From assembly GCA_965206165.1 (NCBI GenBank), contig OZ242194.1, positions 3,586,719-3,650,718 on the forward strand: a DNA stretch of 64,000 bases, read 5' to 3'. The DNA is from Acidimicrobiales bacterium (GTDB lineage Bacteria; Actinomycetota; Acidimicrobiia; Acidimicrobiales; CATQHL01). This document shows positions 1 through 64,000 of this stretch, in pieces. The notes beneath the pieces were generated by a model, which worked only from the letters and a program-made list of their open reading frames with translations, searched no databases and had not been told where the DNA came from. Each line of letters starts with the position of its first letter. Positions within the stretch are counted from its first letter, which is position 1. Both the position numbers and the translations under genes were made by a program.

Positions 1-272
1 AACTCCGCTATGAGAGATCCAAGAACGACCGCGGTTCCAACTCCAAGGAGGAAGCCAAGAACGATCTCCTGGAACGTTATCCACGTATCCTCCCAGTAGG
101 CGATCGGACCCAGGAAGTTGGTGAACACGAACCAGATCGCCTTCCCGATTGCACTCGGCGCCGGGAGGATGAGACGATTGACTATCTCTCGATACGAGAT
201 AAGTTCCCAGATTCCACCGAGCGCCGCCAGGGAGACGACGAATGGAAGCGCTGCTCTGATCCTCCGGATCAC
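1..272 (-). CDS. ABC transporter permease (SsuC/TauC-like), N-terminal part only; gene continues beyond window start
   Basis: Manual minus-strand translation from GTG at 270-272: VIRRIRAALPFVVSLAALGGIWELISYREIVNRLILPAPSAIGKAIWFVFTNFLGPIAYWEDTWITFQEIVLGFLLGVG. It has hydrophobic TM segments. It lies directly downstream of the ATPase gene with a GTGA stop/start overlap at 269-272. Confidence 0.7.
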   Translation of the reverse strand, partial: MIRRIRAALPFVVSLAALGGIWELISYREIVNRLILPAPSAIGKAIWFVFTNFLGPIAYWEDTWITFQEIVLGFLLGVGTAVVLGSLIAE

Positions 273-1081
273 GACCTATCCCCTCTTGCCCGATAATGCT
301 CCTCGAGCAGGACACGCACTTGTCGCACGTATCCGTGCAGAGCATCGGAGGAAAACAGTGAACTCGGGCGTTCCCGCCCCAGAGATATCTCAACGATGCC
401 GGCTATGCGGCCCGGACGAGGAGTCAGGACCACAACGCGATCTGCGATGAAAGCAGCCTCCAGGGGATTGTGCGTCACGAGGATCGCACTCCGATTGGCG
501 CGCACGATGACGCTCCTCAACTCGGAGTCCATGTACTCGCGGGTCATCTCATCCAGAGCACCGAATGGCTCGTCAAGTAGGAGGACCCTTGGTTCGTTGA
601 TAAGCATCCGACTGATGGCAACGCGCTGCTGCATTCCCCCCGACAACTGCCAAGGATAACTCTTCTCAAATCCCTCTAGCCCAACGATTTCGATCAGCTC
701 AAGTGCCCGATCGCGGAACTGATTCTTTGCTCCGCGGACCCGTGTCGGCAGCAAGATGTTGTCAAGCACCGTCAGCCACGGGAAGAGCACGGGACGCTGG
801 AACATCATGCCGATCATCGGGCTTGGCTGAGTGACGTTCTCGCCCTCGATCTCCACAGTGCCCCTCGTCGGTGGGATCAGGCCCCCGAGAATGCGCAGCA
901 AGGTACTTTTCCCGCAGCCGCTCGGGCCGAGCAAGGCAACCACTTCGCCTTGCTCCACCGAGAGGCTGACATCGTCGAGCACGAGGATCTCGCTCTCGGT
1001 TCCGGCTTGAAAGACCTTCGTCACATGATCGACACGAACCGATGAAAGAGTTCCAGGCGATGCACTTTCGGAGACTGTCAA
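269..1081 (-). CDS. ABC transporter ATP-binding protein (nitrate/sulfonate/taurine NitT/TauT type)
   Basis: 270-aa ORF with Walker A GPSGCGKST, ABC signature LSGGMQQR and Walker B LLLDEPFGALD. Confidence 0.9.
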   Translation of the reverse strand: MTVSESASPGTLSSVRVDHVTKVFQAGTESEILVLDDVSLSVEQGEVVALLGPSGCGKSTLLRILGGLIPPTRGTVEIEGENVTQPSPMIGMMFQRPVLFPWLTVLDNILLPTRVRGAKNQFRDRALELIEIVGLEGFEKSYPWQLSGGMQQRVAISRMLINEPRVLLLDEPFGALDEMTREYMDSELRSVIVRANRSAILVTHNPLEAAFIADRVVVLTPRPGRIAGIVEISLGRERPSSLFSSDALHGYVRQVRVLLEEHYRARGDRS

Positions 1082-1321
1082 GGCCTGTCCTTCCCGCGGA
1101 TTACAGCACGCGTCAGACTCTGCTTAGAGATCGACAATACAGCAAAACGCCAGTCGAGTGCAGGTCACGACGCCAAGAGCTGCGATCAGGTGGCTGCGCT
1201 TTCAGCCAAGTGGGCACCCTGCTGCAAAACGGGGTCGGGAGTTGGATCCCGAAGATCCAACTCCCGACCCGATACGGGACTCGCAGCTAACTGTCTGTGT
1301 CAGCTGTTGGCGTGGCGGATC

Positions 1322-2530
1322 TCACGGAGTGGCCGCTCGGGCCGCTTGACGGAACGGCTCGGGATCGAAGTCGTTGCCGGCATCGATGAAGTCGTTCGTG
1401 TACAGGATTGCGGGATCGAGGTCGGCGGTCAGCTCACCGCGAGCTGCCAGGAAGTCCACATAGCCCTGCCAGGACCTCGGCCGGTTCCAACCCCAGCGAT
1501 CACCGCCGTCCTCGTACTTCGTCGTTATTTCGACCATCGCCTTGATTGCTGCGATATCGAACCCGGTCGGATCAGTAATCTGGTCCGGGAACGCCTGGCG
1601 GATGATATCCAGCGCCGCCTCGGGGCTTTCATGCGTAAATTCGGATGCCTTGGCAACGCCGCGATTGATGCACCGGATGAGGTCAGGATTGCTCTCAATG
1701 GTGCTGGTCTGCGCGATCGTCGTTGCACCGTGAAGCAGGTCGAACTCACCAAGATCGAAGTGGTTCAGGTCCATCACCGTCTCCAGTTCGAGAATGCTGA
1801 AGAAATCGGAGAAGTACCCGTCGATCCGCCCCTCGTCGAGGGCGATTGACGTCGTGACGCCACCGCCTGACTCGATGATGTCCACGTCCGTCTCCGGATC
1901 GATGCCGTTGGACGCGAGGTACGCATGGAGGAAGGGCACCTCACCCGCTGTTGCCTCCGACACGCCGATTGTCTTACCCCTGAAGTCCTCAACGACGGTG
2001 AGGGGGGAATCCACTGGGGTGACGAAGCCGTACACCAGATGCGTCGAGTACGTGTAGACCGTCTGGATTTCGTGACCCTGTGCCACCGCATCGATGATTG
2101 GGCCCGGGTCGGACATTCCAAGCTCGACGTTTCCAGCGACGACCTGCTGCACCACCGCAGCGCTGCCGCCCGTAACCTCGATCGAGACATCCAGACCTTC
2201 CTCTTCGAAATAGCCGTTCAAATCGGCGATATATGTGCCGAAGAACAGCGAAGCGAACTCAAAGGGCATGAGGAAGCTGACCTTCTGAAGTTCGCCGTCC
2301 CTTGCACAGGTTCCGGGTGGGAACGAGTCGTCGGGGGCCGCCGTCGGTGCCGCTGTGGTCGGCGCCGCTGTGGTCGGCGCCGCTGTGGTCGCGGGAGCCT
2401 GGGTTGTCGGCGCAGCGGTGGTCGGAGGAGCCGCATCCGCCGGCTCATCGCTGTCCCCGCACGCAGCGCCAATCAATACGAGCGATGCAAGAACCGCGCC
2501 CGTGACGATGAGATGCCTTCGCCCTGCCAT
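1322..2530 (-). CDS. ABC substrate-binding lipoprotein (NMT1/THI5/SsuA-like)
   Basis: 402-aa ORF. N-terminal signal ends in LIGAAC (lipobox-like Cys). It is followed by a Pro/Thr/Ala linker (APTTAAPTTAAPTTAAP) and a periplasmic-binding-protein-like body. Same strand as the ATPase and permease genes. Confidence 0.8.
   Translation of the reverse strand: MAGRRHLIVTGAVLASLVLIGAACGDSDEPADAAPPTTAAPTTQAPATTAAPTTAAPTTAAPTAAPDDSFPPGTCARDGELQKVSFLMPFEFASLFFGTYIADLNGYFEEEGLDVSIEVTGGSAAVVQQVVAGNVELGMSDPGPIIDAVAQGHEIQTVYTYSTHLVYGFVTPVDSPLTVVEDFRGKTIGVSEATAGEVPFLHAYLASNGIDPETDVDIIESGGGVTTSIALDEGRIDGYFSDFFSILELETVMDLNHFDLGEFDLLHGATTIAQTSTIESNPDLIRCINRGVAKASEFTHESPEAALDIIRQAFPDQITDPTGFDIAAIKAMVEITTKYEDGGDRWGWNRPRSWQGYVDFLAARGELTADLDPAILYTNDFIDAGNDFDPEPFRQAARAATP
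2346..2390. repeat. 15-bp tandem repeat x3 (GG[T/C]GCCGCTGTGGTC) inside the binding-protein gene
   Basis: Read directly: units at 2346-2360, 2361-2375 and 2376-2390. They encode the repeated TTAAP linker on the minus strand. Confidence 0.9.
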
Positions 2531-2591
2531 GGGATCCCCCTCATGCTGAGTAACGAACTCAACCGGAAGCTACTGTCCGGTTAGTCAGTAA

Positions 2592-2621
2592 ACCCTACGC
2601 AATGTCGCACCTCCCTGTCAA
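2592..2621 (-). promoter_or_regulatory. Candidate sigma-A-type promoter for the binding-protein/ABC genes, followed by a 5'UTR hairpin
   Basis: Minus strand reads TTGACA (2616-2621), an 18-nt spacer, then TAGGGT (2592-2597; fits TANNNT). Downstream is the hairpin AACCGGA-N8-TCCGGTT (2561-2582), then GAGGGGGA before the ATG at 2530. Confidence 0.35.
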
Positions 2622-2681
2622 CAAGGCGCTGCCGGGCGGCTTCGCTAGCGGAGTTGTTGGCCGATTCTGCTGATTCCGGCG

Positions 2682-3683
2682 CTACTGGCCACCGAACTCG
2701 GCGACGGTCACCGCCTCGCCGCGTTCGACGGACGCCATGGCGGCCTCGAGCACGGCGATGACGGCCAGGCCCACCTCGCCGTCGGTCTCGACGGAGCCCG
2801 CACCCCTGATGGCGCCGGCGAACTCGGCGACCTGCTCCGCCAGGGGGTCGGTGACTTCGAGGGGCACTTCGCTGGGATGCATCTCGCCCCGCTCCTGAAC
2901 GAACAGGCGGGTCCCCTCGTTCCGGCTGGATGCGGAGGCCGCCGAACCGAGGACGGAGAGTTCTTCGGTGAACGGGTTGTAGTGGGAGGTCACCAACGTC
3001 CCCACGGCTCCGGACTCGAACTCCACCAACAGCCCCGTGGCGTGGTCGAGCGGCTCGCCCGGCAGAACCTCGTTGCTGAAGGCGCTGACCCGCCGGATGG
3101 GCCCGACGAGGTAGTGAAACGAGTCGATCATGTGGACACCGAGCCCGGTCATGCCCCCCAGCGGGCTCTCACCGGGTGACGACCGCCAGTTCGGCGGGAA
3201 ACCGCGCCCGACCGTGAAGATCGCAGTGGCCACCAGCGGCTCTCCGAGGCTCCCGTCGTCGACCAGCGAACGGATCCGGCGGATGGCGGCCAGCCGGCGT
3301 CGCTGGTGCCCGACCATCAGGACCGTTCCCGCATCGGCCGCGGCGGCCACGGCACGCCGGCCATCGGTCACGTTCAACGTGAAGGGCTTGTCGACCAGGA
3401 CGTTCGTTCCCGCCGCCGCGGCCTCGCAGATCTGGTCGGCGTGGGTGCTGTGCGGCGTGGCGAGTATCACCCCGTCGATGTCGTCCGCCATCACCAACTC
3501 GGCGAAGGAACCGGCCGCCCGGCAGCCCCGCTCGGCTGCGAAGGATTCCCGGCCAGATGGGGTGCGGGCATAGCAGGCCACGACCTCCGCAGCGCCGGAG
3601 CGGGCCGCAGCGTCGGCGAGTTCGCCGCCCCACCAGCCCAGACCGACGACCCCGAGGCGCACCGGATCGAACCGTTCACTCAT
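2682..3683 (-). CDS. Gfo/Idh/MocA family NAD(P)-dependent oxidoreductase
   Basis: 333-aa ORF. N-terminal Rossmann motif RLGVVGLGWWG, plus ATPHSTHAD and VLVDKP (EKP-like motif). ATGA overlap with the upstream M24 gene at 3680-3683. Confidence 0.85.
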   Translation of the reverse strand: MSERFDPVRLGVVGLGWWGGELADAAARSGAAEVVACYARTPSGRESFAAERGCRAAGSFAELVMADDIDGVILATPHSTHADQICEAAAAGTNVLVDKPFTLNVTDGRRAVAAAADAGTVLMVGHQRRRLAAIRRIRSLVDDGSLGEPLVATAIFTVGRGFPPNWRSSPGESPLGGMTGLGVHMIDSFHYLVGPIRRVSAFSNEVLPGEPLDHATGLLVEFESGAVGTLVTSHYNPFTEELSVLGSAASASSRNEGTRLFVQERGEMHPSEVPLEVTDPLAEQVAEFAGAIRGAGSVETDGEVGLAVIAVLEAAMASVERGEAVTVAEFGGQ

Positions 3684-4924
3684 AGCAGCAGCCTTTCCTC
3701 GTACTCGACCCGGGACAGCACCACCGGCTCACCCTCGGTCACCAGGACCATGTCCTCGATGCGCACGCCGCCGCCGCCGGGCACACCCGGTACCCACACG
3801 AGCGGCTCGACAGCGAACACCATGCCGGGGAGGAACTCGTGGGTGGTGGCGCCGGGCATGTTCTCGCCGATGTAGGGAGGCTCGTTGGCCCCCACCCCGA
3901 TGCCGTGGCCGATGAAGAGGCTGAAGAGGTGATCGGCGAGTCCGTGCTCGCCGATCACCGAGACGATGGCGTCGCTGGCGTCGGCAGTGGTGAACCCGGG
4001 ACGCATCTTGGCGATCCCGGCCATCAGCCCCGCATAGACGGCGGTGTAGATCTCCTTCTGGCGACGGTTGGGGCGGCCGATGATGGTGGTGCGGCCGATG
4101 TCGGCGAAGTACCCGTTCCACATGGCGCCGATGTCGATGAAGCACAGGTCGCTGTTGCGCATCAGCTTGTCGGTGGCGAGGCGGTGCGGCGGCGACATGT
4201 GCTCGCCCGACGCCACGAACGGCGTGATCACATGGGCCATCTCGCCGCCGAGATGGAAGAGCGTCTGCATGGCGTCACCGGCGACCTCCAACTCACGGCG
4301 GCCGGCGCGAGTCCCGTCGAGTGCCCTCTGCGTGACGGCGTCGCCGATCGCGCACGCCTCGGCAATGATGGCAATCTCCACGTCGCTCTTGATGAGCCTT
4401 GCCCGCTGCATCGGTGTGTCGGCGTCGAGGAGCTCCAGGTCCGGCAGGTGGGTGCGCATGGAGTCGATGAACGAGATGTTGGCGGCGTCCACCCCGAGCC
4501 GCCCGCTGTCGAGCCCTCGCTCGGTCAGGATTGGCCGCAGAATGTCGCGCACGAAGCCGTCGACGAGCTCGGCCTGCTCCATGATCGGGATGGCATGGGC
4601 CTCGGCGATCCACGGCATGCCCGCCCGCGCCTTGTCGATCTCCCCTCCCGAGCAAAGCAGCACGGGGTCCCCGTCCGGCGTCAGGAGTGCCCCGTTCAGC
4701 GCCATCGTCTTGCCGGCGATCAGTTGCGCCCGCAGCGAGGTGAGGTACCGGACGTTCTCGTCCTTCCACACCATCAGGGCGTCCATGTTGCTCGCCGCCA
4801 ACTCGCGCTGGGCTGCGACGACTCGTTCCCGCCGCAGACGCGCCATGTCGTAGCGCTCCTCCCAGTCCACCGCGAACGGGCCCTTGGCGTAGCCCGACCG
4901 CAGAGCCGGCGAATCGCCCATCAC
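3680..4924 (-). CDS. M24 family metallohydrolase (creatinase / Xaa-Pro peptidase / ectoine-hydrolase-like)
   Basis: 414-aa ORF with pita-bread-fold motifs: DIGAMWNGYFADIGRT, GHGIGVGANEPP, FAVEP and VRIEDMVLVT. Confidence 0.8.
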   Translation of the reverse strand: MMGDSPALRSGYAKGPFAVDWEERYDMARLRRERVVAAQRELAASNMDALMVWKDENVRYLTSLRAQLIAGKTMALNGALLTPDGDPVLLCSGGEIDKARAGMPWIAEAHAIPIMEQAELVDGFVRDILRPILTERGLDSGRLGVDAANISFIDSMRTHLPDLELLDADTPMQRARLIKSDVEIAIIAEACAIGDAVTQRALDGTRAGRRELEVAGDAMQTLFHLGGEMAHVITPFVASGEHMSPPHRLATDKLMRNSDLCFIDIGAMWNGYFADIGRTTIIGRPNRRQKEIYTAVYAGLMAGIAKMRPGFTTADASDAIVSVIGEHGLADHLFSLFIGHGIGVGANEPPYIGENMPGATTHEFLPGMVFAVEPLVWVPGVPGGGGVRIEDMVLVTEGEPVVLSRVEYEERLLL

Positions 4925-4997
4925 TGGCCGGACCTCGTTGCGAACAGCACGCTGCGACGTGTACCGCAGGTAGCGGGAAGCCGGCCGGAACCGCCGG

Positions 4998-5876
4998 CTA
5001 TCGCGAGGCCTCGGCGAAGTGCGACCCCGCCAACTCCGCCTGGAGCTTGTACAGGCCGAATGGGGGCGGGTCGGGCATCGGTATCACCACCGGGCACGCC
5101 TCCATGCGTGCGTGGGTGGAGGGGCTGCCACGCAGGATCCGCTCGTCCCACTCCGGCCAGTCGGCCGGCTGGCTACGAGCCATGATCGGCCAGGCGTCCA
5201 CTGCGGCGTAGCCATGCAGCAGCAGCCGCCTCTGTTGGGCGGTGCGATTCGGGCCCGAGCCATGCAGCAGGCGTACGTGGTGCAGCGAGACGTCTCCCGG
5301 CATCACTTCGACCGCCACGACATCGGCGGGGTCAACTACGCCCACCTGCACTGCCCCGATGAAGCGCCCGTTCTGGCTGTGATCGAGCGCGGGACCGGTG
5401 TGCGAGCCCGGGACGACCAGCATGCACCCGCTCGCTTCGGTGGACGGATCGATGGCAATGCCGAGCTCGAGGACGGAATCGTTCGTGTGGGGGTAGTAGC
5501 CCCAGTCGGTGTGCCACTCGGCCAGTGCGGAACCGCCGGAGTGCTTGGCGTTCAGCTTCGTGTGGATCCAGCGGATGTCGGGCCCGACGAGGTCCTCGAC
5601 GATGTCCAGCACATCGGGATGGGCGAGAGCCTTCGCGAACGCCTCGTGATTGGTGTGCGGGCTCTTGAGGCGGCGGATCAGCGGCGGGCCATCCGCCAGA
5701 TGCGCTGCGTCGTCGAGTTCGATGACGTCCGAGTCCGCCTTGAGGTGTAGGGCCTGCTCGGCGAAGAAATCGGCGGCGGCACGCAGCTCCGCCATCTCCG
5801 CGCCCGTCAGCACGTCCTTCACGACCACGTAGCCGTCGCGTTCGTAGGACTCGATCTGGTCTGCAGTCAGGGCCAT
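4998..5876 (-). CDS. Phytanoyl-CoA dioxygenase (PhyH) family Fe(II)/2-oxoglutarate oxygenase
   Basis: ORF 4998-5888. I prefer the ATG at 5876, which is preceded by GGAGG (inside the TTG-start extension). Motifs: QIESYERDGYVVV, WHTDWGYYP (HxD) and LHHVRLLHGSGPN. Confidence 0.8.
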   Translation of the reverse strand: MALTADQIESYERDGYVVVKDVLTGAEMAELRAAADFFAEQALHLKADSDVIELDDAAHLADGPPLIRRLKSPHTNHEAFAKALAHPDVLDIVEDLVGPDIRWIHTKLNAKHSGGSALAEWHTDWGYYPHTNDSVLELGIAIDPSTEASGCMLVVPGSHTGPALDHSQNGRFIGAVQVGVVDPADVVAVEVMPGDVSLHHVRLLHGSGPNRTAQQRRLLLHGYAAVDAWPIMARSQPADWPEWDERILRGSPSTHARMEACPVVIPMPDPPPFGLYKLQAELAGSHFAEASR

Positions 5877-6016
5877 GGACGCCTCCAAGAATGATTTCCC
5901 TCATTATGACCGGCGCAGAGCGGGGTTGGCTGAGGGCCCGGTGAACTCCGCTCGCTCACGGACCGCAGCGCCCTCAGCGTGCGCAGATTACTCCCCCCGA
6001 CGGTATGCGCGACACA

Positions 6017-6637
6017 TCAAGGGCGCACGACGACGAGGACACCGCTCTCGACGCTCACGGTCGCTTCGCTTGCAACGAGGACGTTGCTGACGCCCCGGGT
6101 CGAGCCGGCCGGCAGCGTGTCGCCTGCCAACGGCCAGCGCAGCCCGGTCGTGCGCACCCCGGTTGCGGGGCCGCCGTACGGCAGGAGCGTCACGAGGTCC
6201 CCCGGCCCACCGGTGATTGTCCCCTGCCGGCGCACGACCCAGAGCCGCGCCGTACCCATGAGGGCGTCCACGCGCACGGTGGCGAGGTCGTCGCTCGCCA
6301 GCGCTGCGACGTTGGCCAGGAAGTGGTCGAGTCGCCCGCCTGCACCGCCCACGACAGTGATGCTCCCCGCACCCCTGTCCCGCGCCTCCGCCAGAGCCAA
6401 CTCCAGGTCGGTGGCGTCCTTGTCGGCAGGGAAGCGACGCCGCTCGGCGGCCGCTGCGGCCCCCTCCGGCGTCACCGAGTCGAAGTCCCCGACGATCACA
6501 TCGGGCACCAGACCCAGGCTGCGGGCGATGTCGGCTCCCGAGTCGGCCGCCACCACGAGTTGAGCCGGCAGCAGTTCGGCGAGCAGCGCGGGATCCTGCG
6601 GATCACCGCCCGCCACGACCCAGGCGTGCAGACTCAT
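6017..6637 (-). CDS. Thiamine pyrophosphokinase
   Basis: C-terminal 206 aa of ORF 6017-6865, starting at ATG 6637: MSLHAWVVAGGD...VVAADSGADIARSLGLVPDVIVGDFDS...DKDATDLELAL...GAGGRLDH. The 76-aa upstream extension is Pro/Arg-rich and overlaps the divergent ADH promoter region. Confidence 0.75.
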   Translation of the reverse strand: MSLHAWVVAGGDPQDPALLAELLPAQLVVAADSGADIARSLGLVPDVIVGDFDSVTPEGAAAAAERRRFPADKDATDLELALAEARDRGAGSITVVGGAGGRLDHFLANVAALASDDLATVRVDALMGTARLWVVRRQGTITGGPGDLVTLLPYGGPATGVRTTGLRWPLAGDTLPAGSTRGVSNVLVASEATVSVESGVLVVVRP

Positions 6638-6777
6638 TGCAATCCGCCTGTCGCCGACCTGCCGGCGCCACGCATCGAGCGCGGCCGGCGCGCCCTCTTC
6701 CGAGCGGCTTTCGTACACGCTGTACGATGCGAGCTTTCGAGGGTTCCAGCCACCTTGAGCCACGTTAGGGGTTGACG

Positions 6778-7785
6778 ATGAAAGCCGTACAGGTGACGGC
6801 GCCGGGCCGCTTGGCATACACCGATGTCCCTGAGCCGGCAACGCCGGCGGATGCTCCGGAGGCACTTGTACGGATCGACATGGTGGGGATCTGCGGCACC
6901 GACCTCAAGATCTTCTCCGGTGGGGTGCCCGTCGACTACCCGCGCATCATGGGGCACGAAATGGTCGGCGAGGTGGTCGACGCCGGCGAATCAGGCTTGG
7001 CGGTGGGGCACCGAGTCCTCATCGATCCCGCCATCTCCTGCAGGAGCTGCGCCCTGTGCCGCCAGGGACGCTCGAACCTGTGCCTGCGCGGAGGACTGCT
7101 CGGTCGGGACGCCGACGGGGTGTTCGCCGAGTTCGCCGTGGCCCCGGCCGACCGGCTGCTGAGCATTCCCGACGATGTCCGGGGGCCCGCCGCGGGCCTG
7201 CTGCAAGTCGCGGGAACGTGCGTGCATGCCCAGCGGGCGGCGCCGGTGAGCGTCGGCGATGTCGCCGTCGTCGTCGGGCTGGGTGTGAGTGGTCTCATCT
7301 TCACCCAACTCCTGCGGGCGGCAGGTGCGACCGTGATCGGGATCACACGCTCCGCTTCGAAGCGGGAGCTGGCGACCCGCCTCGGGGCGACGGCAGCGGC
7401 GGCCCCCGAGAACGCTGCAGCGCTGATCGCCGAATTGACCGACGGCATGGGCGCCGACCTGGCCGTCGAAGCTGTCGGTACCGAGGCGACAATCGGCCTT
7501 GCCATCGAGTCCACTCGCATCGGCGGCGAGGTCCTCGTGTTCGGCACCGTCACGGGAGGCGGCACCGGCCTTCCCTACTACCAGATGTACTTCAAGGAAC
7601 TCACGTTGCGAAACCCGAGAGCCGCCATCGCCGACGACTACGCCCGTGCCATCGAACTGGCCGCATCAGGCGTGCTCGATCTCGAACCGATCGTGACCGA
7701 CCAACTCCACCTGTCCGAAGCGCCCCGTGCGTTCGAGCGGGTGCAGGAGTCGGATTCCTTGAAGGTGCTCATGGCTGTCGGCTGA
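6778..7785 (+). CDS. Zn-dependent medium-chain alcohol/polyol dehydrogenase
   Basis: ORF 6772-7785. The ATG at 6778 follows AGGGG. Motifs: GHEMVGEVV (catalytic Zn), CRSCALCRQGRSNLC (structural Zn Cys cluster) and VVGLGVSGL (Rossmann). Confidence 0.85.
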   Translation: MKAVQVTAPGRLAYTDVPEPATPADAPEALVRIDMVGICGTDLKIFSGGVPVDYPRIMGHEMVGEVVDAGESGLAVGHRVLIDPAISCRSCALCRQGRSNLCLRGGLLGRDADGVFAEFAVAPADRLLSIPDDVRGPAAGLLQVAGTCVHAQRAAPVSVGDVAVVVGLGVSGLIFTQLLRAAGATVIGITRSASKRELATRLGATAAAAPENAAALIAELTDGMGADLAVEAVGTEATIGLAIESTRIGGEVLVFGTVTGGGTGLPYYQMYFKELTLRNPRAAIADDYARAIELAASGVLDLEPIVTDQLHLSEAPRAFERVQESDSLKVLMAVG

Positions 7786-7821
7786 TCAAGCCGGACAGAC
7801 CAAAATCCGAGAGGGGCGAAG

Positions 7822-8601
7822 GTGGCCGGTATCCAGATCGATGTCGAGGGGAGCGGGCCGCCGCTGCTCCTCGTGCATTCCCTGCTCACCGATGCGCGCG
7901 CCTTCGATCCGGTGGCGGCACGCTTCGGCGCCCGCTACGGCGTCCACCGGGCCTGGCTACCCGGATTCGGCAACTCCGAGCCGCTCGCAGGCGAATCTCT
8001 GAGCATCTTCGACATCGCCGGTGCGGTGGCCGACGCCATGGCCGAAGCCGGAATTGCCGGCAAGGGCGCCACCGTGCTCGGCAATGGCTTCGGTGCTTTC
8101 GTCTGCGTGGCACTGGCCATCGAGCACGGCCACGAGTTCGGGCCACTGATCGTGGCCAACGGCGGAGCGGCCTTCTCGCCGGAGCGCCGCGCCCCCTTCA
8201 CCGCCATGAGCGACCTCGTGACCCGGTCGGGCATGGACGCAGTGGTCGACACCGCGGTTCGCCGCATCTTCACCGCGGACTATCTGGCCGCGCACCCCGA
8301 GGCTGTCGACGAGCGGGGCCGGGTGCTCCGGGCCGTCCACCCTGGAGCCTTCGCCGCCTCCTGCCGCGCCCTGCGCGACATGGATCTGCGCCCCCACGTG
8401 GGGGCCATCAGGAACCCGACGCTGATCATCGGGGGAGGCTCCGACGTGACCACACCGCCGGAGATGTCCGCGGAGCTGGCCGCGGCGGTTCCCGGCTCCG
8501 AGTTGGTCGTGATCGAGAACTGCGGGCACTGCCCACCGCTGGAGCGCCCCGACGCGTTCGCCGACGCCGTGGAGGACTTTCTCGACCGGACGCTGCCCTA
8601 G
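7822..8601 (+). CDS. Alpha/beta-hydrolase fold protein (enol-lactonase-like) with a non-canonical nucleophile elbow
   Basis: 259-aa ORF with PPLLLVHSLL and a C-terminal ENCGHCPPLERP (His). The nucleophile elbow reads GNGFG instead of GxSxG. Confidence 0.75.
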   Translation: MAGIQIDVEGSGPPLLLVHSLLTDARAFDPVAARFGARYGVHRAWLPGFGNSEPLAGESLSIFDIAGAVADAMAEAGIAGKGATVLGNGFGAFVCVALAIEHGHEFGPLIVANGGAAFSPERRAPFTAMSDLVTRSGMDAVVDTAVRRIFTADYLAAHPEAVDERGRVLRAVHPGAFAASCRALRDMDLRPHVGAIRNPTLIIGGGSDVTTPPEMSAELAAAVPGSELVVIENCGHCPPLERPDAFADAVEDFLDRTLP

Positions 8602-8645
8602 ACCCCTACAGAAACGGCGGCGCGGCGTCGCCCCGGGAGACGGAG

Positions 8646-8719
8646 TGGACCGTACTGGACTTGAACCAGTGACCTCTCGCGTGTGAAGCGAGCGCTCTAC
8701 CAGTCTGAGCTAACGGTCC
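8646..8719 (-). tRNA. tRNA-Val (anticodon CAC)
   Basis: Minus strand folds by hand as a 74-nt cloverleaf: GGACCGT-TA-GCTC-AGACTGGTA-GAGC-G-CTCGC-TTCACAC-GCGAG-AGGTC-ACTGG-TTCAAGT-CCAGT-ACGGTCC-A. Anticodon loop is TT-CAC-AC. CCA is not encoded. Confidence 0.93.
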
Positions 8720-8810
8720 GATGGACTTCGGAGTGTACGCGCGGGGGTCGGCGCCCGGCCACTCGCGGCGGAGGATCGACGGCAGCACCACCGCAGTGGA
8801 GAGGTGCTCC

Positions 8811-9860
8811 TCAGCGGTAGTGGTGGGCGACGTTGTCGGGGTAGCTGCGGGCGAAGTAGTTCCAGAGTTGCTCGCCGTACGTGCTCGGCCTGTAACTGCT
8901 TGCCATGTCGCCGACTCCTGCGTCGGTCTCCGCCTTGCGGGCCATGAAGCCGGCGTTGGCGTGGTGGGGACTTGCCACCACCGCCTCGGCGAACCGGCCC
9001 TCGAGCGGCAGCGGGTTGAGTGGCGCCTCCAACGAGGGACCGTGGAAATGGGCCGTGGAGTAGCGCTCCGCCGAGGAGATGACCCGATGCGCGGTGGCAA
9101 CGAGATAGTTGCCGGTCATGGCCTGCAGGCTCTCACCGAGATTGACCACGAACGATCCCGGCACCCGCGGCACGTCGATCCAGTCGCCGGCGGGATTCTG
9201 CACCTGCAGACCCGGGGTCGAGCCGGGCGAGAGGATGGTAAGGAACCCGGTGTCGTGGTGGGCGTTCACCCCGGCCGATCCGGGCGGCGTGGCCGGATAG
9301 TGGATGAACTTGGTGAGCGACATGGGCCGGGAACCGATGAAGCCCTCGAGATGCTCGGCGGACAGTCCGAGGCCCTGCCAGAGCGCAGCCAAGAGCCGGC
9401 CGGCCAGTACGCCGAGCTGTCGGGACCACTCGTTGCTCAGTGCCTCATGCCCGGCCAGGATGTCGTCGGGTAGCCACTGGTTGGGGCCCAGCAGGCGCAG
9501 GTACTCCGGCTCGGTGTCCCGGGCCAACGCGGGCCACTCGGTCCAGCAGTCGATCTGCTCGCGGATGTCGGGACGGTTGTTGGTGTACTCCGAGCCGACC
9601 GGCTCCCAGCCCCGGAAGTGCCGCGACGTGCGCTTGTCAATCAGCCGCTTGTGCTCAACCGGGAGCCTGAAGAAGCGACGCATCATGTCGTAGGTGGCGT
9701 CGTTCAGGGCGTCGGAGACCCCGTGGCTGACGACGAGCACGAAGCCGACCTCATGGCCGATGCGGCACAACTCCTCGGCCAGTCGCGGTGACGGCCGAGC
9801 CCCGTTCGTGAGGGTCGCCACGTCAACGACGGGAATGCTCTCAAACGGCTGAGCAGCCAC
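8811..9860 (-). CDS. 2-oxoglutarate/Fe(II)-dependent oxygenase (isopenicillin N synthase-like family)
   Basis: 349-aa ORF with a GTG start. Motifs: HYPATPP...VNAHHDTGFLTIL (HxD), ATAHRV (distal His/Arg) and an N-terminal non-haem dioxygenase-like region. Confidence 0.8.
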   Translation of the reverse strand: MAAQPFESIPVVDVATLTNGARPSPRLAEELCRIGHEVGFVLVVSHGVSDALNDATYDMMRRFFRLPVEHKRLIDKRTSRHFRGWEPVGSEYTNNRPDIREQIDCWTEWPALARDTEPEYLRLLGPNQWLPDDILAGHEALSNEWSRQLGVLAGRLLAALWQGLGLSAEHLEGFIGSRPMSLTKFIHYPATPPGSAGVNAHHDTGFLTILSPGSTPGLQVQNPAGDWIDVPRVPGSFVVNLGESLQAMTGNYLVATAHRVISSAERYSTAHFHGPSLEAPLNPLPLEGRFAEAVVASPHHANAGFMARKAETDAGVGDMASSYRPSTYGEQLWNYFARSYPDNVAHHYR

Positions 9861-9980
9861 GGCTTGATTCTACGGAACGCCGCTCGAGGCGCGGCCGCCG
9901 GACCGATAGGTGAGGGCTCTGATCCCGATCCGAGTCATAGAGCATTTCTATACGTTTCAAGTATTTATCCACACTTTGTG

Positions 9981-9994
9981 ATCAACATGTTGAT
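9981..9994. promoter_or_regulatory. Perfect 14-bp palindrome ATCAACATGTTGAT in an AT-rich patch upstream of the 2OG oxygenase gene
   Basis: Read directly. It lies in the only AT-rich stretch (about 9930-10000) of the 9861-10039 intergenic region, about 120 bp upstream of the GTG at 9860. Confidence 0.35.
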
Positions 9995-10039
9995 TGCGGG
10001 ATGACGAGACTCCAGGGCGCGGAGACGCACCCGGCACTG

Positions 10040-11373
10040 CTAGCCGATCTCGACCCTCTCGAGAAGCGCCTCCGCGAGAGTTTCGAGACCGGCCACTCGG
10101 CTGCCCTTGACGAGCACGGCGTCGCCCGGACCCAGCGGCCCCAGCGCGGCGAGCGCGGCGGCTGCGTCGGGCACCGGCGGCGTGCCGTAGGCCGCCTCGT
10201 TCACGGCCAGGAGTTCGATTCCCAACTCGACGGCCAGGGCGGCGACGGCCGCATGGTCAGCGGCGTGGCGGTCTCCCAACTCGGCCATGACTCCCAGTAC
10301 CGCCACACGCCGCCGGGCGGGAGCCGCAGCAAGAGCACGCAGCGCCGCGGCCGCCGATGCCGGATTGGCGTTGTAGGCGTCGTTGATCACCAGCGCACCG
10401 GAGGGAGTGATGCCCACCGCCATCCGCCACGGCGACAGTTCAGCCCGGCCGAGACCATCGGCCACGACCTCGATGTCGACGCCCAGTACCAGTGCCGCAG
10501 CTGCCGCGCCCAGGGCGTTGTGCGCAGTGTGCAGGCCCGCAGCCTGCAAGCGCACCGGCGCTCGCCCCCACGGCGTCGTCAACTCGAACGATGCCTGGAG
10601 CCCGCTGTCGAGGGTGACGGTGCCGGCCCGAACGTCGCCCCCGTCGAACCCGTACGTGACGACCTGCGCCTCGGTCCGAGCCGCCATCGCCGCCACGCGC
10701 GGGTCATCGGCATTGAGAACGGCAGCGCCTGATGGTGGCAGTGCCGCGACGAGTTCCGCCTTCTCGTGGGCCACGCCGTCGACTGTTCCGAACGCCGCCG
10801 TGTGCGCGGCGGCGACGGCGGTCACCACCCCCACGTCGGGGCGGGCCAGCGCCGCAAGGGTGGCGATCTCGCCGGGTGCGTTGGTACCGATCTCGGCGAC
10901 CAGCGCCCATTCGGTTCCCTCGGCTCCCAGCAGGGTCAGCGGCACACCTATGGCGTTGTTGAACGAGGCCGGGCTGGCGTGGACGGCTCCCGCCGCTCTC
11001 AGAGCCGCGGCCAGCAGGTCCTTCGTCGACGTCTTCCCCACCGATCCCGTGATGGCGACCACACGGCCTCCGAAGCGTGCCCGCGCCGCCGCTCCCAGCG
11101 CCCCCAGCGCGGTCTCGGTGTCGGTCACCGCGACGAGCGGCACACCCGGTGGCCGCAGGTCGCCGAGTCGATCCCGGCGCGCCAGGCAGGCGGCCGCGCC
11201 CGCCTCGATGGCGGCGCCGATGAACTCGTGGCCGTCCCGCTCGGCGATGAGCGGGACGAACAACTCACCCGCCGTCAACGTACGGGAGTCGATCGACACG
11301 CCGTCGACGGGGACATCAGCGCCCAGCAACTCACCCCCGACGATGCCGGCCACGTCCGAGAGGGCGAATCTCA
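10040..11373 (-). CDS. murF: UDP-N-acetylmuramoyl-tripeptide--D-alanyl-D-alanine ligase
   Basis: C-terminal 444 aa of ORF 10040-11737. Start taken at GTG 11373 (VRFALSDVAGIVGGELLG, a typical MurF N-terminus); an ATG at 11412 is also possible. P-loop ITGSVGKTSTKD and a Mur ligase C-terminal domain. Confidence 0.85.
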
Positions 11374-11489
11374 CGGATCGAACGTACACCCCTGATGGGG
11401 GCCGACTCGGCATCGCACCAGCCGACGAGCTCTCTGGGCTCGACCGCGCATCGGTCGGATTCATCGACGCGATCGGCGGCACCACTAGC

Positions 11490-12581
11490 GTGACGATCGT
11501 GACCGAGCGCATCCGTCTGATCGTCCTGTACGGAGGCCGGTCGGCCGAACACGACGTCTCGCGGGTATCGGCTGCATACGTTTCGGACTGCGCCCGTGCC
11601 GCGGGTTTCAACGTCGACCTCGTCGGGATCACCCGCGGCGGCCGCTGGATCCGACCGGCGGCAACCTCGGAGGGCCACGCCGAATCGCCGGTCGGCACGC
11701 TCCCGGTGGTGAGCGATGACGACCCCGCTGTTGCCACGGACGACGTACTGGCACAACGACCCGGCGAGTCACTCGTCGTCTTCCCGGCCCTGCACGGCCC
11801 ATTCGGCGAGGACGGGACAGTCCAGGGGCTCTGCGAGATGGCCGGAGTTGCCTACGTGGGGCCCGGCGTGCTGTCGAGCGCGGTCTGCATGGACAAACCC
11901 GTCTCCAAGAGACTCCTGGCCGCCGCCAGCTTGCCGGTGGCTCGCCACGCAGCTCTCCGCAGCGCCGACGTCACCGACGAGACCCCCGCCTCTCTGCTGG
12001 CCGAGTTGGGCAGCCCGGTCTTCGTGAAACCGGCGAACCTGGGGTCCTCAATCGGCATCTCCAAGGCCGGCGATGTCGCCGCGGTGGCAACGGCCCTCGC
12101 GGGAGCGGCCGCCTACGACGAGCGGCTGATCGTCGAGGAATTCGTGCCCGGACGCGAGATCGAGGTGTCGGTACTGGGGAACGAGGAACTTCGGGCGTCT
12201 CTCCCCGGCGAGATCGTGCCCGGCGGCGACTTCTACGACTACGCCGACAAGTACCTCAGCGACGCAGCCGAACTGCATGCTCCGGCGGATCTTCCCGACG
12301 AGATCGTGGACGACTCGCAACAACTCGCCGTTGCGGCCGCCCGGGCGCTGCGGGTCGAGGGCCTCGCCCGAGTCGACTTCCTGTACAACGAGGCGGCGTC
12401 ACCCGAGCGGCGCCTCATCGTCAGCGAGATCAACACCATGCCGGGGTTCACGCCGATCTCCATGTATCCGCGCCTCTGGGCCGTCTCCGGTCTCGACGGC
12501 CCGGCGCTGATCGGCGAACTGGTGCAGCTGGCGCTCGACCGCCACCAACGTCGCTCCGCCCACAGACGCACCTCCCGCTGA
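11490..12581 (+). CDS. ddl: D-alanine--D-alanine ligase
   Basis: C-terminal 363 aa of ORF 10383-12581, from the GTG at 11490: VTIVTERIRLIVLYGGRSAEHDVS..., FVKPANLGSSIGISK, EINTMPGFT. The upstream 369 aa of that ORF is antisense to murF and low-complexity. Confidence 0.85.
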   Translation: MTIVTERIRLIVLYGGRSAEHDVSRVSAAYVSDCARAAGFNVDLVGITRGGRWIRPAATSEGHAESPVGTLPVVSDDDPAVATDDVLAQRPGESLVVFPALHGPFGEDGTVQGLCEMAGVAYVGPGVLSSAVCMDKPVSKRLLAAASLPVARHAALRSADVTDETPASLLAELGSPVFVKPANLGSSIGISKAGDVAAVATALAGAAAYDERLIVEEFVPGREIEVSVLGNEELRASLPGEIVPGGDFYDYADKYLSDAAELHAPADLPDEIVDDSQQLAVAAARALRVEGLARVDFLYNEAASPERRLIVSEINTMPGFTPISMYPRLWAVSGLDGPALIGELVQLALDRHQRRSAHRRTSR

Positions 12582-12617
12582 GCGCTGCCGGCAACAACGG
12601 ACGGCCCGGCGGGTCGG

Positions 12618-12782
12618 CTAAGGGCGGCGATCCACCAAGTCGATTGGTCGGAGTCCGGCGTCAGTCAAGGCGTACATCCAGGGCCCAACCGGCGCACTTC
12701 GCGCGCAGTCGGTGAGTCGGGACCAGTGTTTCTCGACGATCTCGAGGCTGTGTTGAAGAACTCCGCGGCCATCGTGCTTCAC
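12618..12782 (-). CDS. Small ORF (54 aa) translationally coupled to the DUF433-like gene; possible toxin-partner remnant
   Basis: Not in the ORF track (<60 aa). Manual translation: VKHDGRGVLQHSLEIVEKHWSRLTDCARSAPVGPWMYALTDAGLRPIDLVDRRP. Its GTG overlaps the upstream TGA (GTGA at 12779-12782). The only functional hint is its position next to a DUF433-type gene. Confidence 0.25.
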   Translation of the reverse strand: MKHDGRGVLQHSLEIVEKHWSRLTDCARSAPVGPWMYALTDAGLRPIDLVDRRP

Positions 12783-13513
12783 GCCGCTATCGAACGCTGT
12801 TGCTCCTCATAGGCCACCGCGGCGCGGACCTCGTGCTCCGGTAGGTCGTAACCCTCCGAAATGACCTTGAGAGGCTCGCCGGCGTCGTACAACTCCCAGA
12901 GCCGATCTGTCGACACCCCCCGCACCGAAGGCCGGCCGAAGCGAACCAGCGGGTCGATAACCACTGACGACGCACGTCCGGCCGGGCGAAGCCGGCTGGC
13001 GGTCTCCTGCGAATCAAACTCGACCTTGCGGAAGAACCGTTCCGCCTCGTCGGCAAGAAGGATCGTCTGCCCAGACGGGACAACGATCGCGAGCGGCTGC
13101 GGGAGGTCGTTCTGGCGTTGCAGCATCAGCACGAGATCGCGTCCGTGCACAAACGGCCTGGCCGTTGCAAGGGGGTACAGAGTCTGATACTCGTCGTGAA
13201 GCGCAGCAATCACGGGACGCAGCCGCTGCAGCGGTACACCCTTGCGCCGGTACTCGCGCAGATAGCCGAGTTCGACGAACTCCCCCCAGGTGACGATGCC
13301 GTCACCTGTGTGTTCAGGGCGTATCACTGGCTGGTAGAAGGTGCCACCCCGCTCGTACCCATCAAGCCAGGCGCGCACGCGGCCAACGCCGAGACCGAGC
13401 AGGCCAGCCGCCTCGCCGACTCCGTAGAGGGGCCTCTCAAGAATCGAAACAGAGGTACTCGTCAGACTGCTCCTTCGGGATGCGAAACGCTGGGCGCTGT
13501 TCACAGAGTACAC
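12779..13513 (-). CDS. DUF433-type antitoxin-like protein with an N-terminal HTH-like region
   Basis: 244-aa ORF. The C-terminus DPLVRFGRPSVRGVSTDRLWELYDAGEPLKVISEGYDLPEHEVRAAVAYE matches my recollection of the DUF433 pattern. The N-terminal GVGEAAGLLGLGVGRVRAWL resembles a MerR-like HTH. The exact start is uncertain. Confidence 0.55.
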   Translation of the reverse strand: MYSVNSAQRFASRRSSLTSTSVSILERPLYGVGEAAGLLGLGVGRVRAWLDGYERGGTFYQPVIRPEHTGDGIVTWGEFVELGYLREYRRKGVPLQRLRPVIAALHDEYQTLYPLATARPFVHGRDLVLMLQRQNDLPQPLAIVVPSGQTILLADEAERFFRKVEFDSQETASRLRPAGRASSVVIDPLVRFGRPSVRGVSTDRLWELYDAGEPLKVISEGYDLPEHEVRAAVAYEEQQRSIAA

Positions 13514-13648
13514 AGGAGACTCCAGCGTCCAGAGCCGCGAACCTCCATGGGAATGCGATGCCGGGAGTCCAGCGGAGCGGAACTCCGACAGGCGCTGAGC
13601 GTCAGTCTCCTTGGTACATCGCCGACCGTTACCAAGTAAACTTCGAAT

Positions 13649-13888
13649 GTGGTCGGTATGCAGGAGTTTCGGGTGTCATCATCGGGGCAGATGTCGCTCC
13701 CGGCTGCTGCGCGCCGCCGCTGGGGCCTGGACGGCGGCGGACCCGTCGATGTGCTGGACCTGGGCTTCGGCGTCCTGACCGTCCCCAGAGGCGAGGGACG
13801 GCAACTGCTCAACGACCTGCTCGGTCGCGACGACCATGCCGCCTTCGTCCGGTCGCTGGCCGACGATCCGGACCTCGCCACCACGTGA
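13649..13888 (+). CDS. AbrB/MazE/SpoVT-family antitoxin
   Basis: 79-aa ORF (the ATG at 13658 is also possible). VSSSGQMSLPAAARRRWGL is a typical swapped-hairpin AbrB-type DNA-binding motif. GTGA overlap with the downstream ORF. Confidence 0.65.
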   Translation: MVGMQEFRVSSSGQMSLPAAARRRWGLDGGGPVDVLDLGFGVLTVPRGEGRQLLNDLLGRDDHAAFVRSLADDPDLATT

Positions 13889-14322
13889 CCCGAGCAGTCC
13901 TCGACGACCATCTTCTCCGGGACTTGCTTACCGGAAGCACCGGTCCCGGGCTCGAAGGCGTGCTAGCGGATCACGAGCCAGCGACGACGAACCTGTACTT
14001 CCTGCGCCTGTGCAAGAGCGTCTTGTCCGCGCGGGGCGGGGCTCTGACTGGTTCGCTACGACCCGACGTGCGCCGCGCGCTTGGCCGGCAGCTCATCGCG
14101 CTCCCCGGCGGGATCGAGGTGATACCGATGCGTGATCTCGCATTCCGCATGGCCGAGCTGTGCGCCGCCTACCGCCTGTCGAATCTCGGCGCCGAAGCCG
14201 TGGCCGCTGCCGAGAAGCTCGGTGGGCCGCTTTGCGTCTGGATCGGGGACGACGGTCCCCACATCCGGGCCGCCATGGAGGGAATCGGCGAGTACCAGAC
14301 GATCTCCCCGAGGAGCCCGTAG
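13885..14322 (+). CDS. PIN-like toxin candidate, partner of the AbrB-type antitoxin
   Basis: C-terminal 145 aa of ORF 13480-14322, from the GTG at 13885 (overlaps the antitoxin stop). VLDDHLLRDLL at the N-terminus and LSNLGAEAVAAAEKLGGPLCVWIGDD resemble PIN motifs, but I cannot place all of the acidic residues. Confidence 0.45.
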   Translation: MTRAVLDDHLLRDLLTGSTGPGLEGVLADHEPATTNLYFLRLCKSVLSARGGALTGSLRPDVRRALGRQLIALPGGIEVIPMRDLAFRMAELCAAYRLSNLGAEAVAAAEKLGGPLCVWIGDDGPHIRAAMEGIGEYQTISPRSP

Positions 14323-14368
14323 GAATCTCGGGAATTGTGAGCCCGCCGACAACCGAGGGCGAAGAAAC

Positions 14369-14980
14369 TCAGCCGACGAGGGCGGAGCGGAGGAAGCGCA
14401 GGAGTTCGCGTCGACGGACGACGGTGTCGCGGAGGGTGGGCTCCATGCCGACGGTGCGCAGCACCTCCACCTCGGTGGCCACACCCATCACCGTGGAGTA
14501 GGTGGACACCAGCAAAAGCCGCGGATCGCAGCGGCGGATCCGCCCCGACTCCATGCCGGCCTCCAGGAAGGCGCGGGCACGCTCAACGAGCGGCTCGAAG
14601 CCGGCGCGCACTCTGTCCATCCAGGGTGGACCCAGACGGGTGACCTCGCGCAGCAGTCCGAGCATCTCGGGGCGACGCACAGCGAACCGGAACACCGTCC
14701 GCACAACCGCTTCCACCCCCGCCCATGCGTCCGGCGGCTCGCCATCGTCCCCGGTCGGCGGAGGCGACGCCTCGACGGCGAGCAGGAGCGCCGTAGTCAG
14801 ACCGGTCACCGTCCGGTCGATCACCGCCTCCATCAGAGCTTCCTTCGAACCGAAGTAGTACAGGACCGTCTGCTTGCGAATCCCGCTGTCCCGGGCAATC
14901 GAATCCAGCGAGACGGCGTCGTAGCCGCGCCCTCCGAAGGACACCAGCGCCGCCTCGAGTATCCGGTCCCGCGTCTGCAC
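14369..14980 (-). CDS. TetR/AcrR family transcriptional regulator
   Basis: 203-aa ORF with a GTG start. N-terminal HTH: RDRILEAALVSFGGRGYDAVSLDSIARDSGIRKQTVLYYFGSKEAL. Divergent from the reductase operon. Confidence 0.9.
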   Translation of the reverse strand: MQTRDRILEAALVSFGGRGYDAVSLDSIARDSGIRKQTVLYYFGSKEALMEAVIDRTVTGLTTALLLAVEASPPPTGDDGEPPDAWAGVEAVVRTVFRFAVRRPEMLGLLREVTRLGPPWMDRVRAGFEPLVERARAFLEAGMESGRIRRCDPRLLLVSTYSTVMGVATEVEVLRTVGMEPTLRDTVVRRRELLRFLRSALVG

Positions 14981-15009
14981 CGCTTACCACCCTAGTTGAG
15001 CCCCCGGTT

Positions 15010-15094
15010 CTCTACCATCTGGTAGAGCGGCCCTAATCACCGGTCGCCTCAATCCATCCCTACCATGTGGTAGATGTCTCTACCACATGGTAGA
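15010..15094. promoter_or_regulatory. Three palindromic operator-like sites (consensus TCTACCA-NN-TGGTAGA)
   Basis: Read directly: CTCTACCATCTGGTAGAG (15010-15027), CTACCATGTGGTAG (15060-15073) and TCTACCACATGGTAGA (15079-15094). All lie between the tetR start (14980) and the ATG at 15104. Confidence 0.7.
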
Positions 15095-15103
15095 AAAAGG
15101 GGG

Positions 15104-17431
15104 ATGATCCCCGAAGCATTGGCTGGAAAGCGCATCGCCCTCACCGGTGCCACCGGATTCCTGGGCACCGCGCTGGTGGAGAAGCTGCTGCGGTCGGTCC
15201 CCGAATGCGAGTTGATCCTCCTGGTCAGACCGGGTCGCCGGGGTGCCACCGAGCGGATCCGCCGAGAGGTCCTCCGCAACGATGCCTTCGACCGCCTCCG
15301 CTCCGCCCTCGGGAACGACGGCTTCGGAACCGAGACCGCCCAACGCCTCCAAGCCGTCGCAGCCGACGTGAGCATGGACGGTCTGGGGTGCGACCCCGAG
15401 GGCCGAGACCTACTGGCGGGCTGCGACATCGTCATCCACGCGGCCGCGGCCGTTGCCTTCGACAACCCGTTCGACCTCGCCGTGGAGACCAACCTCCTCG
15501 GGCCGATACGCCTCGTCGAGTTGCTGACCGAGCTCGGCACGACGCCCCATCTGGTGTCGGTTTCGACGGCGTACGTGGCCGGCAACCGCCGGGGGTTCGC
15601 ACCTGAGGAACTCCTCTCCGAGAGCCACTTCGCCGTGTCCGTCGACTGGCGCGCCGAGGCGGCCTCTGTACAACGCAGCCGCGACTCCATCGAGGACGAG
15701 AGCCGCACACCCGAGCGCCTCGCCGAGTTTGCGAAGGAGGCGGACGCCGAACTCGGTGCCGCCGGCACGGCCGCCCTCACTGCCAAGCGCGAACAGATAC
15801 GCCACCGCTGGGTGCGCACCCGCCTGGTGGACGTGGGTCGGGCCCGGTCGGGCTCCCTCGGCTTTCCCGATTCGTACGGTCTCACCAAGGCCCTTGCCGA
15901 GACGGCCCTGAGCGAGACGCGCGGCAGCATCCCACTGACAATCGTGCGACCGTCGATCATCGAGTCGGCGCTGGCCGAGCCGTACCCCGGCTGGATCCGC
16001 GGGTTCCGCATGGCCGAACCGATCATCATCTCCTACGCACGTGGGTTGCTGCAGGACTTCCCCGGAATCCCCGAGGGCACCCTCGACGTGATCCCCGTCG
16101 ACCAGGTTGCCGCCGCCGTCTGCGCGGTGGCCGCCGACGGGCCGGCCGCCGACGGTCGGCCGAATGTCGTGCAGGTGGCGTCCGGTGCGGTCAACCCGTT
16201 CCGGTTCGCGGATCTGCATGACTGGTCGCACGCCTGGTTCTGCGAGCACCCCATCTACGACGAGCGCAACCAGCCGATCAGCCCGCCGCGCTGGTCGTAT
16301 CCCAGCCGCAAGCGTGTCCAGAGCCACCTGGACCGTGCCAGGCGCACCTTGCTCGTCGGTGAGAAGGTTCTCAGCGCCCTACCGGTGCGGGGCGAGAAGG
16401 CGGGCATCGCCGCTGGATTCGCCGAGAAGCGCGCCCTGGTCGAGCGGGCGCTCAGCTACGTCGAGCTGTACAGCGGCTACGTGGAGTGCCAGGCCACGTT
16501 CGGGGTCGAGAAGCTCCTGGCACTGGGGGAGTCCCTCACACCCGAGGATCGGAAGAACTTCGACTTCGACCCGCGGCGGATCGACTGGCACACCTACGTG
16601 ACCGAGATCCACCTGCCCTCGGTGATCGCCCAAGGTCGTCTCAAGACCGCGCCCGCCAACCGGACCGGCGCGGACCGCGACACCCGGCGCCGGACGCAGG
16701 TGCTGTCCCCCCAGCGGCACATGGCCGCCTTCGACCTCGAGAACACTCTGGTCGCGTCGAACGTGGTGGCGTCGTGGGGTTGGCTGGCAACGCGGCGGAT
16801 GCCAGCGGCCGACAGGGCCCGGCTGGTGGCCCGCACCCTCGCCGAGGCGCCGAAGCTACTGGACCTCGACCGTCACGACCGCAGCGACTTCCTCCGCTAC
16901 TTCTACCGCCGCTTCGCCGGAGCGCCCGTCGAACAGGTGGCCAACGACAGCTTCGAAATGTTCAGCGACCTGCTGTTGCGGCAGTCGTTCCCCGCCGCCA
17001 TCCGCCGGGTCCGCCACCACCGGGCACTCGGCCATCGCACCGTGCTCATCACGGGCGCCCTGGACTTCGTGATCGCTCCGTTCGCTCCCCTGTTCGACGA
17101 CATCGTCTGCTCCTCGCTCACCCGCACCCACAGCGGTGGGACTTACACCGGCCAGTTGGCGGAGGTGCCACCCACGGGCGAGAGTCGTGCCGAGGCGTTG
17201 CTGGACTATGCGGCCCGCGAAGGCCTGTCGCTCGCCGAATCCGTCGCCTACGCCGACTCCACGAGCGACCTGCCGATGCTCGAGGCGGTGGGCTTCCCGG
17301 TGGCGGTGAACCCCGAGACCAAGCTGGCAATGCTCGCCCGGCGTCGAGGCTGGCTCATCGAGAACTTCAAGCAGGCTCCCGGCGCACCGCGCAGGCTGCT
17401 GCCCCTGGCCGAACCGGTGGTGCGGCGATGA
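15104..17431 (+). CDS. Fusion protein: fatty acyl-CoA reductase-type NAD(P)-binding domain + HAD-IB superfamily hydrolase domain
   Basis: ORF 15074-17431. I prefer the ATG at 15104, which follows AAGGGGG and lies downstream of the operators. N-terminal domain: LTGATGFLGTALVEKLL and SYGLTKALAE (YxxxK). C-terminal domain: AAFDLENTLV (HAD motif I with Glu at the second acidic position) and YADSTSDLPMLEAVGFPVAVNP (motif IV). Confidence 0.8.
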   Translation: MIPEALAGKRIALTGATGFLGTALVEKLLRSVPECELILLVRPGRRGATERIRREVLRNDAFDRLRSALGNDGFGTETAQRLQAVAADVSMDGLGCDPEGRDLLAGCDIVIHAAAAVAFDNPFDLAVETNLLGPIRLVELLTELGTTPHLVSVSTAYVAGNRRGFAPEELLSESHFAVSVDWRAEAASVQRSRDSIEDESRTPERLAEFAKEADAELGAAGTAALTAKREQIRHRWVRTRLVDVGRARSGSLGFPDSYGLTKALAETALSETRGSIPLTIVRPSIIESALAEPYPGWIRGFRMAEPIIISYARGLLQDFPGIPEGTLDVIPVDQVAAAVCAVAADGPAADGRPNVVQVASGAVNPFRFADLHDWSHAWFCEHPIYDERNQPISPPRWSYPSRKRVQSHLDRARRTLLVGEKVLSALPVRGEKAGIAAGFAEKRALVERALSYVELYSGYVECQATFGVEKLLALGESLTPEDRKNFDFDPRRIDWHTYVTEIHLPSVIAQGRLKTAPANRTGADRDTRRRTQVLSPQRHMAAFDLENTLVASNVVASWGWLATRRMPAADRARLVARTLAEAPKLLDLDRHDRSDFLRYFYRRFAGAPVEQVANDSFEMFSDLLLRQSFPAAIRRVRHHRALGHRTVLITGALDFVIAPFAPLFDDIVCSSLTRTHSGGTYTGQLAEVPPTGESRAEALLDYAAREGLSLAESVAYADSTSDLPMLEAVGFPVAVNPETKLAMLARRRGWLIENFKQAPGAPRRLLPLAEPVVRR

Positions 17432-19044
17432 GCCCCCGCACGGCGTCGCCCACACCCCGCCCGGGATTCGTGCTGGAGGTGGAGCGCTCGACCCCGCCGA
17501 TGCTGTTCCACCACGGTGAAGGGTTCCGCATGGAACGGCTGCCGGCGGGGCGCTCCCGCGTGCTCTACCCGCCCAGCCCGCTGGAGGGCCTGCCGGATCC
17601 TGCCGGCGCGATACGCCACGCTCTCGAGCACCCCATCGACAGCGAACCGCTGCCGGCGCTGCTGCGCCCGGGGATGCGTCTGACGATCGCCTTCGACGAC
17701 ATCTCCCTGCCACTGCCCCCCATGCAGCGCCCCGATGTGCGCCAGCAGGTGATCGAGACCGTGCTGGACATGGCGGCCGCCGCGGGGGTGGACGACGTGC
17801 ACATCATCGCCGCGCTGGCGCTGCACCGCCGCATGACCGAGGCCGAGCTGCGCCACGCCGTCGGCGACCGGGTGTACGACGCCTTCGCCCCGTCGCGGCG
17901 GCTCTACAACCACGACGCCGAGGACCCCGACGGCATGGTCGTCCTCGGAGCGACCGACCACGGCGAGGAGGTGCAGATCAGCCGGCGGGCCGCCGAGAGC
18001 GACCTCGTCGTGTACGTCAACATCAACCTCGTGGCCATGGACGGGGGCTGGAAGAGCACCGCCACCGGGCTTTCCGGCTACCAGGGGCTGCGCCACCACC
18101 ACAACGTGGCCACGATGTTGAAGTCGCGGTCGTTCATGGATCAGCGCAGTTCGGAACTGCACCACTCCAACTGGCGCCAGGGGGCGGTGCTGCGCGACAG
18201 CGGCCCCCGCATCTTCCAGATCGAGACCACGGTGAACAACAACAGCTTCGGCACCAGCGGGTCGCTGTCGATGCTGCAGAAACGGGAGTGGGAGTGGACA
18301 GCGCGTGACCGGGCGTCGTTCGTGGCGATGCAGGCGGGCCTCGGGGTGATGTCACCGGCGGGCCGGCGGCGGGCGTTCCAGTCCTGGCGGGCGCCGTACG
18401 CCATGACCTCGGTGCAGGCCGGCGAAGTGGAGGCGGTCCACAAGATCACGACGGAGAACGTCTACCGCCAGCAACTCGTGGCAGTCCAGGGCCAGACCGA
18501 CGTGCTGACCATGGGACTCCCCTACATCTGCCCCTACAACGTCAACTCCATCATGAACCCGATCCTGGTCATGTGCCTGGGGCTCGGGTACTTCTTCAAC
18601 CTCTACCGGGGCCGACCGCTGGTGCGCCCCGGCGGGGTGGTCATCATGACGCACCCCACGCCGTGGGAATTCCACCCCGTGCACCACCCCAGCTACATCG
18701 ACTTCTTCGAGCAGGTGCTGGCCGACACCACCGACCCCGCCGAGATCGAAGCCCGCTACGAGGTGCAGTACGCCAACGACGAGTGGTACCGGCACCTGTA
18801 CCGCACGTCCTACGCCTACCACGGCGTGCATCCCTTCTACATGTGGTACTGGGGCGCCCACGCCATGTCGTACCTGGGACGGATCATCATCGTGGGGGGC
18901 GACAGAGCCGCCGTGCGGCGCATGGGGTTCGCGCCGGCCTCCAGCCTCAGCGACGCCCTGGAGATCGCCGGTGACGTGGTGGGGAGCCATCCGACCATCA
19001 CGCACCTCCACCTGCCACCGTTCGTCATGGCCGACGTGTCGTGA
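17428..19044 (+). CDS. LarA-like (lactate racemase N-terminal / DUF2088) domain protein, 538 aa
   Basis: C-terminal part of ORF 16486-19044, from the ATG at 17428 (ATGA overlap with the upstream stop). The region DLVVYVNINLVAMDGGWKSTATGLSGYQGLRHHH resembles the LarA SGGxKS...H block. Confidence 0.6.
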   Translation: MSPRTASPTPRPGFVLEVERSTPPMLFHHGEGFRMERLPAGRSRVLYPPSPLEGLPDPAGAIRHALEHPIDSEPLPALLRPGMRLTIAFDDISLPLPPMQRPDVRQQVIETVLDMAAAAGVDDVHIIAALALHRRMTEAELRHAVGDRVYDAFAPSRRLYNHDAEDPDGMVVLGATDHGEEVQISRRAAESDLVVYVNINLVAMDGGWKSTATGLSGYQGLRHHHNVATMLKSRSFMDQRSSELHHSNWRQGAVLRDSGPRIFQIETTVNNNSFGTSGSLSMLQKREWEWTARDRASFVAMQAGLGVMSPAGRRRAFQSWRAPYAMTSVQAGEVEAVHKITTENVYRQQLVAVQGQTDVLTMGLPYICPYNVNSIMNPILVMCLGLGYFFNLYRGRPLVRPGGVVIMTHPTPWEFHPVHHPSYIDFFEQVLADTTDPAEIEARYEVQYANDEWYRHLYRTSYAYHGVHPFYMWYWGAHAMSYLGRIIIVGGDRAAVRRMGFAPASSLSDALEIAGDVVGSHPTITHLHLPPFVMADVS

Positions 19045-19946
19045 AGCGCAACCCGGTGGTCGCCTTGGCGCGGGGCCTGGATTTCCCGTGGCGCGCCGCA
19101 ACCGCCCCCCTCTCGGCACGGGCGAGCCACGCCCCGGCGACCCTCGGCGCCGCCTTCGAGACCGACTGGGCGCGCCGCTGGCCGGCTCGCATGGTCCGCG
19201 CCTCGCTGATCGAGTTGCTCTGGCGCCCGGTTGTGGCCGCAGCCGCCCAGCCCACCCGGTTGGGGCTGGACCGTCTCGCGGCACTCGACGGGGAGCCGGT
19301 CATCTTCGCCGCCAACCACCGCAGCCACCTCGACACTCCGCTGCTGCTGACGTCGATTCCCGAACCGTGGCGCCACACGCTGATCGTTGCCGCCGCCGCC
19401 GATTACTTCTTCCCGACCCGCCCCAAGGGTGTCGCCTCTGCGTTGTTCATGGGCGCCGTGCCGGTGGAACGGGCACGGGTGGGGCGTGACTCGGCCCAGG
19501 ACGTCGCCACCCTGGTCCGTCGCGGCTGGAGCCTCCTGCTGTACCCCGAGGGCGGGCGCAGCACCGACGGCTGGGGCCAGCCGTTCCGTGGCGGGGCCGC
19601 CTACCTGGCGCACCGCTGCGACGTGCCCGTCGTCCCGGTCTACCTGGCCGGCACCCGGGGCGTGCTGCCGAAGGGCCGCTTCGTGCCCAAGCCGGGGCGG
19701 ACACTGGTGGTGTTCGGCGACCCGGTCCGACCCGACCCCAGCGAGCGGATCCGGACCCTCGGCGAGCGCATCGAGGCCGCAGTCGCCGGCCTGGCCGACG
19801 AGGTCACGACGAACTGGTGGCAGGCACGCCAGCGTGCCCACGCCGGCACGACTCCCTCACTGACCGGCCCCGACGCCGCCTCGTGGCGGCGCGCCTGGGC
19901 ACTGTCGCACCGCAGCAGGCCGCGAAAGCGTCGCTGGCCCCGCTGA
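19041..19946 (+). CDS. 1-acyl-sn-glycerol-3-phosphate (lysophospholipid) acyltransferase family protein
   Basis: 301-aa ORF. Its GTG start overlaps the upstream stop (GTGA). Motifs: HX4D as ANHRSHLDTPLL, and LLLYPEGGRS (EGTR-like block). Confidence 0.85.
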   Translation: MKRNPVVALARGLDFPWRAATAPLSARASHAPATLGAAFETDWARRWPARMVRASLIELLWRPVVAAAAQPTRLGLDRLAALDGEPVIFAANHRSHLDTPLLLTSIPEPWRHTLIVAAAADYFFPTRPKGVASALFMGAVPVERARVGRDSAQDVATLVRRGWSLLLYPEGGRSTDGWGQPFRGGAAYLAHRCDVPVVPVYLAGTRGVLPKGRFVPKPGRTLVVFGDPVRPDPSERIRTLGERIEAAVAGLADEVTTNWWQARQRAHAGTTPSLTGPDAASWRRAWALSHRSRPRKRRWPR

Positions 19947-20020
19947 GAGCGCCCGACGGTGGGGCCGGGCCGCGCGGACGGTAGAAACGAAGCGAGCCCC
20001 CGCCCCGAGAGGTACACGCC

Positions 20021-22297
20021 ATGGCCGTTCACGCCACCACCCCCATCTCCCTGATCGAAGCCGCCTACGGCCGCCTGGCCGCGGCGGTCCGCTCGGCCCG
20101 ACCCCGTGCCGGCCGCCCGCTGACGGCGGCGGAGAAGATTCTCATCGGCCATCTCGACGATCCGTCCGGCCCGCTGCCCGAGCGCGGCCGCAGCTATGTC
20201 GACTTCTGCCCCGACCGCGTGGCGATGCAGGACGCCACCGCTCAGATGGCCTGGCTGCAGTTCATGACCGCCGGGCTGTCGGAGGTGGCAGCGCCCACCA
20301 CCGTGCACTGCGACCACCTCATCCAGGCCCGGGTGGACTCGCGCCGCGACCTGCTGGCCGCGCTGGAGAACCACGAGGAGGTGTACGACTTCTTGGAGTC
20401 GGTGAGCGCCCGCTACGGCGCCGGTTTCTGGAAGCCGGGCTCGGGGATCATCCATCAGGTCGTGCTGGAGAACTACGCCTTCCCGGGTGGGATGATGATC
20501 GGCACCGACAGCCACACTCCCAACGCCGGCGGGCTGGGCATGGTGGCGGTGGGCGTGGGCGGCGCGGACGCCGTCGATGTCATGACCGGATTCCCCTGGA
20601 ACGTGCGCTGGCCCGAGTTCATCGGCGTGCGCCTCACCGGCCGCCTCTCGGGCTGGTCGGCGCCGAAGGACGTCATCCTGAAGGTGGCCGACCTGCTCAC
20701 GGTGGCCGGTGGGACAGGTTCCATCGTGGAGTACTTCGGCCCGGGAGCCGAGACGATCTCCGCCACCGGCAAGGCCACGATCTGCAACATGGGCGCCGAG
20801 ATCGGCGCCACGACCTCTCTGTTCGCCTACGACGAGTCGATGGCCCGCTACCTGAAGGCCACCGGGCGCGAGCAGGTGGCCGCCGCAGCCGACGCCGTCG
20901 CCGAGCATCTCCGGCCCGACGACGGGGTGCTCGCCGACCCCGAGCGTTGCTACGACTCGGTGATTGAGATCGACCTGTCAACGCTGGCGCCGCACATCAA
21001 CGGCCCCCACTCCCCCGACCGGGCCCGTCCCGTGTCGGATCTGGGCGCCGAGGCGGCCGCCGAAGGGTGGCCCATGGAGATCTCCGCAGCGCTGGTGGGG
21101 TCGTGCACCAACTCCTCCTACGAGGACATCACGAGGGCGGCCAGCATCGTCGCCGGCGCGGTGGCCCGCGGGCTGACGGTGAAGGCGCCGCTGCTGGTCA
21201 CGCCGGGTTCGGAGCAGATCCGTGCCACGATCGCCCGTGACGGGCTGCTCGGGATCTTCGAGGAGGCCGGGGCGACGGTTCTGGCCAACGCCTGCGGGCC
21301 GTGCATCGGCCAGTGGTCGCGCAGCGACGTGGCCGAGGGCGACGTCAACGTGATCGTCACCAGCTACAACCGCAACTTCCCCAAGCGCAACGACGGGCTG
21401 GCCTCCACGCTGGCTTTCGTCACCTCACCGGAGGTGGTCGTGGCCCTTGCGCTCGCGGGTCGCGTGGACTTCGACCCCATCAGCGGCACGCTGCGCAACG
21501 ACGACGGCGAAGAGGTGCACCTCCCGGCGCCGATCGGGGTGGAACTTCCGCCCGACGGCTTCGATCCCGGCGACGCGGGATTCGTGTCGCCCCCGTCGGA
21601 GGGCGAGCGCGCCGCCATCGATGTGCGGATTTCCCCTGCAAGCAAGCGCCTGCAGGAGTTGCAGCCGTTCGCCCCCTGGGACGGGCGGGACTTCGAGAAC
21701 CTGCCGGTGCTGCTGAAAGCCGCCGGCAAGTGCACCACCGACCACATCTCCGCCGCCGGGCCGTGGCTGCGCTACCGCGGTCACCTCGAGAACATCAGCG
21801 GCAACCTGTTCGCCGGGGCGGTGAACGCCTTCGGCGGGGCGGTCGGCGAGGGGAAGGACCAGACCGACGGGCAGGTCCGCCCCTACCCCGAGATCGCCCG
21901 GCGCTACCACGAGGCCGGCTGGTCGTGGGTGGCCGTGGGCGACTCGAACTACGGCGAGGGCTCCTCCCGTGAACATGCCGCAATGGAACCCCGCTTCCGG
22001 GGATGCACGGCCGTCATCGTGCGCTCCTTCGCCCGCATCGCCGAGACCAACCTCAAGAAGCAGGGCGTGCTGGCGCTCACGTTCGCCGACCCCGCCGACT
22101 ACGACGGTGTCGGTGAGGACGACCGCATCTCGATCCGGGGATTGGCCGACCTGGCGCCGGGCCGGCCGGTACGGGTCGAGGTCTCCCGCCCCGACGGCTC
22201 GACGGCGGCCTTCGACACCCGCCACACGCTCTCCGCCGACCAGATCGACTGGTTCCGCGCCGGTAGCGCCCTCAACATCATCCGCTCCCGCCTCTGA
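20021..22297 (+). CDS. acn: Aconitate hydratase, short mitochondrial-type
   Basis: 758-aa ORF with [53 protein letters not shown] and [10 protein letters not shown] (Fe-S Cys ligands). Confidence 0.9.
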
Positions 22298-22334
22298 CCC
22301 TCGTTCTGCTCCCCCGCCCCACGGGGCTCGTTTC

Positions 22335-22526
22335 ATGGGCCTCCCGCGACGCCAGACCCGCCACGTTCCGCCACTAGGCATCCGCGGCGACATGCCGACG
22401 CGGATGCTCGTTGAGAAGGCAGGCGCCGTCGACGCGAGCCGCATCGACGACCCGGTCGGCCAACTCAGCGCCGCCGAGCAGTGGGCCGTCGAAGCCGCGC
22501 TGCTGACCGTCCTGGACCTGACCTGA
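22335..22526 (+). pseudogene. MazF/PemK-type toxin remnant (C-terminal ~60 codons only)
   Basis: The tail of ORF 21969-22526 reads ...TRHVPPLGIRGDMPTRMLVEKAGAVDASRIDDPVGQLSAAEQWAVEAALLTVLDLT*. This matches the conserved MazF C-terminal pattern (..vD.sRl...iG.Ls..e...v..AL..vLdL). No N-terminal half exists, because the aconitase gene ends at 22297. Confidence 0.45.
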
Positions 22527-22596
22527 CACATTTCGCGGGTCCGACCCCGAGCGGCGCCACGACGCCTCTGCGCCGACCTGCTGGACCAGGCCCCGC

Positions 22597-25311
22597 CTAC
22601 AGGTCGCCCCAGCAGGTGACGGTGCCGTCGGTGTGAAGCCCGCAGGTGTGTCGGGCTCCCACGGTGACGCCGCTGAAGTCCCCGCCGGGGGCGTCGGTTT
22701 GGCGGTTGCGGTTGTTGCCCCAGCATTCGATGGTGGCGCTGGCGCGTATCCCGCAGGTGTGGTGGTCGCCGGCGACCACGGTGCTGAACTGCCCGTCGGG
22801 CGCGAGCGTCTGGCCCTCGTTGTTGTCGCCCCAGCACGCCACGGAGCCGTTGGCGTGCAACGCGCAGGTGTGGTTGCCGCCGGCGCTGATGGCGCTGAAG
22901 GTTCTCGGTGGTGCGTCGGTCTGGCCGTTGTCGTTGGCGCCCCAACAGGTAATCGTGCCATCGGTGCGCAGGCCGCATGAGTGCTTGCGACTATGCGCAA
23001 CTGCCTCGAATCGTTCGCCCGTCGTCGCTCCGTCGGCGAGGGCCAGCAACAGCCGAGGGTATTCCCCCGAGGCTGTCGTGCTGAACCAGCACGCCAGGCT
23101 GCCGTTGGCGCGCAGCCCGCACGGCAAGTTCGGCCCCGCGCTGATGGCGCGGAAGCGCCCCTCCGGCTCGCCGAGGAGGCCGAGGAGATCGGTGCCCCAG
23201 CAGACCACGGTGGCGTCGCTGCGCAGGCCGCACGTGTGGCCGGCGGCGGCGTCGATGGCGCTGAAGTGCCCGCCGGGCGCGTCGGCCTGACCGAACTCGT
23301 CGCTACCCCAACAGGCGACGGTCCCCTCCACGCGCAATCCGCATGCGTGGGCGCCGCCGGTGGTGATGGCGCTGAAGTGCCCGCCGGGCGCGTCGGCCTG
23401 ACCCGCGTCGTTGTCGCCCCAGCAGGCGACCGTGTCATCGCTGCGTAACCCGCAGGCGAAGTCGGGGCCCGACACCAGCGCCGAGAAACTCCCGTCGGGG
23501 TTGAACGTCCGCACCGGCCCGACCGTGGCGGGATCCTCCCAAGCGACGCCGGGTGGCGATTCCACGGCGTAGGCCGTCCAGCAGGCAACCGAGCCGTCGG
23601 CACGGATGCCGCACGAATGCACCAACCCGGCGGATACGGCGCTGAACAGCCCGTCAGGGGCCTCGGCCTGGCCGTAGCGGTCAGCGCCCCAACACTCCAG
23701 TATCTTCTCGACGCGCACCCCGCAGGCATGCCCAGGACCACTGGACACAGCGCTGAAGCGCCCCGCCGGCGCGTCGATCACGCCATTTGCCGCCTCGCCC
23801 CAGCACTCGACGACGCCGGTGAGGCGCACGCCGCACGAATAGCCCGAGCCCGCATCGACGGCACTGAACCGCCCCTCCGGCGCGTCGATCGCCCCTCCGA
23901 GATCCGACTCCCAGCAGTCGACCGTCCCCTCGACGCGCAGGCCGCACACATGGGAACGCCCCGCCGAGACGGCACTGAACGGACCGCCGGGACCGCCTCG
24001 CTCAGGCTTACGGGTCTGGTTGTTCCAGCAGTAGACCCTTCCGTCGGGGCGCAGACCGCAGGACGACTCTCCACCCACCGAAATACTGCTGAACCGCCCC
24101 GGCGGCGCGTCGCGCAGGTACGGAGTCGTCAGATCCCACAACCAGCAAGCCGCAGACCCATCGGCTCGCACACCGCACGCATGATCAGATCCGGCGTCCA
24201 CGGTGCTGAACGCGCCCGGCGGCGTGTACAACGGACCGATGCCAATGTCGCCCCAACAGGCAACCTCGCCGCTCGCACCTTGACCACACGAGTGGTGCTC
24301 ACCGGCCGAGACGGCGATGAACGCGCCAGCCGACACCTCGATCGGCGCCGCATAGTTCCTTCCCCAACAAACAATCGTCCCCCCGGCCCGCAGCCCGCAC
24401 GACTGCGCGAGTCCGACTGAGACCGCGCTGAACCGACCCCCCGGCGCATCGATCATCCTCCTCGCCTGCTCCTCGACCGACGGCAGCGGCAGCTGGTCCC
24501 GCTCCTCGCCGGCGCCGCCCCAGCAAGTCACAGCGCCATCGGTGCGCACGCCACAGGAATGCACGAAACCCGCAGTGACCGCGCTGAACCGACCCTCGGG
24601 CACATCCAACTGGCCGTGACTGTTGTTCCCCCAACACGACACTGTGCCGTCGCTGCGGGTACCACACGAATGCGCCGCACCGGCAGAGACCGCGCTATAC
24701 CGGCCCTCGGGCACATCCAACTGGCCATGAGTGTTGTCCCCCCAACACGACGCTGTGCCGTCGCTGCGGGTACCACACGAATGCGCCGCACCGGCAGCCA
24801 CCGCACTGAACCGACCCCCCGGCGCGTCGGCCTGACCCTTACTGTCGTCGCCCCAACAAACGACTGCTCCATCAGTCCGCACACCACACGAATGCGCGAA
24901 ACCCGCCGCGACCGCGCTGAACCGACCCCCCGGCGCGTCGGCCTGACCCTTACTGTCGTCGCCCCAACAAACGACTGCTCCATCGATCCGCACACCACAC
25001 GAATGCGCGAAACCCGCCGCGACCGCGCTGAACCGACCCCCGGGTGCGTCGGCTCGGCCATCGACGTTGGCGCCCCAACAAGCGACGGTTCCATCGGTCC
25101 GCACACCACACGAATGCGCGGCGCCAGAAGACACCGCAGCGAAAGGAGCGCTCCCAGCGTCGGGCCCCTCATGCCCCGCGTCTCCGCCGCCGCAACCGGC
25201 GGAAACCGCCAACGCGCCAACCAACACGACAGCAACCACCTTCCTGGATAACCGGGGAATGCGCCGGGCCCGACGACTCACAGACTCGCCGCAACGCTCA
25301 GAGACGCTCAA
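22597..25311 (-). CDS. RCC1-like repeat (beta-propeller) lipoprotein, about 22 repeats
   Basis: 904-aa ORF. Signal plus lipobox LAVSAGCGG. I count 22 recurrences of the motif F..V.aG..HsCG.R.DG.v.CWG.n..GQ.d.P.G. Confidence 0.85.
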   Translation of the reverse strand: MSVSERCGESVSRRARRIPRLSRKVVAVVLVGALAVSAGCGGGDAGHEGPDAGSAPFAAVSSGAAHSCGVRTDGTVACWGANVDGRADAPGGRFSAVAAGFAHSCGVRIDGAVVCWGDDSKGQADAPGGRFSAVAAGFAHSCGVRTDGAVVCWGDDSKGQADAPGGRFSAVAAGAAHSCGTRSDGTASCWGDNTHGQLDVPEGRYSAVSAGAAHSCGTRSDGTVSCWGNNSHGQLDVPEGRFSAVTAGFVHSCGVRTDGAVTCWGGAGEERDQLPLPSVEEQARRMIDAPGGRFSAVSVGLAQSCGLRAGGTIVCWGRNYAAPIEVSAGAFIAVSAGEHHSCGQGASGEVACWGDIGIGPLYTPPGAFSTVDAGSDHACGVRADGSAACWLWDLTTPYLRDAPPGRFSSISVGGESSCGLRPDGRVYCWNNQTRKPERGGPGGPFSAVSAGRSHVCGLRVEGTVDCWESDLGGAIDAPEGRFSAVDAGSGYSCGVRLTGVVECWGEAANGVIDAPAGRFSAVSSGPGHACGVRVEKILECWGADRYGQAEAPDGLFSAVSAGLVHSCGIRADGSVACWTAYAVESPPGVAWEDPATVGPVRTFNPDGSFSALVSGPDFACGLRSDDTVACWGDNDAGQADAPGGHFSAITTGGAHACGLRVEGTVACWGSDEFGQADAPGGHFSAIDAAAGHTCGLRSDATVVCWGTDLLGLLGEPEGRFRAISAGPNLPCGLRANGSLACWFSTTASGEYPRLLLALADGATTGERFEAVAHSRKHSCGLRTDGTITCWGANDNGQTDAPPRTFSAISAGGNHTCALHANGSVACWGDNNEGQTLAPDGQFSTVVAGDHHTCGIRASATIECWGNNRNRQTDAPGGDFSGVTVGARHTCGLHTDGTVTCWGDL
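24584..25138. repeat. Tandem 111-bp (37-codon) units within the RCC1-like gene; two near-identical pairs plus a diverged fifth unit
   Basis: Units start at 24584, 24695, 24806, 24917 and 25028, each marked by CTGAACCGACC. Units 24806-24916 and 24917-25027 differ at only a few bases (ATCAGTCC vs ATCGATCC). Units 24584-24694 and 24695-24805 form a second near-identical pair. Confidence 0.85.
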
Positions 25312-25632
25312 ACGCCGCTAGCCCTTCCCCACAAAGTCCCGCGCCATCGCCCCAAGCAGAACAAGAACAGGGGTTCACCGCTCGCAGCGCGCGGCGACCG
25401 GCGGCGGGCGCAAGAGTCGGCCTCGTCGCCACCATGGAGGGAACCCGAGCGGTTGCCGCCGGCGAGGATGTCCCCCCATTGGGCGGTCCAAGCCCGCCGC
25501 CGACGCGATGACAACCGAGGCCGGCGCGAACCCATCGGCCAACAACTCGACCGGATCGCCGACGAACTGCTTCTCACACGGCGACGAAAACCTGCACAGA
25601 CCACGCGCTCCGCAGTCGCGACTGGGAGCACC

Positions 25633-35748: not shown

Positions 35749-35751
35749 CCG
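35710..35751. repeat. 21-bp tandem duplication spanning the hipB start codon
   Basis: CTGCGTCGGTGGTTCCATCCT (35710-35730) and CTGCGTCGGTGGTTCCATCCG (35731-35751), 20/21 identical. Each copy contains a CAT (ATG on the minus strand). Confidence 0.9.
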
Positions 35752-36062
35752 CCCAGCCTACCACTGTGTGGCCGTTCGGCCTCAATCATGTCGCGCGTCC
35801 GTACAGCCCCTCAGCCAGGTCGCGTCCGAGCGGCCACACCCCAGACTCACCTAGTCGTCCGGGACCCAGAATTGCAACGGTCAAATCCGCTGCCTGGTTA
35901 CTCACGTCTGCAACTCCCCAAAGAAGGGGCGATACACGCAGAGATTCGCCGTATGCCCGACGATCACATGATCCCTGAAAGCCACATCAAAATAGATGTT
36001 ATTCGACAGCTGTTGGCGCCAAGCGATCGTGCAACACTCGAGACGACCTGAGCCGACTCACC

Positions 36063-36080
36063 CGCGGCACTCTACCGGGC
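36063..36080. repeat. Right copy of the 18-bp direct repeat CGCGGCACTCTACCGGGC
   Basis: Identical to 33756-33773. It lies 27 bp downstream (in the icl gene's orientation) of the isocitrate lyase stop codon. Confidence 0.8.
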
Positions 36081-36106
36081 GCCCCCGGTCGAGGTCAGGG
36101 TCAGGA

Positions 36107-38494
36107 TCAGATCTCCGAGCGCTCCGGGCGTCCTGGTCGGGCTCGGCTGATCAATTTGCCCAACTCCTCGGGATCGTCGGTCAGCGTCGCCACCGTGGCG
36201 GCGTCAACGTCGGCCACGATGATTTCGCCCACCTCGTCGGTGACCGAGGCGAAGAGCCCCTGGTGGCACATCCGCACCGTCTGGTACCGGTTGTCGTCGG
36301 TGGGCGTGAGGTAGTGGACCGACGTGACCTCGTAGCGCAGGATCAGGAACAGGTGCACCAGCGTCATCAGGCGTTTGCGCCGCATCTCCGGCGCGTGCGT
36401 GTTCTGATCGCGGACCGACAGGATCGACCGGCCCCGGCGGTCCCGCAGCACCGTGAAGATGATGTTGGCCAGCGCCTTGCCTGCCGGTTTCTCCCCGCCG
36501 TCGAGGATGGCGAGTTCGAGGATCTCCGAGCCCGCCTTCCAGGGGCGCAACCGCACCCGCGGGCTGATCCCGAGGTCGTGATGGGCGGCCCAGCGCTCCA
36601 GCCAGCCCTCCAAGAGACGGGTCGGCACCTCGGTCTGCACGAGGTGCTGGTATTGCGTGGACCCCTTGCCCATGGCCCGGGTCGTGGCAGTGCGGCCGGT
36701 CGAGGCCATCAGCGCAGCGTCGAGGCGCGGGCCGCCGACGAGTGTCTGCGGTGTCCGGTAAGGGGAGTCCACCAGGCGCAGGCGGCGCTGCAGCTTCGCC
36801 AGTGCCAGCATCCCCTCCTCGCGGAGGGACGCGGCGAACTGCTCGCCGACCATGCCGTCGATCTGGTGGCCGCCGTAGGTGATGAAATTGAAGACGAATC
36901 CCAGCTTGGCCAGCTCTTCGGGGAAGTCCCGCATCTCGTCGTCACTCATCCCCGTGGTGTCCCAGCTGAACGAGGGCGACAGGTTGTAGGCCAGCATCTT
37001 GTCGGGGTAAACGGCGTGGACCGCCTCGGCGAACTCCCGGGCGTCGGCGAGGTTCGCAGTCTTCGTCTCCATCCACAGCACGTCGCAGAACGGCGCCACT
37101 GCCAGCGACTTCGCCACGGCGTAGGGAATCCCTCCCTGCACCTGGTAGTAGCCCTCAGGAGTGCGCGCCGGCTCGGCGTCCCAGTCGACGTCGAGCCCCA
37201 GTTCCTCGGCGCGTGCCCGAGCGCAGGCGTGACTGGCAGTGCGCGCGAATTCCAGCCACTCGTCAACGCTGACGGGGAAGCTCCCGCCCTCGGCTGTCCG
37301 CCACTCGATCTGCTCGGCCACCGCTTCGGCGTACGTGCAGAGCCCGGCGGCAGCCTGCCAGGCCTCCGCGAGCGCATCACCGGCGCGGTCGGCGACCTCC
37401 CCGGCGCGCCCGTGCGGCGCGGCCAGGTATTCCTCGACTGCCTCGTCAATGGCGCTGCCGGCGCCACATCGATCCAGCCAGGCGTCCGCTTGCGCGTACT
37501 CCCCCGCCGGCAGGGCGTAGAGGAGATGACCGTTGGCGCCCTCGACACCGGCCTCCGTCAGGCGCCGCAAGACCGCCAGGTAGGCCGCCTTGTAGGGCGA
37601 CACGTTGCGTGAGGTGGTGCCGAGCACGAACGGCTGGTCGCGCTCGTCGGCCGCGCTGTCGAGCAGGCTGGCGGCCTCGGCGTCGGTGCGCGCCACGATG
37701 ATGCCGCCGACGCCCATCACATCGAGTTGGAAACGGGCCGCGTTGAGTCGCTTGATCTGCTCGTCACAACCCACGAGCACCTTGCCGCCCTGGTGGCCGC
37801 ACTTCTTGTTGCCCGGGCGCTGGTCCTCGATGTGGTAGCCGGGCACCCCCGCCTCCACGAAGCGCCTGATCAGGTTCCGGACGTGAGGGTCGCCCCCATG
37901 GCCGGTGTCGGCGTCGGCGATGATGGACGGCGAGTAGTCCACCTCGGGCACCTCGGCCCGCTCGGCTGGGGTCATGCGGGAGCGCGCGAAGCTCTGGTTG
38001 CGATCGGCGGTCAGCAGGGCACGCACGATGCCGGCGGCCTCGTCGGGAACCATGCTGAGCGGGTAACCGGCGAGGTCGGGGCCGGGATCCTCGTGCGGCG
38101 AGCCCTTGGCGGAAGTTGCCCAACCCCCCAGGTAGATTCCCTCGATTCCGGCCCGCTTCATGGCGACCGCCTGTCCCGGTGAGTACGGCCCGAACGTGGT
38201 GATGCTGCGGCGGGACTCGAACAGCCGCCGGAGCCGCGCGTGGAACCGATCCGCCGCCACACGGGCGACCGTGTAGTCCTGGCCGATCGCTCCCCGCTGC
38301 TCGACCACCTGGCGCGCCGAGTAGAGCCGCGTCAACCCGGTGAACCGGGGCGCCGCCATCCAGCGGCGCGTGGCCTCGAGGTCGGCGTCGAACCGATCCG
38401 GCGCGCCGCTCTCGCCGGGCAGCGCCAGGGGCTGTGGACGGGCAAGCTCGGCCGATGACGGATCCAGCACTGGACTCGGCGAGAGAACGCTCAT
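36107..38494 (-). CDS. aceA: Isocitrate lyase, long (ICL2/AceA-long) form
   Basis: ORF 36107-38548. I prefer the ATG at 38494, preceded by GGAGGTGTCC. ICL signature [12 protein letters not shown]. The ~795-aa length, with an inserted domain and C-terminal extension, matches the mycobacterial Icl2 type. Confidence 0.9.
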
Positions 38495-38793
38495 GGAAGG
38501 ACACCTCCGCTTCGGGTTTCTTCGATTGTTGCTTCGGGAAACCGGCAACTCATCGATCCGAACTTTATGTAGATATTTTGAACCGATTACCGCATTGACC
38601 GCAGATAATCACCATTGCGGAACATAAGTATTATCGATCTTTCGAGAAACAGCATATCTATCTTCTTCTGGAGACATCGGTCGGAGAGTCTCGCGACATG
38701 GCCAGGGGGGCGTCACCCACGGCGGGTGCGCTCGACGCCGTGGAGCCCGCAGGCACCCGCCGATCAAACCGATACGCCGCCTAACGTGAGGGC

Positions 38794-40980
38794 ATGACAG
38801 AAAACACACACGTAACCATCGGGCGGTTGGAGGTCGCAGCCTCGCTCGAGGAGTTCGTTCGTACTGAGCTTGCCCCTGGTACCGGGATCGATCCCGATCG
38901 ATTCTGGGACGACTTCGGCGCCATCGTGGACGACCTTGACCCGCGCTCCCGAGCCCTCCTGGCAACCCGCGACGATCTACAGGCACAGATCGACGGGTGG
39001 CACGTCGCGCGACGGGGCCAACTTCACGACCGGGCTGCCTACGAGGCGTTCCTGCGCGAGATCGGGTATCTGGCTCCCGAACCGGACGGTGTAGGGGTCG
39101 CGACGGCCAACGTGGACCCGGAGATCGCCGACGTGGCCGGACCTCAGCTCGTGGTGCCCATGGACAACGCCCGATACGCCCTGAACGCCGCGAATGCCCG
39201 CTGGGGCAGCCTGTACGACGCCCTCTACGGCACCGACGTGATCCGCACCAACGGCGGCGGCGGGCGGGACGGGCCGTACAACGCCGTGCGCGGCGACCGG
39301 GTCATCGCCTTCGCGCGTGACCTACTGGACCGCCACGCCCCGCTGACGGCGGGCTCACACCGCGGCGCGGTGGCCTACCGGGTGGCCGATGGGACGCTGG
39401 CGGTCGAACTCGACGACGGGAGCAGCGCCGGACTTGCGGCAGGTGCCGAGTTGGCGGGCTACACCGGCGCGCCCGGCGACCCGGACTCGGTGCTGCTGCG
39501 CCGCAACGGCCTCGGGACCGAGATCCTCATCGACCGCGACCATCCCGTCGGCGCCATCGACCGGGCCGGCGTGGCCGACATCGGTCTCGAGGCGGCGCTC
39601 ACCACGATCATGGACCTCGAGGACTCCATCGCCACGGTGGACGCCGCCGACAAGGTCCTGGCCTACCGCAACTGGCTGGGGCTCATGAAGGGCGACCTGT
39701 CGGCCACGTTCGCCAAGGGCGGCCGCAGCATGACCCGGGAGTTGCGCGCCGACTCGCCGTACCTGGACGCCGGCGGCAACCCCATGACGCTGCGGCGCCG
39801 CAGCGTCATGCTGGTGCGCAACATCGGGCCCCACATCGAGACCGACATCGTGTGCCTCGACGGCGCCCCGATCATCGAGACCCTGCTGGACGCCGCCATC
39901 ACGGCCTGGTGCGCGCTGCACGATCTGGCGGGCACCGGGCCGCATCGCAACAGCGCGACGGGGTCGGTCTACATCGTCAAGCCCAAGATGCACGGCCCCG
40001 ATGAGGTCGCCCTGGCCTCCGAGTTGTTCAGCCGTCTCGAGGACGCGCTCGGCATGGCCCGCAACACGCTGAAGATCGGCATCATGGACGAGGAGCGCCG
40101 CACCTCGCTCAACCTGGCTGCGTGCATCGCCGCGGCGGCCGAGCGGGTCATGTTCATCAACACCGGCTTCCTGGATCGCACCGGCGACGACATCCACACC
40201 TCGATGGAGGCCGGGCCCATGATCCCCAAGGCAGAGATCAAGACCTCCACCTGGCTGACCACCTACGAGGACGTCAACGTGGACGTGGGCCTGGCCACGG
40301 GCCTCGTGGGCCGCGGGCAGATCGGCAAGGGCATGTGGACCCGCCCCGACGACATGGCAGCCATGCTGGCGGAGAAGATCGGCCATCCCCTGTCCGGGGC
40401 CTCCACCGCCTGGGTCCCCTCACCGGTGGCGGCAACACTGCACGCGCTGCACTACCTGGAGACCGACGTGGCGGCCCGCCAGCGCGAGCTGGCCGAGCGC
40501 CCGCCGACGCCGGCGCTCGACATGCTGGAGATCGCCACCCTCGAGCCGGGACGGGAGTTGACACCCGCCGAGATGGCCCGGGAGTTGGAGAACAACGCGC
40601 AGGGCATCCTTGGCTATGTGGCCCGCTGGGTTGGCCAGGGCGTCGGCTGCTCGAAGGTTCCCGACATCAATGACGTGGCGCTCATGGAGGACCGGGCAAC
40701 GCTGCGGATCTCGTCCCAGCACATCGCCAACTGGCTGCACCACGGCCTGCTGAGCGCCGAGCAGGTGCACGCCACCATGGAACGCATGGCCGCCGTGGTG
40801 GACGCCCAGAACGCCGGCGACCCCGACTACCAACCCATGTGTGGTGATCTGGCCCGCAGCATCCCCTACCGGGCCGCTGTGGCGCTTGTGATGGAGGGCC
40901 GCAACCAGCCCAACGGCTACACCGAGTTCATCCTCATCGAGCAGCGCCAGAGGATGAAGGCCGCCCTACGCGCCGGCTGA
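38794..40980 (+). CDS. glcB: Malate synthase G
   Basis: 728-aa ORF. Its size and motifs (ARWGSLYDALYGTD, IGIMDEERRTSLNL, STAWVPSP) are typical of the G isoform. It is divergent from the isocitrate lyase gene. Confidence 0.9.
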   Translation: MTENTHVTIGRLEVAASLEEFVRTELAPGTGIDPDRFWDDFGAIVDDLDPRSRALLATRDDLQAQIDGWHVARRGQLHDRAAYEAFLREIGYLAPEPDGVGVATANVDPEIADVAGPQLVVPMDNARYALNAANARWGSLYDALYGTDVIRTNGGGGRDGPYNAVRGDRVIAFARDLLDRHAPLTAGSHRGAVAYRVADGTLAVELDDGSSAGLAAGAELAGYTGAPGDPDSVLLRRNGLGTEILIDRDHPVGAIDRAGVADIGLEAALTTIMDLEDSIATVDAADKVLAYRNWLGLMKGDLSATFAKGGRSMTRELRADSPYLDAGGNPMTLRRRSVMLVRNIGPHIETDIVCLDGAPIIETLLDAAITAWCALHDLAGTGPHRNSATGSVYIVKPKMHGPDEVALASELFSRLEDALGMARNTLKIGIMDEERRTSLNLAACIAAAAERVMFINTGFLDRTGDDIHTSMEAGPMIPKAEIKTSTWLTTYEDVNVDVGLATGLVGRGQIGKGMWTRPDDMAAMLAEKIGHPLSGASTAWVPSPVAATLHALHYLETDVAARQRELAERPPTPALDMLEIATLEPGRELTPAEMARELENNAQGILGYVARWVGQGVGCSKVPDINDVALMEDRATLRISSQHIANWLHHGLLSAEQVHATMERMAAVVDAQNAGDPDYQPMCGDLARSIPYRAAVALVMEGRNQPNGYTEFILIEQRQRMKAALRAG

Positions 40981-41153
40981 GGGCGGCGGGCGCCCGGTAC
41001 ACGCAGCCGACCGCCATCGACCTGTGCCCTCCCGATCCGTCGGCGCGTCCTCTCCGCGATGCAGGTCTCAGAGAAGCACGACATTGCAACCCTGAAACTC
41101 ACGGCAGTTGGTGCCAATGATTCACGGTAGACCTCTCCCAGAAATCACGGTAG

Positions 41154-42140
41154 GACCCGCTGCCGCTCGCCTCGCAGTCCCTGACGGGTCGGCTGCACCG
41201 CATGGAGATCCATCCCTTCTCCCAGGGCGAGATCGACTCCCGGCGCGAGAACCTGATCCAGCTGCTCTTCGTTGACCACGCGGCGGTCCTGACGCCAGAA
41301 CCGTCCGCCACCACACGCGAGCAGTACATAACCCGCATTGCCCGCGGCGGGTTTCCGCTGGCGCTGACGCGGAGCGAAGCGGCGCGGGATCGCTGGTTCG
41401 ACGATTACGTCGCCCTGTGCCTTGAACGCGACCTACTGGACCTAGGCCGCGTGCGCCGGCCCGGCGCGCTCTCTCCCCTGCTGTCACGGCTCGCGGCACA
41501 GACCGCACAGATCCTCAACGCGTCGCGGGCGGGCGCCGAGGCGGGGCTTCCCACAAGCACCGCCTCGGACTACATCGACCTCTTCGAGAGCAACTTCCTG
41601 CTGCGACTGGTGCCGGCTTGGGGGAAGACGCTGCGCGCCGCCACCGCGTCGCGCCCGAAGATCCACCTGGTGGACTCGGGCCTCGCAGCCCGGCTGCTGC
41701 GCCTCACGCCCGAAAGGCTCGGCGGGCTCGACCCCACGTCCTTGCAGCAGTTCGGGCACCTGATCGAGACGTTCGTCGTCGGCGAAGTGCTGAAGCAGGC
41801 GTCATGGATGGAGTACCGCCCGCACGTCGGGCACTGGCGCACGCACGACGGAGCAGAGGTTGATCTCATCATCGAGGACGGGCGATCCGGCTCGGTCGTC
41901 GGCATCGAGGTGAAGGCCGGCTCCCGGGTCCACCCACGCGACCGGCGCGGCCTGCGGATGCTTCGCGACAGACTTGGCGAACGATTCATCGTCGGGGTGG
42001 TCCTCCACACGGGCGCGCACTGCATCCGCTACGCCGACGACGAGCGCATAATCGCCCTCCCCATCGATCGCCTCTGGACCGAGGTCGCCACCGGCCCAAC
42101 GGCTACACCGAGTTCATCCTCACCGAGCAGCAGCGGATGA
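41154..42140 (+). pseudogene. DUF4143-type AAA ATPase gene, 5'-truncated (AAA domain missing)
   Basis: The reading frame after the TAG at 41151 gives DPLPLASQSLTGRLHRMEIHPFSQGEI..., which corresponds to the middle of this family (ESLAGR...L.PLS..E), followed by the DUF4143 region. There is no P-loop region upstream. The 3' end reads out of frame into a glcB-derived segment. Confidence 0.55.
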
Positions 42141-42163
42141 AGGCCACCGTGCGCGCTGACTGA
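42094..42163 (+). repeat. Orphan diverged copy of the last 23 codons of glcB
   Basis: GCCCAACGGCTACACCGAGTTCATCCTCA is identical to 40908-40936. The copy continues as a diverged version encoding PNGYTEFILTEQQRMKATVRAD*, versus PNGYTEFILIEQRQRMKAALRAG* in glcB. Confidence 0.85.
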
Positions 42164-42192
42164 GGCCTGGCCGGCGAAGTCGGGGCCACGGC

Positions 42193-45100
42193 TTAGTCGC
42201 CCGCAAGGGCCGCGCGGACTTCGGCGATTGCCGTGTGCAGGTCGTCGACCTCCACCTCGTGGACGCTGTTGGGGCCGAGGAAGACGAAGACGCAGCGCGA
42301 CACCCTGCGGCCGGTGGACTCGCTCACCATGAGGGCGTAGGCGGCGATCTGCAGCCGGTAGCCGGGCTTCTGACGCAGATCGGGACGCTCGTCGGAGGCG
42401 TGGGTCTTGTAGTCGACCACAACGAAGGAGCCGTCGGACGCTTCGTAGAGCAGGTCGATGAACCCCTCCAGGAAGCGGCCCTCGACCTCGGCGCCGGCGT
42501 ACAGCTCACGCCAGTGGCGCTGCCGGGCCGCCTCGCGGAGGGTCGACGAGCTCAGGGCGTTGCGTGCCCTCGCGGCCACGTCGTCGGCGAGATGATCGAT
42601 GCCCTCCGCGGCGGCGTACCGGCTGGCCGACGGCGCGAGCGCCTCGCCGGGTGCATCGAAGCTCACCGTCTGGAGCACGGCGTGAACCGCCCGGCCGAGT
42701 GCCGTGCCGTACCGGCCCCTGCGCCACACCGGCGCATCCTCGTCGATCACGTCCTTGTCGAGGCCGGGATCGGGCGCACCTCGCTCCGCCGGGGGCTCGT
42801 GGTCCTCGACACCGGCGCTCTCGACCGCTCGTCCTCGGAGCTCGGCGGGCGCTATGGCTCCGTTTCCGGTCGCCGTCGCCACCCCGCTCGCAGACACCAG
42901 AGGGCTGCGCGCGGCACAGTCCCACAAAGCGGCATGCTCGCGTTCCCACTCATCGCGGGGCGGAACGGCAGCCGGCGCCCCCGTGGTCGTCGCCGGCACC
43001 GGGTCCACACCGAGGTGCCTGGGGCGAAAATCCCGGTTTCCGGGCACCACAGGTGCATCGGCCGGACCTGCACCGTACGGCGGGTCGCCCGGCTGCAACG
43101 TCTCCAGCGGGCGACCCGCAGTCGAGCCGGCGAGATCCAAAGCCCACACGAAGCTCGTCGGGGATGAAGCCGGCGCCTCCTCCCCCGGCTTATCGGCATC
43201 GGTGGGTACGTCAAGCGCCACGGTTAGCGGATGGGGAGCCACCGCGACCTCTGTGGGCTGCGGATCCACGACTTCAGCGACGGTGTGCGCCAGCAGTTCG
43301 GCAAGGGTCATCTTCGGCAGGATCTCCGCGACGGCCAGGTTCTGCCACGACGGAGGCTTGCGCCCGCTTCGGTACAGCGAGACCGCCAGGTAGTCCTCGG
43401 CCCGGGTGCAGGCCACGTACAGCTTGCGGATGTCCTCGTGGAACTCGTGCAGCTGTTCGGAATCCGCCACGCCGTCGCTGCCGAACGACCTGACGCGTCC
43501 TCCGAGCTTGCAGAATGCCCCCCCACTGCGCGGGAAAGCCAGCTCGGAGGACCGGTTGCCCCGAGTTGGCGTGGTCGTGCCGGAGAATCCCGCCACGACC
43601 ACGAACGGGAACTCGAGCCCCTTGGCGGCGTGGACGGTCATGATCCGCACGGCGTCGTCATCGGTCTCGGGGACGAGCGCCTCGACCACTCGCGCCCCCT
43701 CGCCGCGCTGCATGTCGACCCAGCGGAGGTATGCCCGCAGCGTGCCACCGGTGGAATCCGAGAAGGCCCGCGCCTGATCGGCGGCGCGCCGGAGGCGGCG
43801 CCAGGTGTCCCGGTGACGATCCTCCGCGAAAGCCAGCTCCATCAGCCGGCGCTCCCGCAGAACCCGGTCCACGATCTCCCCCGGGCTGCGCCAGAGCCGC
43901 TGATCGTGAAGCTCTTGCATCCACTCCAGCGCCTTGGCGACCGGGTGGTCGGGTTGCGGGCTCGGGCTCAGGTAGTCCCAGGGCCGGTGGTTGCCGCCGC
44001 AGAGTTGCCGGTAGTTGTACAGGTCGTCGTCCCCAAAGCCGAAGGCGGCCGAGCGCAGTGCTGTCACCACCGCCAGATGGTCCGACGGGTCGTCGGTGGC
44101 ACGCAGCACGGCCAGCAGGTCGGTCTCTGCTCGGGTTGCGTAGACGAGGCTGGAGGACTCCACTCGGTACGGCACGCCGGCCGCCTCGAACGCGCCAATG
44201 AGCGGGCCCAGTACGGTGCGCGCGGGGATCAGGACGCACACGTCGCTCAGCCGCAGGGGCCGCGTTTCCGAGCCGTCGCGCACGGGCCAGCTCTCACCGA
44301 CGGCTCGCCGGATCAGGGCGGCGACCTGGGCGAATTCGATGCGGCGGAGCCGCTCGGCGGGAATGCGGCGCGACTCGCCCTCTCCGAGGCTGTCGGTCCC
44401 CAGGAGGAGCACCGGGGCTCCGACATGGCCGTCGAGTGGGCGGCGGGCGGCTCGAAGGGGAACGTAGTCAGGTTGGGATCCGTCGGCGGGCCGGACGAGG
44501 CGACCGAAGACAGCGTTGACCCAGTCCACGATCGCCGGTGACGAGCGCCAGTTCCTGCTGAGTGTCTCGCGGGCCGTCGGGCCGGCCCACTTCGCCACTT
44601 GCAGATACAGCCCGATGTCAGCCCGCCGGAAGCGGTACAGCGACTGCTTCGGGTCGCCCACGAAGAAGAGCGCTCCGTGGCCACCCTCGAGGTCCTGCCA
44701 GGACGGTGGGCCGACGCCCTCGCCGGGGTCGTCGCAAGCGATCAGCAGGGCCAGCTCCACCTGGATGGGGTCGGTGTCCTGGAACTCGTCGATGAGCAGC
44801 CGCTGGTAGCGCTGGTGCAACGCCCGGCGCACGGCGGCGCCGCGGTCGGGATGACGCAGCAGGTTCCGGGCCTGCACCAGCAGGTCGTGGAAGGCGAGCC
44901 GTCCCTGGCGGCGGCGCCGGTCGGCCTCGGCCAGAACGAAGCCTGCCAGGCGGGCGAGCAGCCGCGCCGAACACGCCCGCCCCGCGGCATCGAGACGTAC
45001 TCCGGCCTCGTCTCGTAACTCCTTCAGGCGCTCACGCACGCCCTCCTTGTCGAAGGCGGGGTGCCAGTTGTCCTTGCGGCTTCGCGGCACTCGCCCCCCG

Positions 45101-45954
45101 GCCACCTCCTCGAGCAACACCACGGCCTCCTGTTCGCCCGCTGCCTCGAGGCGATCGGCCAACCGGTCGAGATGTAAGAGGACTTCGCAGAGGGCGTCCG
45201 CATCGTCGGGAACCGCCTCGGAGAGCCGGTCGAGCGGGACTCGGCACCAGCGGCTCTCACCGGCGAGTTCGCGCATCGGCGCGATCAGGTCGGCGAACTC
45301 CAGCGGTGGCACCTCGGGCAGCTGGTCGAGCGCGGGGATACGCTCGGCGGCCAGATCCCAGTTGTCGGCCATGCGTCGGGCCACGGTCCGCAGGTTCGCC
45401 ACCCGCATCCCCAGGGCGTCTCCCAGCACCAGCGCCCGCTCCATCTCCGGTTCGGCCAGCACCTCCTCCACGAACCGTTCCCAGCCCTCGGCGAACTCCA
45501 TGTCGGCGCCAATCTCGTCGAGCATCTCCAGCCGGGGCGGTAGGCCGGCCTCGGTGGTGTGTTCGCGCAGGATCCGCTGCGCGAACGAGTGCAGCGTGCA
45601 GACCGCCGCGCCGTCCAGATCGTCCAGGCCACGGCGCAGGATCTCTACGTCCCCCTCGGAGGCTCGGCAGCTCGCCGTGACGAGATCCCGCCGCAGACGC
45701 TCGCGCAATTCGGCGGCGGCTTTCTCCGTGAAGGTGATGGCGGCGATGTTGGACAGCGCCACGCCGCTGCGCACCAGCGCCATAATCCGCGCCACCAGCG
45801 CCGTCGTCTTGCCGGTTCCCGCGCCGGCCTCCAGGAAGAGGTCGCGGGTCAGATCCTCGGCCGCGGCATGGCGCGCTCGGTCGTCGCTGTCGCTGCCGTC
45901 ACCGACGCGCTTGCCAGGACCGGGGTCGTCGCCTGCATGCACCGGCCGGCTCAC
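42193..45954 (-). CDS. UvrD-type helicase / RecB-type nuclease subunit (AddA/AdnB-like)
   Basis: 1253-aa ORF with Walker A EAGAGTGKTTAL, LLIDEFQDTD, helicase motifs and the C-terminal nuclease motif FIDLLYE...VVVDYKTH. GTGA overlap with the upstream subunit gene. Confidence 0.85.
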   Translation of the reverse strand: MSRPVHAGDDPGPGKRVGDGSDSDDRARHAAAEDLTRDLFLEAGAGTGKTTALVARIMALVRSGVALSNIAAITFTEKAAAELRERLRRDLVTASCRASEGDVEILRRGLDDLDGAAVCTLHSFAQRILREHTTEAGLPPRLEMLDEIGADMEFAEGWERFVEEVLAEPEMERALVLGDALGMRVANLRTVARRMADNWDLAAERIPALDQLPEVPPLEFADLIAPMRELAGESRWCRVPLDRLSEAVPDDADALCEVLLHLDRLADRLEAAGEQEAVVLLEEVAGGRVPRSRKDNWHPAFDKEGVRERLKELRDEAGVRLDAAGRACSARLLARLAGFVLAEADRRRRQGRLAFHDLLVQARNLLRHPDRGAAVRRALHQRYQRLLIDEFQDTDPIQVELALLIACDDPGEGVGPPSWQDLEGGHGALFFVGDPKQSLYRFRRADIGLYLQVAKWAGPTARETLSRNWRSSPAIVDWVNAVFGRLVRPADGSQPDYVPLRAARRPLDGHVGAPVLLLGTDSLGEGESRRIPAERLRRIEFAQVAALIRRAVGESWPVRDGSETRPLRLSDVCVLIPARTVLGPLIGAFEAAGVPYRVESSSLVYATRAETDLLAVLRATDDPSDHLAVVTALRSAAFGFGDDDLYNYRQLCGGNHRPWDYLSPSPQPDHPVAKALEWMQELHDQRLWRSPGEIVDRVLRERRLMELAFAEDRHRDTWRRLRRAADQARAFSDSTGGTLRAYLRWVDMQRGEGARVVEALVPETDDDAVRIMTVHAAKGLEFPFVVVAGFSGTTTPTRGNRSSELAFPRSGGAFCKLGGRVRSFGSDGVADSEQLHEFHEDIRKLYVACTRAEDYLAVSLYRSGRKPPSWQNLAVAEILPKMTLAELLAHTVAEVVDPQPTEVAVAPHPLTVALDVPTDADKPGEEAPASSPTSFVWALDLAGSTAGRPLETLQPGDPPYGAGPADAPVVPGNRDFRPRHLGVDPVPATTTGAPAAVPPRDEWEREHAALWDCAARSPLVSASGVATATGNGAIAPAELRGRAVESAGVEDHEPPAERGAPDPGLDKDVIDEDAPVWRRGRYGTALGRAVHAVLQTVSFDAPGEALAPSASRYAAAEGIDHLADDVAARARNALSSSTLREAARQRHWRELYAGAEVEGRFLEGFIDLLYEASDGSFVVVDYKTHASDERPDLRQKPGYRLQIAAYALMVSESTGRRVSRCVFVFLGPNSVHEVEVDDLHTAIAEVRAALAGD

Positions 45955-48900
45955 GTGCGATCCTCCGATTCGTGCTCCACCTGATCGTCAGAAGGTGGCC
46001 CGCCGGCCAGGCGTCGGTTCTCCTCGATGGGCAATAGCTCCCTCGCCCCCACCCGGAGCCAACCGATCATCTCGGGGCTCTGGGCCTTGCGGAGGGCTTG
46101 TGCCGCAAGCTCGCCTGCCCGGTGCCGATCGGCGTCGCAGTAGTCGCAGTGCGACGGGTGGCCCCGCGGGCGCGGGTAGGCGGGGAAGACACCGCCGGCG
46201 ATCCCGTCGCAGATACTCGCCAGCGTCCACTGCGTCTCGGCTTCGACCGATTCGTCCAGCGGCAGCGGCAACCAGCGGAAGTCTTCGCTTGCCGTCACGA
46301 ACCAGTACCCGGCGATCACATCGGCCGCCGCGCCGGCCATCAGCCGCGCCGCCTGGGCGTACAGCGGGAGTTGCAGCCGCGGCAGGGCCTCACGCTTCGG
46401 ACCACCCTTGCGGCCCGCCCCCGCATAGATCGCCCACGGTGCCTCGCCGAGCCGCTGGTAGAGGTTGCTGCGGCCCGTCTTGTAGTCGATCACCACGAGG
46501 ACGCCCCTCTCGGTCATGTCGATGCGATCGACCGCGCCGCGCAGGCGGATCGTGCGGCCGTCGCCCAACGGGATCTCCACCGGAGGCAGGGATTCCTCCT
46601 CGCGCCGCCGGGGCGGCATGCCGAAGCCCTTCTCGCTCGCCCACGGCACGCTGCGCCCGGTGCGGCGCCATTCCTCCTCGACGTCGAGGAATGCCAGCAA
46701 CTCGCGGCGGATCCTGCTGCGCTCGGGCTCCCAGAAGATCCGCTGACCGACGCGCCCCTGCCCCTCGCGCTCGGCGAACGCCTCCTCGGCGATCTCGGCG
46801 AAGCGGCGGCGCTCGTCGATCCCCCAGCCGTGCAGCGGATCCGGCGCACCAACCGCCAGGATCTGGCTTAAGAACCGGTCCAGAATCGTGTGGACGAGAT
46901 CACCGCGCTCCAGCGGCGAGATCCGCAATTCCCGTTCTGGTTGATCCACGGGCTCGACGCCGAGCATGTAGCGCATGAAGTAGCCATGAGGGCAGGTCGC
47001 CCACGCCTCCAGCTGCGTGGCCGAGACGGCCGGCCCGCCGCCCGCCGGGTCGGCGATGTCGCACCCTGCGAGGTTCCCGTCGAAGCGCGTGAAAGCGGTG
47101 CTTCGCCGCTCGGTCAGCATCGTCACTGCAGGCTCGAGCGGCTCGCCGGAGGCGGCGAGCCGATGCTCGCCCAGCGAGCCCCCGTTGTCGCGGTGATCGA
47201 GCAGCAGGCGAAGGTCGTACTCCTGGAACGTCGGCGGGAACGCGCACGCCCGGAGGGCGGCGGTGGGCGAGGGCACGTCGCTGAAGATGCCGTCGGGCAG
47301 CTTCGCCAGGTCCCCGGCACCGAGGAGCAAGTCCGACCCGTCGGCGCCGGCGGCCTGTAGCCCGTGTGCCGACGCCAGCAGCCACCGTGACGGCAGCCGG
47401 TCCGCGGTGCGGCGCAGGTCGCCGCGCGGGTAGACGAGCGTGCGCTCGCCCGACGCCCCAGCCAGCGCAGCCAGGAACCTGCGGCGATCGTCGGCCAGGC
47501 GAGCCGGAGGCGAGAGCAACGCATCGGGAACAGCGGCCCGCTCGGTCTCACTGAGCAGGGTTTCCTCGACCGCTTGGCCGGGGAACACGCCCTCTGCCAT
47601 CCCGAGCACCCAGACGCACTCCAGGTCCACGCCGAGCGCCGAGCCGACCGGTCCGGTCAGCAGACCGTGACCCGTGCGTCCCTGCCGACCCCTGCTAGTC
47701 GCGAGTTCGGCCTCCAAGGCGCGGCGGAATCGCGGCAGATCGGGCCGGGGGTCGACGCGATCCAGGCCGCCGAGACGCTCGAGGGAGGCCTCGACGCGCT
47801 CTGCGGCAGCGCGCTCGTGCGGCGGCCAATTGCCCTGGCGCCACTCGGCGCCGCCCACGAGGTCCCGGACCGATCTCTCAGCCCACCCGGCGAGCCTCCG
47901 CCACGACCTCAGCGCGCTCGCCGCCTCGCCACGAGCCAGAACGTCGGTCATGAACAGGCGCAGACTGTCGGCGGTGGCGAGGTCGCGCTCAATGTGGGCG
48001 CGCCGCCAGTCGCTGTCCTCGCCGAGCCGGTCCATCTCGGACCGCCGGTTGGCGCAGTAGTCCCCGAGCCGCCGACTCCACTCCCCGGCTCCGTCGATCA
48101 CCCCGGCGCGGCGGCTGATCCGCTCCCAGGCCGCCACAGGCACCGGGCGCCAACGCCCGTCCCCCCCGACCTCCAGCATCGAGCGGACCGGTGCCCCCGC
48201 CAACCAGGCCATGACGTCTTGGCGCCTGTAGCGGCGTGCGGGCAGGCCGAGCAACTCCAGCAGGAACCGGCCGAGCACGCTCTCGGTCAGCGGACGCGTC
48301 GACGGACCGCTGAAGGGCAACCCCGCCGCCTGCAACTGGTCCGCCAGCAGGCGGGCATAGGGATCGTTGCGCCCGTACAGCACCGCCATCCGCTCCAGCG
48401 GCACCCCGCGGCGCATCGCCTCGACCACCCGCCGCAGCGCGGTGCGCACCTCCTCGTCGGCATCGGGCACGGCGACGATGCGGGTCGGCGCGGGCGCCGG
48501 GACAGCGGCAGGCTGCCAGGCTGCGGGACCGGCAAGGCGGCGCACGCCGGCCGCCACCGGGGCGTCGGCATCGGTGTCGTCGCAGCTGCCGGCCAGGACT
48601 GTGAACCCACCGGCGGCCGAGGTCAACGCAACCAGCAGGTCGAGCGCCGCCGAGCTCAACCGCTGCGGCAGGTACAGCACAACCCGGCCCAACCCGGCGA
48701 CGTCGACCGCCCCGGGTGAGTCACCCTGCGCCTCCGCCGAGCCGACGGCCGGACCAATCGCCCCGCGCGACAGTCCCTCGTGCGAGTCCGTCGGGTCCGC
48801 CGACTCCGGGGCCACAGATTGCTTCCCAACACCAAGCAGCCGCCGGGCCTCGGTCAGCAGATCGCGTTCGTCGTGGAAGCCGCCGGCCGCCAGCCGCCGC

Positions 48901-49367
48901 TGCACCTGCCGACTGATGGCCACGACATCGGCGGCCCGTGCCGAGGACTTCGCCAGCGCGCCCAGCTCGCGCTCGTTGAGATCTCGCAATGTGCGATGCG
49001 CATCGAGGAGGGCGCGCTCGGTGGCGAGGTGGTCGCGCACCTCCCCGAACACCCCCGCGGCCGGTGTCTGCAGCACCTGCCGCACGGCGGCCGCCAGTAC
49101 CGCCGCCGAGGCGGGTCTCCGGCCCTGCGCCGCCAGCGACTCGCCGGCCAGCCGTTCGGCGAGTTCCCGCAGCGTGAGGCAGTCCACCCCGATGAGCCGC
49201 CGCCGGGCCAGCGCCCGGCGCGTCGCCATGGCCAGACGGTGCTCGCCCACCACGACGGTCACCGGCGCCAGGAAGTGCCCCGCCGCCCGGCGCGCGCCTT
49301 CCACCACCTCGCACAGCGCCTCGAACGCCGGCGCCCCGTACGGCGTCACCCGGACCGCAGCAGTCAC
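45951..49367 (-). CDS. Helicase-nuclease partner subunit (AddB/AdnA-like) with a PD-(D/E)XK nuclease domain
   Basis: ORF 45951-49484; a GTG at 49367 (VTAAVRVTPYGAP) is a plausible start. Nuclease motif RGAVDRIDM...VVIDYKTG. Cys residues flank it (TCPHG, SICDG, HCDYCD). I see no GKT/GKS Walker A. Confidence 0.75.
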   Translation of the reverse strand: MTAAVRVTPYGAPAFEALCEVVEGARRAAGHFLAPVTVVVGEHRLAMATRRALARRRLIGVDCLTLRELAERLAGESLAAQGRRPASAAVLAAAVRQVLQTPAAGVFGEVRDHLATERALLDAHRTLRDLNERELGALAKSSARAADVVAISRQVQRRLAAGGFHDERDLLTEARRLLGVGKQSVAPESADPTDSHEGLSRGAIGPAVGSAEAQGDSPGAVDVAGLGRVVLYLPQRLSSAALDLLVALTSAAGGFTVLAGSCDDTDADAPVAAGVRRLAGPAAWQPAAVPAPAPTRIVAVPDADEEVRTALRRVVEAMRRGVPLERMAVLYGRNDPYARLLADQLQAAGLPFSGPSTRPLTESVLGRFLLELLGLPARRYRRQDVMAWLAGAPVRSMLEVGGDGRWRPVPVAAWERISRRAGVIDGAGEWSRRLGDYCANRRSEMDRLGEDSDWRRAHIERDLATADSLRLFMTDVLARGEAASALRSWRRLAGWAERSVRDLVGGAEWRQGNWPPHERAAAERVEASLERLGGLDRVDPRPDLPRFRRALEAELATSRGRQGRTGHGLLTGPVGSALGVDLECVWVLGMAEGVFPGQAVEETLLSETERAAVPDALLSPPARLADDRRRFLAALAGASGERTLVYPRGDLRRTADRLPSRWLLASAHGLQAAGADGSDLLLGAGDLAKLPDGIFSDVPSPTAALRACAFPPTFQEYDLRLLLDHRDNGGSLGEHRLAASGEPLEPAVTMLTERRSTAFTRFDGNLAGCDIADPAGGGPAVSATQLEAWATCPHGYFMRYMLGVEPVDQPERELRISPLERGDLVHTILDRFLSQILAVGAPDPLHGWGIDERRRFAEIAEEAFAEREGQGRVGQRIFWEPERSRIRRELLAFLDVEEEWRRTGRSVPWASEKGFGMPPRRREEESLPPVEIPLGDGRTIRLRGAVDRIDMTERGVLVVIDYKTGRSNLYQRLGEAPWAIYAGAGRKGGPKREALPRLQLPLYAQAARLMAGAAADVIAGYWFVTASEDFRWLPLPLDESVEAETQWTLASICDGIAGGVFPAYPRPRGHPSHCDYCDADRHRAGELAAQALRKAQSPEMIGWLRVGARELLPIEENRRLAGGPPSDDQVEHESEDRT

Positions 49368-49534
49368 GCCCGCAACTGTAGGGACACCCTGTGACAGCCC
49401 CCGCCGCGAGCGACAACTACCGTCCAGCGAGTGAACTGTCGAGAAGACGACGGCGCCGTCCCCCCGCCCGAGGCGGCAGCCCATCAGACCGAGCGGCCCG
49501 AAGGCCGACCCCGATCCAACCAGGACCAGCGCCC

Positions 49535-50845
49535 GTGAGCACCCCCAACGCTGACGCCGTCGTCATCGGTGCCGGTGTGATCGGTGCGGGCGTCGCCTAC
49601 GAACTCGCTCGGCGCGGCCTGGCGACGGTCAGCGTCGAGCGGCTGCCCGGTCCCGGCCAGGGCTCCACGAGCGCGTCGAGTGCGGTCATCCGCTTCAACT
49701 ACTCCACGAGGGCCGGGGTTGCCATGTCCGTCGAGGGGCTGCACTACTGGCTCCGTTGGCCGGAGCACGTCGGCGCGGCGGGCGGGACGCCGGTGGCGCA
49801 GTTCGTACAGTGCGGGATGCTGCTACTCAAGGTCCCGGGATCCAACCACGAACGGGCCGTCGGGCACTTCGACGCCTTGGGAGTGGCCTACGAGGACCTC
49901 GACCGCCACGAGTTGGAGCGGCGGTTCCCGTACCTCGATGCCCGCCGGTTCGGCCCCCCGACCCGCATGGACGACGACCGCTTCTGGGCCGAGCCTGCCG
50001 GGTTCATCGACGGCGCCATCTGGATGCCCGAGGGGGGCTACGTGACCGACCCGATGCTGGCGGCACGGAACCTGGCCGATGCGGCGACCGCGGCCGGAGG
50101 GACGTTCCTCTACGGCAGGACCGTCGCCGGTCTGCTCCGGGCGGGCAACCGGGTTGCGGGCGTCGCTCTCGACGACGGGACGGAGGTGCGCGCCCCCATC
50201 GTCGTGAACGTGGCGGGTCCCCACTCCTCGATCATCAACCACATGGCGGGTCTCGAAAGCAGTGCGACGATCTCCACGCGACCGATGCGTCGTGAGGTGT
50301 ACGTGGTCCCCGCACCGGACCGACTGGACTTCGACGTTGCCGGTTGCGTCATGGGTGATCTCGACTGCGGGTTCTACCTCCGCCCCGAGCGCCCCAACAA
50401 CATCCTGATCGGCAGCGTCGAGCCCGCCTGCGATGAACTCGGTTGGGTCGACGATCCGGACGCCGTGTCGTTGACGACCACCCGCGACGAGTTCGAGACA
50501 CACGTGCTGCGGGGCGCCCGGCGGATCCGCAACCTCGGCCTGCCGCACGAGCACCGGGGAACCGTCGGCGTCTACGACGTCACCGAAGACTGGCTGCCGA
50601 TCTACGACCGCACCGATCTCGGCGGCTTCTACGTGGCGATCGGCACCAGCGGAAACCAGTTCAAGAACGCCGCCATCGCCGCCCACTGCATGGCCGAACT
50701 GATCGTCGAGGTCGAAGGCGGCCGGGACCACGACGTCGACCCCCTGACCGTCGAGGGTCCCCACCTCGGCCTGCCGATCGACCTCGCCACCTTCAGCCGC
50801 AACCGCCCCCTCGACAGCAACGCCCCGGTCAACGTCCTGGGTTAG
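49535..50845 (+). CDS. FAD-dependent oxidoreductase (DAO / sarcosine-oxidase-beta-like)
   Basis: C-terminal 436 aa of ORF 49391-50845, from the GTG at 49535: VSTPNADAVVIGAGVIGAGVAYELARRG (GxGxxG dinucleotide fold). Confidence 0.8.
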   Translation: MSTPNADAVVIGAGVIGAGVAYELARRGLATVSVERLPGPGQGSTSASSAVIRFNYSTRAGVAMSVEGLHYWLRWPEHVGAAGGTPVAQFVQCGMLLLKVPGSNHERAVGHFDALGVAYEDLDRHELERRFPYLDARRFGPPTRMDDDRFWAEPAGFIDGAIWMPEGGYVTDPMLAARNLADAATAAGGTFLYGRTVAGLLRAGNRVAGVALDDGTEVRAPIVVNVAGPHSSIINHMAGLESSATISTRPMRREVYVVPAPDRLDFDVAGCVMGDLDCGFYLRPERPNNILIGSVEPACDELGWVDDPDAVSLTTTRDEFETHVLRGARRIRNLGLPHEHRGTVGVYDVTEDWLPIYDRTDLGGFYVAIGTSGNQFKNAAIAAHCMAELIVEVEGGRDHDVDPLTVEGPHLGLPIDLATFSRNRPLDSNAPVNVLG

Positions 50846-50921
50846 GAGCCGGATCGCCGACCAGACCAGTCTTGTTAGCTGCCCGCTGCGACGGTGAACG
50901 GCGCGAGCCTTCGAGCCCCCC

Positions 50922-51683
50922 TCACCGGGCGCCGAGAAAGGCTTTGCGGACCTTCGGGTCGGCAAGGAGCGTGGCCGCACGACCCTGGTGGGTGATGCGG
51001 CCCATCTCGATGACGTAGCCGCGGTGGCTGGCCTCGAGGCCCTGGCGGGCGTTCTGCTCGATCATCAGGACTGTGAGTCCGATCTCCCGGTTGAGGCGGC
51101 GGATGGCGGCGAAGATCTGGCGGGTGATGATGGGCGCCAAGCCGGCCGACGGCTCGTCCATCAGCACGAGACGGGACTCGTACATGAGCGAGCGGCCGAT
51201 CTCGAGCATGCGCTGCTCGCCGCCTGACATCGTGCCGGCGGCCTGACGGGAGCGCTCGGCGAGGCGGGGAAACAGGCCGTACACGTAGTCGATGCGCTCG
51301 CGCACCCGTGCCTTGTCTCGCTCGGTGACCATGCCCATCTCGAGGTTCTCATGAACCGTCATCTGCGCGAACACGCTGCGCAGCTGCGGCACGATGGTGA
51401 TTCCGGCGATCCGCAGGGCGTCCTGCGGGGCGATGTTGGTGATGTCGCGCCCCTCGCAGAGCACCCGACCTGAGCGCACCGGCACCAGGCCGTACACCGC
51501 CTTGAACACCGTCGACTTGCCCGCCCCGTTGGGGCCGATCACGCAGACGATCTCCCCGCGATGCACCTCGAGGTCGACACCGGTGAGGATGTCCTGGCTG
51601 GCGAAGTAGCCCGCGCGCACGTCCTGCACCTCCAGCAGCGGCCGGCCAGTCGAGGCGGTCGAGGGTTCCGGGCGGCCCGTCAC
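50922..51683 (-). CDS. livF: Branched-chain amino acid ABC transporter ATP-binding protein (LivF-type), apparently intact
   Basis: 253-aa ORF with Walker A GPNGAGKST, MSGGEQRMLEIGR and LVLMDEPSAGLAP. Confidence 0.85.
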   Translation of the reverse strand: MTGRPEPSTASTGRPLLEVQDVRAGYFASQDILTGVDLEVHRGEIVCVIGPNGAGKSTVFKAVYGLVPVRSGRVLCEGRDITNIAPQDALRIAGITIVPQLRSVFAQMTVHENLEMGMVTERDKARVRERIDYVYGLFPRLAERSRQAAGTMSGGEQRMLEIGRSLMYESRLVLMDEPSAGLAPIITRQIFAAIRRLNREIGLTVLMIEQNARQGLEASHRGYVIEMGRITHQGRAATLLADPKVRKAFLGAR

Positions 51684-51761
51684 CGGGTGACCTCCTCGCC
51701 ACGGCTGCGGGACCCGCCGACCGCATCACGAGCCCCCCCGAGCCGCGACCGGATCCGCCGA

Positions 51762-52429
51762 TCACGGTGTGCCCTCCCGGGGGACCCCGGAATCGCCCTG
51801 CGTTCCAGCATCGCCGGGATCGCCGAAGTCGGCCTCGATCACGGCCGGGGTCTCCATGATCTCGCCAGGCGTACCGTCGGCCAGCACGGCACCCTGGTCG
51901 AGCACGACGACGCGCTCGCAGAGGTCGGCCACGAACTGCACGTTGTGCTCGACCAGCAGGAACGCCAACCCGCGGTCGATGTTGACCGCTCGCAGCCGAT
52001 CTGCGATATCGGCTACCAACGTCGGGTTGACGCCGGAGGTGGCCTCGTCGAGCAGCACCAGCCGCGGCTCGCTCATCAGCGACATACCGATCTCCAGCAG
52101 GCGGCGCTGGCCGCAGGAGAGGTTGCCCGCCCGCTCGTGGCGCAGCCGCCCCAGGAGCAGGAAGTCCAGCAACTCGTCGGCACGGCGGCGGGTGGCGGCG
52201 TCGGTGCGGGCGAAAAGCGCCGGTACCCCCAGCAGCCCCCACTGGATGCTGAGGTGCATGTTCTCCGCCACAGACAGCTCGCGGTACACGCGGATGAGTT
52301 GGAACGTGCGCGACATCCCGAGTCGGGCCACGTCGTGGGGGCGGCGCCGACGCTGATGTCGACATCGTCCACGGCGGTCAGCCCGCCGAACCGCTTGACC
52401 ACGCCGCGGGCCTCCAGCAGCGCCCTCAC
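51762..52429 (-). pseudogene. livG: LivG-type ABC ATPase gene with an internal deletion that removes Walker A and shifts the frame
   Basis: From the GTG at 52429 (GTGA overlap with livM) the frame gives VRALLEARGVVKRFGGLTAVDDVDISVG, then nonsense. The livG-like sequence resumes in another frame (ORF 51762-52469) at DVARLGMSRTFQLIRVY. About 40 expected residues containing GxxGxGKT are absent (junction near 52333-52345). Confidence 0.7.
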
Positions 52430-53346
52430 GACGGAGCCTCCGCTGCCCGCCCGCGGCGCCACCGGCCACCCAGCCCCCACAGCTCCGCCAGGGTCGTGCC
52501 CTTCCGGTCGACCAGCCCCACCAAGCCCCGCGGCACGAACAGCACGATCGAGATCAGCAGCACTCCCTGCGCCAGCAGGTGATAGTCGAGCAGGTGCGTC
52601 CACAGCACCTCGCGCAGCCAGTACAGCGCCGCGGCGCCGAGGATCGGACCGGCAACGGTGCCCAGGCCGCCCAGCATCGTGCCCATGACGGCGTCGATCG
52701 TGCGCACCTCGACGAAGGCGATGTCGGGGTCCACGAACGTGTTCTGGTAGGCCCACAGCGCGCCGAAGAGACCCGTCGAGAGCCCGGCGAAGCTGAAGAT
52801 CGCCGTCTTGAGGAGCGTCGTGTCGATGCCGCGCGTCTCCGCGCCGATCTCGTCCTCGCGGATCGCCACCAGCGCGGCGCCGAAACGAGTGCCCCGCAGC
52901 CACCAGGTGAACATCACCAGCATGGCGATGGAGAAGTACGGCCCCTTGAGGCGCATGGTGGCCCGGCCGATGGCCGCCGCCAGCAGGCCGGCCACCAGAG
53001 CCCCGATCACGATGGCGGGCACGGGCGGCCAACCCACCTGCGGCCCGTTGCTCTGCGGCGACATCAGAATGGCTGTCGTGTAGGCGCCGATGCCGAACCA
53101 GACGGCGTGGCCGAAGTCCACGTAGCCACAGAAACCGCCGGTGAGGTTCCAGTTGATCGCCACACCGATGCTGGTGAGCATCAGGGTCAGCGTCAGCAGC
53201 GTGGCGTTGGAAGTGCCCGACCGCAGAGGCAGAACGGCGAGCACGACCAGCGCCGCCAACGCGGCCAGGCTGGCGGCCCGGCTCGGCAGCCGCTCGCGGC
53301 CCCCCGGCTCCGCCACGTCGCTCACCACCGACTCCTCACGTGCCAT
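52426..53346 (-). CDS. livM: LivM-type ABC permease; open frame but probably carrying an in-frame internal deletion
   Basis: 306-aa ORF. It reads RLKGPYFSIAMLVMFTWWLRGTRFGAALVAIREDEIGAE. Family members I recall have roughly 55-90 residues between these blocks (the GG.nG loop plus a TM helix); here there are about 6. Confidence 0.6.
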   Translation of the reverse strand: MAREESVVSDVAEPGGRERLPSRAASLAALAALVVLAVLPLRSGTSNATLLTLTLMLTSIGVAINWNLTGGFCGYVDFGHAVWFGIGAYTTAILMSPQSNGPQVGWPPVPAIVIGALVAGLLAAAIGRATMRLKGPYFSIAMLVMFTWWLRGTRFGAALVAIREDEIGAETRGIDTTLLKTAIFSFAGLSTGLFGALWAYQNTFVDPDIAFVEVRTIDAVMGTMLGGLGTVAGPILGAAALYWLREVLWTHLLDYHLLAQGVLLISIVLFVPRGLVGLVDRKGTTLAELWGLGGRWRRGRAAEAPS

Positions 53347-53394
53347 CGGCCCAGCCCGCCCCTGGCTACAACCACGTCGCTCCGACTCCTGGTC

Positions 53395-54041
53395 TCACGT
53401 GCTCGTGGCGTCCACGTGACGCAGGCCCTTGAAGATGCCCTGCGGCCGCAGCACCAGTGCGGCCACGAGCAGCACGAACGAGGCCACGACGGCCAGGTTC
53501 GTGCCGATGCGGTCGACGTACAGCGCCAGCACCGCCTCCACCAGGCCGAGCACCATGGCACCGCCGAGGGCGCCACGCACCGACCCGAGCCCCGCCATGG
53601 CGGTGATGGCGAAGACCTTGAGCGTCAGCGGCGGGCCCTGGAACGGCTGCACCGCCAGCAGCGGGCTGACCAGCGCTCCGGCCACGCCGGTGAGCCCGAT
53701 GCAGAGGGCGAACGTGACGGCGTAGACCTTCGGGATGTCGACGCCCACGATCCGCGCCGCCTCACCAGCGAGGATCGGCCGATGACGTTCACGAGCAGCC
53801 TCTGCGTCACGTAGCCGAACGCCACCATCACCACGAACACCGCCGGCGCCGAGACGAACGGGTCGACATCCCAGACGTCGTTGGCGACCCAAGCGAGATA
53901 GGCCCCGACCATCACGAACTCGCCGTGGGCGAGGTTGATGACACCCATCACACCCCAGATGACCGAGAAACCCAGGACCAGGATCGTGTACATGCCCCCG
54001 AGAGCGACGCCGTTGATCAGCGCCTGAGCGAAATAGCTCAC
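53395..54041 (-). pseudogene. livH: LivH-type ABC permease gene with an internal out-of-frame deletion
   Basis: The N-terminal part is in ORF 53625-54041 (MSYFAQALINGVALGGMYTILVLGF...QRLLVNV). The C-terminal part is in a different frame, in ORF 53395-53892 (ILAGEAARIVGVDIPKVYAVTFALCIGLTGVAG...LRPQGIF). The junction is near 53775-53790. About 100 central residues are missing. Confidence 0.7.
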
Positions 54042-54071
54042 GGTGACTGCCCCACGCCGTCGAACATCCGC

Positions 54072-55325
54072 TCAGTCACGCGGGTAGACGAGGCCGGCCA
54101 CGGCCGCGGCATCGGGGGCCACGACACGGACCTCGCCGGCCTGCACCTGGATCGTGCCCATGGGCTTGGCGGTGTTCACGCCGCGCCCGTCGAAGGCGAT
54201 CGGTCCGTAGAACGTGTCGGCCCGCAGCGACCGCAGCGCCTCTCGCACTGCGCCGGTGTCGGTGCTTCCGGCGGCCTCGATGGCGAGGTGCAGGGCCAGT
54301 GCAGCTGCCGTGGCGCTGGCAGCCTGGTACACGGGGGGCTCGCCCCAGAGCCGCTCGTAGTAGGCCGCGTAGTCGGCGGCGCTGCCGAACTACCTGCCCT
54401 GGTAGACCATCGTGGCCTCCCACTGGGTGGGACCCAGCACGCCCTCGACATCGTCGTCGAGCTGCTCGACCAGCCTGGGGTTGGATGGGCCGACCGTGAT
54501 CAGCATGGCATCAGGCTCGAAACCCAACTCATCGGCCGCGTTCACGAACAGCACGGCGTCGTTGTAGTGACCGCCGCCCAGGAACACGTCCGGGTCGAGG
54601 TTGCGGAACTTGGTCATGATCGCCGAGACGTCCTGGATGTCCTTCGGGTACGTCTCGACGGCCAGCAACTCGACACCGTTGGACTCCAGATGGCGTCGCG
54701 CCCCGTTTGCCACCGCCGTGGGGAACGACGTGTCCTCGTGGGCGATCACGGCCGTTCGAGCGCCGCGCGCCGCCAACGCCTCGATGGCCGATTTCGTGTA
54801 GTCGCCGGCGATGGTGGCCACCAGGAACAGATTCTCGAAGCCTCGCTCGAACATGGTGTCGGCGCTGCCGTTTCCCTCCACCATGAGCATGCCGTTGGCC
54901 TCGGCGATGGCGCTGGTGCCGCTGGTGAGGCCGCTGGAATAGGGCCCCAGCAGGAAGTCCACCTCATCGATGTCGATCAGGCGCTGGACCAGGTTGGCGG
55001 CGGTGTCGGCGTCGGACTCGTCGTCGTAGTAGATGATCTCGGCGGCGAAACGATCCTCGCCGATCCGGATGCCGCCGTAGTCCTCGTTCACCCAGCGCAC
55101 CCAGGTGTCGTAGCCCTGGCGCGAGTCCTTGCCCTCGACGGCGAACGTTCCGGTCTCGCTGAGAGCGGCGCCGATGCGGATCGTGCCGTCGAAGCCGCTG
55201 AGGTCGACGGGCCCGGTTCCGCCCCCGCCGGGTGCCGCGATGTCGTCACCGGAGTCGCCCCCACAACCGGCTGTCGCGGTAGCCAGGACGAGGGCAAGCA
55301 CGACCGCCCGAACGAGTCTCCGCAC
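54072..55325 (-). pseudogene. livK: LivK-type substrate-binding lipoprotein gene interrupted by one in-frame TAG
   Basis: ORFs 54390-55325 and 54072-54332 are in the same frame. The read-through is ...GPTQWEATMVYQGR*FGSAADYAAYYERLWGEPPVYQAASATAAA..., with the TAG at 54390-54392. N-terminal lipoprotein signal LATATAGCGG. Confidence 0.75.
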
Positions 55326-55344
55326 GCGTTCCTGCCCTCCTGAG

Positions 55345-64000: not shown

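Follow-up and report, generated by a model that had tools for sequence, protein, structure and literature searches.

How aerobic bacteria without AGPS form the alkyl ether bonds of their lipids has been a question since the elb operon of Myxococcus xanthus was described in 2014 (Lorenzen et al. 2014, cited after the reviews PMC9131029 and PMC13012113). The operon considered here, found in an Acidimicrobiales genome, bears on this question. It encodes a fatty acyl-CoA reductase (FAR) fused to a HAD-IB domain, a LarA homologue and a PlsC-type acyltransferase. By sequence comparison it is reasonably likely to be a compact actinobacterial elb-type ether-lipid pathway, the product of which would probably be 1-O-alkyl-glycerol (alkyl/acyl) lipids. 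The elb operon and the gene neighbourhood of this LarA subgroup are already known; what is of interest is a possible link between an ElbC-type protein and nickel-pincer chemistry.

Organization of the operon and its regulator

The features of the operon, numbered within the window (the entire 64-kb stretch of DNA that was analysed), are as follows.

14369..14980, minus strand: regulator of the TetR family, 203 aa, transcribed away from the operon (TetR_N, E 6e-14)
15012..15025, no strand: putative operator O1, CTACCATCTGGTAG, exact palindrome, nearest the tetR start
15060..15073, no strand: putative operator O2, CTACCATGTGGTAG, exact palindrome
15080..15093, no strand: putative operator O3, CTACCACATGGTAG, exact palindrome, 10 nt ahead of the likely start codon at 15104
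15104..17431, plus strand: gene 1, FAR-HAD fusion of 775 aa (785 aa with the start at 15074)
about 15140-16609, plus strand: FAR part of gene 1 (NAD_binding_4 and Sterile), fatty acyl-CoA reductase
about 16724-17284, plus strand: HAD-IB part of gene 1, with motif I DLENT at 16733-16747
17428..19044, plus strand: gene 2, LarA homologue of the ElbC / LarAH14-15-16 family, 538 aa (Lar_N, NF052592)
17698, 17707, 17824, 18025, 18052 and 18100: key residues D91, L94, H133, N200, K209 and H225 of gene 2
19041..19946, plus strand: gene 3, PlsC/AGPAT-type acyltransferase, 301 aa, with an alternative start at 19056

A preliminary description of this DNA, made from the sequence alone, had presented the locus as a TetR-associated, tightly packed lipid operon. 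That outline and its domain assignments were right, and the tetR gene, the three palindromes and the three operon genes all lie where it had placed them. The overlaps that it reported between the three plus-strand genes were confirmed in the sequence itself, as ATGA at 17428-17431 and as GTGA at 19041-19044. Gene calls on identical ENA contigs make ATG 15104 the most likely start of gene 1, rather than 15074, and place the start of gene 3 either at 19041 or at GTG 19056.

The regulator carries a TetR_N HTH domain, and the palindromes are located in the intergenic region, as expected for a divergent tetR gene with three operators. The sequence CTACCAnnTGGTAG matches exactly at 15012, 15060 and 15080, while 0.02 matches are expected by chance in 64 kb, and there are no others in the window even when one mismatch is allowed. 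Of 80 related loci, 55 have a divergent tetR homologue (35-62% identity). In 46 of these 55, the motif (C/T)TACCAnnTGGTA(G/A) lies ahead of the FAR gene, and in the 19 loci without tetR it never does, so that the motif co-varies with the presence of the regulator. The putative operators are supported both statistically and phylogenetically. The arrangement and the conservation of the operators suggest that TetR would bind the three palindromes, which span the tetR/gene 1 start region, and repress the operon until its ligand, possibly a lipid or an acyl-CoA, arrives.

Gene 1 combines, as described previously, a fatty-acyl-CoA-reductase-type domain (NAD_binding_4, E 1.6e-54, and Sterile; TGATGFLG at 15143, YGLTK at 15875) with a HAD-IB domain (HAD, E 3.9e-27; TIGR01490 score 103.9, cut-off 98.3). 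Its residues 2-507 match PDB 7eoz, 'Fatty acyl-CoA reductase', with E 1.6e-61. HAD motif I at 16733 reads DLENT, with Glu at the D+2 position, instead of the canonical DxDxT with both aspartates. This variant is no one-off, since all of 72 related Acidimicrobiales loci have FDLENT. Gene 3 displays the HX4D and EGGRS motifs of glycerolipid acyltransferases attributed to it (HRSHLD at 19317, EGGRS at 19548), matches the Acyltransferase profile with E 2e-17 and resembles the PlsC of PDB 5kym (E 9e-12).

Relationship to elb and conservation of the gene core

The M. xanthus elbA-E locus (MXAN_1531 to MXAN_1527) encodes, in this order, an SDR, a HAD protein, a Lar_N protein, a NAD_binding_4-Sterile-AMP-binding-PP-Acyltransferase protein and another SDR. 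Domain by domain, the best matches of the window operon all fall on elb proteins: 1) the FAR part of gene 1 is 27% identical to the ElbD N-terminus over 553 aa (E 4e-43); 2) its HAD part is 35% identical to ElbB over 220 aa (E 2e-36); 3) gene 2 is 50% identical to ElbC (MXAN_1529) over its full length; 4) gene 3 is 36% identical to the C-terminal acyltransferase domain of ElbD (E 2e-21). ElbC-like, HAD, FAR and AGPAT modules thus occur together in both operons, which are co-directional and tightly packed. The FAR of M. xanthus, however, is fused to ACS-ACP-AT, whereas that of the window is fused to HAD, and the HAD motif I of ElbB is DVDGT. The window operon has a free-standing acyltransferase and a divergent TetR with operators, and lacks ACS, ACP and both SDRs (ElbA and ElbE): a tblastn search with ElbD residues 561-1230, which comprise the ACS and ACP domains, found nothing in the window, and neither did a search for an ElbA/ElbE-type SDR.

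The preliminary description did not recognise the gene combination as a pathway, and named a homologous operon of documented function among the findings that would refute its proposal. The elb operon is such a homologue. Disruption of elbD abolishes alkyl and vinyl ether lipids, inactivation of elbE lowers ether lipids, the ElbD-dependent product is a fatty aldehyde and not an alcohol, and the phenotype of an elbB insertion was put down to polarity (PMC9131029). The 2022 and 2026 treatments of elb give ElbC no function.

A neighbourhood of COG0204, COG0560, COG3320 and COG1063 was already tabulated for a LarA subgroup by Desguin et al. 2020 (Table S1). No function is assigned to their group 14, which includes Frankia Franean1_4168 and proteins from Acidimicrobium, Ilumatobacter, Kribbella, Nocardioides and Rubrobacter, and lipids are not mentioned. 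Group 14 and gene 2 belong to the same NF052592 family and have the same signature (D-L-H-gap-gap-L/Q-K-H...). COGs 0204, 0560 and 3320 are common to both neighbourhoods, but COG1063 (Zn-ADH), present in 7/8 of the group 14 genomes, is absent from the window.

In the order Rubrobacterales, about 46% of the core lipids are ether-linked (PMC10821996). The locus of Rubrobacter radiotolerans (CP007514) consists of plsY, FAR-HAD, Zn-ADH and a LarA homologue. As in the window, a FAR-HAD fusion and a LarA homologue belong to a single operon, here in an order rich in 1-O-alkyl ether lipids; the locus differs in having plsY upstream rather than plsC downstream, a Zn-ADH, a DVDGT HAD motif and no divergent tetR. 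A putative 1-O-alkyl-glycerol-phosphate operon was reportedly flagged in Rubrobacter genomes by Sinninghe Damste et al. in 2023.

The triad is kept in about 74-80 of 80 Acidimicrobiales loci (LarA homologue 80, PlsC 79, HAD 76, FAR 74), the misses falling at contig ends, and the same gene core is also found in other genomic contexts. Ilumatobacter coccineus, Acidimicrobium ferrooxidans and Salinilacustrithrix flava are among the carriers. In 79 of the 80 loci, the gene 3 homologue immediately follows that of gene 2. The LarA homologue surpasses the other genes of the cluster in conservation: its mean identity is 74.7% over the 80 loci, and in 27/27 loci its identity exceeds that of aconitase. 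A Zn-ADH accompanies 43 of the 80 loci. The operon-type ADH is absent from the window, where the sole MDR (6772-7785) is 27% identical to it.

The following observations count against the elb reading. The window has no ACS, ACP, SDRs or Zn-ADH, and no larBCE genes are located near any examined homologue. The HAD motif DLENT is non-canonical, a Frankia relative of gene 2 was inactive in assays (see below), and in Pontiella ElbD homologues are present and ether lipids were not detected.

The active site of the LarA homologue

Gene 2 matches Lar_N with E 4e-39 and scores 881.7 bits against NCBIfam NF052592 (LarAH14/15/16), the whole-protein curated cut-off of which is 740 bits; ElbC (848.8) and the R. 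radiotolerans protein (857.6) are also above the cut-off. As had been noted, the protein resembles LarA and is about 100 aa longer (538 aa, as opposed to 425-433 aa in the solved LarA chains). Its AF2 model (pLDDT 90, pTM 0.90) has the LarA fold, and the top 19 Foldseek PDB matches are all LarA-family or LarA-like chains. The best matches in both sequence (E 4e-28) and fold (9q3k and 9q3j, TM 0.77/0.86) are LarASp and LarABw (PDB 9q3k/9q2u, 9q3j; Gatreddi et al. 2025).

K209, in the GGWKS block at 18043, aligns with Lys195 of LarASp and is equivalent to the NPN-tethering Lys184 of LarA, as had been proposed. H225, 16 residues further on, corresponds to the nickel-ligating His200, and H133 to the catalytic His108. 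Neither Actinobacteria nor Myxococcota show any variation at D91, H133, K209 and H225, and K209 and H225 are present in all 39 sequences from the two phyla. Two other residues differ. N200 is found at the position of the second catalytic histidine, His174, in the HMMER alignment (there is a gap at this position in Desguin's table), leaving H133 as the only one of the two histidines used for racemisation. L94 is aligned with Arg75, the LarA residue that binds the NPN phosphate as well as the carboxylate of the substrate.

LarASp and LarABw, which are also about 500 aa long, likewise have Asn at the second-His position and keep the Lys, the nickel-binding His and the first His. They differ from gene 2 in having Lys at the Arg75 position and a genomic context of carbohydrate metabolism rather than lipids, and are only about 21% identical to it. 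The Lactiplantibacillus plantarum LarA has the same two-domain fold and the same functional residues in Lys184 (tether), His200 (nickel ligand) and His108 (catalytic base), but is 16% identical to gene 2, which lacks equivalents of its His174 and Arg75, resides in a lipid-metabolism context and has no larBCE nearby. A scan of about 45 ORFs from all over the window gave no LarB, LarC or LarE family match, in agreement with the preliminary description, and six annotated homologous contexts likewise had none.

As it has neither a second catalytic His nor the Arg that binds the carboxylate, the gene 2 protein is unlikely to racemise hydroxy acids, which runs against the racemisation or epimerisation of 2-hydroxy acids suggested for it previously. 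The Frankia LarAH14 was inactive in 7/7 hydroxy-acid assays, NPN loading for LarAH14 not being reported. In the nickel-pincer field, the gene 2 subgroup is listed as having neither one of the catalytic histidines nor a known substrate. The literature that could be searched holds no instance of ElbC being tied to nickel-pincer chemistry.

A possible pathway and its alternatives

By combining the family assignments, it is possible to outline how the operon might work. The FAR domain of gene 1, judging by its family, would reduce a fatty acyl thioester to a fatty aldehyde or alcohol, and the HAD-IB domain would act on a phosphate ester of an intermediate or product. The PlsC-type enzyme would acylate the backbone; its target might be sn-2 of alkyl-G3P, or it might supply the acyl precursor. 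As for the LarA homologue, elimination and the single-His active site lead us to conjecture that its tethered nickel-pincer nucleotide takes a hydride from the C2 hydroxyl of a glycerol-phosphate-type backbone and gives it back without inverting the stereocentre, at or beside the ether-forming step. The reaction might be 1) G3P + fatty aldehyde -> 1-O-alkyl-DHAP + H2O, or 2) a transient-oxidation exchange on 1-acyl-G3P.

The eukaryotic/AGPS route (FAR1, GNPAT, AGPS, alkyl-DHAP reductase, AGPAT) has the same logic: the chain comes from a FAR, the three-carbon phosphate backbone is the substrate of acyltransferases, and the chemistry centres on a C2 carbonyl. The window operon, however, has no AGPS flavoenzyme. 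As the sole unassigned catalyst in the operon, the LarA homologue would be a non-homologous replacement of AGPS. A stronger version of this proposal, possible but on balance doubtful, is that the ether bond of the aerobic bacterial pathway without AGPS is formed by ElbC and its window counterpart, the enzyme so far missing from that pathway. The nickel-pincer nucleotide might then borrow the C2 hydride of G3P and pass it to a fatty-aldehyde-derived hemiacetal or oxocarbenium carbon; alternatively, the hydride might be returned after exchange on a transient ketone.

It is unlikely that ether lipids are made while the LarA homologue isomerises the backbone, as a one-way C2 epimerase or a G3P/DHAP-type redox isomerase acting on glycerol phosphate or alkyl-glycerol phosphate, the ether bond coming from another component or a housekeeping enzyme. 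The cofactor residues of gene 2 are kept, Gatreddi et al. suggest that single-His LarA homologues may be unidirectional epimerases, and the TG-1 of M. xanthus is drawn as rac-1,2-diacyl-3-alkyl-glycerol (PMC9131029). However, the minimal three-gene operon has no other candidate for the ether-forming step, and inversion is mechanistically awkward since the gene 2 protein has no second acid/base residue. Quite improbable is a role in fatty alcohols, wax esters, other neutral storage lipids or fatty aldehyde detoxification, with the LarA homologue being an NPN-independent scaffold, lipid-binding or regulatory subunit. A FAR with an acyltransferase does follow the logic of wax-ester synthesis, larBCE genes are absent from the window, some Myxococcus records name the protein 'transcriptional regulator', and Desguin's group 16 paralogues lack the Lys and His. 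A non-catalytic role is nevertheless hard to reconcile with the invariance of K209, H225, H133 and D91 in two phyla and with the highest conservation in the cluster; moreover, the substrates that PlsC-type enzymes acylate are glycerol backbones, not fatty alcohols, and the elbD phenotype is in ether lipids.

The unusual glycerolipid proposed in the preliminary description was to be alkyl, hydroxyacyl or stereo-inverted. Its alkyl option agrees with the elb homology. That the LarA homologue would racemise or epimerise a 2-hydroxy acid or hydroxyacyl group, giving a hydroxyacyl or stereo-inverted glycerolipid, is very improbable, even though the protein belongs to the LarA superfamily, its NCBIfam name is 'NPN-dependent hydroxyacid isomerase', and all characterised LarA-family reactions are hydroxy-acid racemisations or epimerisations. 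Besides Asn200, Leu94 and the inactive Frankia protein, the homologous elb operon is linked to alkyl ethers and not to hydroxyacyl lipids, and the gluconate epimerase described as 'LarAH15' in 2024 is not the same protein, although the label is shared.

Combining the question of ElbC with that of a nickel-pincer subgroup without a known substrate yields a concrete and testable candidate for the ether step, and induction studies could make use of the TetR/operator pair. If ElbC and its counterpart here form the ether bond, no LarA-family reaction other than hydroxy-acid racemisation would have been known before, nor any step of membrane-lipid synthesis that depends on nickel. Acidimicrobiia, sponge symbionts included, would in that case also be ether-lipid producers that screens based on ElbD overlook. 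Surveys of the environment with ElbD as their marker may miss the minimal three-gene form, which in Acidimicrobiales has no ACS or ACP and a FAR only 27% identical to the ElbD N-terminus; this is relevant when monoalkyl glycerol ethers found in sponges, soils and water columns are to be traced to their producers.

Organization and predicted control of the operon

The four genes of the system were established from the ORF listing together with HMM scans, in which NAD_binding_4, Sterile, HAD-IB, Lar_N and acyltransferase domains were all matched.

Genes of the operon and its divergent regulator
14369-14980 (-): tetR
15074/15104-17431 (+): gene 1, a fatty-acyl-CoA-reductase (FAR)-HAD fusion with NAD_binding_4, Sterile and HAD-IB domains
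17428-19044 (+): gene 2, a LarA homologue of 538 aa with a Lar_N domain
19041-19946 (+): gene 3, a PlsC-type acyltransferase

The three genes do overlap by ATGA and GTGA, every motif quoted in the preliminary description lies where it was placed, and its observation as a whole is confirmed. The sequence has a high GC content (about 69%), and its closest relatives are Acidimicrobiales MAGs. An identical copy of the gene 2 protein occurs on ENA metagenome contigs, its 96%-identity cluster contains proteins labelled MAG Acidimicrobiia bacterium in NCBI, and among species representatives Candidatus Poriferisocius matches best (81%). On the identical ENA contigs, gene callers place the first codon of gene 1 at 15104 and that of gene 3 at either 19041 or 19056. 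The start of gene 1 is probably ATG 15104 (775 aa) rather than 15074; a purine-rich AAAAAGGGGG stretch and the predicted operator O3 lie upstream of this codon (15074-15106).

Scanning a single genome for each species gave 599 relatives, of which the best 80, all Acidimicrobiales with 68-81% identity, were analysed by counting gene presence with tblastn using the window proteins. Taxa beyond these loci were sampled by exact-protein look-ups.

The region between tetR and gene 1 contains three exact copies of the palindrome CTACCAnnTGGTAG, at 15012 (O1), 15060 (O2) and 15080 (O3), with no further match in 64 kb (0.02 expected). Of the 55 tetR-bearing loci among the best 80 of 599, 46 have the motif (C/T)TACCAnnTGGTA(G/A) upstream of the FAR, and the 19 loci with a FAR but no tetR all lack it there; in other parts of those loci the motif hardly occurs. 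This distribution amounts to a phylogenetic footprint of the predicted operator. O3 ends 10 nt ahead of the likely start codon of gene 1, and O1 is 32 nt from the start of tetR; from this geometry we infer that TetR represses the operon.

Scans for sigma-70 promoters and intrinsic terminators around the operon and before the aconitase gene gave no informative sites. Aconitase (20021-22297) comes directly after the operon, no terminator being detectable in the gap, and transcriptional read-through into acn is possible. Since only 34 of the best 80 of 599 loci have aconitase downstream, and at variable distance, it is left out of the system.

Two reading frames separate ddl from tetR: one of the DUF433/HTH type (12779-13513, -) and one of 280 aa without annotation (13480-14322, +). 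Because ddl directly precedes the FAR-HAD gene in the comparison locus L087, 12779-14322 looks like an insertion, possibly of toxin-antitoxin-like nature. A HipA-family kinase toxin gene with HipA_C and Couple_hipA domains occupies 34062-35486 (-). A gene for a 904-aa protein carrying 13 RCC1 repeats (22597-25311, -) adjoins one for a 2137-aa protein (25633-32046, -) with RTX repeats and GDSL lipase, Big_9, cadherin-like and fn3 domains. Across 22597-32046 the GC content is lower (0.60-0.69) and both GC and AT skew are strong; the two products may be secreted or serve adhesion in a host-associated lifestyle. An unusually long isocitrate lyase (833 aa; 36107-38608, -) and malate synthase G (38785-40980, +) form a divergent glyoxylate-shunt pair. 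Within 57428-61370, a second TetR (a strong match to TetR_C_24) is divergent from MeaB and the genes for the large and B12-binding subunits of methylmalonyl-CoA mutase, after which come a P450 and an SDR.

Conservation and relation to the elb operon

The neighbourhood of the triad, whose conservation the preliminary description had proposed to check, is kept in the best 80 of 599 loci: PlsC lies directly downstream of the LarA homologue in 79, and the HAD and FAR parts lie upstream in 76 and 74, respectively, the missing FAR parts being at contig ends. A divergent tetR is present in 55 of these 80. In 43 of them a Zn-dependent MDR alcohol dehydrogenase (ADH) of about 400 aa separates the FAR-HAD gene from the LarA homologue; the minimal three-gene form is that of the window and 37 other loci.

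Zn-dependent MDR alcohol dehydrogenase in comparison loci
L006: 8439-9983
L044: 8723-9997
L083 (Rubrobacter radiotolerans, CP007514): 6720-7925
L087: 3757-4962

The mean identity over related loci is highest for the LarA homologue (74.7%), followed by the HAD part (65.9%), the FAR part (56.6%), PlsC (54.1%) and TetR (49.7%). In 27 of 27 loci the LarA homologue is also better conserved than the adjacent aconitase.

The combination of families had seemed unfamiliar in the preliminary description, but a homologous operon, Myxococcus xanthus elbABCDE (MXAN_1531 to MXAN_1527; PMC13012113), has a documented function in ether-lipid synthesis, and the COG neighbourhood is already present in Table S1 of PMC7583248. 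As elbD is MXAN_1528, elbC is MXAN_1529. The encoded domains are SDR (ElbA), HAD (ElbB), Lar_N (ElbC), NAD_binding_4-Sterile-AMP-binding-PP-binding-Acyltransferase (ElbD) and SDR (ElbE). ElbC is 50% identical to gene 2 over 525 residues. The best elb matches of the other parts are the ElbD N-terminus for FAR (27%, 553 aa, E 4e-43), ElbB for HAD (35%, 220 aa, E 2e-36) and the ElbD acyltransferase domain for gene 3 (36%, 130 aa, E 2e-21). Counterparts of the ElbA and ElbE SDRs, of the ElbD ACS-ACP region and of the operon-type Zn-ADH were not found in the window. A separate 337-aa MDR-type Zn alcohol dehydrogenase 7 kb upstream (6772-7785, +) is unrelated to the operon; it shares just 27% identity with the operon-type ADH found in related loci, so nothing indicates that it takes over that role. 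By homology, the three-gene operon is a new member of the elb-type, LarAH14-context cluster, an already known kind of system. The earlier interpretation is partly supported: the reading as a regulated lipid operon is borne out, that as an unrecognised pathway is not.

Disruption of elbD abolishes alkyl and vinyl ether lipids, inactivation of elbE lowers ether lipids, the ACS and ACP activities have been demonstrated in vitro, and an iso-C15 aldehyde, with no fatty alcohol, depends on ElbD (as reviewed in PMC9131029). The same review describes the alkyl-ether steps as still uncharacterised and ElbC as 'a protein of unknown function'. Screens in the lipid literature use only ElbD, sometimes with ElbB and ElbE, and ElbD homologues need not mean ether lipids, as the case of Pontiella shows. 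No link of ElbC to LarA/DUF2088 or to the nickel-pincer nucleotide (NPN) was found in the literature searched, which does not prove its absence.

The HAD motif I of gene 1 reads FDLENT, with Glu at D+2 (16733-16747). The replacement of DxDxT by DLENT, pointed out earlier, is found in all 72 Acidimicrobiales loci where motif I was located, whereas Myxococcus ElbB and the Rubrobacter HAD have the canonical FDVDGT. DLENT is, on this comparison, a lineage-specific and strictly conserved change. Enolase-phosphatase-type HADs also have Glu at D+2, so the DLENT domain is possibly active.

Sinninghe Damste et al. in 2023 reportedly noted a putative elb-like operon for 1-O-alkyl-glycerol-phosphate synthesis. 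On the R. radiotolerans chromosome, plsY, a FAR-HAD fusion, a Zn-ADH and a LarA homologue lie in a row; the Zn-ADH stands between FAR-HAD and the LarA homologue, whereas the window operon has none. The other loci examined have either the actinobacterial layout (ddl, FAR-HAD, ADH, LarA homologue, PlsC) or that of elb. Across the loci compared, the invariant core is FAR, HAD and the LarA homologue, plus a glycerolipid acyltransferase. A passage in PMC10821996, citing Sinninghe Damste et al. 2023, gives ether-linked core lipids of Rubrobacterales as about 46%; by analogy, the R. radiotolerans locus lends independent support from an ether-lipid producer.

Family and active site of the LarA homologue

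Gene 2 matches NCBIfam NF052592 with 881.7 bits (cut-off 740), and ElbC and the R. radiotolerans homologue each score above the cut-off. The family is titled 'NPN-dependent hydroxyacid isomerase, LarAH14/15/16 family', where 'hydroxyacid isomerase' is a putative function. The group numbers originate in Desguin et al. 2020 (PMC7583248), whose supplement lists Acidimicrobium, Ilumatobacter, Frankia, Kribbella, Nocardioides and Rubrobacter in group 14, Myxococcota including MXAN_1529 (ElbC) in group 15, and degenerate paralogues that have lost Lys and His in group 16. In Table S1 of that work, group 14 is linked to COG0204 (acyltransferase), COG0560 (HAD), COG1063 and COG3320 (thioester reductase), and group 15 to COG0451, COG0560 and COG1022; COG1063, a Zn-dependent MDR alcohol dehydrogenase, is wrongly labelled 'phosphoserine phosphatase' there. 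Of the Lys tether, the His that binds Ni and the catalytic His, the group 16 paralogues of Frankia, Microlunatus and Propionibacterium (FRAAL3757, Francci3_2278, MLP_28440, HMPREF9154_1657) keep at most some; they still have acyltransferase and HAD genes as neighbours and are possible pseudoenzymes.

Among solved structures, the single-catalytic-histidine LarA homologues LarASp and LarABw (9q2u/9q3k and 9q3j) are nearest, with E 4e-28. An AF2 model of gene 2 (pLDDT 90, pTM 0.90) superposes best on the same structures (TM 0.77/0.86) and, after them, on LarA of Isosphaera and of Lactiplantibacillus.

Gene 2 residues and their equivalents in the HMMER alignment
D91: ribose-binding Asp, cofactor binding
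H133: LarA His108, first catalytic His
K209: LarA Lys184, NPN tether
H225: LarA His200, Ni ligand
N200: Asn185 of LarASp, in place of catalytic His174
L94: in place of LarA Arg75, the carboxylate/phosphate binder

All of the 39 sequences compared, from Actinobacteria and Myxococcota, share D91, H133, N200, K209 and H225; the position of L94 is variable (L, I or V in Desguin's table). The five-residue invariance argues that the cofactor pocket of gene 2 is kept; by the alignment, the machinery for alpha-hydroxy-acid inversion is absent. The predicted NPN dependence of the product rests on these conserved residues. No family match to larB, larC or larE was found near any homologue examined or in the window, as the preliminary description had noted for the latter.

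Racemization or epimerization of hydroxy acids, suggested earlier for gene 2, is unlikely, and a hydroxy-acid racemase is rejected given Asn200, Leu94 and the assays of Frankia LarAH14: the purified protein, when NPN was added, had none of seven racemase or epimerase activities towards hydroxy acids. D-gluconate/mannonate 2-epimerase activity is likewise not to be carried over from 'LarAH15' of JBC 2024. That protein is a Phytophthora D-gluconate 2-epimerase of the GntE branch (N-terminus MATLLFAE), different from Desguin's Myxococcota group 15, the ElbC proteins, to which the NCBIfam name LarAH14/15/16 also refers; the shared label is a clash of nomenclature, and no activity should be transferred from one to the other.

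A possible route to the ether bond

FAR-type enzymes convert acyl thioesters into aldehydes or alcohols, those of the PlsC type attach acyl groups to glycerol-phosphate backbones, and the NPN of LarA-type enzymes takes a hydride from a carbinol carbon and gives it back. By elimination, the LarA homologue is the candidate for the ether step, as the one catalyst left without an assignment where the pathway has no AGPS. The single acid/base His of gene 2 fits a reaction in which no hydride is returned to the opposite face.

Two variants can be described. G3P and a fatty aldehyde would form a hemiacetal, and the C2 hydride held on NPN would then reduce the oxocarbenium, giving 1-O-alkyl-DHAP and water, with C2 afterwards being reduced by an SDR or ADH. 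This variant would account for the ElbE requirement and the aldehyde intermediate. Alternatively, 1-acyl-G3P would be transiently oxidized, the acyl group exchanged for alkyl on the bound ketone, and the hydride returned; needing no external reductant, this variant matches the minimal operon of the window. The catalyst still missing from ether-bond formation in aerobic bacteria may be a LarA homologue of the nickel-pincer kind, and ether-lipid producers may have been overlooked among the Acidimicrobiia, sponge-associated ones included.

Follow-up and report, generated by a model that had tools for sequence, protein, structure and literature searches.

A duplicated malate synthase gene end around a truncated DUF4143 gene in an Acidimicrobiales bacterium, probably a chimeric joint of two forms of the glcB-adnB locus

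Results

A chimeric interval between glcB and adnB

In a 64,000-nucleotide stretch of DNA from an Acidimicrobiales bacterium (the window), the 3' end of glcB, encoding malate synthase G, occurs twice and encloses a 5'-truncated DUF4143 gene. The left part of this interval is collinear with a DUF4143-bearing form of the locus and the right part with an "empty" form, and both forms were found in related bacteria. Judging from this structure, the locus is probably the product of an illegitimate joint between two coexisting locus forms, of the kind known from homology-facilitated illegitimate recombination (HFIR), followed by pseudogenisation of the DUF4143 gene. The features discussed below are as follows.

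38794..40980, + strand: glcB, malate synthase G, intact, 728 aa (Pfam MS_N, MSG_insertion, MS_TIM-barrel and MS_C)
40908..40980, + strand: repeat copy 1, the functional glcB 3' end, closing with QPNGYTEFILIEQRQRMKAALRAG and a stop codon (repeat search, alignment)
40981..41153, + strand: 5' region of the DUF4143 cassette, 93.5-94.8% identical to L081, L082 and L089
41153..41158, + strand: joint of a net 359-bp deletion (MAFFT alignment, BLAST boundaries)
41154..42095, + strand: 5'-truncated DUF4143 pseudogene (AAA_14/DUF4143, COG1373, PADLOC PDC-S01; Pfam, relatives)
42094..42095, + strand: putative illegitimate joint, 2-nt "GC" (window and L081 compared with L082)
42094..42163, + strand: orphan glcB 3' end, collinear with the glcB end of the empty form
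42164..42192, no strand: 29-bp spacer of the empty form between the glcB and adnB stops, aligning with L085/L086
42193..45954, - strand: convergent gene for an AdnB/AddA-like UvrD helicase and PD-(D/E)XK nuclease (Pfam, NCBIfam), here called adnB

The duplicated glcB end

A direct-repeat search paired 40897-40954 with 42083-42140 (86% identity) and 40943-40982 with 42126-42165 (80%), and found no second repeat family of similar length and identity in the 38-46 kb region. Pairwise alignment of the two copies gives 29 identical bases (40908-40936 and 42094-42122), a 3-bp indel and a diverged tail leading to a TGA codon. Read in the glcB frame, the orphan ends in PNGYTEFILTEQQRMKATVRAD and a stop, and glcB proper in PNGYTEFILIEQRQRMKAALRAG and a stop. 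An earlier note on this DNA had described the last ~70 bp of glcB (40908-40980) as recurring at 42094-42163, with 29 identical bases, a diverged tail and a stop, and with a 5'-truncated DUF4143 gene bracketed by the copies; each of these observations was borne out, and the duplicated gene end is confirmed. The orphan spans only the final 23 malate synthase codons, and carries a 3-bp deletion relative to the orphan of L081.

The full-length glcB scores 1101 bits against NCBIfam PRK02999 (NF002825; cutoff 565) and is 97% identical to P0001; an exact protein look-up returned no record for it. In a scan of genome contigs with glcB, the relatives among the matches listed were at most 67% identical, and these keep the divergent icl/glcB pair without the downstream synteny.

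Two forms of the interval in related loci

The window was compared with eleven related loci of uncultured Acidimicrobiia-like bacteria, ten of them at the glcB-adnB site. The adnB-like gene forms the right-hand anchor of the locus, and its synteny is kept in L081, L083, L085-L089 and L105. In the empty form, present in four loci (L085, L086, L104 and L105), the stop codons of glcB and adnB are 17-29 bp apart. In three others (L087, L088 and L089) the interval holds a TCACGG array and a full-length AAA_14/DUF4143 gene but no orphan; this cassette adjoins glcB in L088 and L089 and lies in the same interval in L087.

Both arrangements can be recognized in the window. Positions 36054-41155 run on with glcB and the TCACGG region of L081 and L082. 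Repeat copy 1 is continuous with the DUF4143-bearing form, its "RQR" tail being found also in L081, L082, L088 and L089, and it runs into DNA that is missing from the empty form. Positions 42083-48157 form one HSP (93.6%) with L085 that takes in the glcB end, the spacer and the adnB gene of that locus, and the spacer of the window has the same length as that of L085/L086 (8188-8216). The orphan thus occupies the place of the glcB end in the relatives that have no DUF4143 gene.

Depending on the strain, the interval measures 0-5 kb and is empty, carries VapBC, or carries DUF4143, either alone, with Mrr, or with both Mrr and a histidine kinase. It is free of integrases, transposases and inverted repeats in the window and in all ten related loci of the site, and none of these ten has a larger island there.

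Sliding-window identities and per-gene identity matrices show that the whole region is a mosaic. Between L085 and L086, identity is 99.7-99.9% in icl and adnB and 83% in the 5' half of glcB; the adnB of the window is ~93% identical to that of every relative, and the flanks of the window are 97-100% identical to L081. Such patterns show that these lineages are heavily recombining. Between lineages the cassette is 98.5-98.7% identical, with flanking sequence at 89-97%. The DUF4143 alleles at the site are 84-99% nucleotide-identical, and the glcB genes of the host lineages are 84-97% identical to that of the window.

The joints in the window, L081 and L082

The native 3' end of the DUF4143 gene reads GTCGCCACCGGCGAGTGA in L082 and GTCGCCGCCGGCGAGTGA in L089, a one-base variant (GCCGCC). 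Since the likeness of ~11 bp just upstream of 42094 corresponds to this native DUF4143 end, the true joint lies at 42094-42095. After …ACCGGC the window and L081 change over to glcB sequence. The dinucleotide GC is common to the DUF4143 3' end (…ACCGGC followed by GAGTGA) and to glcB (…CAGC followed by CCAACGG), and sits inside a 9/12 patch of chance similarity. As a result the DUF4143 frame is without its last two codons and its own stop, and reads through the orphan in another frame to 42140.

The joint of the window and L081 lies at about -70 of glcB. L082 has a separate joint at about -196, counted from the glcB stop; the two joint sequences are GTCGCCACCGGCCCAACGGCTACACC and GATGGCTTCGGGATGGCCGCTGTCG. 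The order in L082 is the DUF4143 stop, ~50 bp, a decayed adnB-3'-like stretch of ~43 bp, and a 196-bp glcB orphan. The adnB-like stretch matches the adnB end of L083 at 33/43 positions (77%, counted by hand; BLAST E 5e-4) and, short and decayed as it is, is a probable adnB 3' remnant. This structure would be expected if a fragment of the DUF4143-bearing form had ended just inside adnB. Downstream of the orphan, L082 has vapCB, whereas L081 and the window have adnB directly. The L082 and L081 orphans are identical at 61/72 positions (85%), the least alike pair among the glcB ends compared. This fits two separate origins as well as a single old event with neutral decay since then.

The DUF4143 pseudogene and its repeat array

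The DUF4143 domain of the window copy is complete (Pfam PF13635, 1-160/160, E 1.3e-37), and the gene is 98.5-98.7% nucleotide-identical to intact genes in L081 and L082. The AAA_14 P-loop domain, present in the copies of L081, L082 and L089, was not found by Pfam in the window copy, owing to a net deletion of 359 bp; the intact version in these three loci is longer by just this length (MAFFT). BLAST places the boundaries at window 41155 (L081 12362) and window 41158 (L081 12724). Among five closely related copies, only that of the window has the deletion. Set against L081, L082 and L089, the window has lost through it the fourth TCACGG unit, a GGGAGG ribosome-binding-like site, the start codon and ~110 codons, which include Walker A (GPRSVGKST) and Walker B (VFIDEYQ), both motifs as read from the L081 sequence; this maps the truncation that had been noticed earlier. 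With the whole P-loop half and the start codon gone, the gene is a pseudogene. Its lineage-specific substitutions (2 synonymous, 4 non-synonymous) are similar to those of the intact copies, and their small number, too low to demonstrate relaxed selection, shows no more than that the deletion is recent.

Three TCACGG units survive in the window, starting at 41099, 41122 and 41145 with exact 23-bp phasing, as compared to four or five in the intact alleles. In L081, L082, L087, L088 and L089 the last unit lies at -15 of the start codon, again with exact 23-bp spacing, and in the array of the unlinked locus L090 it lies at -23. Scans of 40800-42300 with promoter and terminator consensus sequences gave no match.

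The full-length L081 protein matches PADLOC PDC-S01 (PDLC04790) with E 9.2e-145. PDC families are single-gene phage-defence candidates that are defined by genomic association. Like PDC-S01/COG1373, which they match at E 9e-145, the full-length relatives combine AAA_14 and DUF4143, and their neighbours in the variable interval are Mrr-type restriction genes and VapBC; the window copy differs by the loss of the P-loop half and the start codon. The DUF4143 cassette may be regarded as a candidate phage-defence gene.

Discussion

Proposed origin of the locus

We propose that a segment of one locus form recombined into a cell with the other form. Form A would consist of glcB, four to five 23-bp-phased TCACGG repeats, a full-length AAA_14/DUF4143 gene, sometimes Mrr, and adnB; form B, the empty form, would have only 17-29 bp between the glcB and adnB stops. 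The incoming segment may have been of form A and the genome of form B, or vice versa. One end of the incoming segment would have recombined by ordinary homology, in glcB or in adnB, and the other end, which had no homologous partner, would have been joined illegitimately at a 2-nt microhomology. Such a joint would fuse the DUF4143 gene, two codons short of its stop, to a position about -70 of the form-B glcB, leaving a 70-bp orphan glcB end that still precedes the 29-bp spacer and adnB. The 359-bp deletion would then have taken the last repeat unit, the start codon and the ATPase P-loop half, giving the recent pseudogene.

HFIR has been described in primary reports (de Vries & Wackernagel 2002, Prudhomme et al. 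2002, Meier & Wackernagel 2003, as cited in PMC5361080). Orphaned 3' gene ends in effector-immunity arrays of the Rhs, CDI and T6SS types have been proposed to be among its products, and for Rhs and T6SS effector loci it has been suggested as their cause (PMC5361080). The present locus resembles HFIR products in that one end is anchored by homology and the other is a microhomology joint, here the GC overlap within the 9/12 patch. DNA was gained, and a 3' piece of the conserved upstream gene was pushed downstream as an orphan without a recombinase gene. Both parental arrangements are present in the population and collinear with the window, form A in L087-L089 and form B in L085, L086 and L105, and the repeat search found neither a target-site duplication nor terminal or bounding inverted repeats of the interval. 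It differs in that the target is the end of a housekeeping gene instead of a polymorphic toxin locus, that there is a single displacement layer instead of an array, and that the process is deduced for uncultured Acidimicrobiia-like bacteria from their assembled metagenomes. In principle, the two glcB repeats could have recombined with each other and so produced the empty forms secondarily, which would weaken the argument that both parents existed beforehand.

Alternative explanations

A sub-variant of the same explanation assumes one primary joint only, of the L082 type (adnB' to glcB' at -196), with the window/L081 joint being secondary, through a later microhomology deletion of ~210 bp in an L082-like structure. 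The chance 9/12 likeness of GTCGCCACCGGC and GCCGCAGCCAGC would favour such a deletion, and the cassettes are nearly identical in all three lineages; the low similarity of the L082 and L081 orphans and the different downstream genes (vapCB versus adnB) argue against it. We consider this variant unlikely, while giving it some weight.

The cassette, i.e. the repeats with the ATPase/PD-(D/E)XK-like gene, might also be mobile itself, inserting in a homing-like manner and leaving orphan gene ends behind. The protein has a PD-(D/E)XK-superfamily domain (PMC3424549), the cassette and its repeat array occur also at the unlinked L090, where a 38-bp orphan DUF4143 3' fragment lies ~840 bp downstream, two different glcB orphans accompany the cassette, and its identity across lineages exceeds that of the flanks. 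This last point can be explained equally by ordinary homologous exchange between strains. Furthermore, terminal inverted repeats and target-site duplications were not found in the repeat search, the junctions are irregular, with one inside the cassette's own coding sequence, and the alleles at the site have diverged about as much as glcB, as expected for a long-standing resident. Mobility of this kind is therefore a poor candidate. The more specific proposal that the PDC-S01 cassette with its TCACGG array is autonomous and is copied into conserved gene ends by its own nuclease/ATPase likewise appears very improbable; if true, the orphan ends in the window and L082 (glcB) and in L090 (DUF4143) would be footprints of the cassette.

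The earlier note had proposed an element that integrated into the 3' end of glcB, supplied a replacement for it and later lost most of its length. In this model a site-specific element would have carried the glcB 3' end in its attP, and its integrase would be among the lost parts. Integrative elements of this type do restore the 3' end of the targeted gene from attP. As with elements that target the 3' ends of tRNA, tmRNA or protein genes, a direct repeat of a gene end flanks accessory, non-core DNA and the gene is left intact; the interval is strain-variable and includes defence and toxin-antitoxin genes. The position of the orphan, where the empty form has its glcB end, and the existence of empty sites (L085, L086, L104 and L105) uphold this part of the proposal. 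The integrase and the fixed crossover did not hold up: the window and the ten related loci have no gene for a tyrosine or serine recombinase in this interval, the full-length island with integrase that the note suggested looking for in relatives was absent from all ten, and the joints at about -70 (window, L081) and about -196 (L082, with its probable adnB remnant) do not share one attL/attR coordinate. Nor can most of an element have been deleted, as the full version in L081, L082 and L089 is merely 359 bp longer. On the right, the boundary falls within the DUF4143 coding sequence, two codons ahead of the stop, and the cassette occurs without an orphan in L087, L088 and L089. Finally, 13 metagenome contigs contain a 28-mer of the repeat core without a mismatch, 12 of them between clearly different flanks, which shows the 29-bp "core" to be conserved glcB coding sequence; the scan with this 28-bp core gave no further orphan joints. 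The integrative-element model is thus largely refuted and highly unlikely.

On the other flank, the window has a hipBA cassette that is missing in all eight relatives compared there. The earlier reading of insertion scars on both flanks agrees with the hipBA side, but not with an integrative element on the glcB side.

A local tandem duplication, a second malate synthase fragment or an assembly artefact, although slippage or misassembly can yield short direct repeats, is hardly credible: the joint recurs in the independent assembly L081 and so is no artefact; tandem duplication is ruled out by the orphan being followed by the empty-form spacer and not by the sequence after the full-length glcB; sequence divergence between the two copies is 14-17%, against 98.5% identity to relatives for the DNA that they enclose; among the other ORFs of 200 aa or more in the 64-kb window, none is comparable to the 728-aa glcB; and BLAST with the last 400 bp of glcB matched only glcB and the orphan.

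Biological meaning

The glcB-adnB interval, with strain-specific cargo between conserved core genes, resembles the known hotspots of defence and variable genes, but is very small. Its turnover appears to proceed through recombination between chromosomal forms and not through integration of mobile elements. The scar as such is an ordinary one, and the present understanding of these processes is unchanged. For annotation, the lesson is that a duplicated gene end around accessory DNA is by itself no proof of an integrase. With both parental forms and two joints identified, the joint of form A and form B is a fairly clean natural example, from an uncultured Acidimicrobiia-like lineage, of how recombination between chromosomal forms may add or remove a candidate defence gene and orphan a gene end. 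It also illustrates the rapid turnover of a PDC-S01 candidate between two housekeeping genes, where it is intact, truncated, deleted or absent depending on the strain.

Second copy of the glcB 3' end

The last ~73 bp of glcB occur a second time in the window, 1.19 kb downstream of the gene. This duplication, claimed in the earlier note, was borne out both by a repeat search (40897-40954 / 42083-42140, 86%; 40943-40982 / 42126-42165, 80%) and by pairwise alignment of the two copies, which share 29 bases without a mismatch (40908-36 = 42094-122) before a 3-bp indel and a divergent stretch that ends in TGA. Translated in the glcB frame, the detached copy (the orphan) reads PNGYTEFILTEQQRMKATVRAD and a stop, which lies 29 bp from the stop of the convergent AdnB/AddA-like gene (adnB). 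The gene between the copies is truncated, as the earlier note also held.

Features of the glcB-adnB interval in the window
38794-40980, + strand: glcB, malate synthase G, complete, 728 aa (Pfam; NCBIfam PRK02999, 1101 bits)
40981-41153: non-coding DNA between the copies, 173 bp
between the glcB copies: open frame with complete DUF4143 domain, AAA_14 absent (Pfam)
42094-42163: orphan glcB 3' end
42193-45954, - strand: AdnB/AddA-like helicase-nuclease gene, convergent (Pfam, NCBIfam)

Forms of the locus in relatives

When species-representative genomes were scanned with glcB, the matches listed were all from Acidimicrobiia MAGs at 67% identity or less, and among these downstream synteny was absent. 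A large protein database yielded glcB proteins at 80-97% identity, and from the contigs of these and of DUF4143 homologues 11 related loci of uncultured Acidimicrobiia-like bacteria (L081 and following) were compared, 10 of them at the glcB-adnB site; the eleventh, L090, has the DUF4143 cassette at an unlinked position. Several arrangements occur between the glcB and adnB stops.

Forms of the interval in related loci
L085, L086, L104, L105: empty form, 17-29 bp between stops
L089: glcB, TCACGG array, full-length AAA_14/DUF4143 gene ending at its own stop, then adnB after 38 bp
L088: as L089, plus an Mrr-type restriction gene
L087: histidine kinase, DUF4143, Mrr
L083, L084: glcB, complete TCACGG array, no DUF4143 ORF, then vapCB
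L081: glcB, TCACGG array, intact DUF4143 (439 aa), orphan glcB end, adnB; window-type joint
L082: DUF4143 ending at its own stop, then ~50 bp, a decayed sequence of ~43 bp similar to the adnB 3' end, a glcB orphan of 196 bp with a frameshift, and vapCB

The short spacer 3' of the DUF4143 stop contains 'TCAGAAC…' in L089 (8279-8316) and L082 (13667-13720). By eye, it looks like the 3' terminus of the Mrr gene located after DUF4143 in L087 and L088, which suggests that Mrr was deleted from the L089 and L082 forms.

Origin of the joint

Alignment with the relatives indicates which glcB end belongs where. The stretch of orphan, 29-bp spacer and adnB (42083-48157) matches glcB end, 29-bp spacer and adnB of L085 (8104-14187) in a single HSP of 93.6%, so that the orphan occupies the exact place of the empty form's glcB end. 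The end attached to glcB runs on into the TCACGG region, likewise in L081, L082 and L089. The native DUF4143 gene ends in …GTCGCCACCGGCGAGTGA in L082 and in the one-base variant …GTCGCCGCCGGCGAGTGA in L089; in the window and L081, …ACCGGC is followed by the glcB sequence CCAACGGCTACACC…. The overlap at this joint is GC (42094-95), lying within a chance 9/12 match that accounts for the repeat's apparent extension to 42083.

The simplest account is an illegitimate joint between two forms of one locus. A fragment of one form would recombine into a genome with the other form, using homology at one end, within glcB or adnB, while the end without homology would join at a microhomology. This is the outcome of homology-facilitated illegitimate recombination, which has been proposed as the origin of orphaned 3' ends at the effector loci of Rhs and T6SS systems (PMC5361080). 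In L082 a probable adnB 3' remnant abuts glcB at -196, and this locus therefore fits a fragment of the cassette-bearing form ending ~45 bp inside adnB.

Such exchange is plausible because the population is highly mosaic. L085 and L086, from the same sample, match at 99.7-99.9% in icl and adnBA but at only 83% in the 5' half of glcB (window equivalent 38794-39880) and 95% in its 3' half, which shows that malate synthase G is itself strongly mosaic between alleles. Across 42.4-45.3 kb the window's adnB has ~93% identity to each of the relatives, L081 among them, while the DNA on either side of it is 97-100% identical to L081; 42400-45300 is a ~3-kb recombined patch whose start is at the orphan or close to it. 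Between lineages whose flanks are 89-97% identical, identity in the cassette reaches 98.5-98.7%.

The window/L081 joint may instead have arisen later, through a microhomology deletion in a structure of the L082 type. The window/L081-type and L082-type orphans, however, differ more than any other two glcB ends compared (61/72), and we therefore lean towards separate events, although long neutral decay would fit too. Self-mobilisation of the PDC-S01 (DUF4143) cassette is improbable, but some features would fit it: the DUF4143 domain belongs to the PD-(D/E)XK family (PMC3424549), identity is raised between lineages, and L090 has the cassette at an unlinked locus. There, a 38-bp match (87%) to the DUF4143 3' end (9141-9178), ~840 bp downstream of the intact gene and past two small ORFs, may represent a further gene end displaced as an orphan. 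Terminal repeats and target-site duplications of the cassette were looked for, but none were found.

Integrase-mediated insertion at the glcB 3' end, as the earlier note proposed, is disfavoured: no integrase or transposase was found between glcB and adnB in the window or the 10 related loci at the site, the joint coordinates differ between loci, one boundary lies inside coding sequence, and DUF4143 forms without an orphan exist. The 29 identical bases encode a conserved QPNGYTEFIL motif, and a 28-mer of them recurs base-for-base in glcB of 13 metagenome contigs, 12 with clearly different flanks, which rules them out as a recombination core. Tandem duplication is ruled out by the empty-form spacer that follows the orphan, and assembly error by L081, an independent assembly with the same joint.

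The TCACGG array

Four or five units of (A/T)TCACGG(T/C)AG with an exact 23-bp period lie directly upstream of every DUF4143/PDC-S01 allele examined (window 41096-41153; L081 12306-12386; L087 10620-10726; L090 6886-6990), with three units surviving in the window; the alleles are 84-99% identical, and that of L090 is unlinked to glcB. Counted from the start codon, the last unit stands at -15 in L081, L082, L087, L088 and L089, and at -23 in L090. In L087 a kinase gene separates cassette and glcB. Phasing, fixed distance, the L087 separation and presence in L090 together assign the region to the DUF4143 cassette rather than to glcB. The array could serve as an operator or a protein-binding site. 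In L083 the array is kept and the DUF4143 ORF is gone.

The hipBA insertion

On the other flank of icl-glcB, the hipBA cassette had likewise been read as an insertion, and the relatives agree. It spans ~2.3 kb (33756-36080; hipA at 34062-35426, - strand, with an HTH-encoding stretch, probably hipB, upstream), and none of the eight relatives compared at that flank has it; there, an amidohydrolase gene adjoins icl. An exact 18-bp direct repeat, CGCGGCACTCTACCGGGC, brackets it (33756-33773 and 36063-36080); every locus empty of hipBA has this as a single, nearly invariant intergenic motif. Inside the insertion, a ~21-bp unit, CTGCGTCGGTGGTTCCATCC, is tandemly duplicated (35709-35750) on the higher-coordinate side of the probable hipB, away from hipA.

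A recently truncated candidate defence gene

Lacking a stop of its own, the window's DUF4143 frame continues across the orphan, in a frame other than that of glcB, as far as 42140. A net 359 bp are missing relative to L081, L082 and L089 (alignment; BLAST boundaries): the fourth TCACGG unit, a GGGAGG site, the start codon and ~110 codons, Walker A and Walker B among them (identified in the L081 sequence). The copy is a pseudogene. That most of an element was later deleted does not hold, as the intact versions exceed the window by this net 359 bp. Among five closely related copies (window, L081, L082, L089; L088 at 89%) the deletion is found in the window only, and it is recent, because the residual 936 bp are still open, free of stops and frameshifts, with six private substitutions, a number similar to that of intact copies.

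The full-length L081 protein has the COG1373 architecture (AAA_14 + DUF4143) and matches PADLOC PDC-S01 (E 9.2e-145). In relatives the cassette lies beside genes for an Mrr-type type IV restriction enzyme (PDC-S02, mREase_IV matches) and VapBC. With these and the candidate defence gene PDC-S01 as occupants, the interval behaves as a hotspot, of very small size, for defence and toxin-antitoxin genes. The feature is best explained as a recombination scar accompanied by a candidate defence gene that was truncated recently; it does not represent a new kind of element, and is of modest interest as a documented natural example.

Follow-up and report, generated by a model that had tools for sequence, protein, structure and literature searches.

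Disabling lesions in four of five genes of a HAAT-family ABC importer operon point to its recent loss in a sponge-associated Acidimicrobiia lineage

Analysis of a 64,000-nucleotide stretch of DNA (the window) identified, on the minus strand between positions 55325 and 50922, a five-gene LivK-H-M-G-F-type operon with the architecture of a HAAT-family ABC importer. Compared with intact orthologues at the equivalent chromosomal position, four of its genes carry disabling lesions, as pseudogenes do. The operon is very probably a real, ordinary and young pseudogenised importer, which was functional in the ancestor and has recently been lost. The original prediction of one former operon with four of five genes damaged, each by a different lesion, was borne out by comparison with the intact positional orthologues; the same comparison backs its claim of real gene decay as opposed to base-calling error. 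New in this analysis is the repeated and apparently independent loss of the homologous operon in related sponge bacteria, as judged from sequence comparison.

Results

Gene content and lesions of the operon

The operon encodes a Peripla_BP_6 binding protein, two BPD_transp_2 permeases and two ABC ATPases, and Pfam matches were obtained for all five genes or gene fragments. The sequence contains all four lesions, at the positions originally predicted or close to them (Table 1), and the GTGA stop/start overlap at 52429-52426 was present as described. The deletions are real but their sizes had been overestimated: the aligned values are 244 plus 3 bp (livH), 135 bp (livM) and 127 bp (livG).

Table 1. 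Features of the operon and of its immediate surroundings (window coordinates).
Feature	Position	Strand	Basis or remark
MFS transporter gene, intact	55345..56709	-	just upstream of livK, same strand
livK-like lipoprotein substrate-binding protein pseudogene	54072..55325	-	Peripla_BP_6; tblastn to L001
livK nonsense codon, TGG (Trp) to TAG	54390..54392	-	TGG in 4/4 syntenic relatives
livH-like permease pseudogene	53395..54041	-	N- and C-terminal parts in different frames
livH separate 3-bp (one-codon) loss, window-specific	53786..53787	-	CGG in 4/4 relatives
livH 244-bp frameshifting deletion junction	53763..53764	-	DNA alignment to relatives
livM-like permease gene	52426..53346	-	open frame, 306 aa; 45 conserved residues missing
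livM 135-bp (45-codon) in-frame deletion junction	52908..52909	-	alignment to relatives
livG-like ATPase pseudogene	51762..52429	-	GTG start overlaps livM stop
livG 127-bp frameshifting deletion junction	52348..52349	-	alignment to relatives
livF-like ATPase gene, intact, 253 aa	50922..51683	-	ABC_tran positions 1-136 of 137
Spacer between livF and convergent FAD-oxidoreductase (DAO) gene, 76 bp	50846..50921		

The livK-like gene forms one frame of 418 codons interrupted by a single internal stop, the TAG codon that had been predicted. Pfam Peripla_BP_6 profile positions 1-341 of 343 run across this stop, and the gene aligned with its L001 orthologue in one tblastn HSP (82% identity). Translation of the binding protein would end there, after residue 311 of about 417. 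Recoding of TAG was considered and rejected: this codon ends 7 of the 33 window genes as an ordinary stop, and in the relatives the site codes for Trp.

For livH, residues 1-94 (frame -3) and 176-297 (frame -2) of the 297-aa orthologue are retained, with BPD_transp_2 matches at profile positions 2-78 and 166-269 of 269. The 244-bp deletion takes out residues 95-175, including two hydrophobic segments, and its junction shows a microhomology of 1-2 nt. An out-of-frame deletion had been claimed correctly, but not its size of about 100 codons, which alignment reduced to 81 codons plus 1 nt.

The livM frame is open and residues are missing from it, as stated originally; the proposed loss of 55-90 residues was too large, the actual number being 45. 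The junction shows a microhomology of 3-5 nt. The window LivM was the only one of the best 120 homologues without the conserved GTFVAVREIVRV..LTGGGVGLTLPPYLNR..LFYY segment (38-45+ residues); the other 119 database homologues examined all have it in highly conserved form. It was also the shortest among these 120, barring one 288-aa match located on a 2.9-kb contig.

The livG product starts with 27 native residues, after which the frame shifts; the C-terminal two-thirds are kept in another frame and the Pfam ABC_tran match covers positions 54-137 of 137 only. The 127-bp deletion takes out residues 28-70 and with them the Walker A motif GPNGSGKT, so that both the loss of this motif and the change of frame were found as predicted. 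A possible GGCGCCG microhomology occurs at the junction, of 1-7 nt, its size depending on the ancestral sequence. The livF gene had been described as intact: its product aligned to residues 1-256 of the 256-aa orthologue with 88% identity and zero stops, and the Walker A, signature and Walker B motifs are all kept. Measured against a functional importer of this family, with complete ATPase motifs and full-length permeases, LivF alone is complete.

The lesions are derived and the flanking genes are intact

Four syntenic sponge-associated Acidimicrobiia MAGs (L001-L004) were used as the reference set. Synteny with these genomes was collinear across the window from 46.8 to 64 kb, at 81-86% nucleotide identity, and the operon is the positional orthologue of their intact operons, which encode products of 416, 297, 354, 255 and 256 aa. 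Alignment to the four relatives showed that the four lesions are private to the window and that the deleted segments are present in 4/4 syntenic orthologues. The deleted livH and livG segments were present in all intact loci. The deleted segments also occur in more distant genera, which identifies their presence as the ancestral state.

All 12 flanking genes shared with the relatives (~17 kb compared) were full-length and contained no stops. The claim of an otherwise intact gene set holds for these 12 genes, which were the ones open to comparison; this 17-kb orthologue comparison was used in place of a pseudogene census of the whole window by a GC3-based gene caller and frame plot, which was too noisy.

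The MFS gene upstream lies 19 bp from the livK start, and transcription could read through from it into the dead operon. A scan for promoter and terminator consensus sequences, uninformative for this high-GC organism, returned no promoters and a single terminator-like site, which lies within the MFS gene. Rfam models identified one tRNA only in the window.

At the other end of the operon, the slot after livF holds 1.4-3.8 kb of variable cargo in relatives. In L001 and L002 livF is followed by a Mo-oxidoreductase gene; its lack in the window was considered as a fifth lesion and rejected. L003 and L004 are also without this gene and have other cargo there (AAA+DUF4143, HNH-like), which indicates that the slot is a variable island.

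Age of the inactivation

The dN/dS of the retained liv sequence was 0.10-0.16 versus 0.11-0.21 in the flanks, and the window-private N:S counts were 41:99 for liv and 63:194 for the flanks (Fisher p=0.34). No rise in dN/dS that would mark relaxed purifying selection was found in the retained liv sequence compared with the flanks. Both measures match the flanks, which indicates that the inactivation is recent; we estimate its age at roughly 1% neutral divergence or less. The decay is therefore advanced, as had been proposed, in structure only: point substitutions show no relaxation and the inactivation is young. Likewise, the structural lesions support the proposed relaxed selection, but the substitution signal for it is absent.

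No 1-2 bp frameshifting indels were detected in the retained sequence. Three deletions above 100 bp in the absence of such frameshifts are less typical of young bacterial pseudogenes. The operon cleanly captures an early stage of decay: mid-sized deletions have arrived ahead of any substitution signal.

Loss of the homologous operon in related sponge bacteria

Homologous operons were intact in 60/73 assessable species, and the intact operons are under a dN/dS of about 0.1-0.25. The 60 intact loci have the gene order of the window operon, as do L001-L004. Several genes were lost in five other species (L011, L016, L046, L056 and L080), with deletion junctions that differ: in L011, L056 and L080 the whole operon is deleted, and L016 shows an independent multi-deletion decay with deletions of about 690 and 450 bp. 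Single lesions were found in L024, L041, L043, L053 and L058. In the clade tested, the L013-like clade, the operon was damaged in 6/17 loci, the flanking genes being almost always intact.

One tentative and rather doubtful interpretation is that sponge-associated Acidimicrobiia have a hotspot of convergent, independent loss in this operon, struck in this genome and, with different deletion junctions, in at least five other species, beside intact flanks. The pattern would mark a shared, possibly selected, shift in the uptake of host-derived nitrogen or carbon compounds. The recurrent loss might reflect a nutrient that, in some hosts, need no longer be taken up or is costly to import. The weight of the pattern hinges on the genome-wide background rate and on host metadata.

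Family assignment

With the intact L001 orthologues as the query set, all NCBIfam Liv equivalog cut-offs were missed (scores and cut-offs in bits: 77.1/477, 118.2/379, 81.9/366, 203/362 and 230.6/441). The Urt cut-offs were also all missed: 53.6/492.75 (UrtA), 199.8/250.3 (UrtB), 113.8/296.2 (UrtC), 206.4/304.1 (UrtD) and 204.3/285.8. As no subunit reaches a Liv or Urt cut-off, we classify the importer as HAAT-family with no substrate assigned. The term branched-chain amino acid, used in the original prediction, is for this reason a family label and not a shown substrate. The best match of the binding protein among solved structures was 8wch, a probable Leu/Ile/Val-binding protein, at a distance (E-value 1e-23). 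Substrates known in the HAAT family include amino acids, amides, urea and aromatic acids.

A scan of window genes revealed no urease genes. No second Liv-type system was found in the window; the only other ABC system found there, at 269-2530, was considered and rejected, its binding protein being of the NMT1/SsuA type and not HAAT. The best 120 LivM homologues included no paralogue from the same contig. The literature on the named relatives yielded nothing on this transporter or on pseudogenes.

Discussion

The damage could be due to a fault in the data and not in the genome, the deletions and the stop being errors or minority alleles over an intact dominant genome. The lesions do rest on a single assembly of this genome, with no independent confirmation, and the relatives are MAGs recovered from sponges, whose complex communities often hold mixtures of strains; a search for a conspecific second assembly, made with LivM against 5.8 billion proteins, returned nothing above 82% identity other than the window's own protein. 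Such an origin is nevertheless very unlikely: deletions as clean as these three, which span 127-244 bp of unique coding sequence free of repeats, do not correspond to a known base-calling error mode, the adjoining 17 kb holds 12/12 intact genes free of frameshifts, and independently assembled genomes show similar decay of the homologous operon. It is hardly conceivable that the genes are natural short functional variants, or are rescued by recoding (TAG read-through, programmed frameshifts), and that the system still works. The open livM frame, the preserved start/stop overlaps and ribosome-binding context and the low dN/dS of the retained parts would be expected in that case. Recent inactivation explains the low dN/dS as well, however, and Walker A is physically gone from LivG, as are two membrane segments from LivH; 0/119 of the LivM homologues examined lack the LivM segment, and TAG is a normal stop in 7/33 window genes, the relatives having Trp at the livK site. 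In our view the missing motifs refute this explanation: the alignment to intact homologues that sized the deletions is also where the reading as short variants failed.

Accepting that the genes are dead, all three deletions, which lie within 1.42 kb (53764 to 52348), might have arisen in one event, by template switching or error-prone break repair (MMBIR/NHEJ-like). Their sizes are alike (127-244 bp) and they are spaced by about 855 and 560 bp; the junction microhomology is just 1-7 nt, and the lack of 1-2 bp frameshift indels and of a substitution excess leaves little time between events. We consider a single event quite improbable, as the multi-deletion decay in L016, with other deletion sizes, fits an ordinary deletional bias, there is no inserted or templated sequence at the junctions, and the livK nonsense mutation is separate in any case. 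It is also unlikely that loss was selected because the importer did harm inside the sponge host, for example by taking up a toxic metabolite of the host or of a neighbour, by admitting phage or toxin, or by wasting ATP. The independent losses with different junctions in five other species, the single lesions elsewhere and the damage in the L013-like clade beside almost always intact flanks would all agree with adaptive loss. The operon is, however, intact and conserved in most of the assessable species, a dispensable accessory transporter predicts recurrent loss equally well, and sequence gives no distinction between positive selection for loss and neutral loss.

The preferred explanation, recent pseudogenisation of an ordinary importer operon, would run as follows. 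The operon probably worked in the ancestor of this lineage of sponge-associated Acidimicrobiia, and was either no longer needed or knocked out recently. Each of the four lesions alone would abolish transport: LivK would be truncated, LivH would lack two membrane segments and be frameshifted, LivM would be without 45 residues, and LivG would lack its P-loop and be frameshifted. After the first lesion, whichever it was, the others may have accumulated neutrally, mostly as deletions of 127-244 bp at very short microhomologies (1-7 nt across the deletion junctions), presumably by illegitimate recombination, end joining or slippage. That livF is intact would mean no more than that no lesion has reached it so far.

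The practical value lies in annotation: metabolic reconstructions of the symbiont should treat the operon as dead and should not count the 306-aa LivM, or the fragments of LivK (311 aa) and LivG, as a working transporter. Taken alone, the operon is a textbook case of recent pseudogenisation; what the comparison with relatives brought to light may prove more important.

Deletion-biased pseudogene decay has been described in Mycobacterium leprae, Rickettsia and insect endosymbionts. The operon resembles these cases as a dispensable locus that would have been disabled and then eroded by deletions at short microhomologies, next to neighbours under selection. It differs from them in being one young locus, with an otherwise intact neighbourhood, in a genome of 3.67 Mb and not part of a genome-wide reduction; its deletions are mid-sized, and neither small frameshifts nor a substitution signal have appeared so far.

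Among transporters, the LivJ/LivK-LivHMGF system of E. coli is a high-affinity branched-chain amino acid importer (HAAT, TC 3.A.1.4). The operon shares with it the five components, the gene order and the BCA_ABC_TP_C tail on LivG, and among solved structures the binding protein matches Leu/Ile/Val-binding proteins best. Unlike in E. coli, the subunits are distant relatives scoring under the equivalog cut-offs, the binding protein is a lipoprotein (Cys lipobox-like signal), and four of the five genes are dead in the window. The HAAT architecture is common also to the urea importer UrtABCDE, and the permeases and LivG score slightly higher against the UrtB, UrtC and UrtD models than against those of Liv; the binding protein differs, reaching 53.6 bits where UrtA requires 492.75.

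Organization of the operon and state of each gene

The high-GC DNA of the window (GC ~69%) contains five co-directional genes, from 55325 to 50922 on the minus strand, whose products correspond in Pfam to the components of a LivK/H/M/G/F-type ABC importer; the gene names denote architecture, not substrate. Reading-frame and Pfam analysis confirmed the frames read by hand in the original prediction for all five genes, including the single in-frame TAG of livK, the start/stop overlap at livG and livF as the only complete gene. ABC_tran was matched at positions 54-137 only of the livG-like product: Walker A is absent, as had been proposed together with the frame change.

Features of the window and lesions of the operon (deletion junctions are given as the two adjoining positions)
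Feature	Position	Strand	Product	State
Other ABC system	269-2530		NMT1-type binding protein	
Two large genes of types typical for sponge symbionts	22597-32046	-	2137-aa RTX (HemolysinCabind x7), Big_9, GDSL-lipase protein; 904-aa RCC1-repeat, eukaryotic-like protein	strand composition unusual, with GC skew as low as -0.17 and AT skew as high as +0.165
Metabolic genes	36107-40980 and 58160-61370		glyoxylate shunt: isocitrate lyase (813 aa), malate synthase G; methylmalonyl-CoA mutase, B12-binding subunit, MeaB cluster adjoining TetR regulator	all apparently intact
DUF4143 gene	41175-42140	+	312 aa	aligned part of a 421-aa AAA+DUF4143 homologue: residues 117-389 only
Adjacent large genes	42193-49484	-	1253 aa (UvrD helicase + PD-(D/E)XK nuclease); 1177 aa (PD-(D/E)XK nuclease)	both intact
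Spacer, livF to convergent FAD-oxidoreductase (DAO) gene	50846-50921		76 bp	
livF-like ATPase	51683..50922	-	ABC ATPase, 253 aa	complete
livG 3' end and livG-livF spacer	51684-51808			length-variable among intact orthologues
livG-like ATPase	start at GTGA overlap 52429-52426	-	ABC ATPase with BCA_ABC_TP_C tail	frame change after 27 residues; 127-bp deletion, 52349/52348; residues 28-70 gone, GPNGSGKT included
livM-like permease (second of two)		-	BPD_transp_2; 306 aa	frame open, short; 135-bp in-frame deletion, 52909/52908; net -45 residues, conserved LTGGGVGL block included
livH-like permease (first of two)		-	BPD_transp_2	divided over two frames; 244-bp deletion, 53764/53763; residues 95-175 gone (two hydrophobic segments); one codon missing, 53787/53786
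livK-like binding protein	55325..54072	-	Peripla_BP_6; 418 codons	single TAG (TGG to TAG), 54392-54390

Comparison with intact orthologues

Collinearity between the window and four loci from sponge-associated Acidimicrobiia MAGs (L001-L004) extends over window 46.8-64 kb, with a nucleotide identity of 81-86%, which makes the operons of these loci positional orthologues. Each of the four operons is intact, with products of 416, 297, 354, 255 and 256 aa in L001, and lesion sizes were obtained by aligning the window to them. The codon replaced by TAG in livK encodes the Trp of W-FGSAADY in all four relatives. The frame shift predicted for livH was found, its junction close to the position proposed, but the estimate of about 100 deleted codons was too high; livM is open as described, with fewer residues missing than the 55-90 suggested. 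The livG junction was likewise closely placed. In the window, L003 and L004 the livG C-terminus is longer and the livG-livF spacer measures 78-190 bp, unlike L001 and L002, where the two genes overlap or are adjacent.

The deletion junctions show short microhomology (1-7 nt) and no insertion of foreign sequence. No 1-2 bp frameshifting indels specific to the window were seen in the retained operon coding sequence; apart from the 3-bp codon loss in livH, which is separate from the larger deletion, no small coding change is unique to the window. Four lesions in four different genes are unremarkable, having by our own calculation a probability of ~18% by chance at these gene lengths.

The deleted segments are retained in all four relatives and in more distant genera. 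Among the 120 best LivM homologues the window protein, a singleton in a 5.8-billion-protein collection (on a 3,669,279-bp NCBI/ENA contig), is alone in lacking its segment, where the remaining 119 carry 38-45+ residues of very high conservation. Judged by alignment, the lesions are derived and are not natural length variants.

The intact orthologous subunits all scored below the NCBIfam thresholds of both E. coli Liv and Urt, and the solved Leu/Ile/Val-, amide- and urea-binding proteins are no more than distant relatives of the binding protein. The predicted product is an importer of the HAAT family, which includes the Liv and Urt systems, and is assigned to the family only.

Age of the inactivation

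When the window was compared pairwise with its relatives, the five liv genes gave dN/dS values of 0.10-0.16 and the flanks 0.11-0.21; comparisons among the relatives themselves gave similar values. At codons where all four relatives share the amino acid, window-private nonsynonymous and synonymous changes numbered 41:99 in the four broken genes versus 63:194 in the flanks, with no significant nonsynonymous excess (odds ratio 1.28, Fisher p=0.34). A surplus of ~9 nonsynonymous changes in some 2,000 sites would correspond, as a rough estimate, to an age of ~1% neutral divergence or less. The operon is therefore structurally wrecked yet evolutionarily young: the "advanced decay" originally described was overstated, and relaxed selection is backed by the lesions but not by the substitutions.

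Neighbourhood of the operon

Of the flanking genes, 12 are shared with L001 or L002, and every one of them runs its full length in the window, aligning as a single HSP with no stop codon at 80-90% amino-acid identity; the lesions are thus confined to the operon, in agreement with the intact surroundings noted originally. An intact MFS transporter gene lies directly upstream on the same strand, separated from the livK start by 19 bp, and read-through transcription into the operon may occur. No second HAAT-type system was found in the window.

The slot between livF and DAO is a variable island in the relatives (L001 14782-17090; L002 14803-18556; L003 8985-10410; L004 12906-15493). It holds a 733-aa molybdopterin oxidoreductase (Fdh-alpha-like) in L001 and L002, a 421-aa AAA+DUF4143-like gene in L002, L003 and L004, and an additional 326-aa ORF, HNH-endonuclease-like by eye, in L004. 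The DUF4143 gene of the window itself may be a second gene remnant: for the N-terminal ATPase domain there is neither room nor match in the ~195 bp that follow the malate synthase gene. The adjacent helicase and nuclease genes resemble an AdnAB-type pair (double-strand-break processing).

Loss of the operon in other species

Scanning a single representative genome of each species with a degenerate pattern, the window's own genome lying outside these representatives, gave 80 related loci, the best-matching at 83-84% identity. Nearly all belong to sponge-associated Acidimicrobiia MAGs (Ca. Poriferisodalis, Spongiisocius, Poriferisocius, Aldehydirespirator and other relatives). The operon is intact in 60 of the 73 loci with sequence enough to judge its state. 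Clear multi-gene losses, with differing junctions, occurred in five species: L011 keeps K, lacks H, M and G, and has F from residue 174; L016 has several internal deletions (about 690 and 450 bp) and a replaced 3' part; in L046, H, M and F are interrupted by stops and frameshifts and G is missing; L056 lost H to F by a clean ~3.85-kb deletion; and L080 fuses K residue 295 to F residue 81. Single lesions were found in L024, L041, L043, L053 and L058. In each of these ten loci the region concerned lies at ~10-15 kb. Within the L013-like clade, the only one whose flanks were compared, 6 of 17 loci have a damaged operon, with the 13 genes around it nearly always intact. Given these recurrent losses, the homologous operon looks like a loss hotspot.

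Origin of the lesions

Very probably the importer was no longer required or had been inactivated, after which further lesions would have gathered neutrally under deletional bias; livF would be complete simply through not yet having been hit. Loss of the operon as an adaptation is unlikely, and slightly more doubtful is an origin of all three deletions in a single complex repair event. An assembly artefact is improbable because the flanks are clean. Least plausible of all are functional short variants or recoding, a reading contradicted by the missing motifs; recoding of TAG in particular is not credible, since TAG terminates 7 of the 33 confidently called window genes.

Neutral loss of a dispensable or disabled importer remains the favoured explanation. 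The operon is a real, young pseudogenised transporter operon of an uncultured sponge symbiont, of a kind already known; only the repeated independent loss of the homologous operon in related symbionts goes beyond the ordinary.
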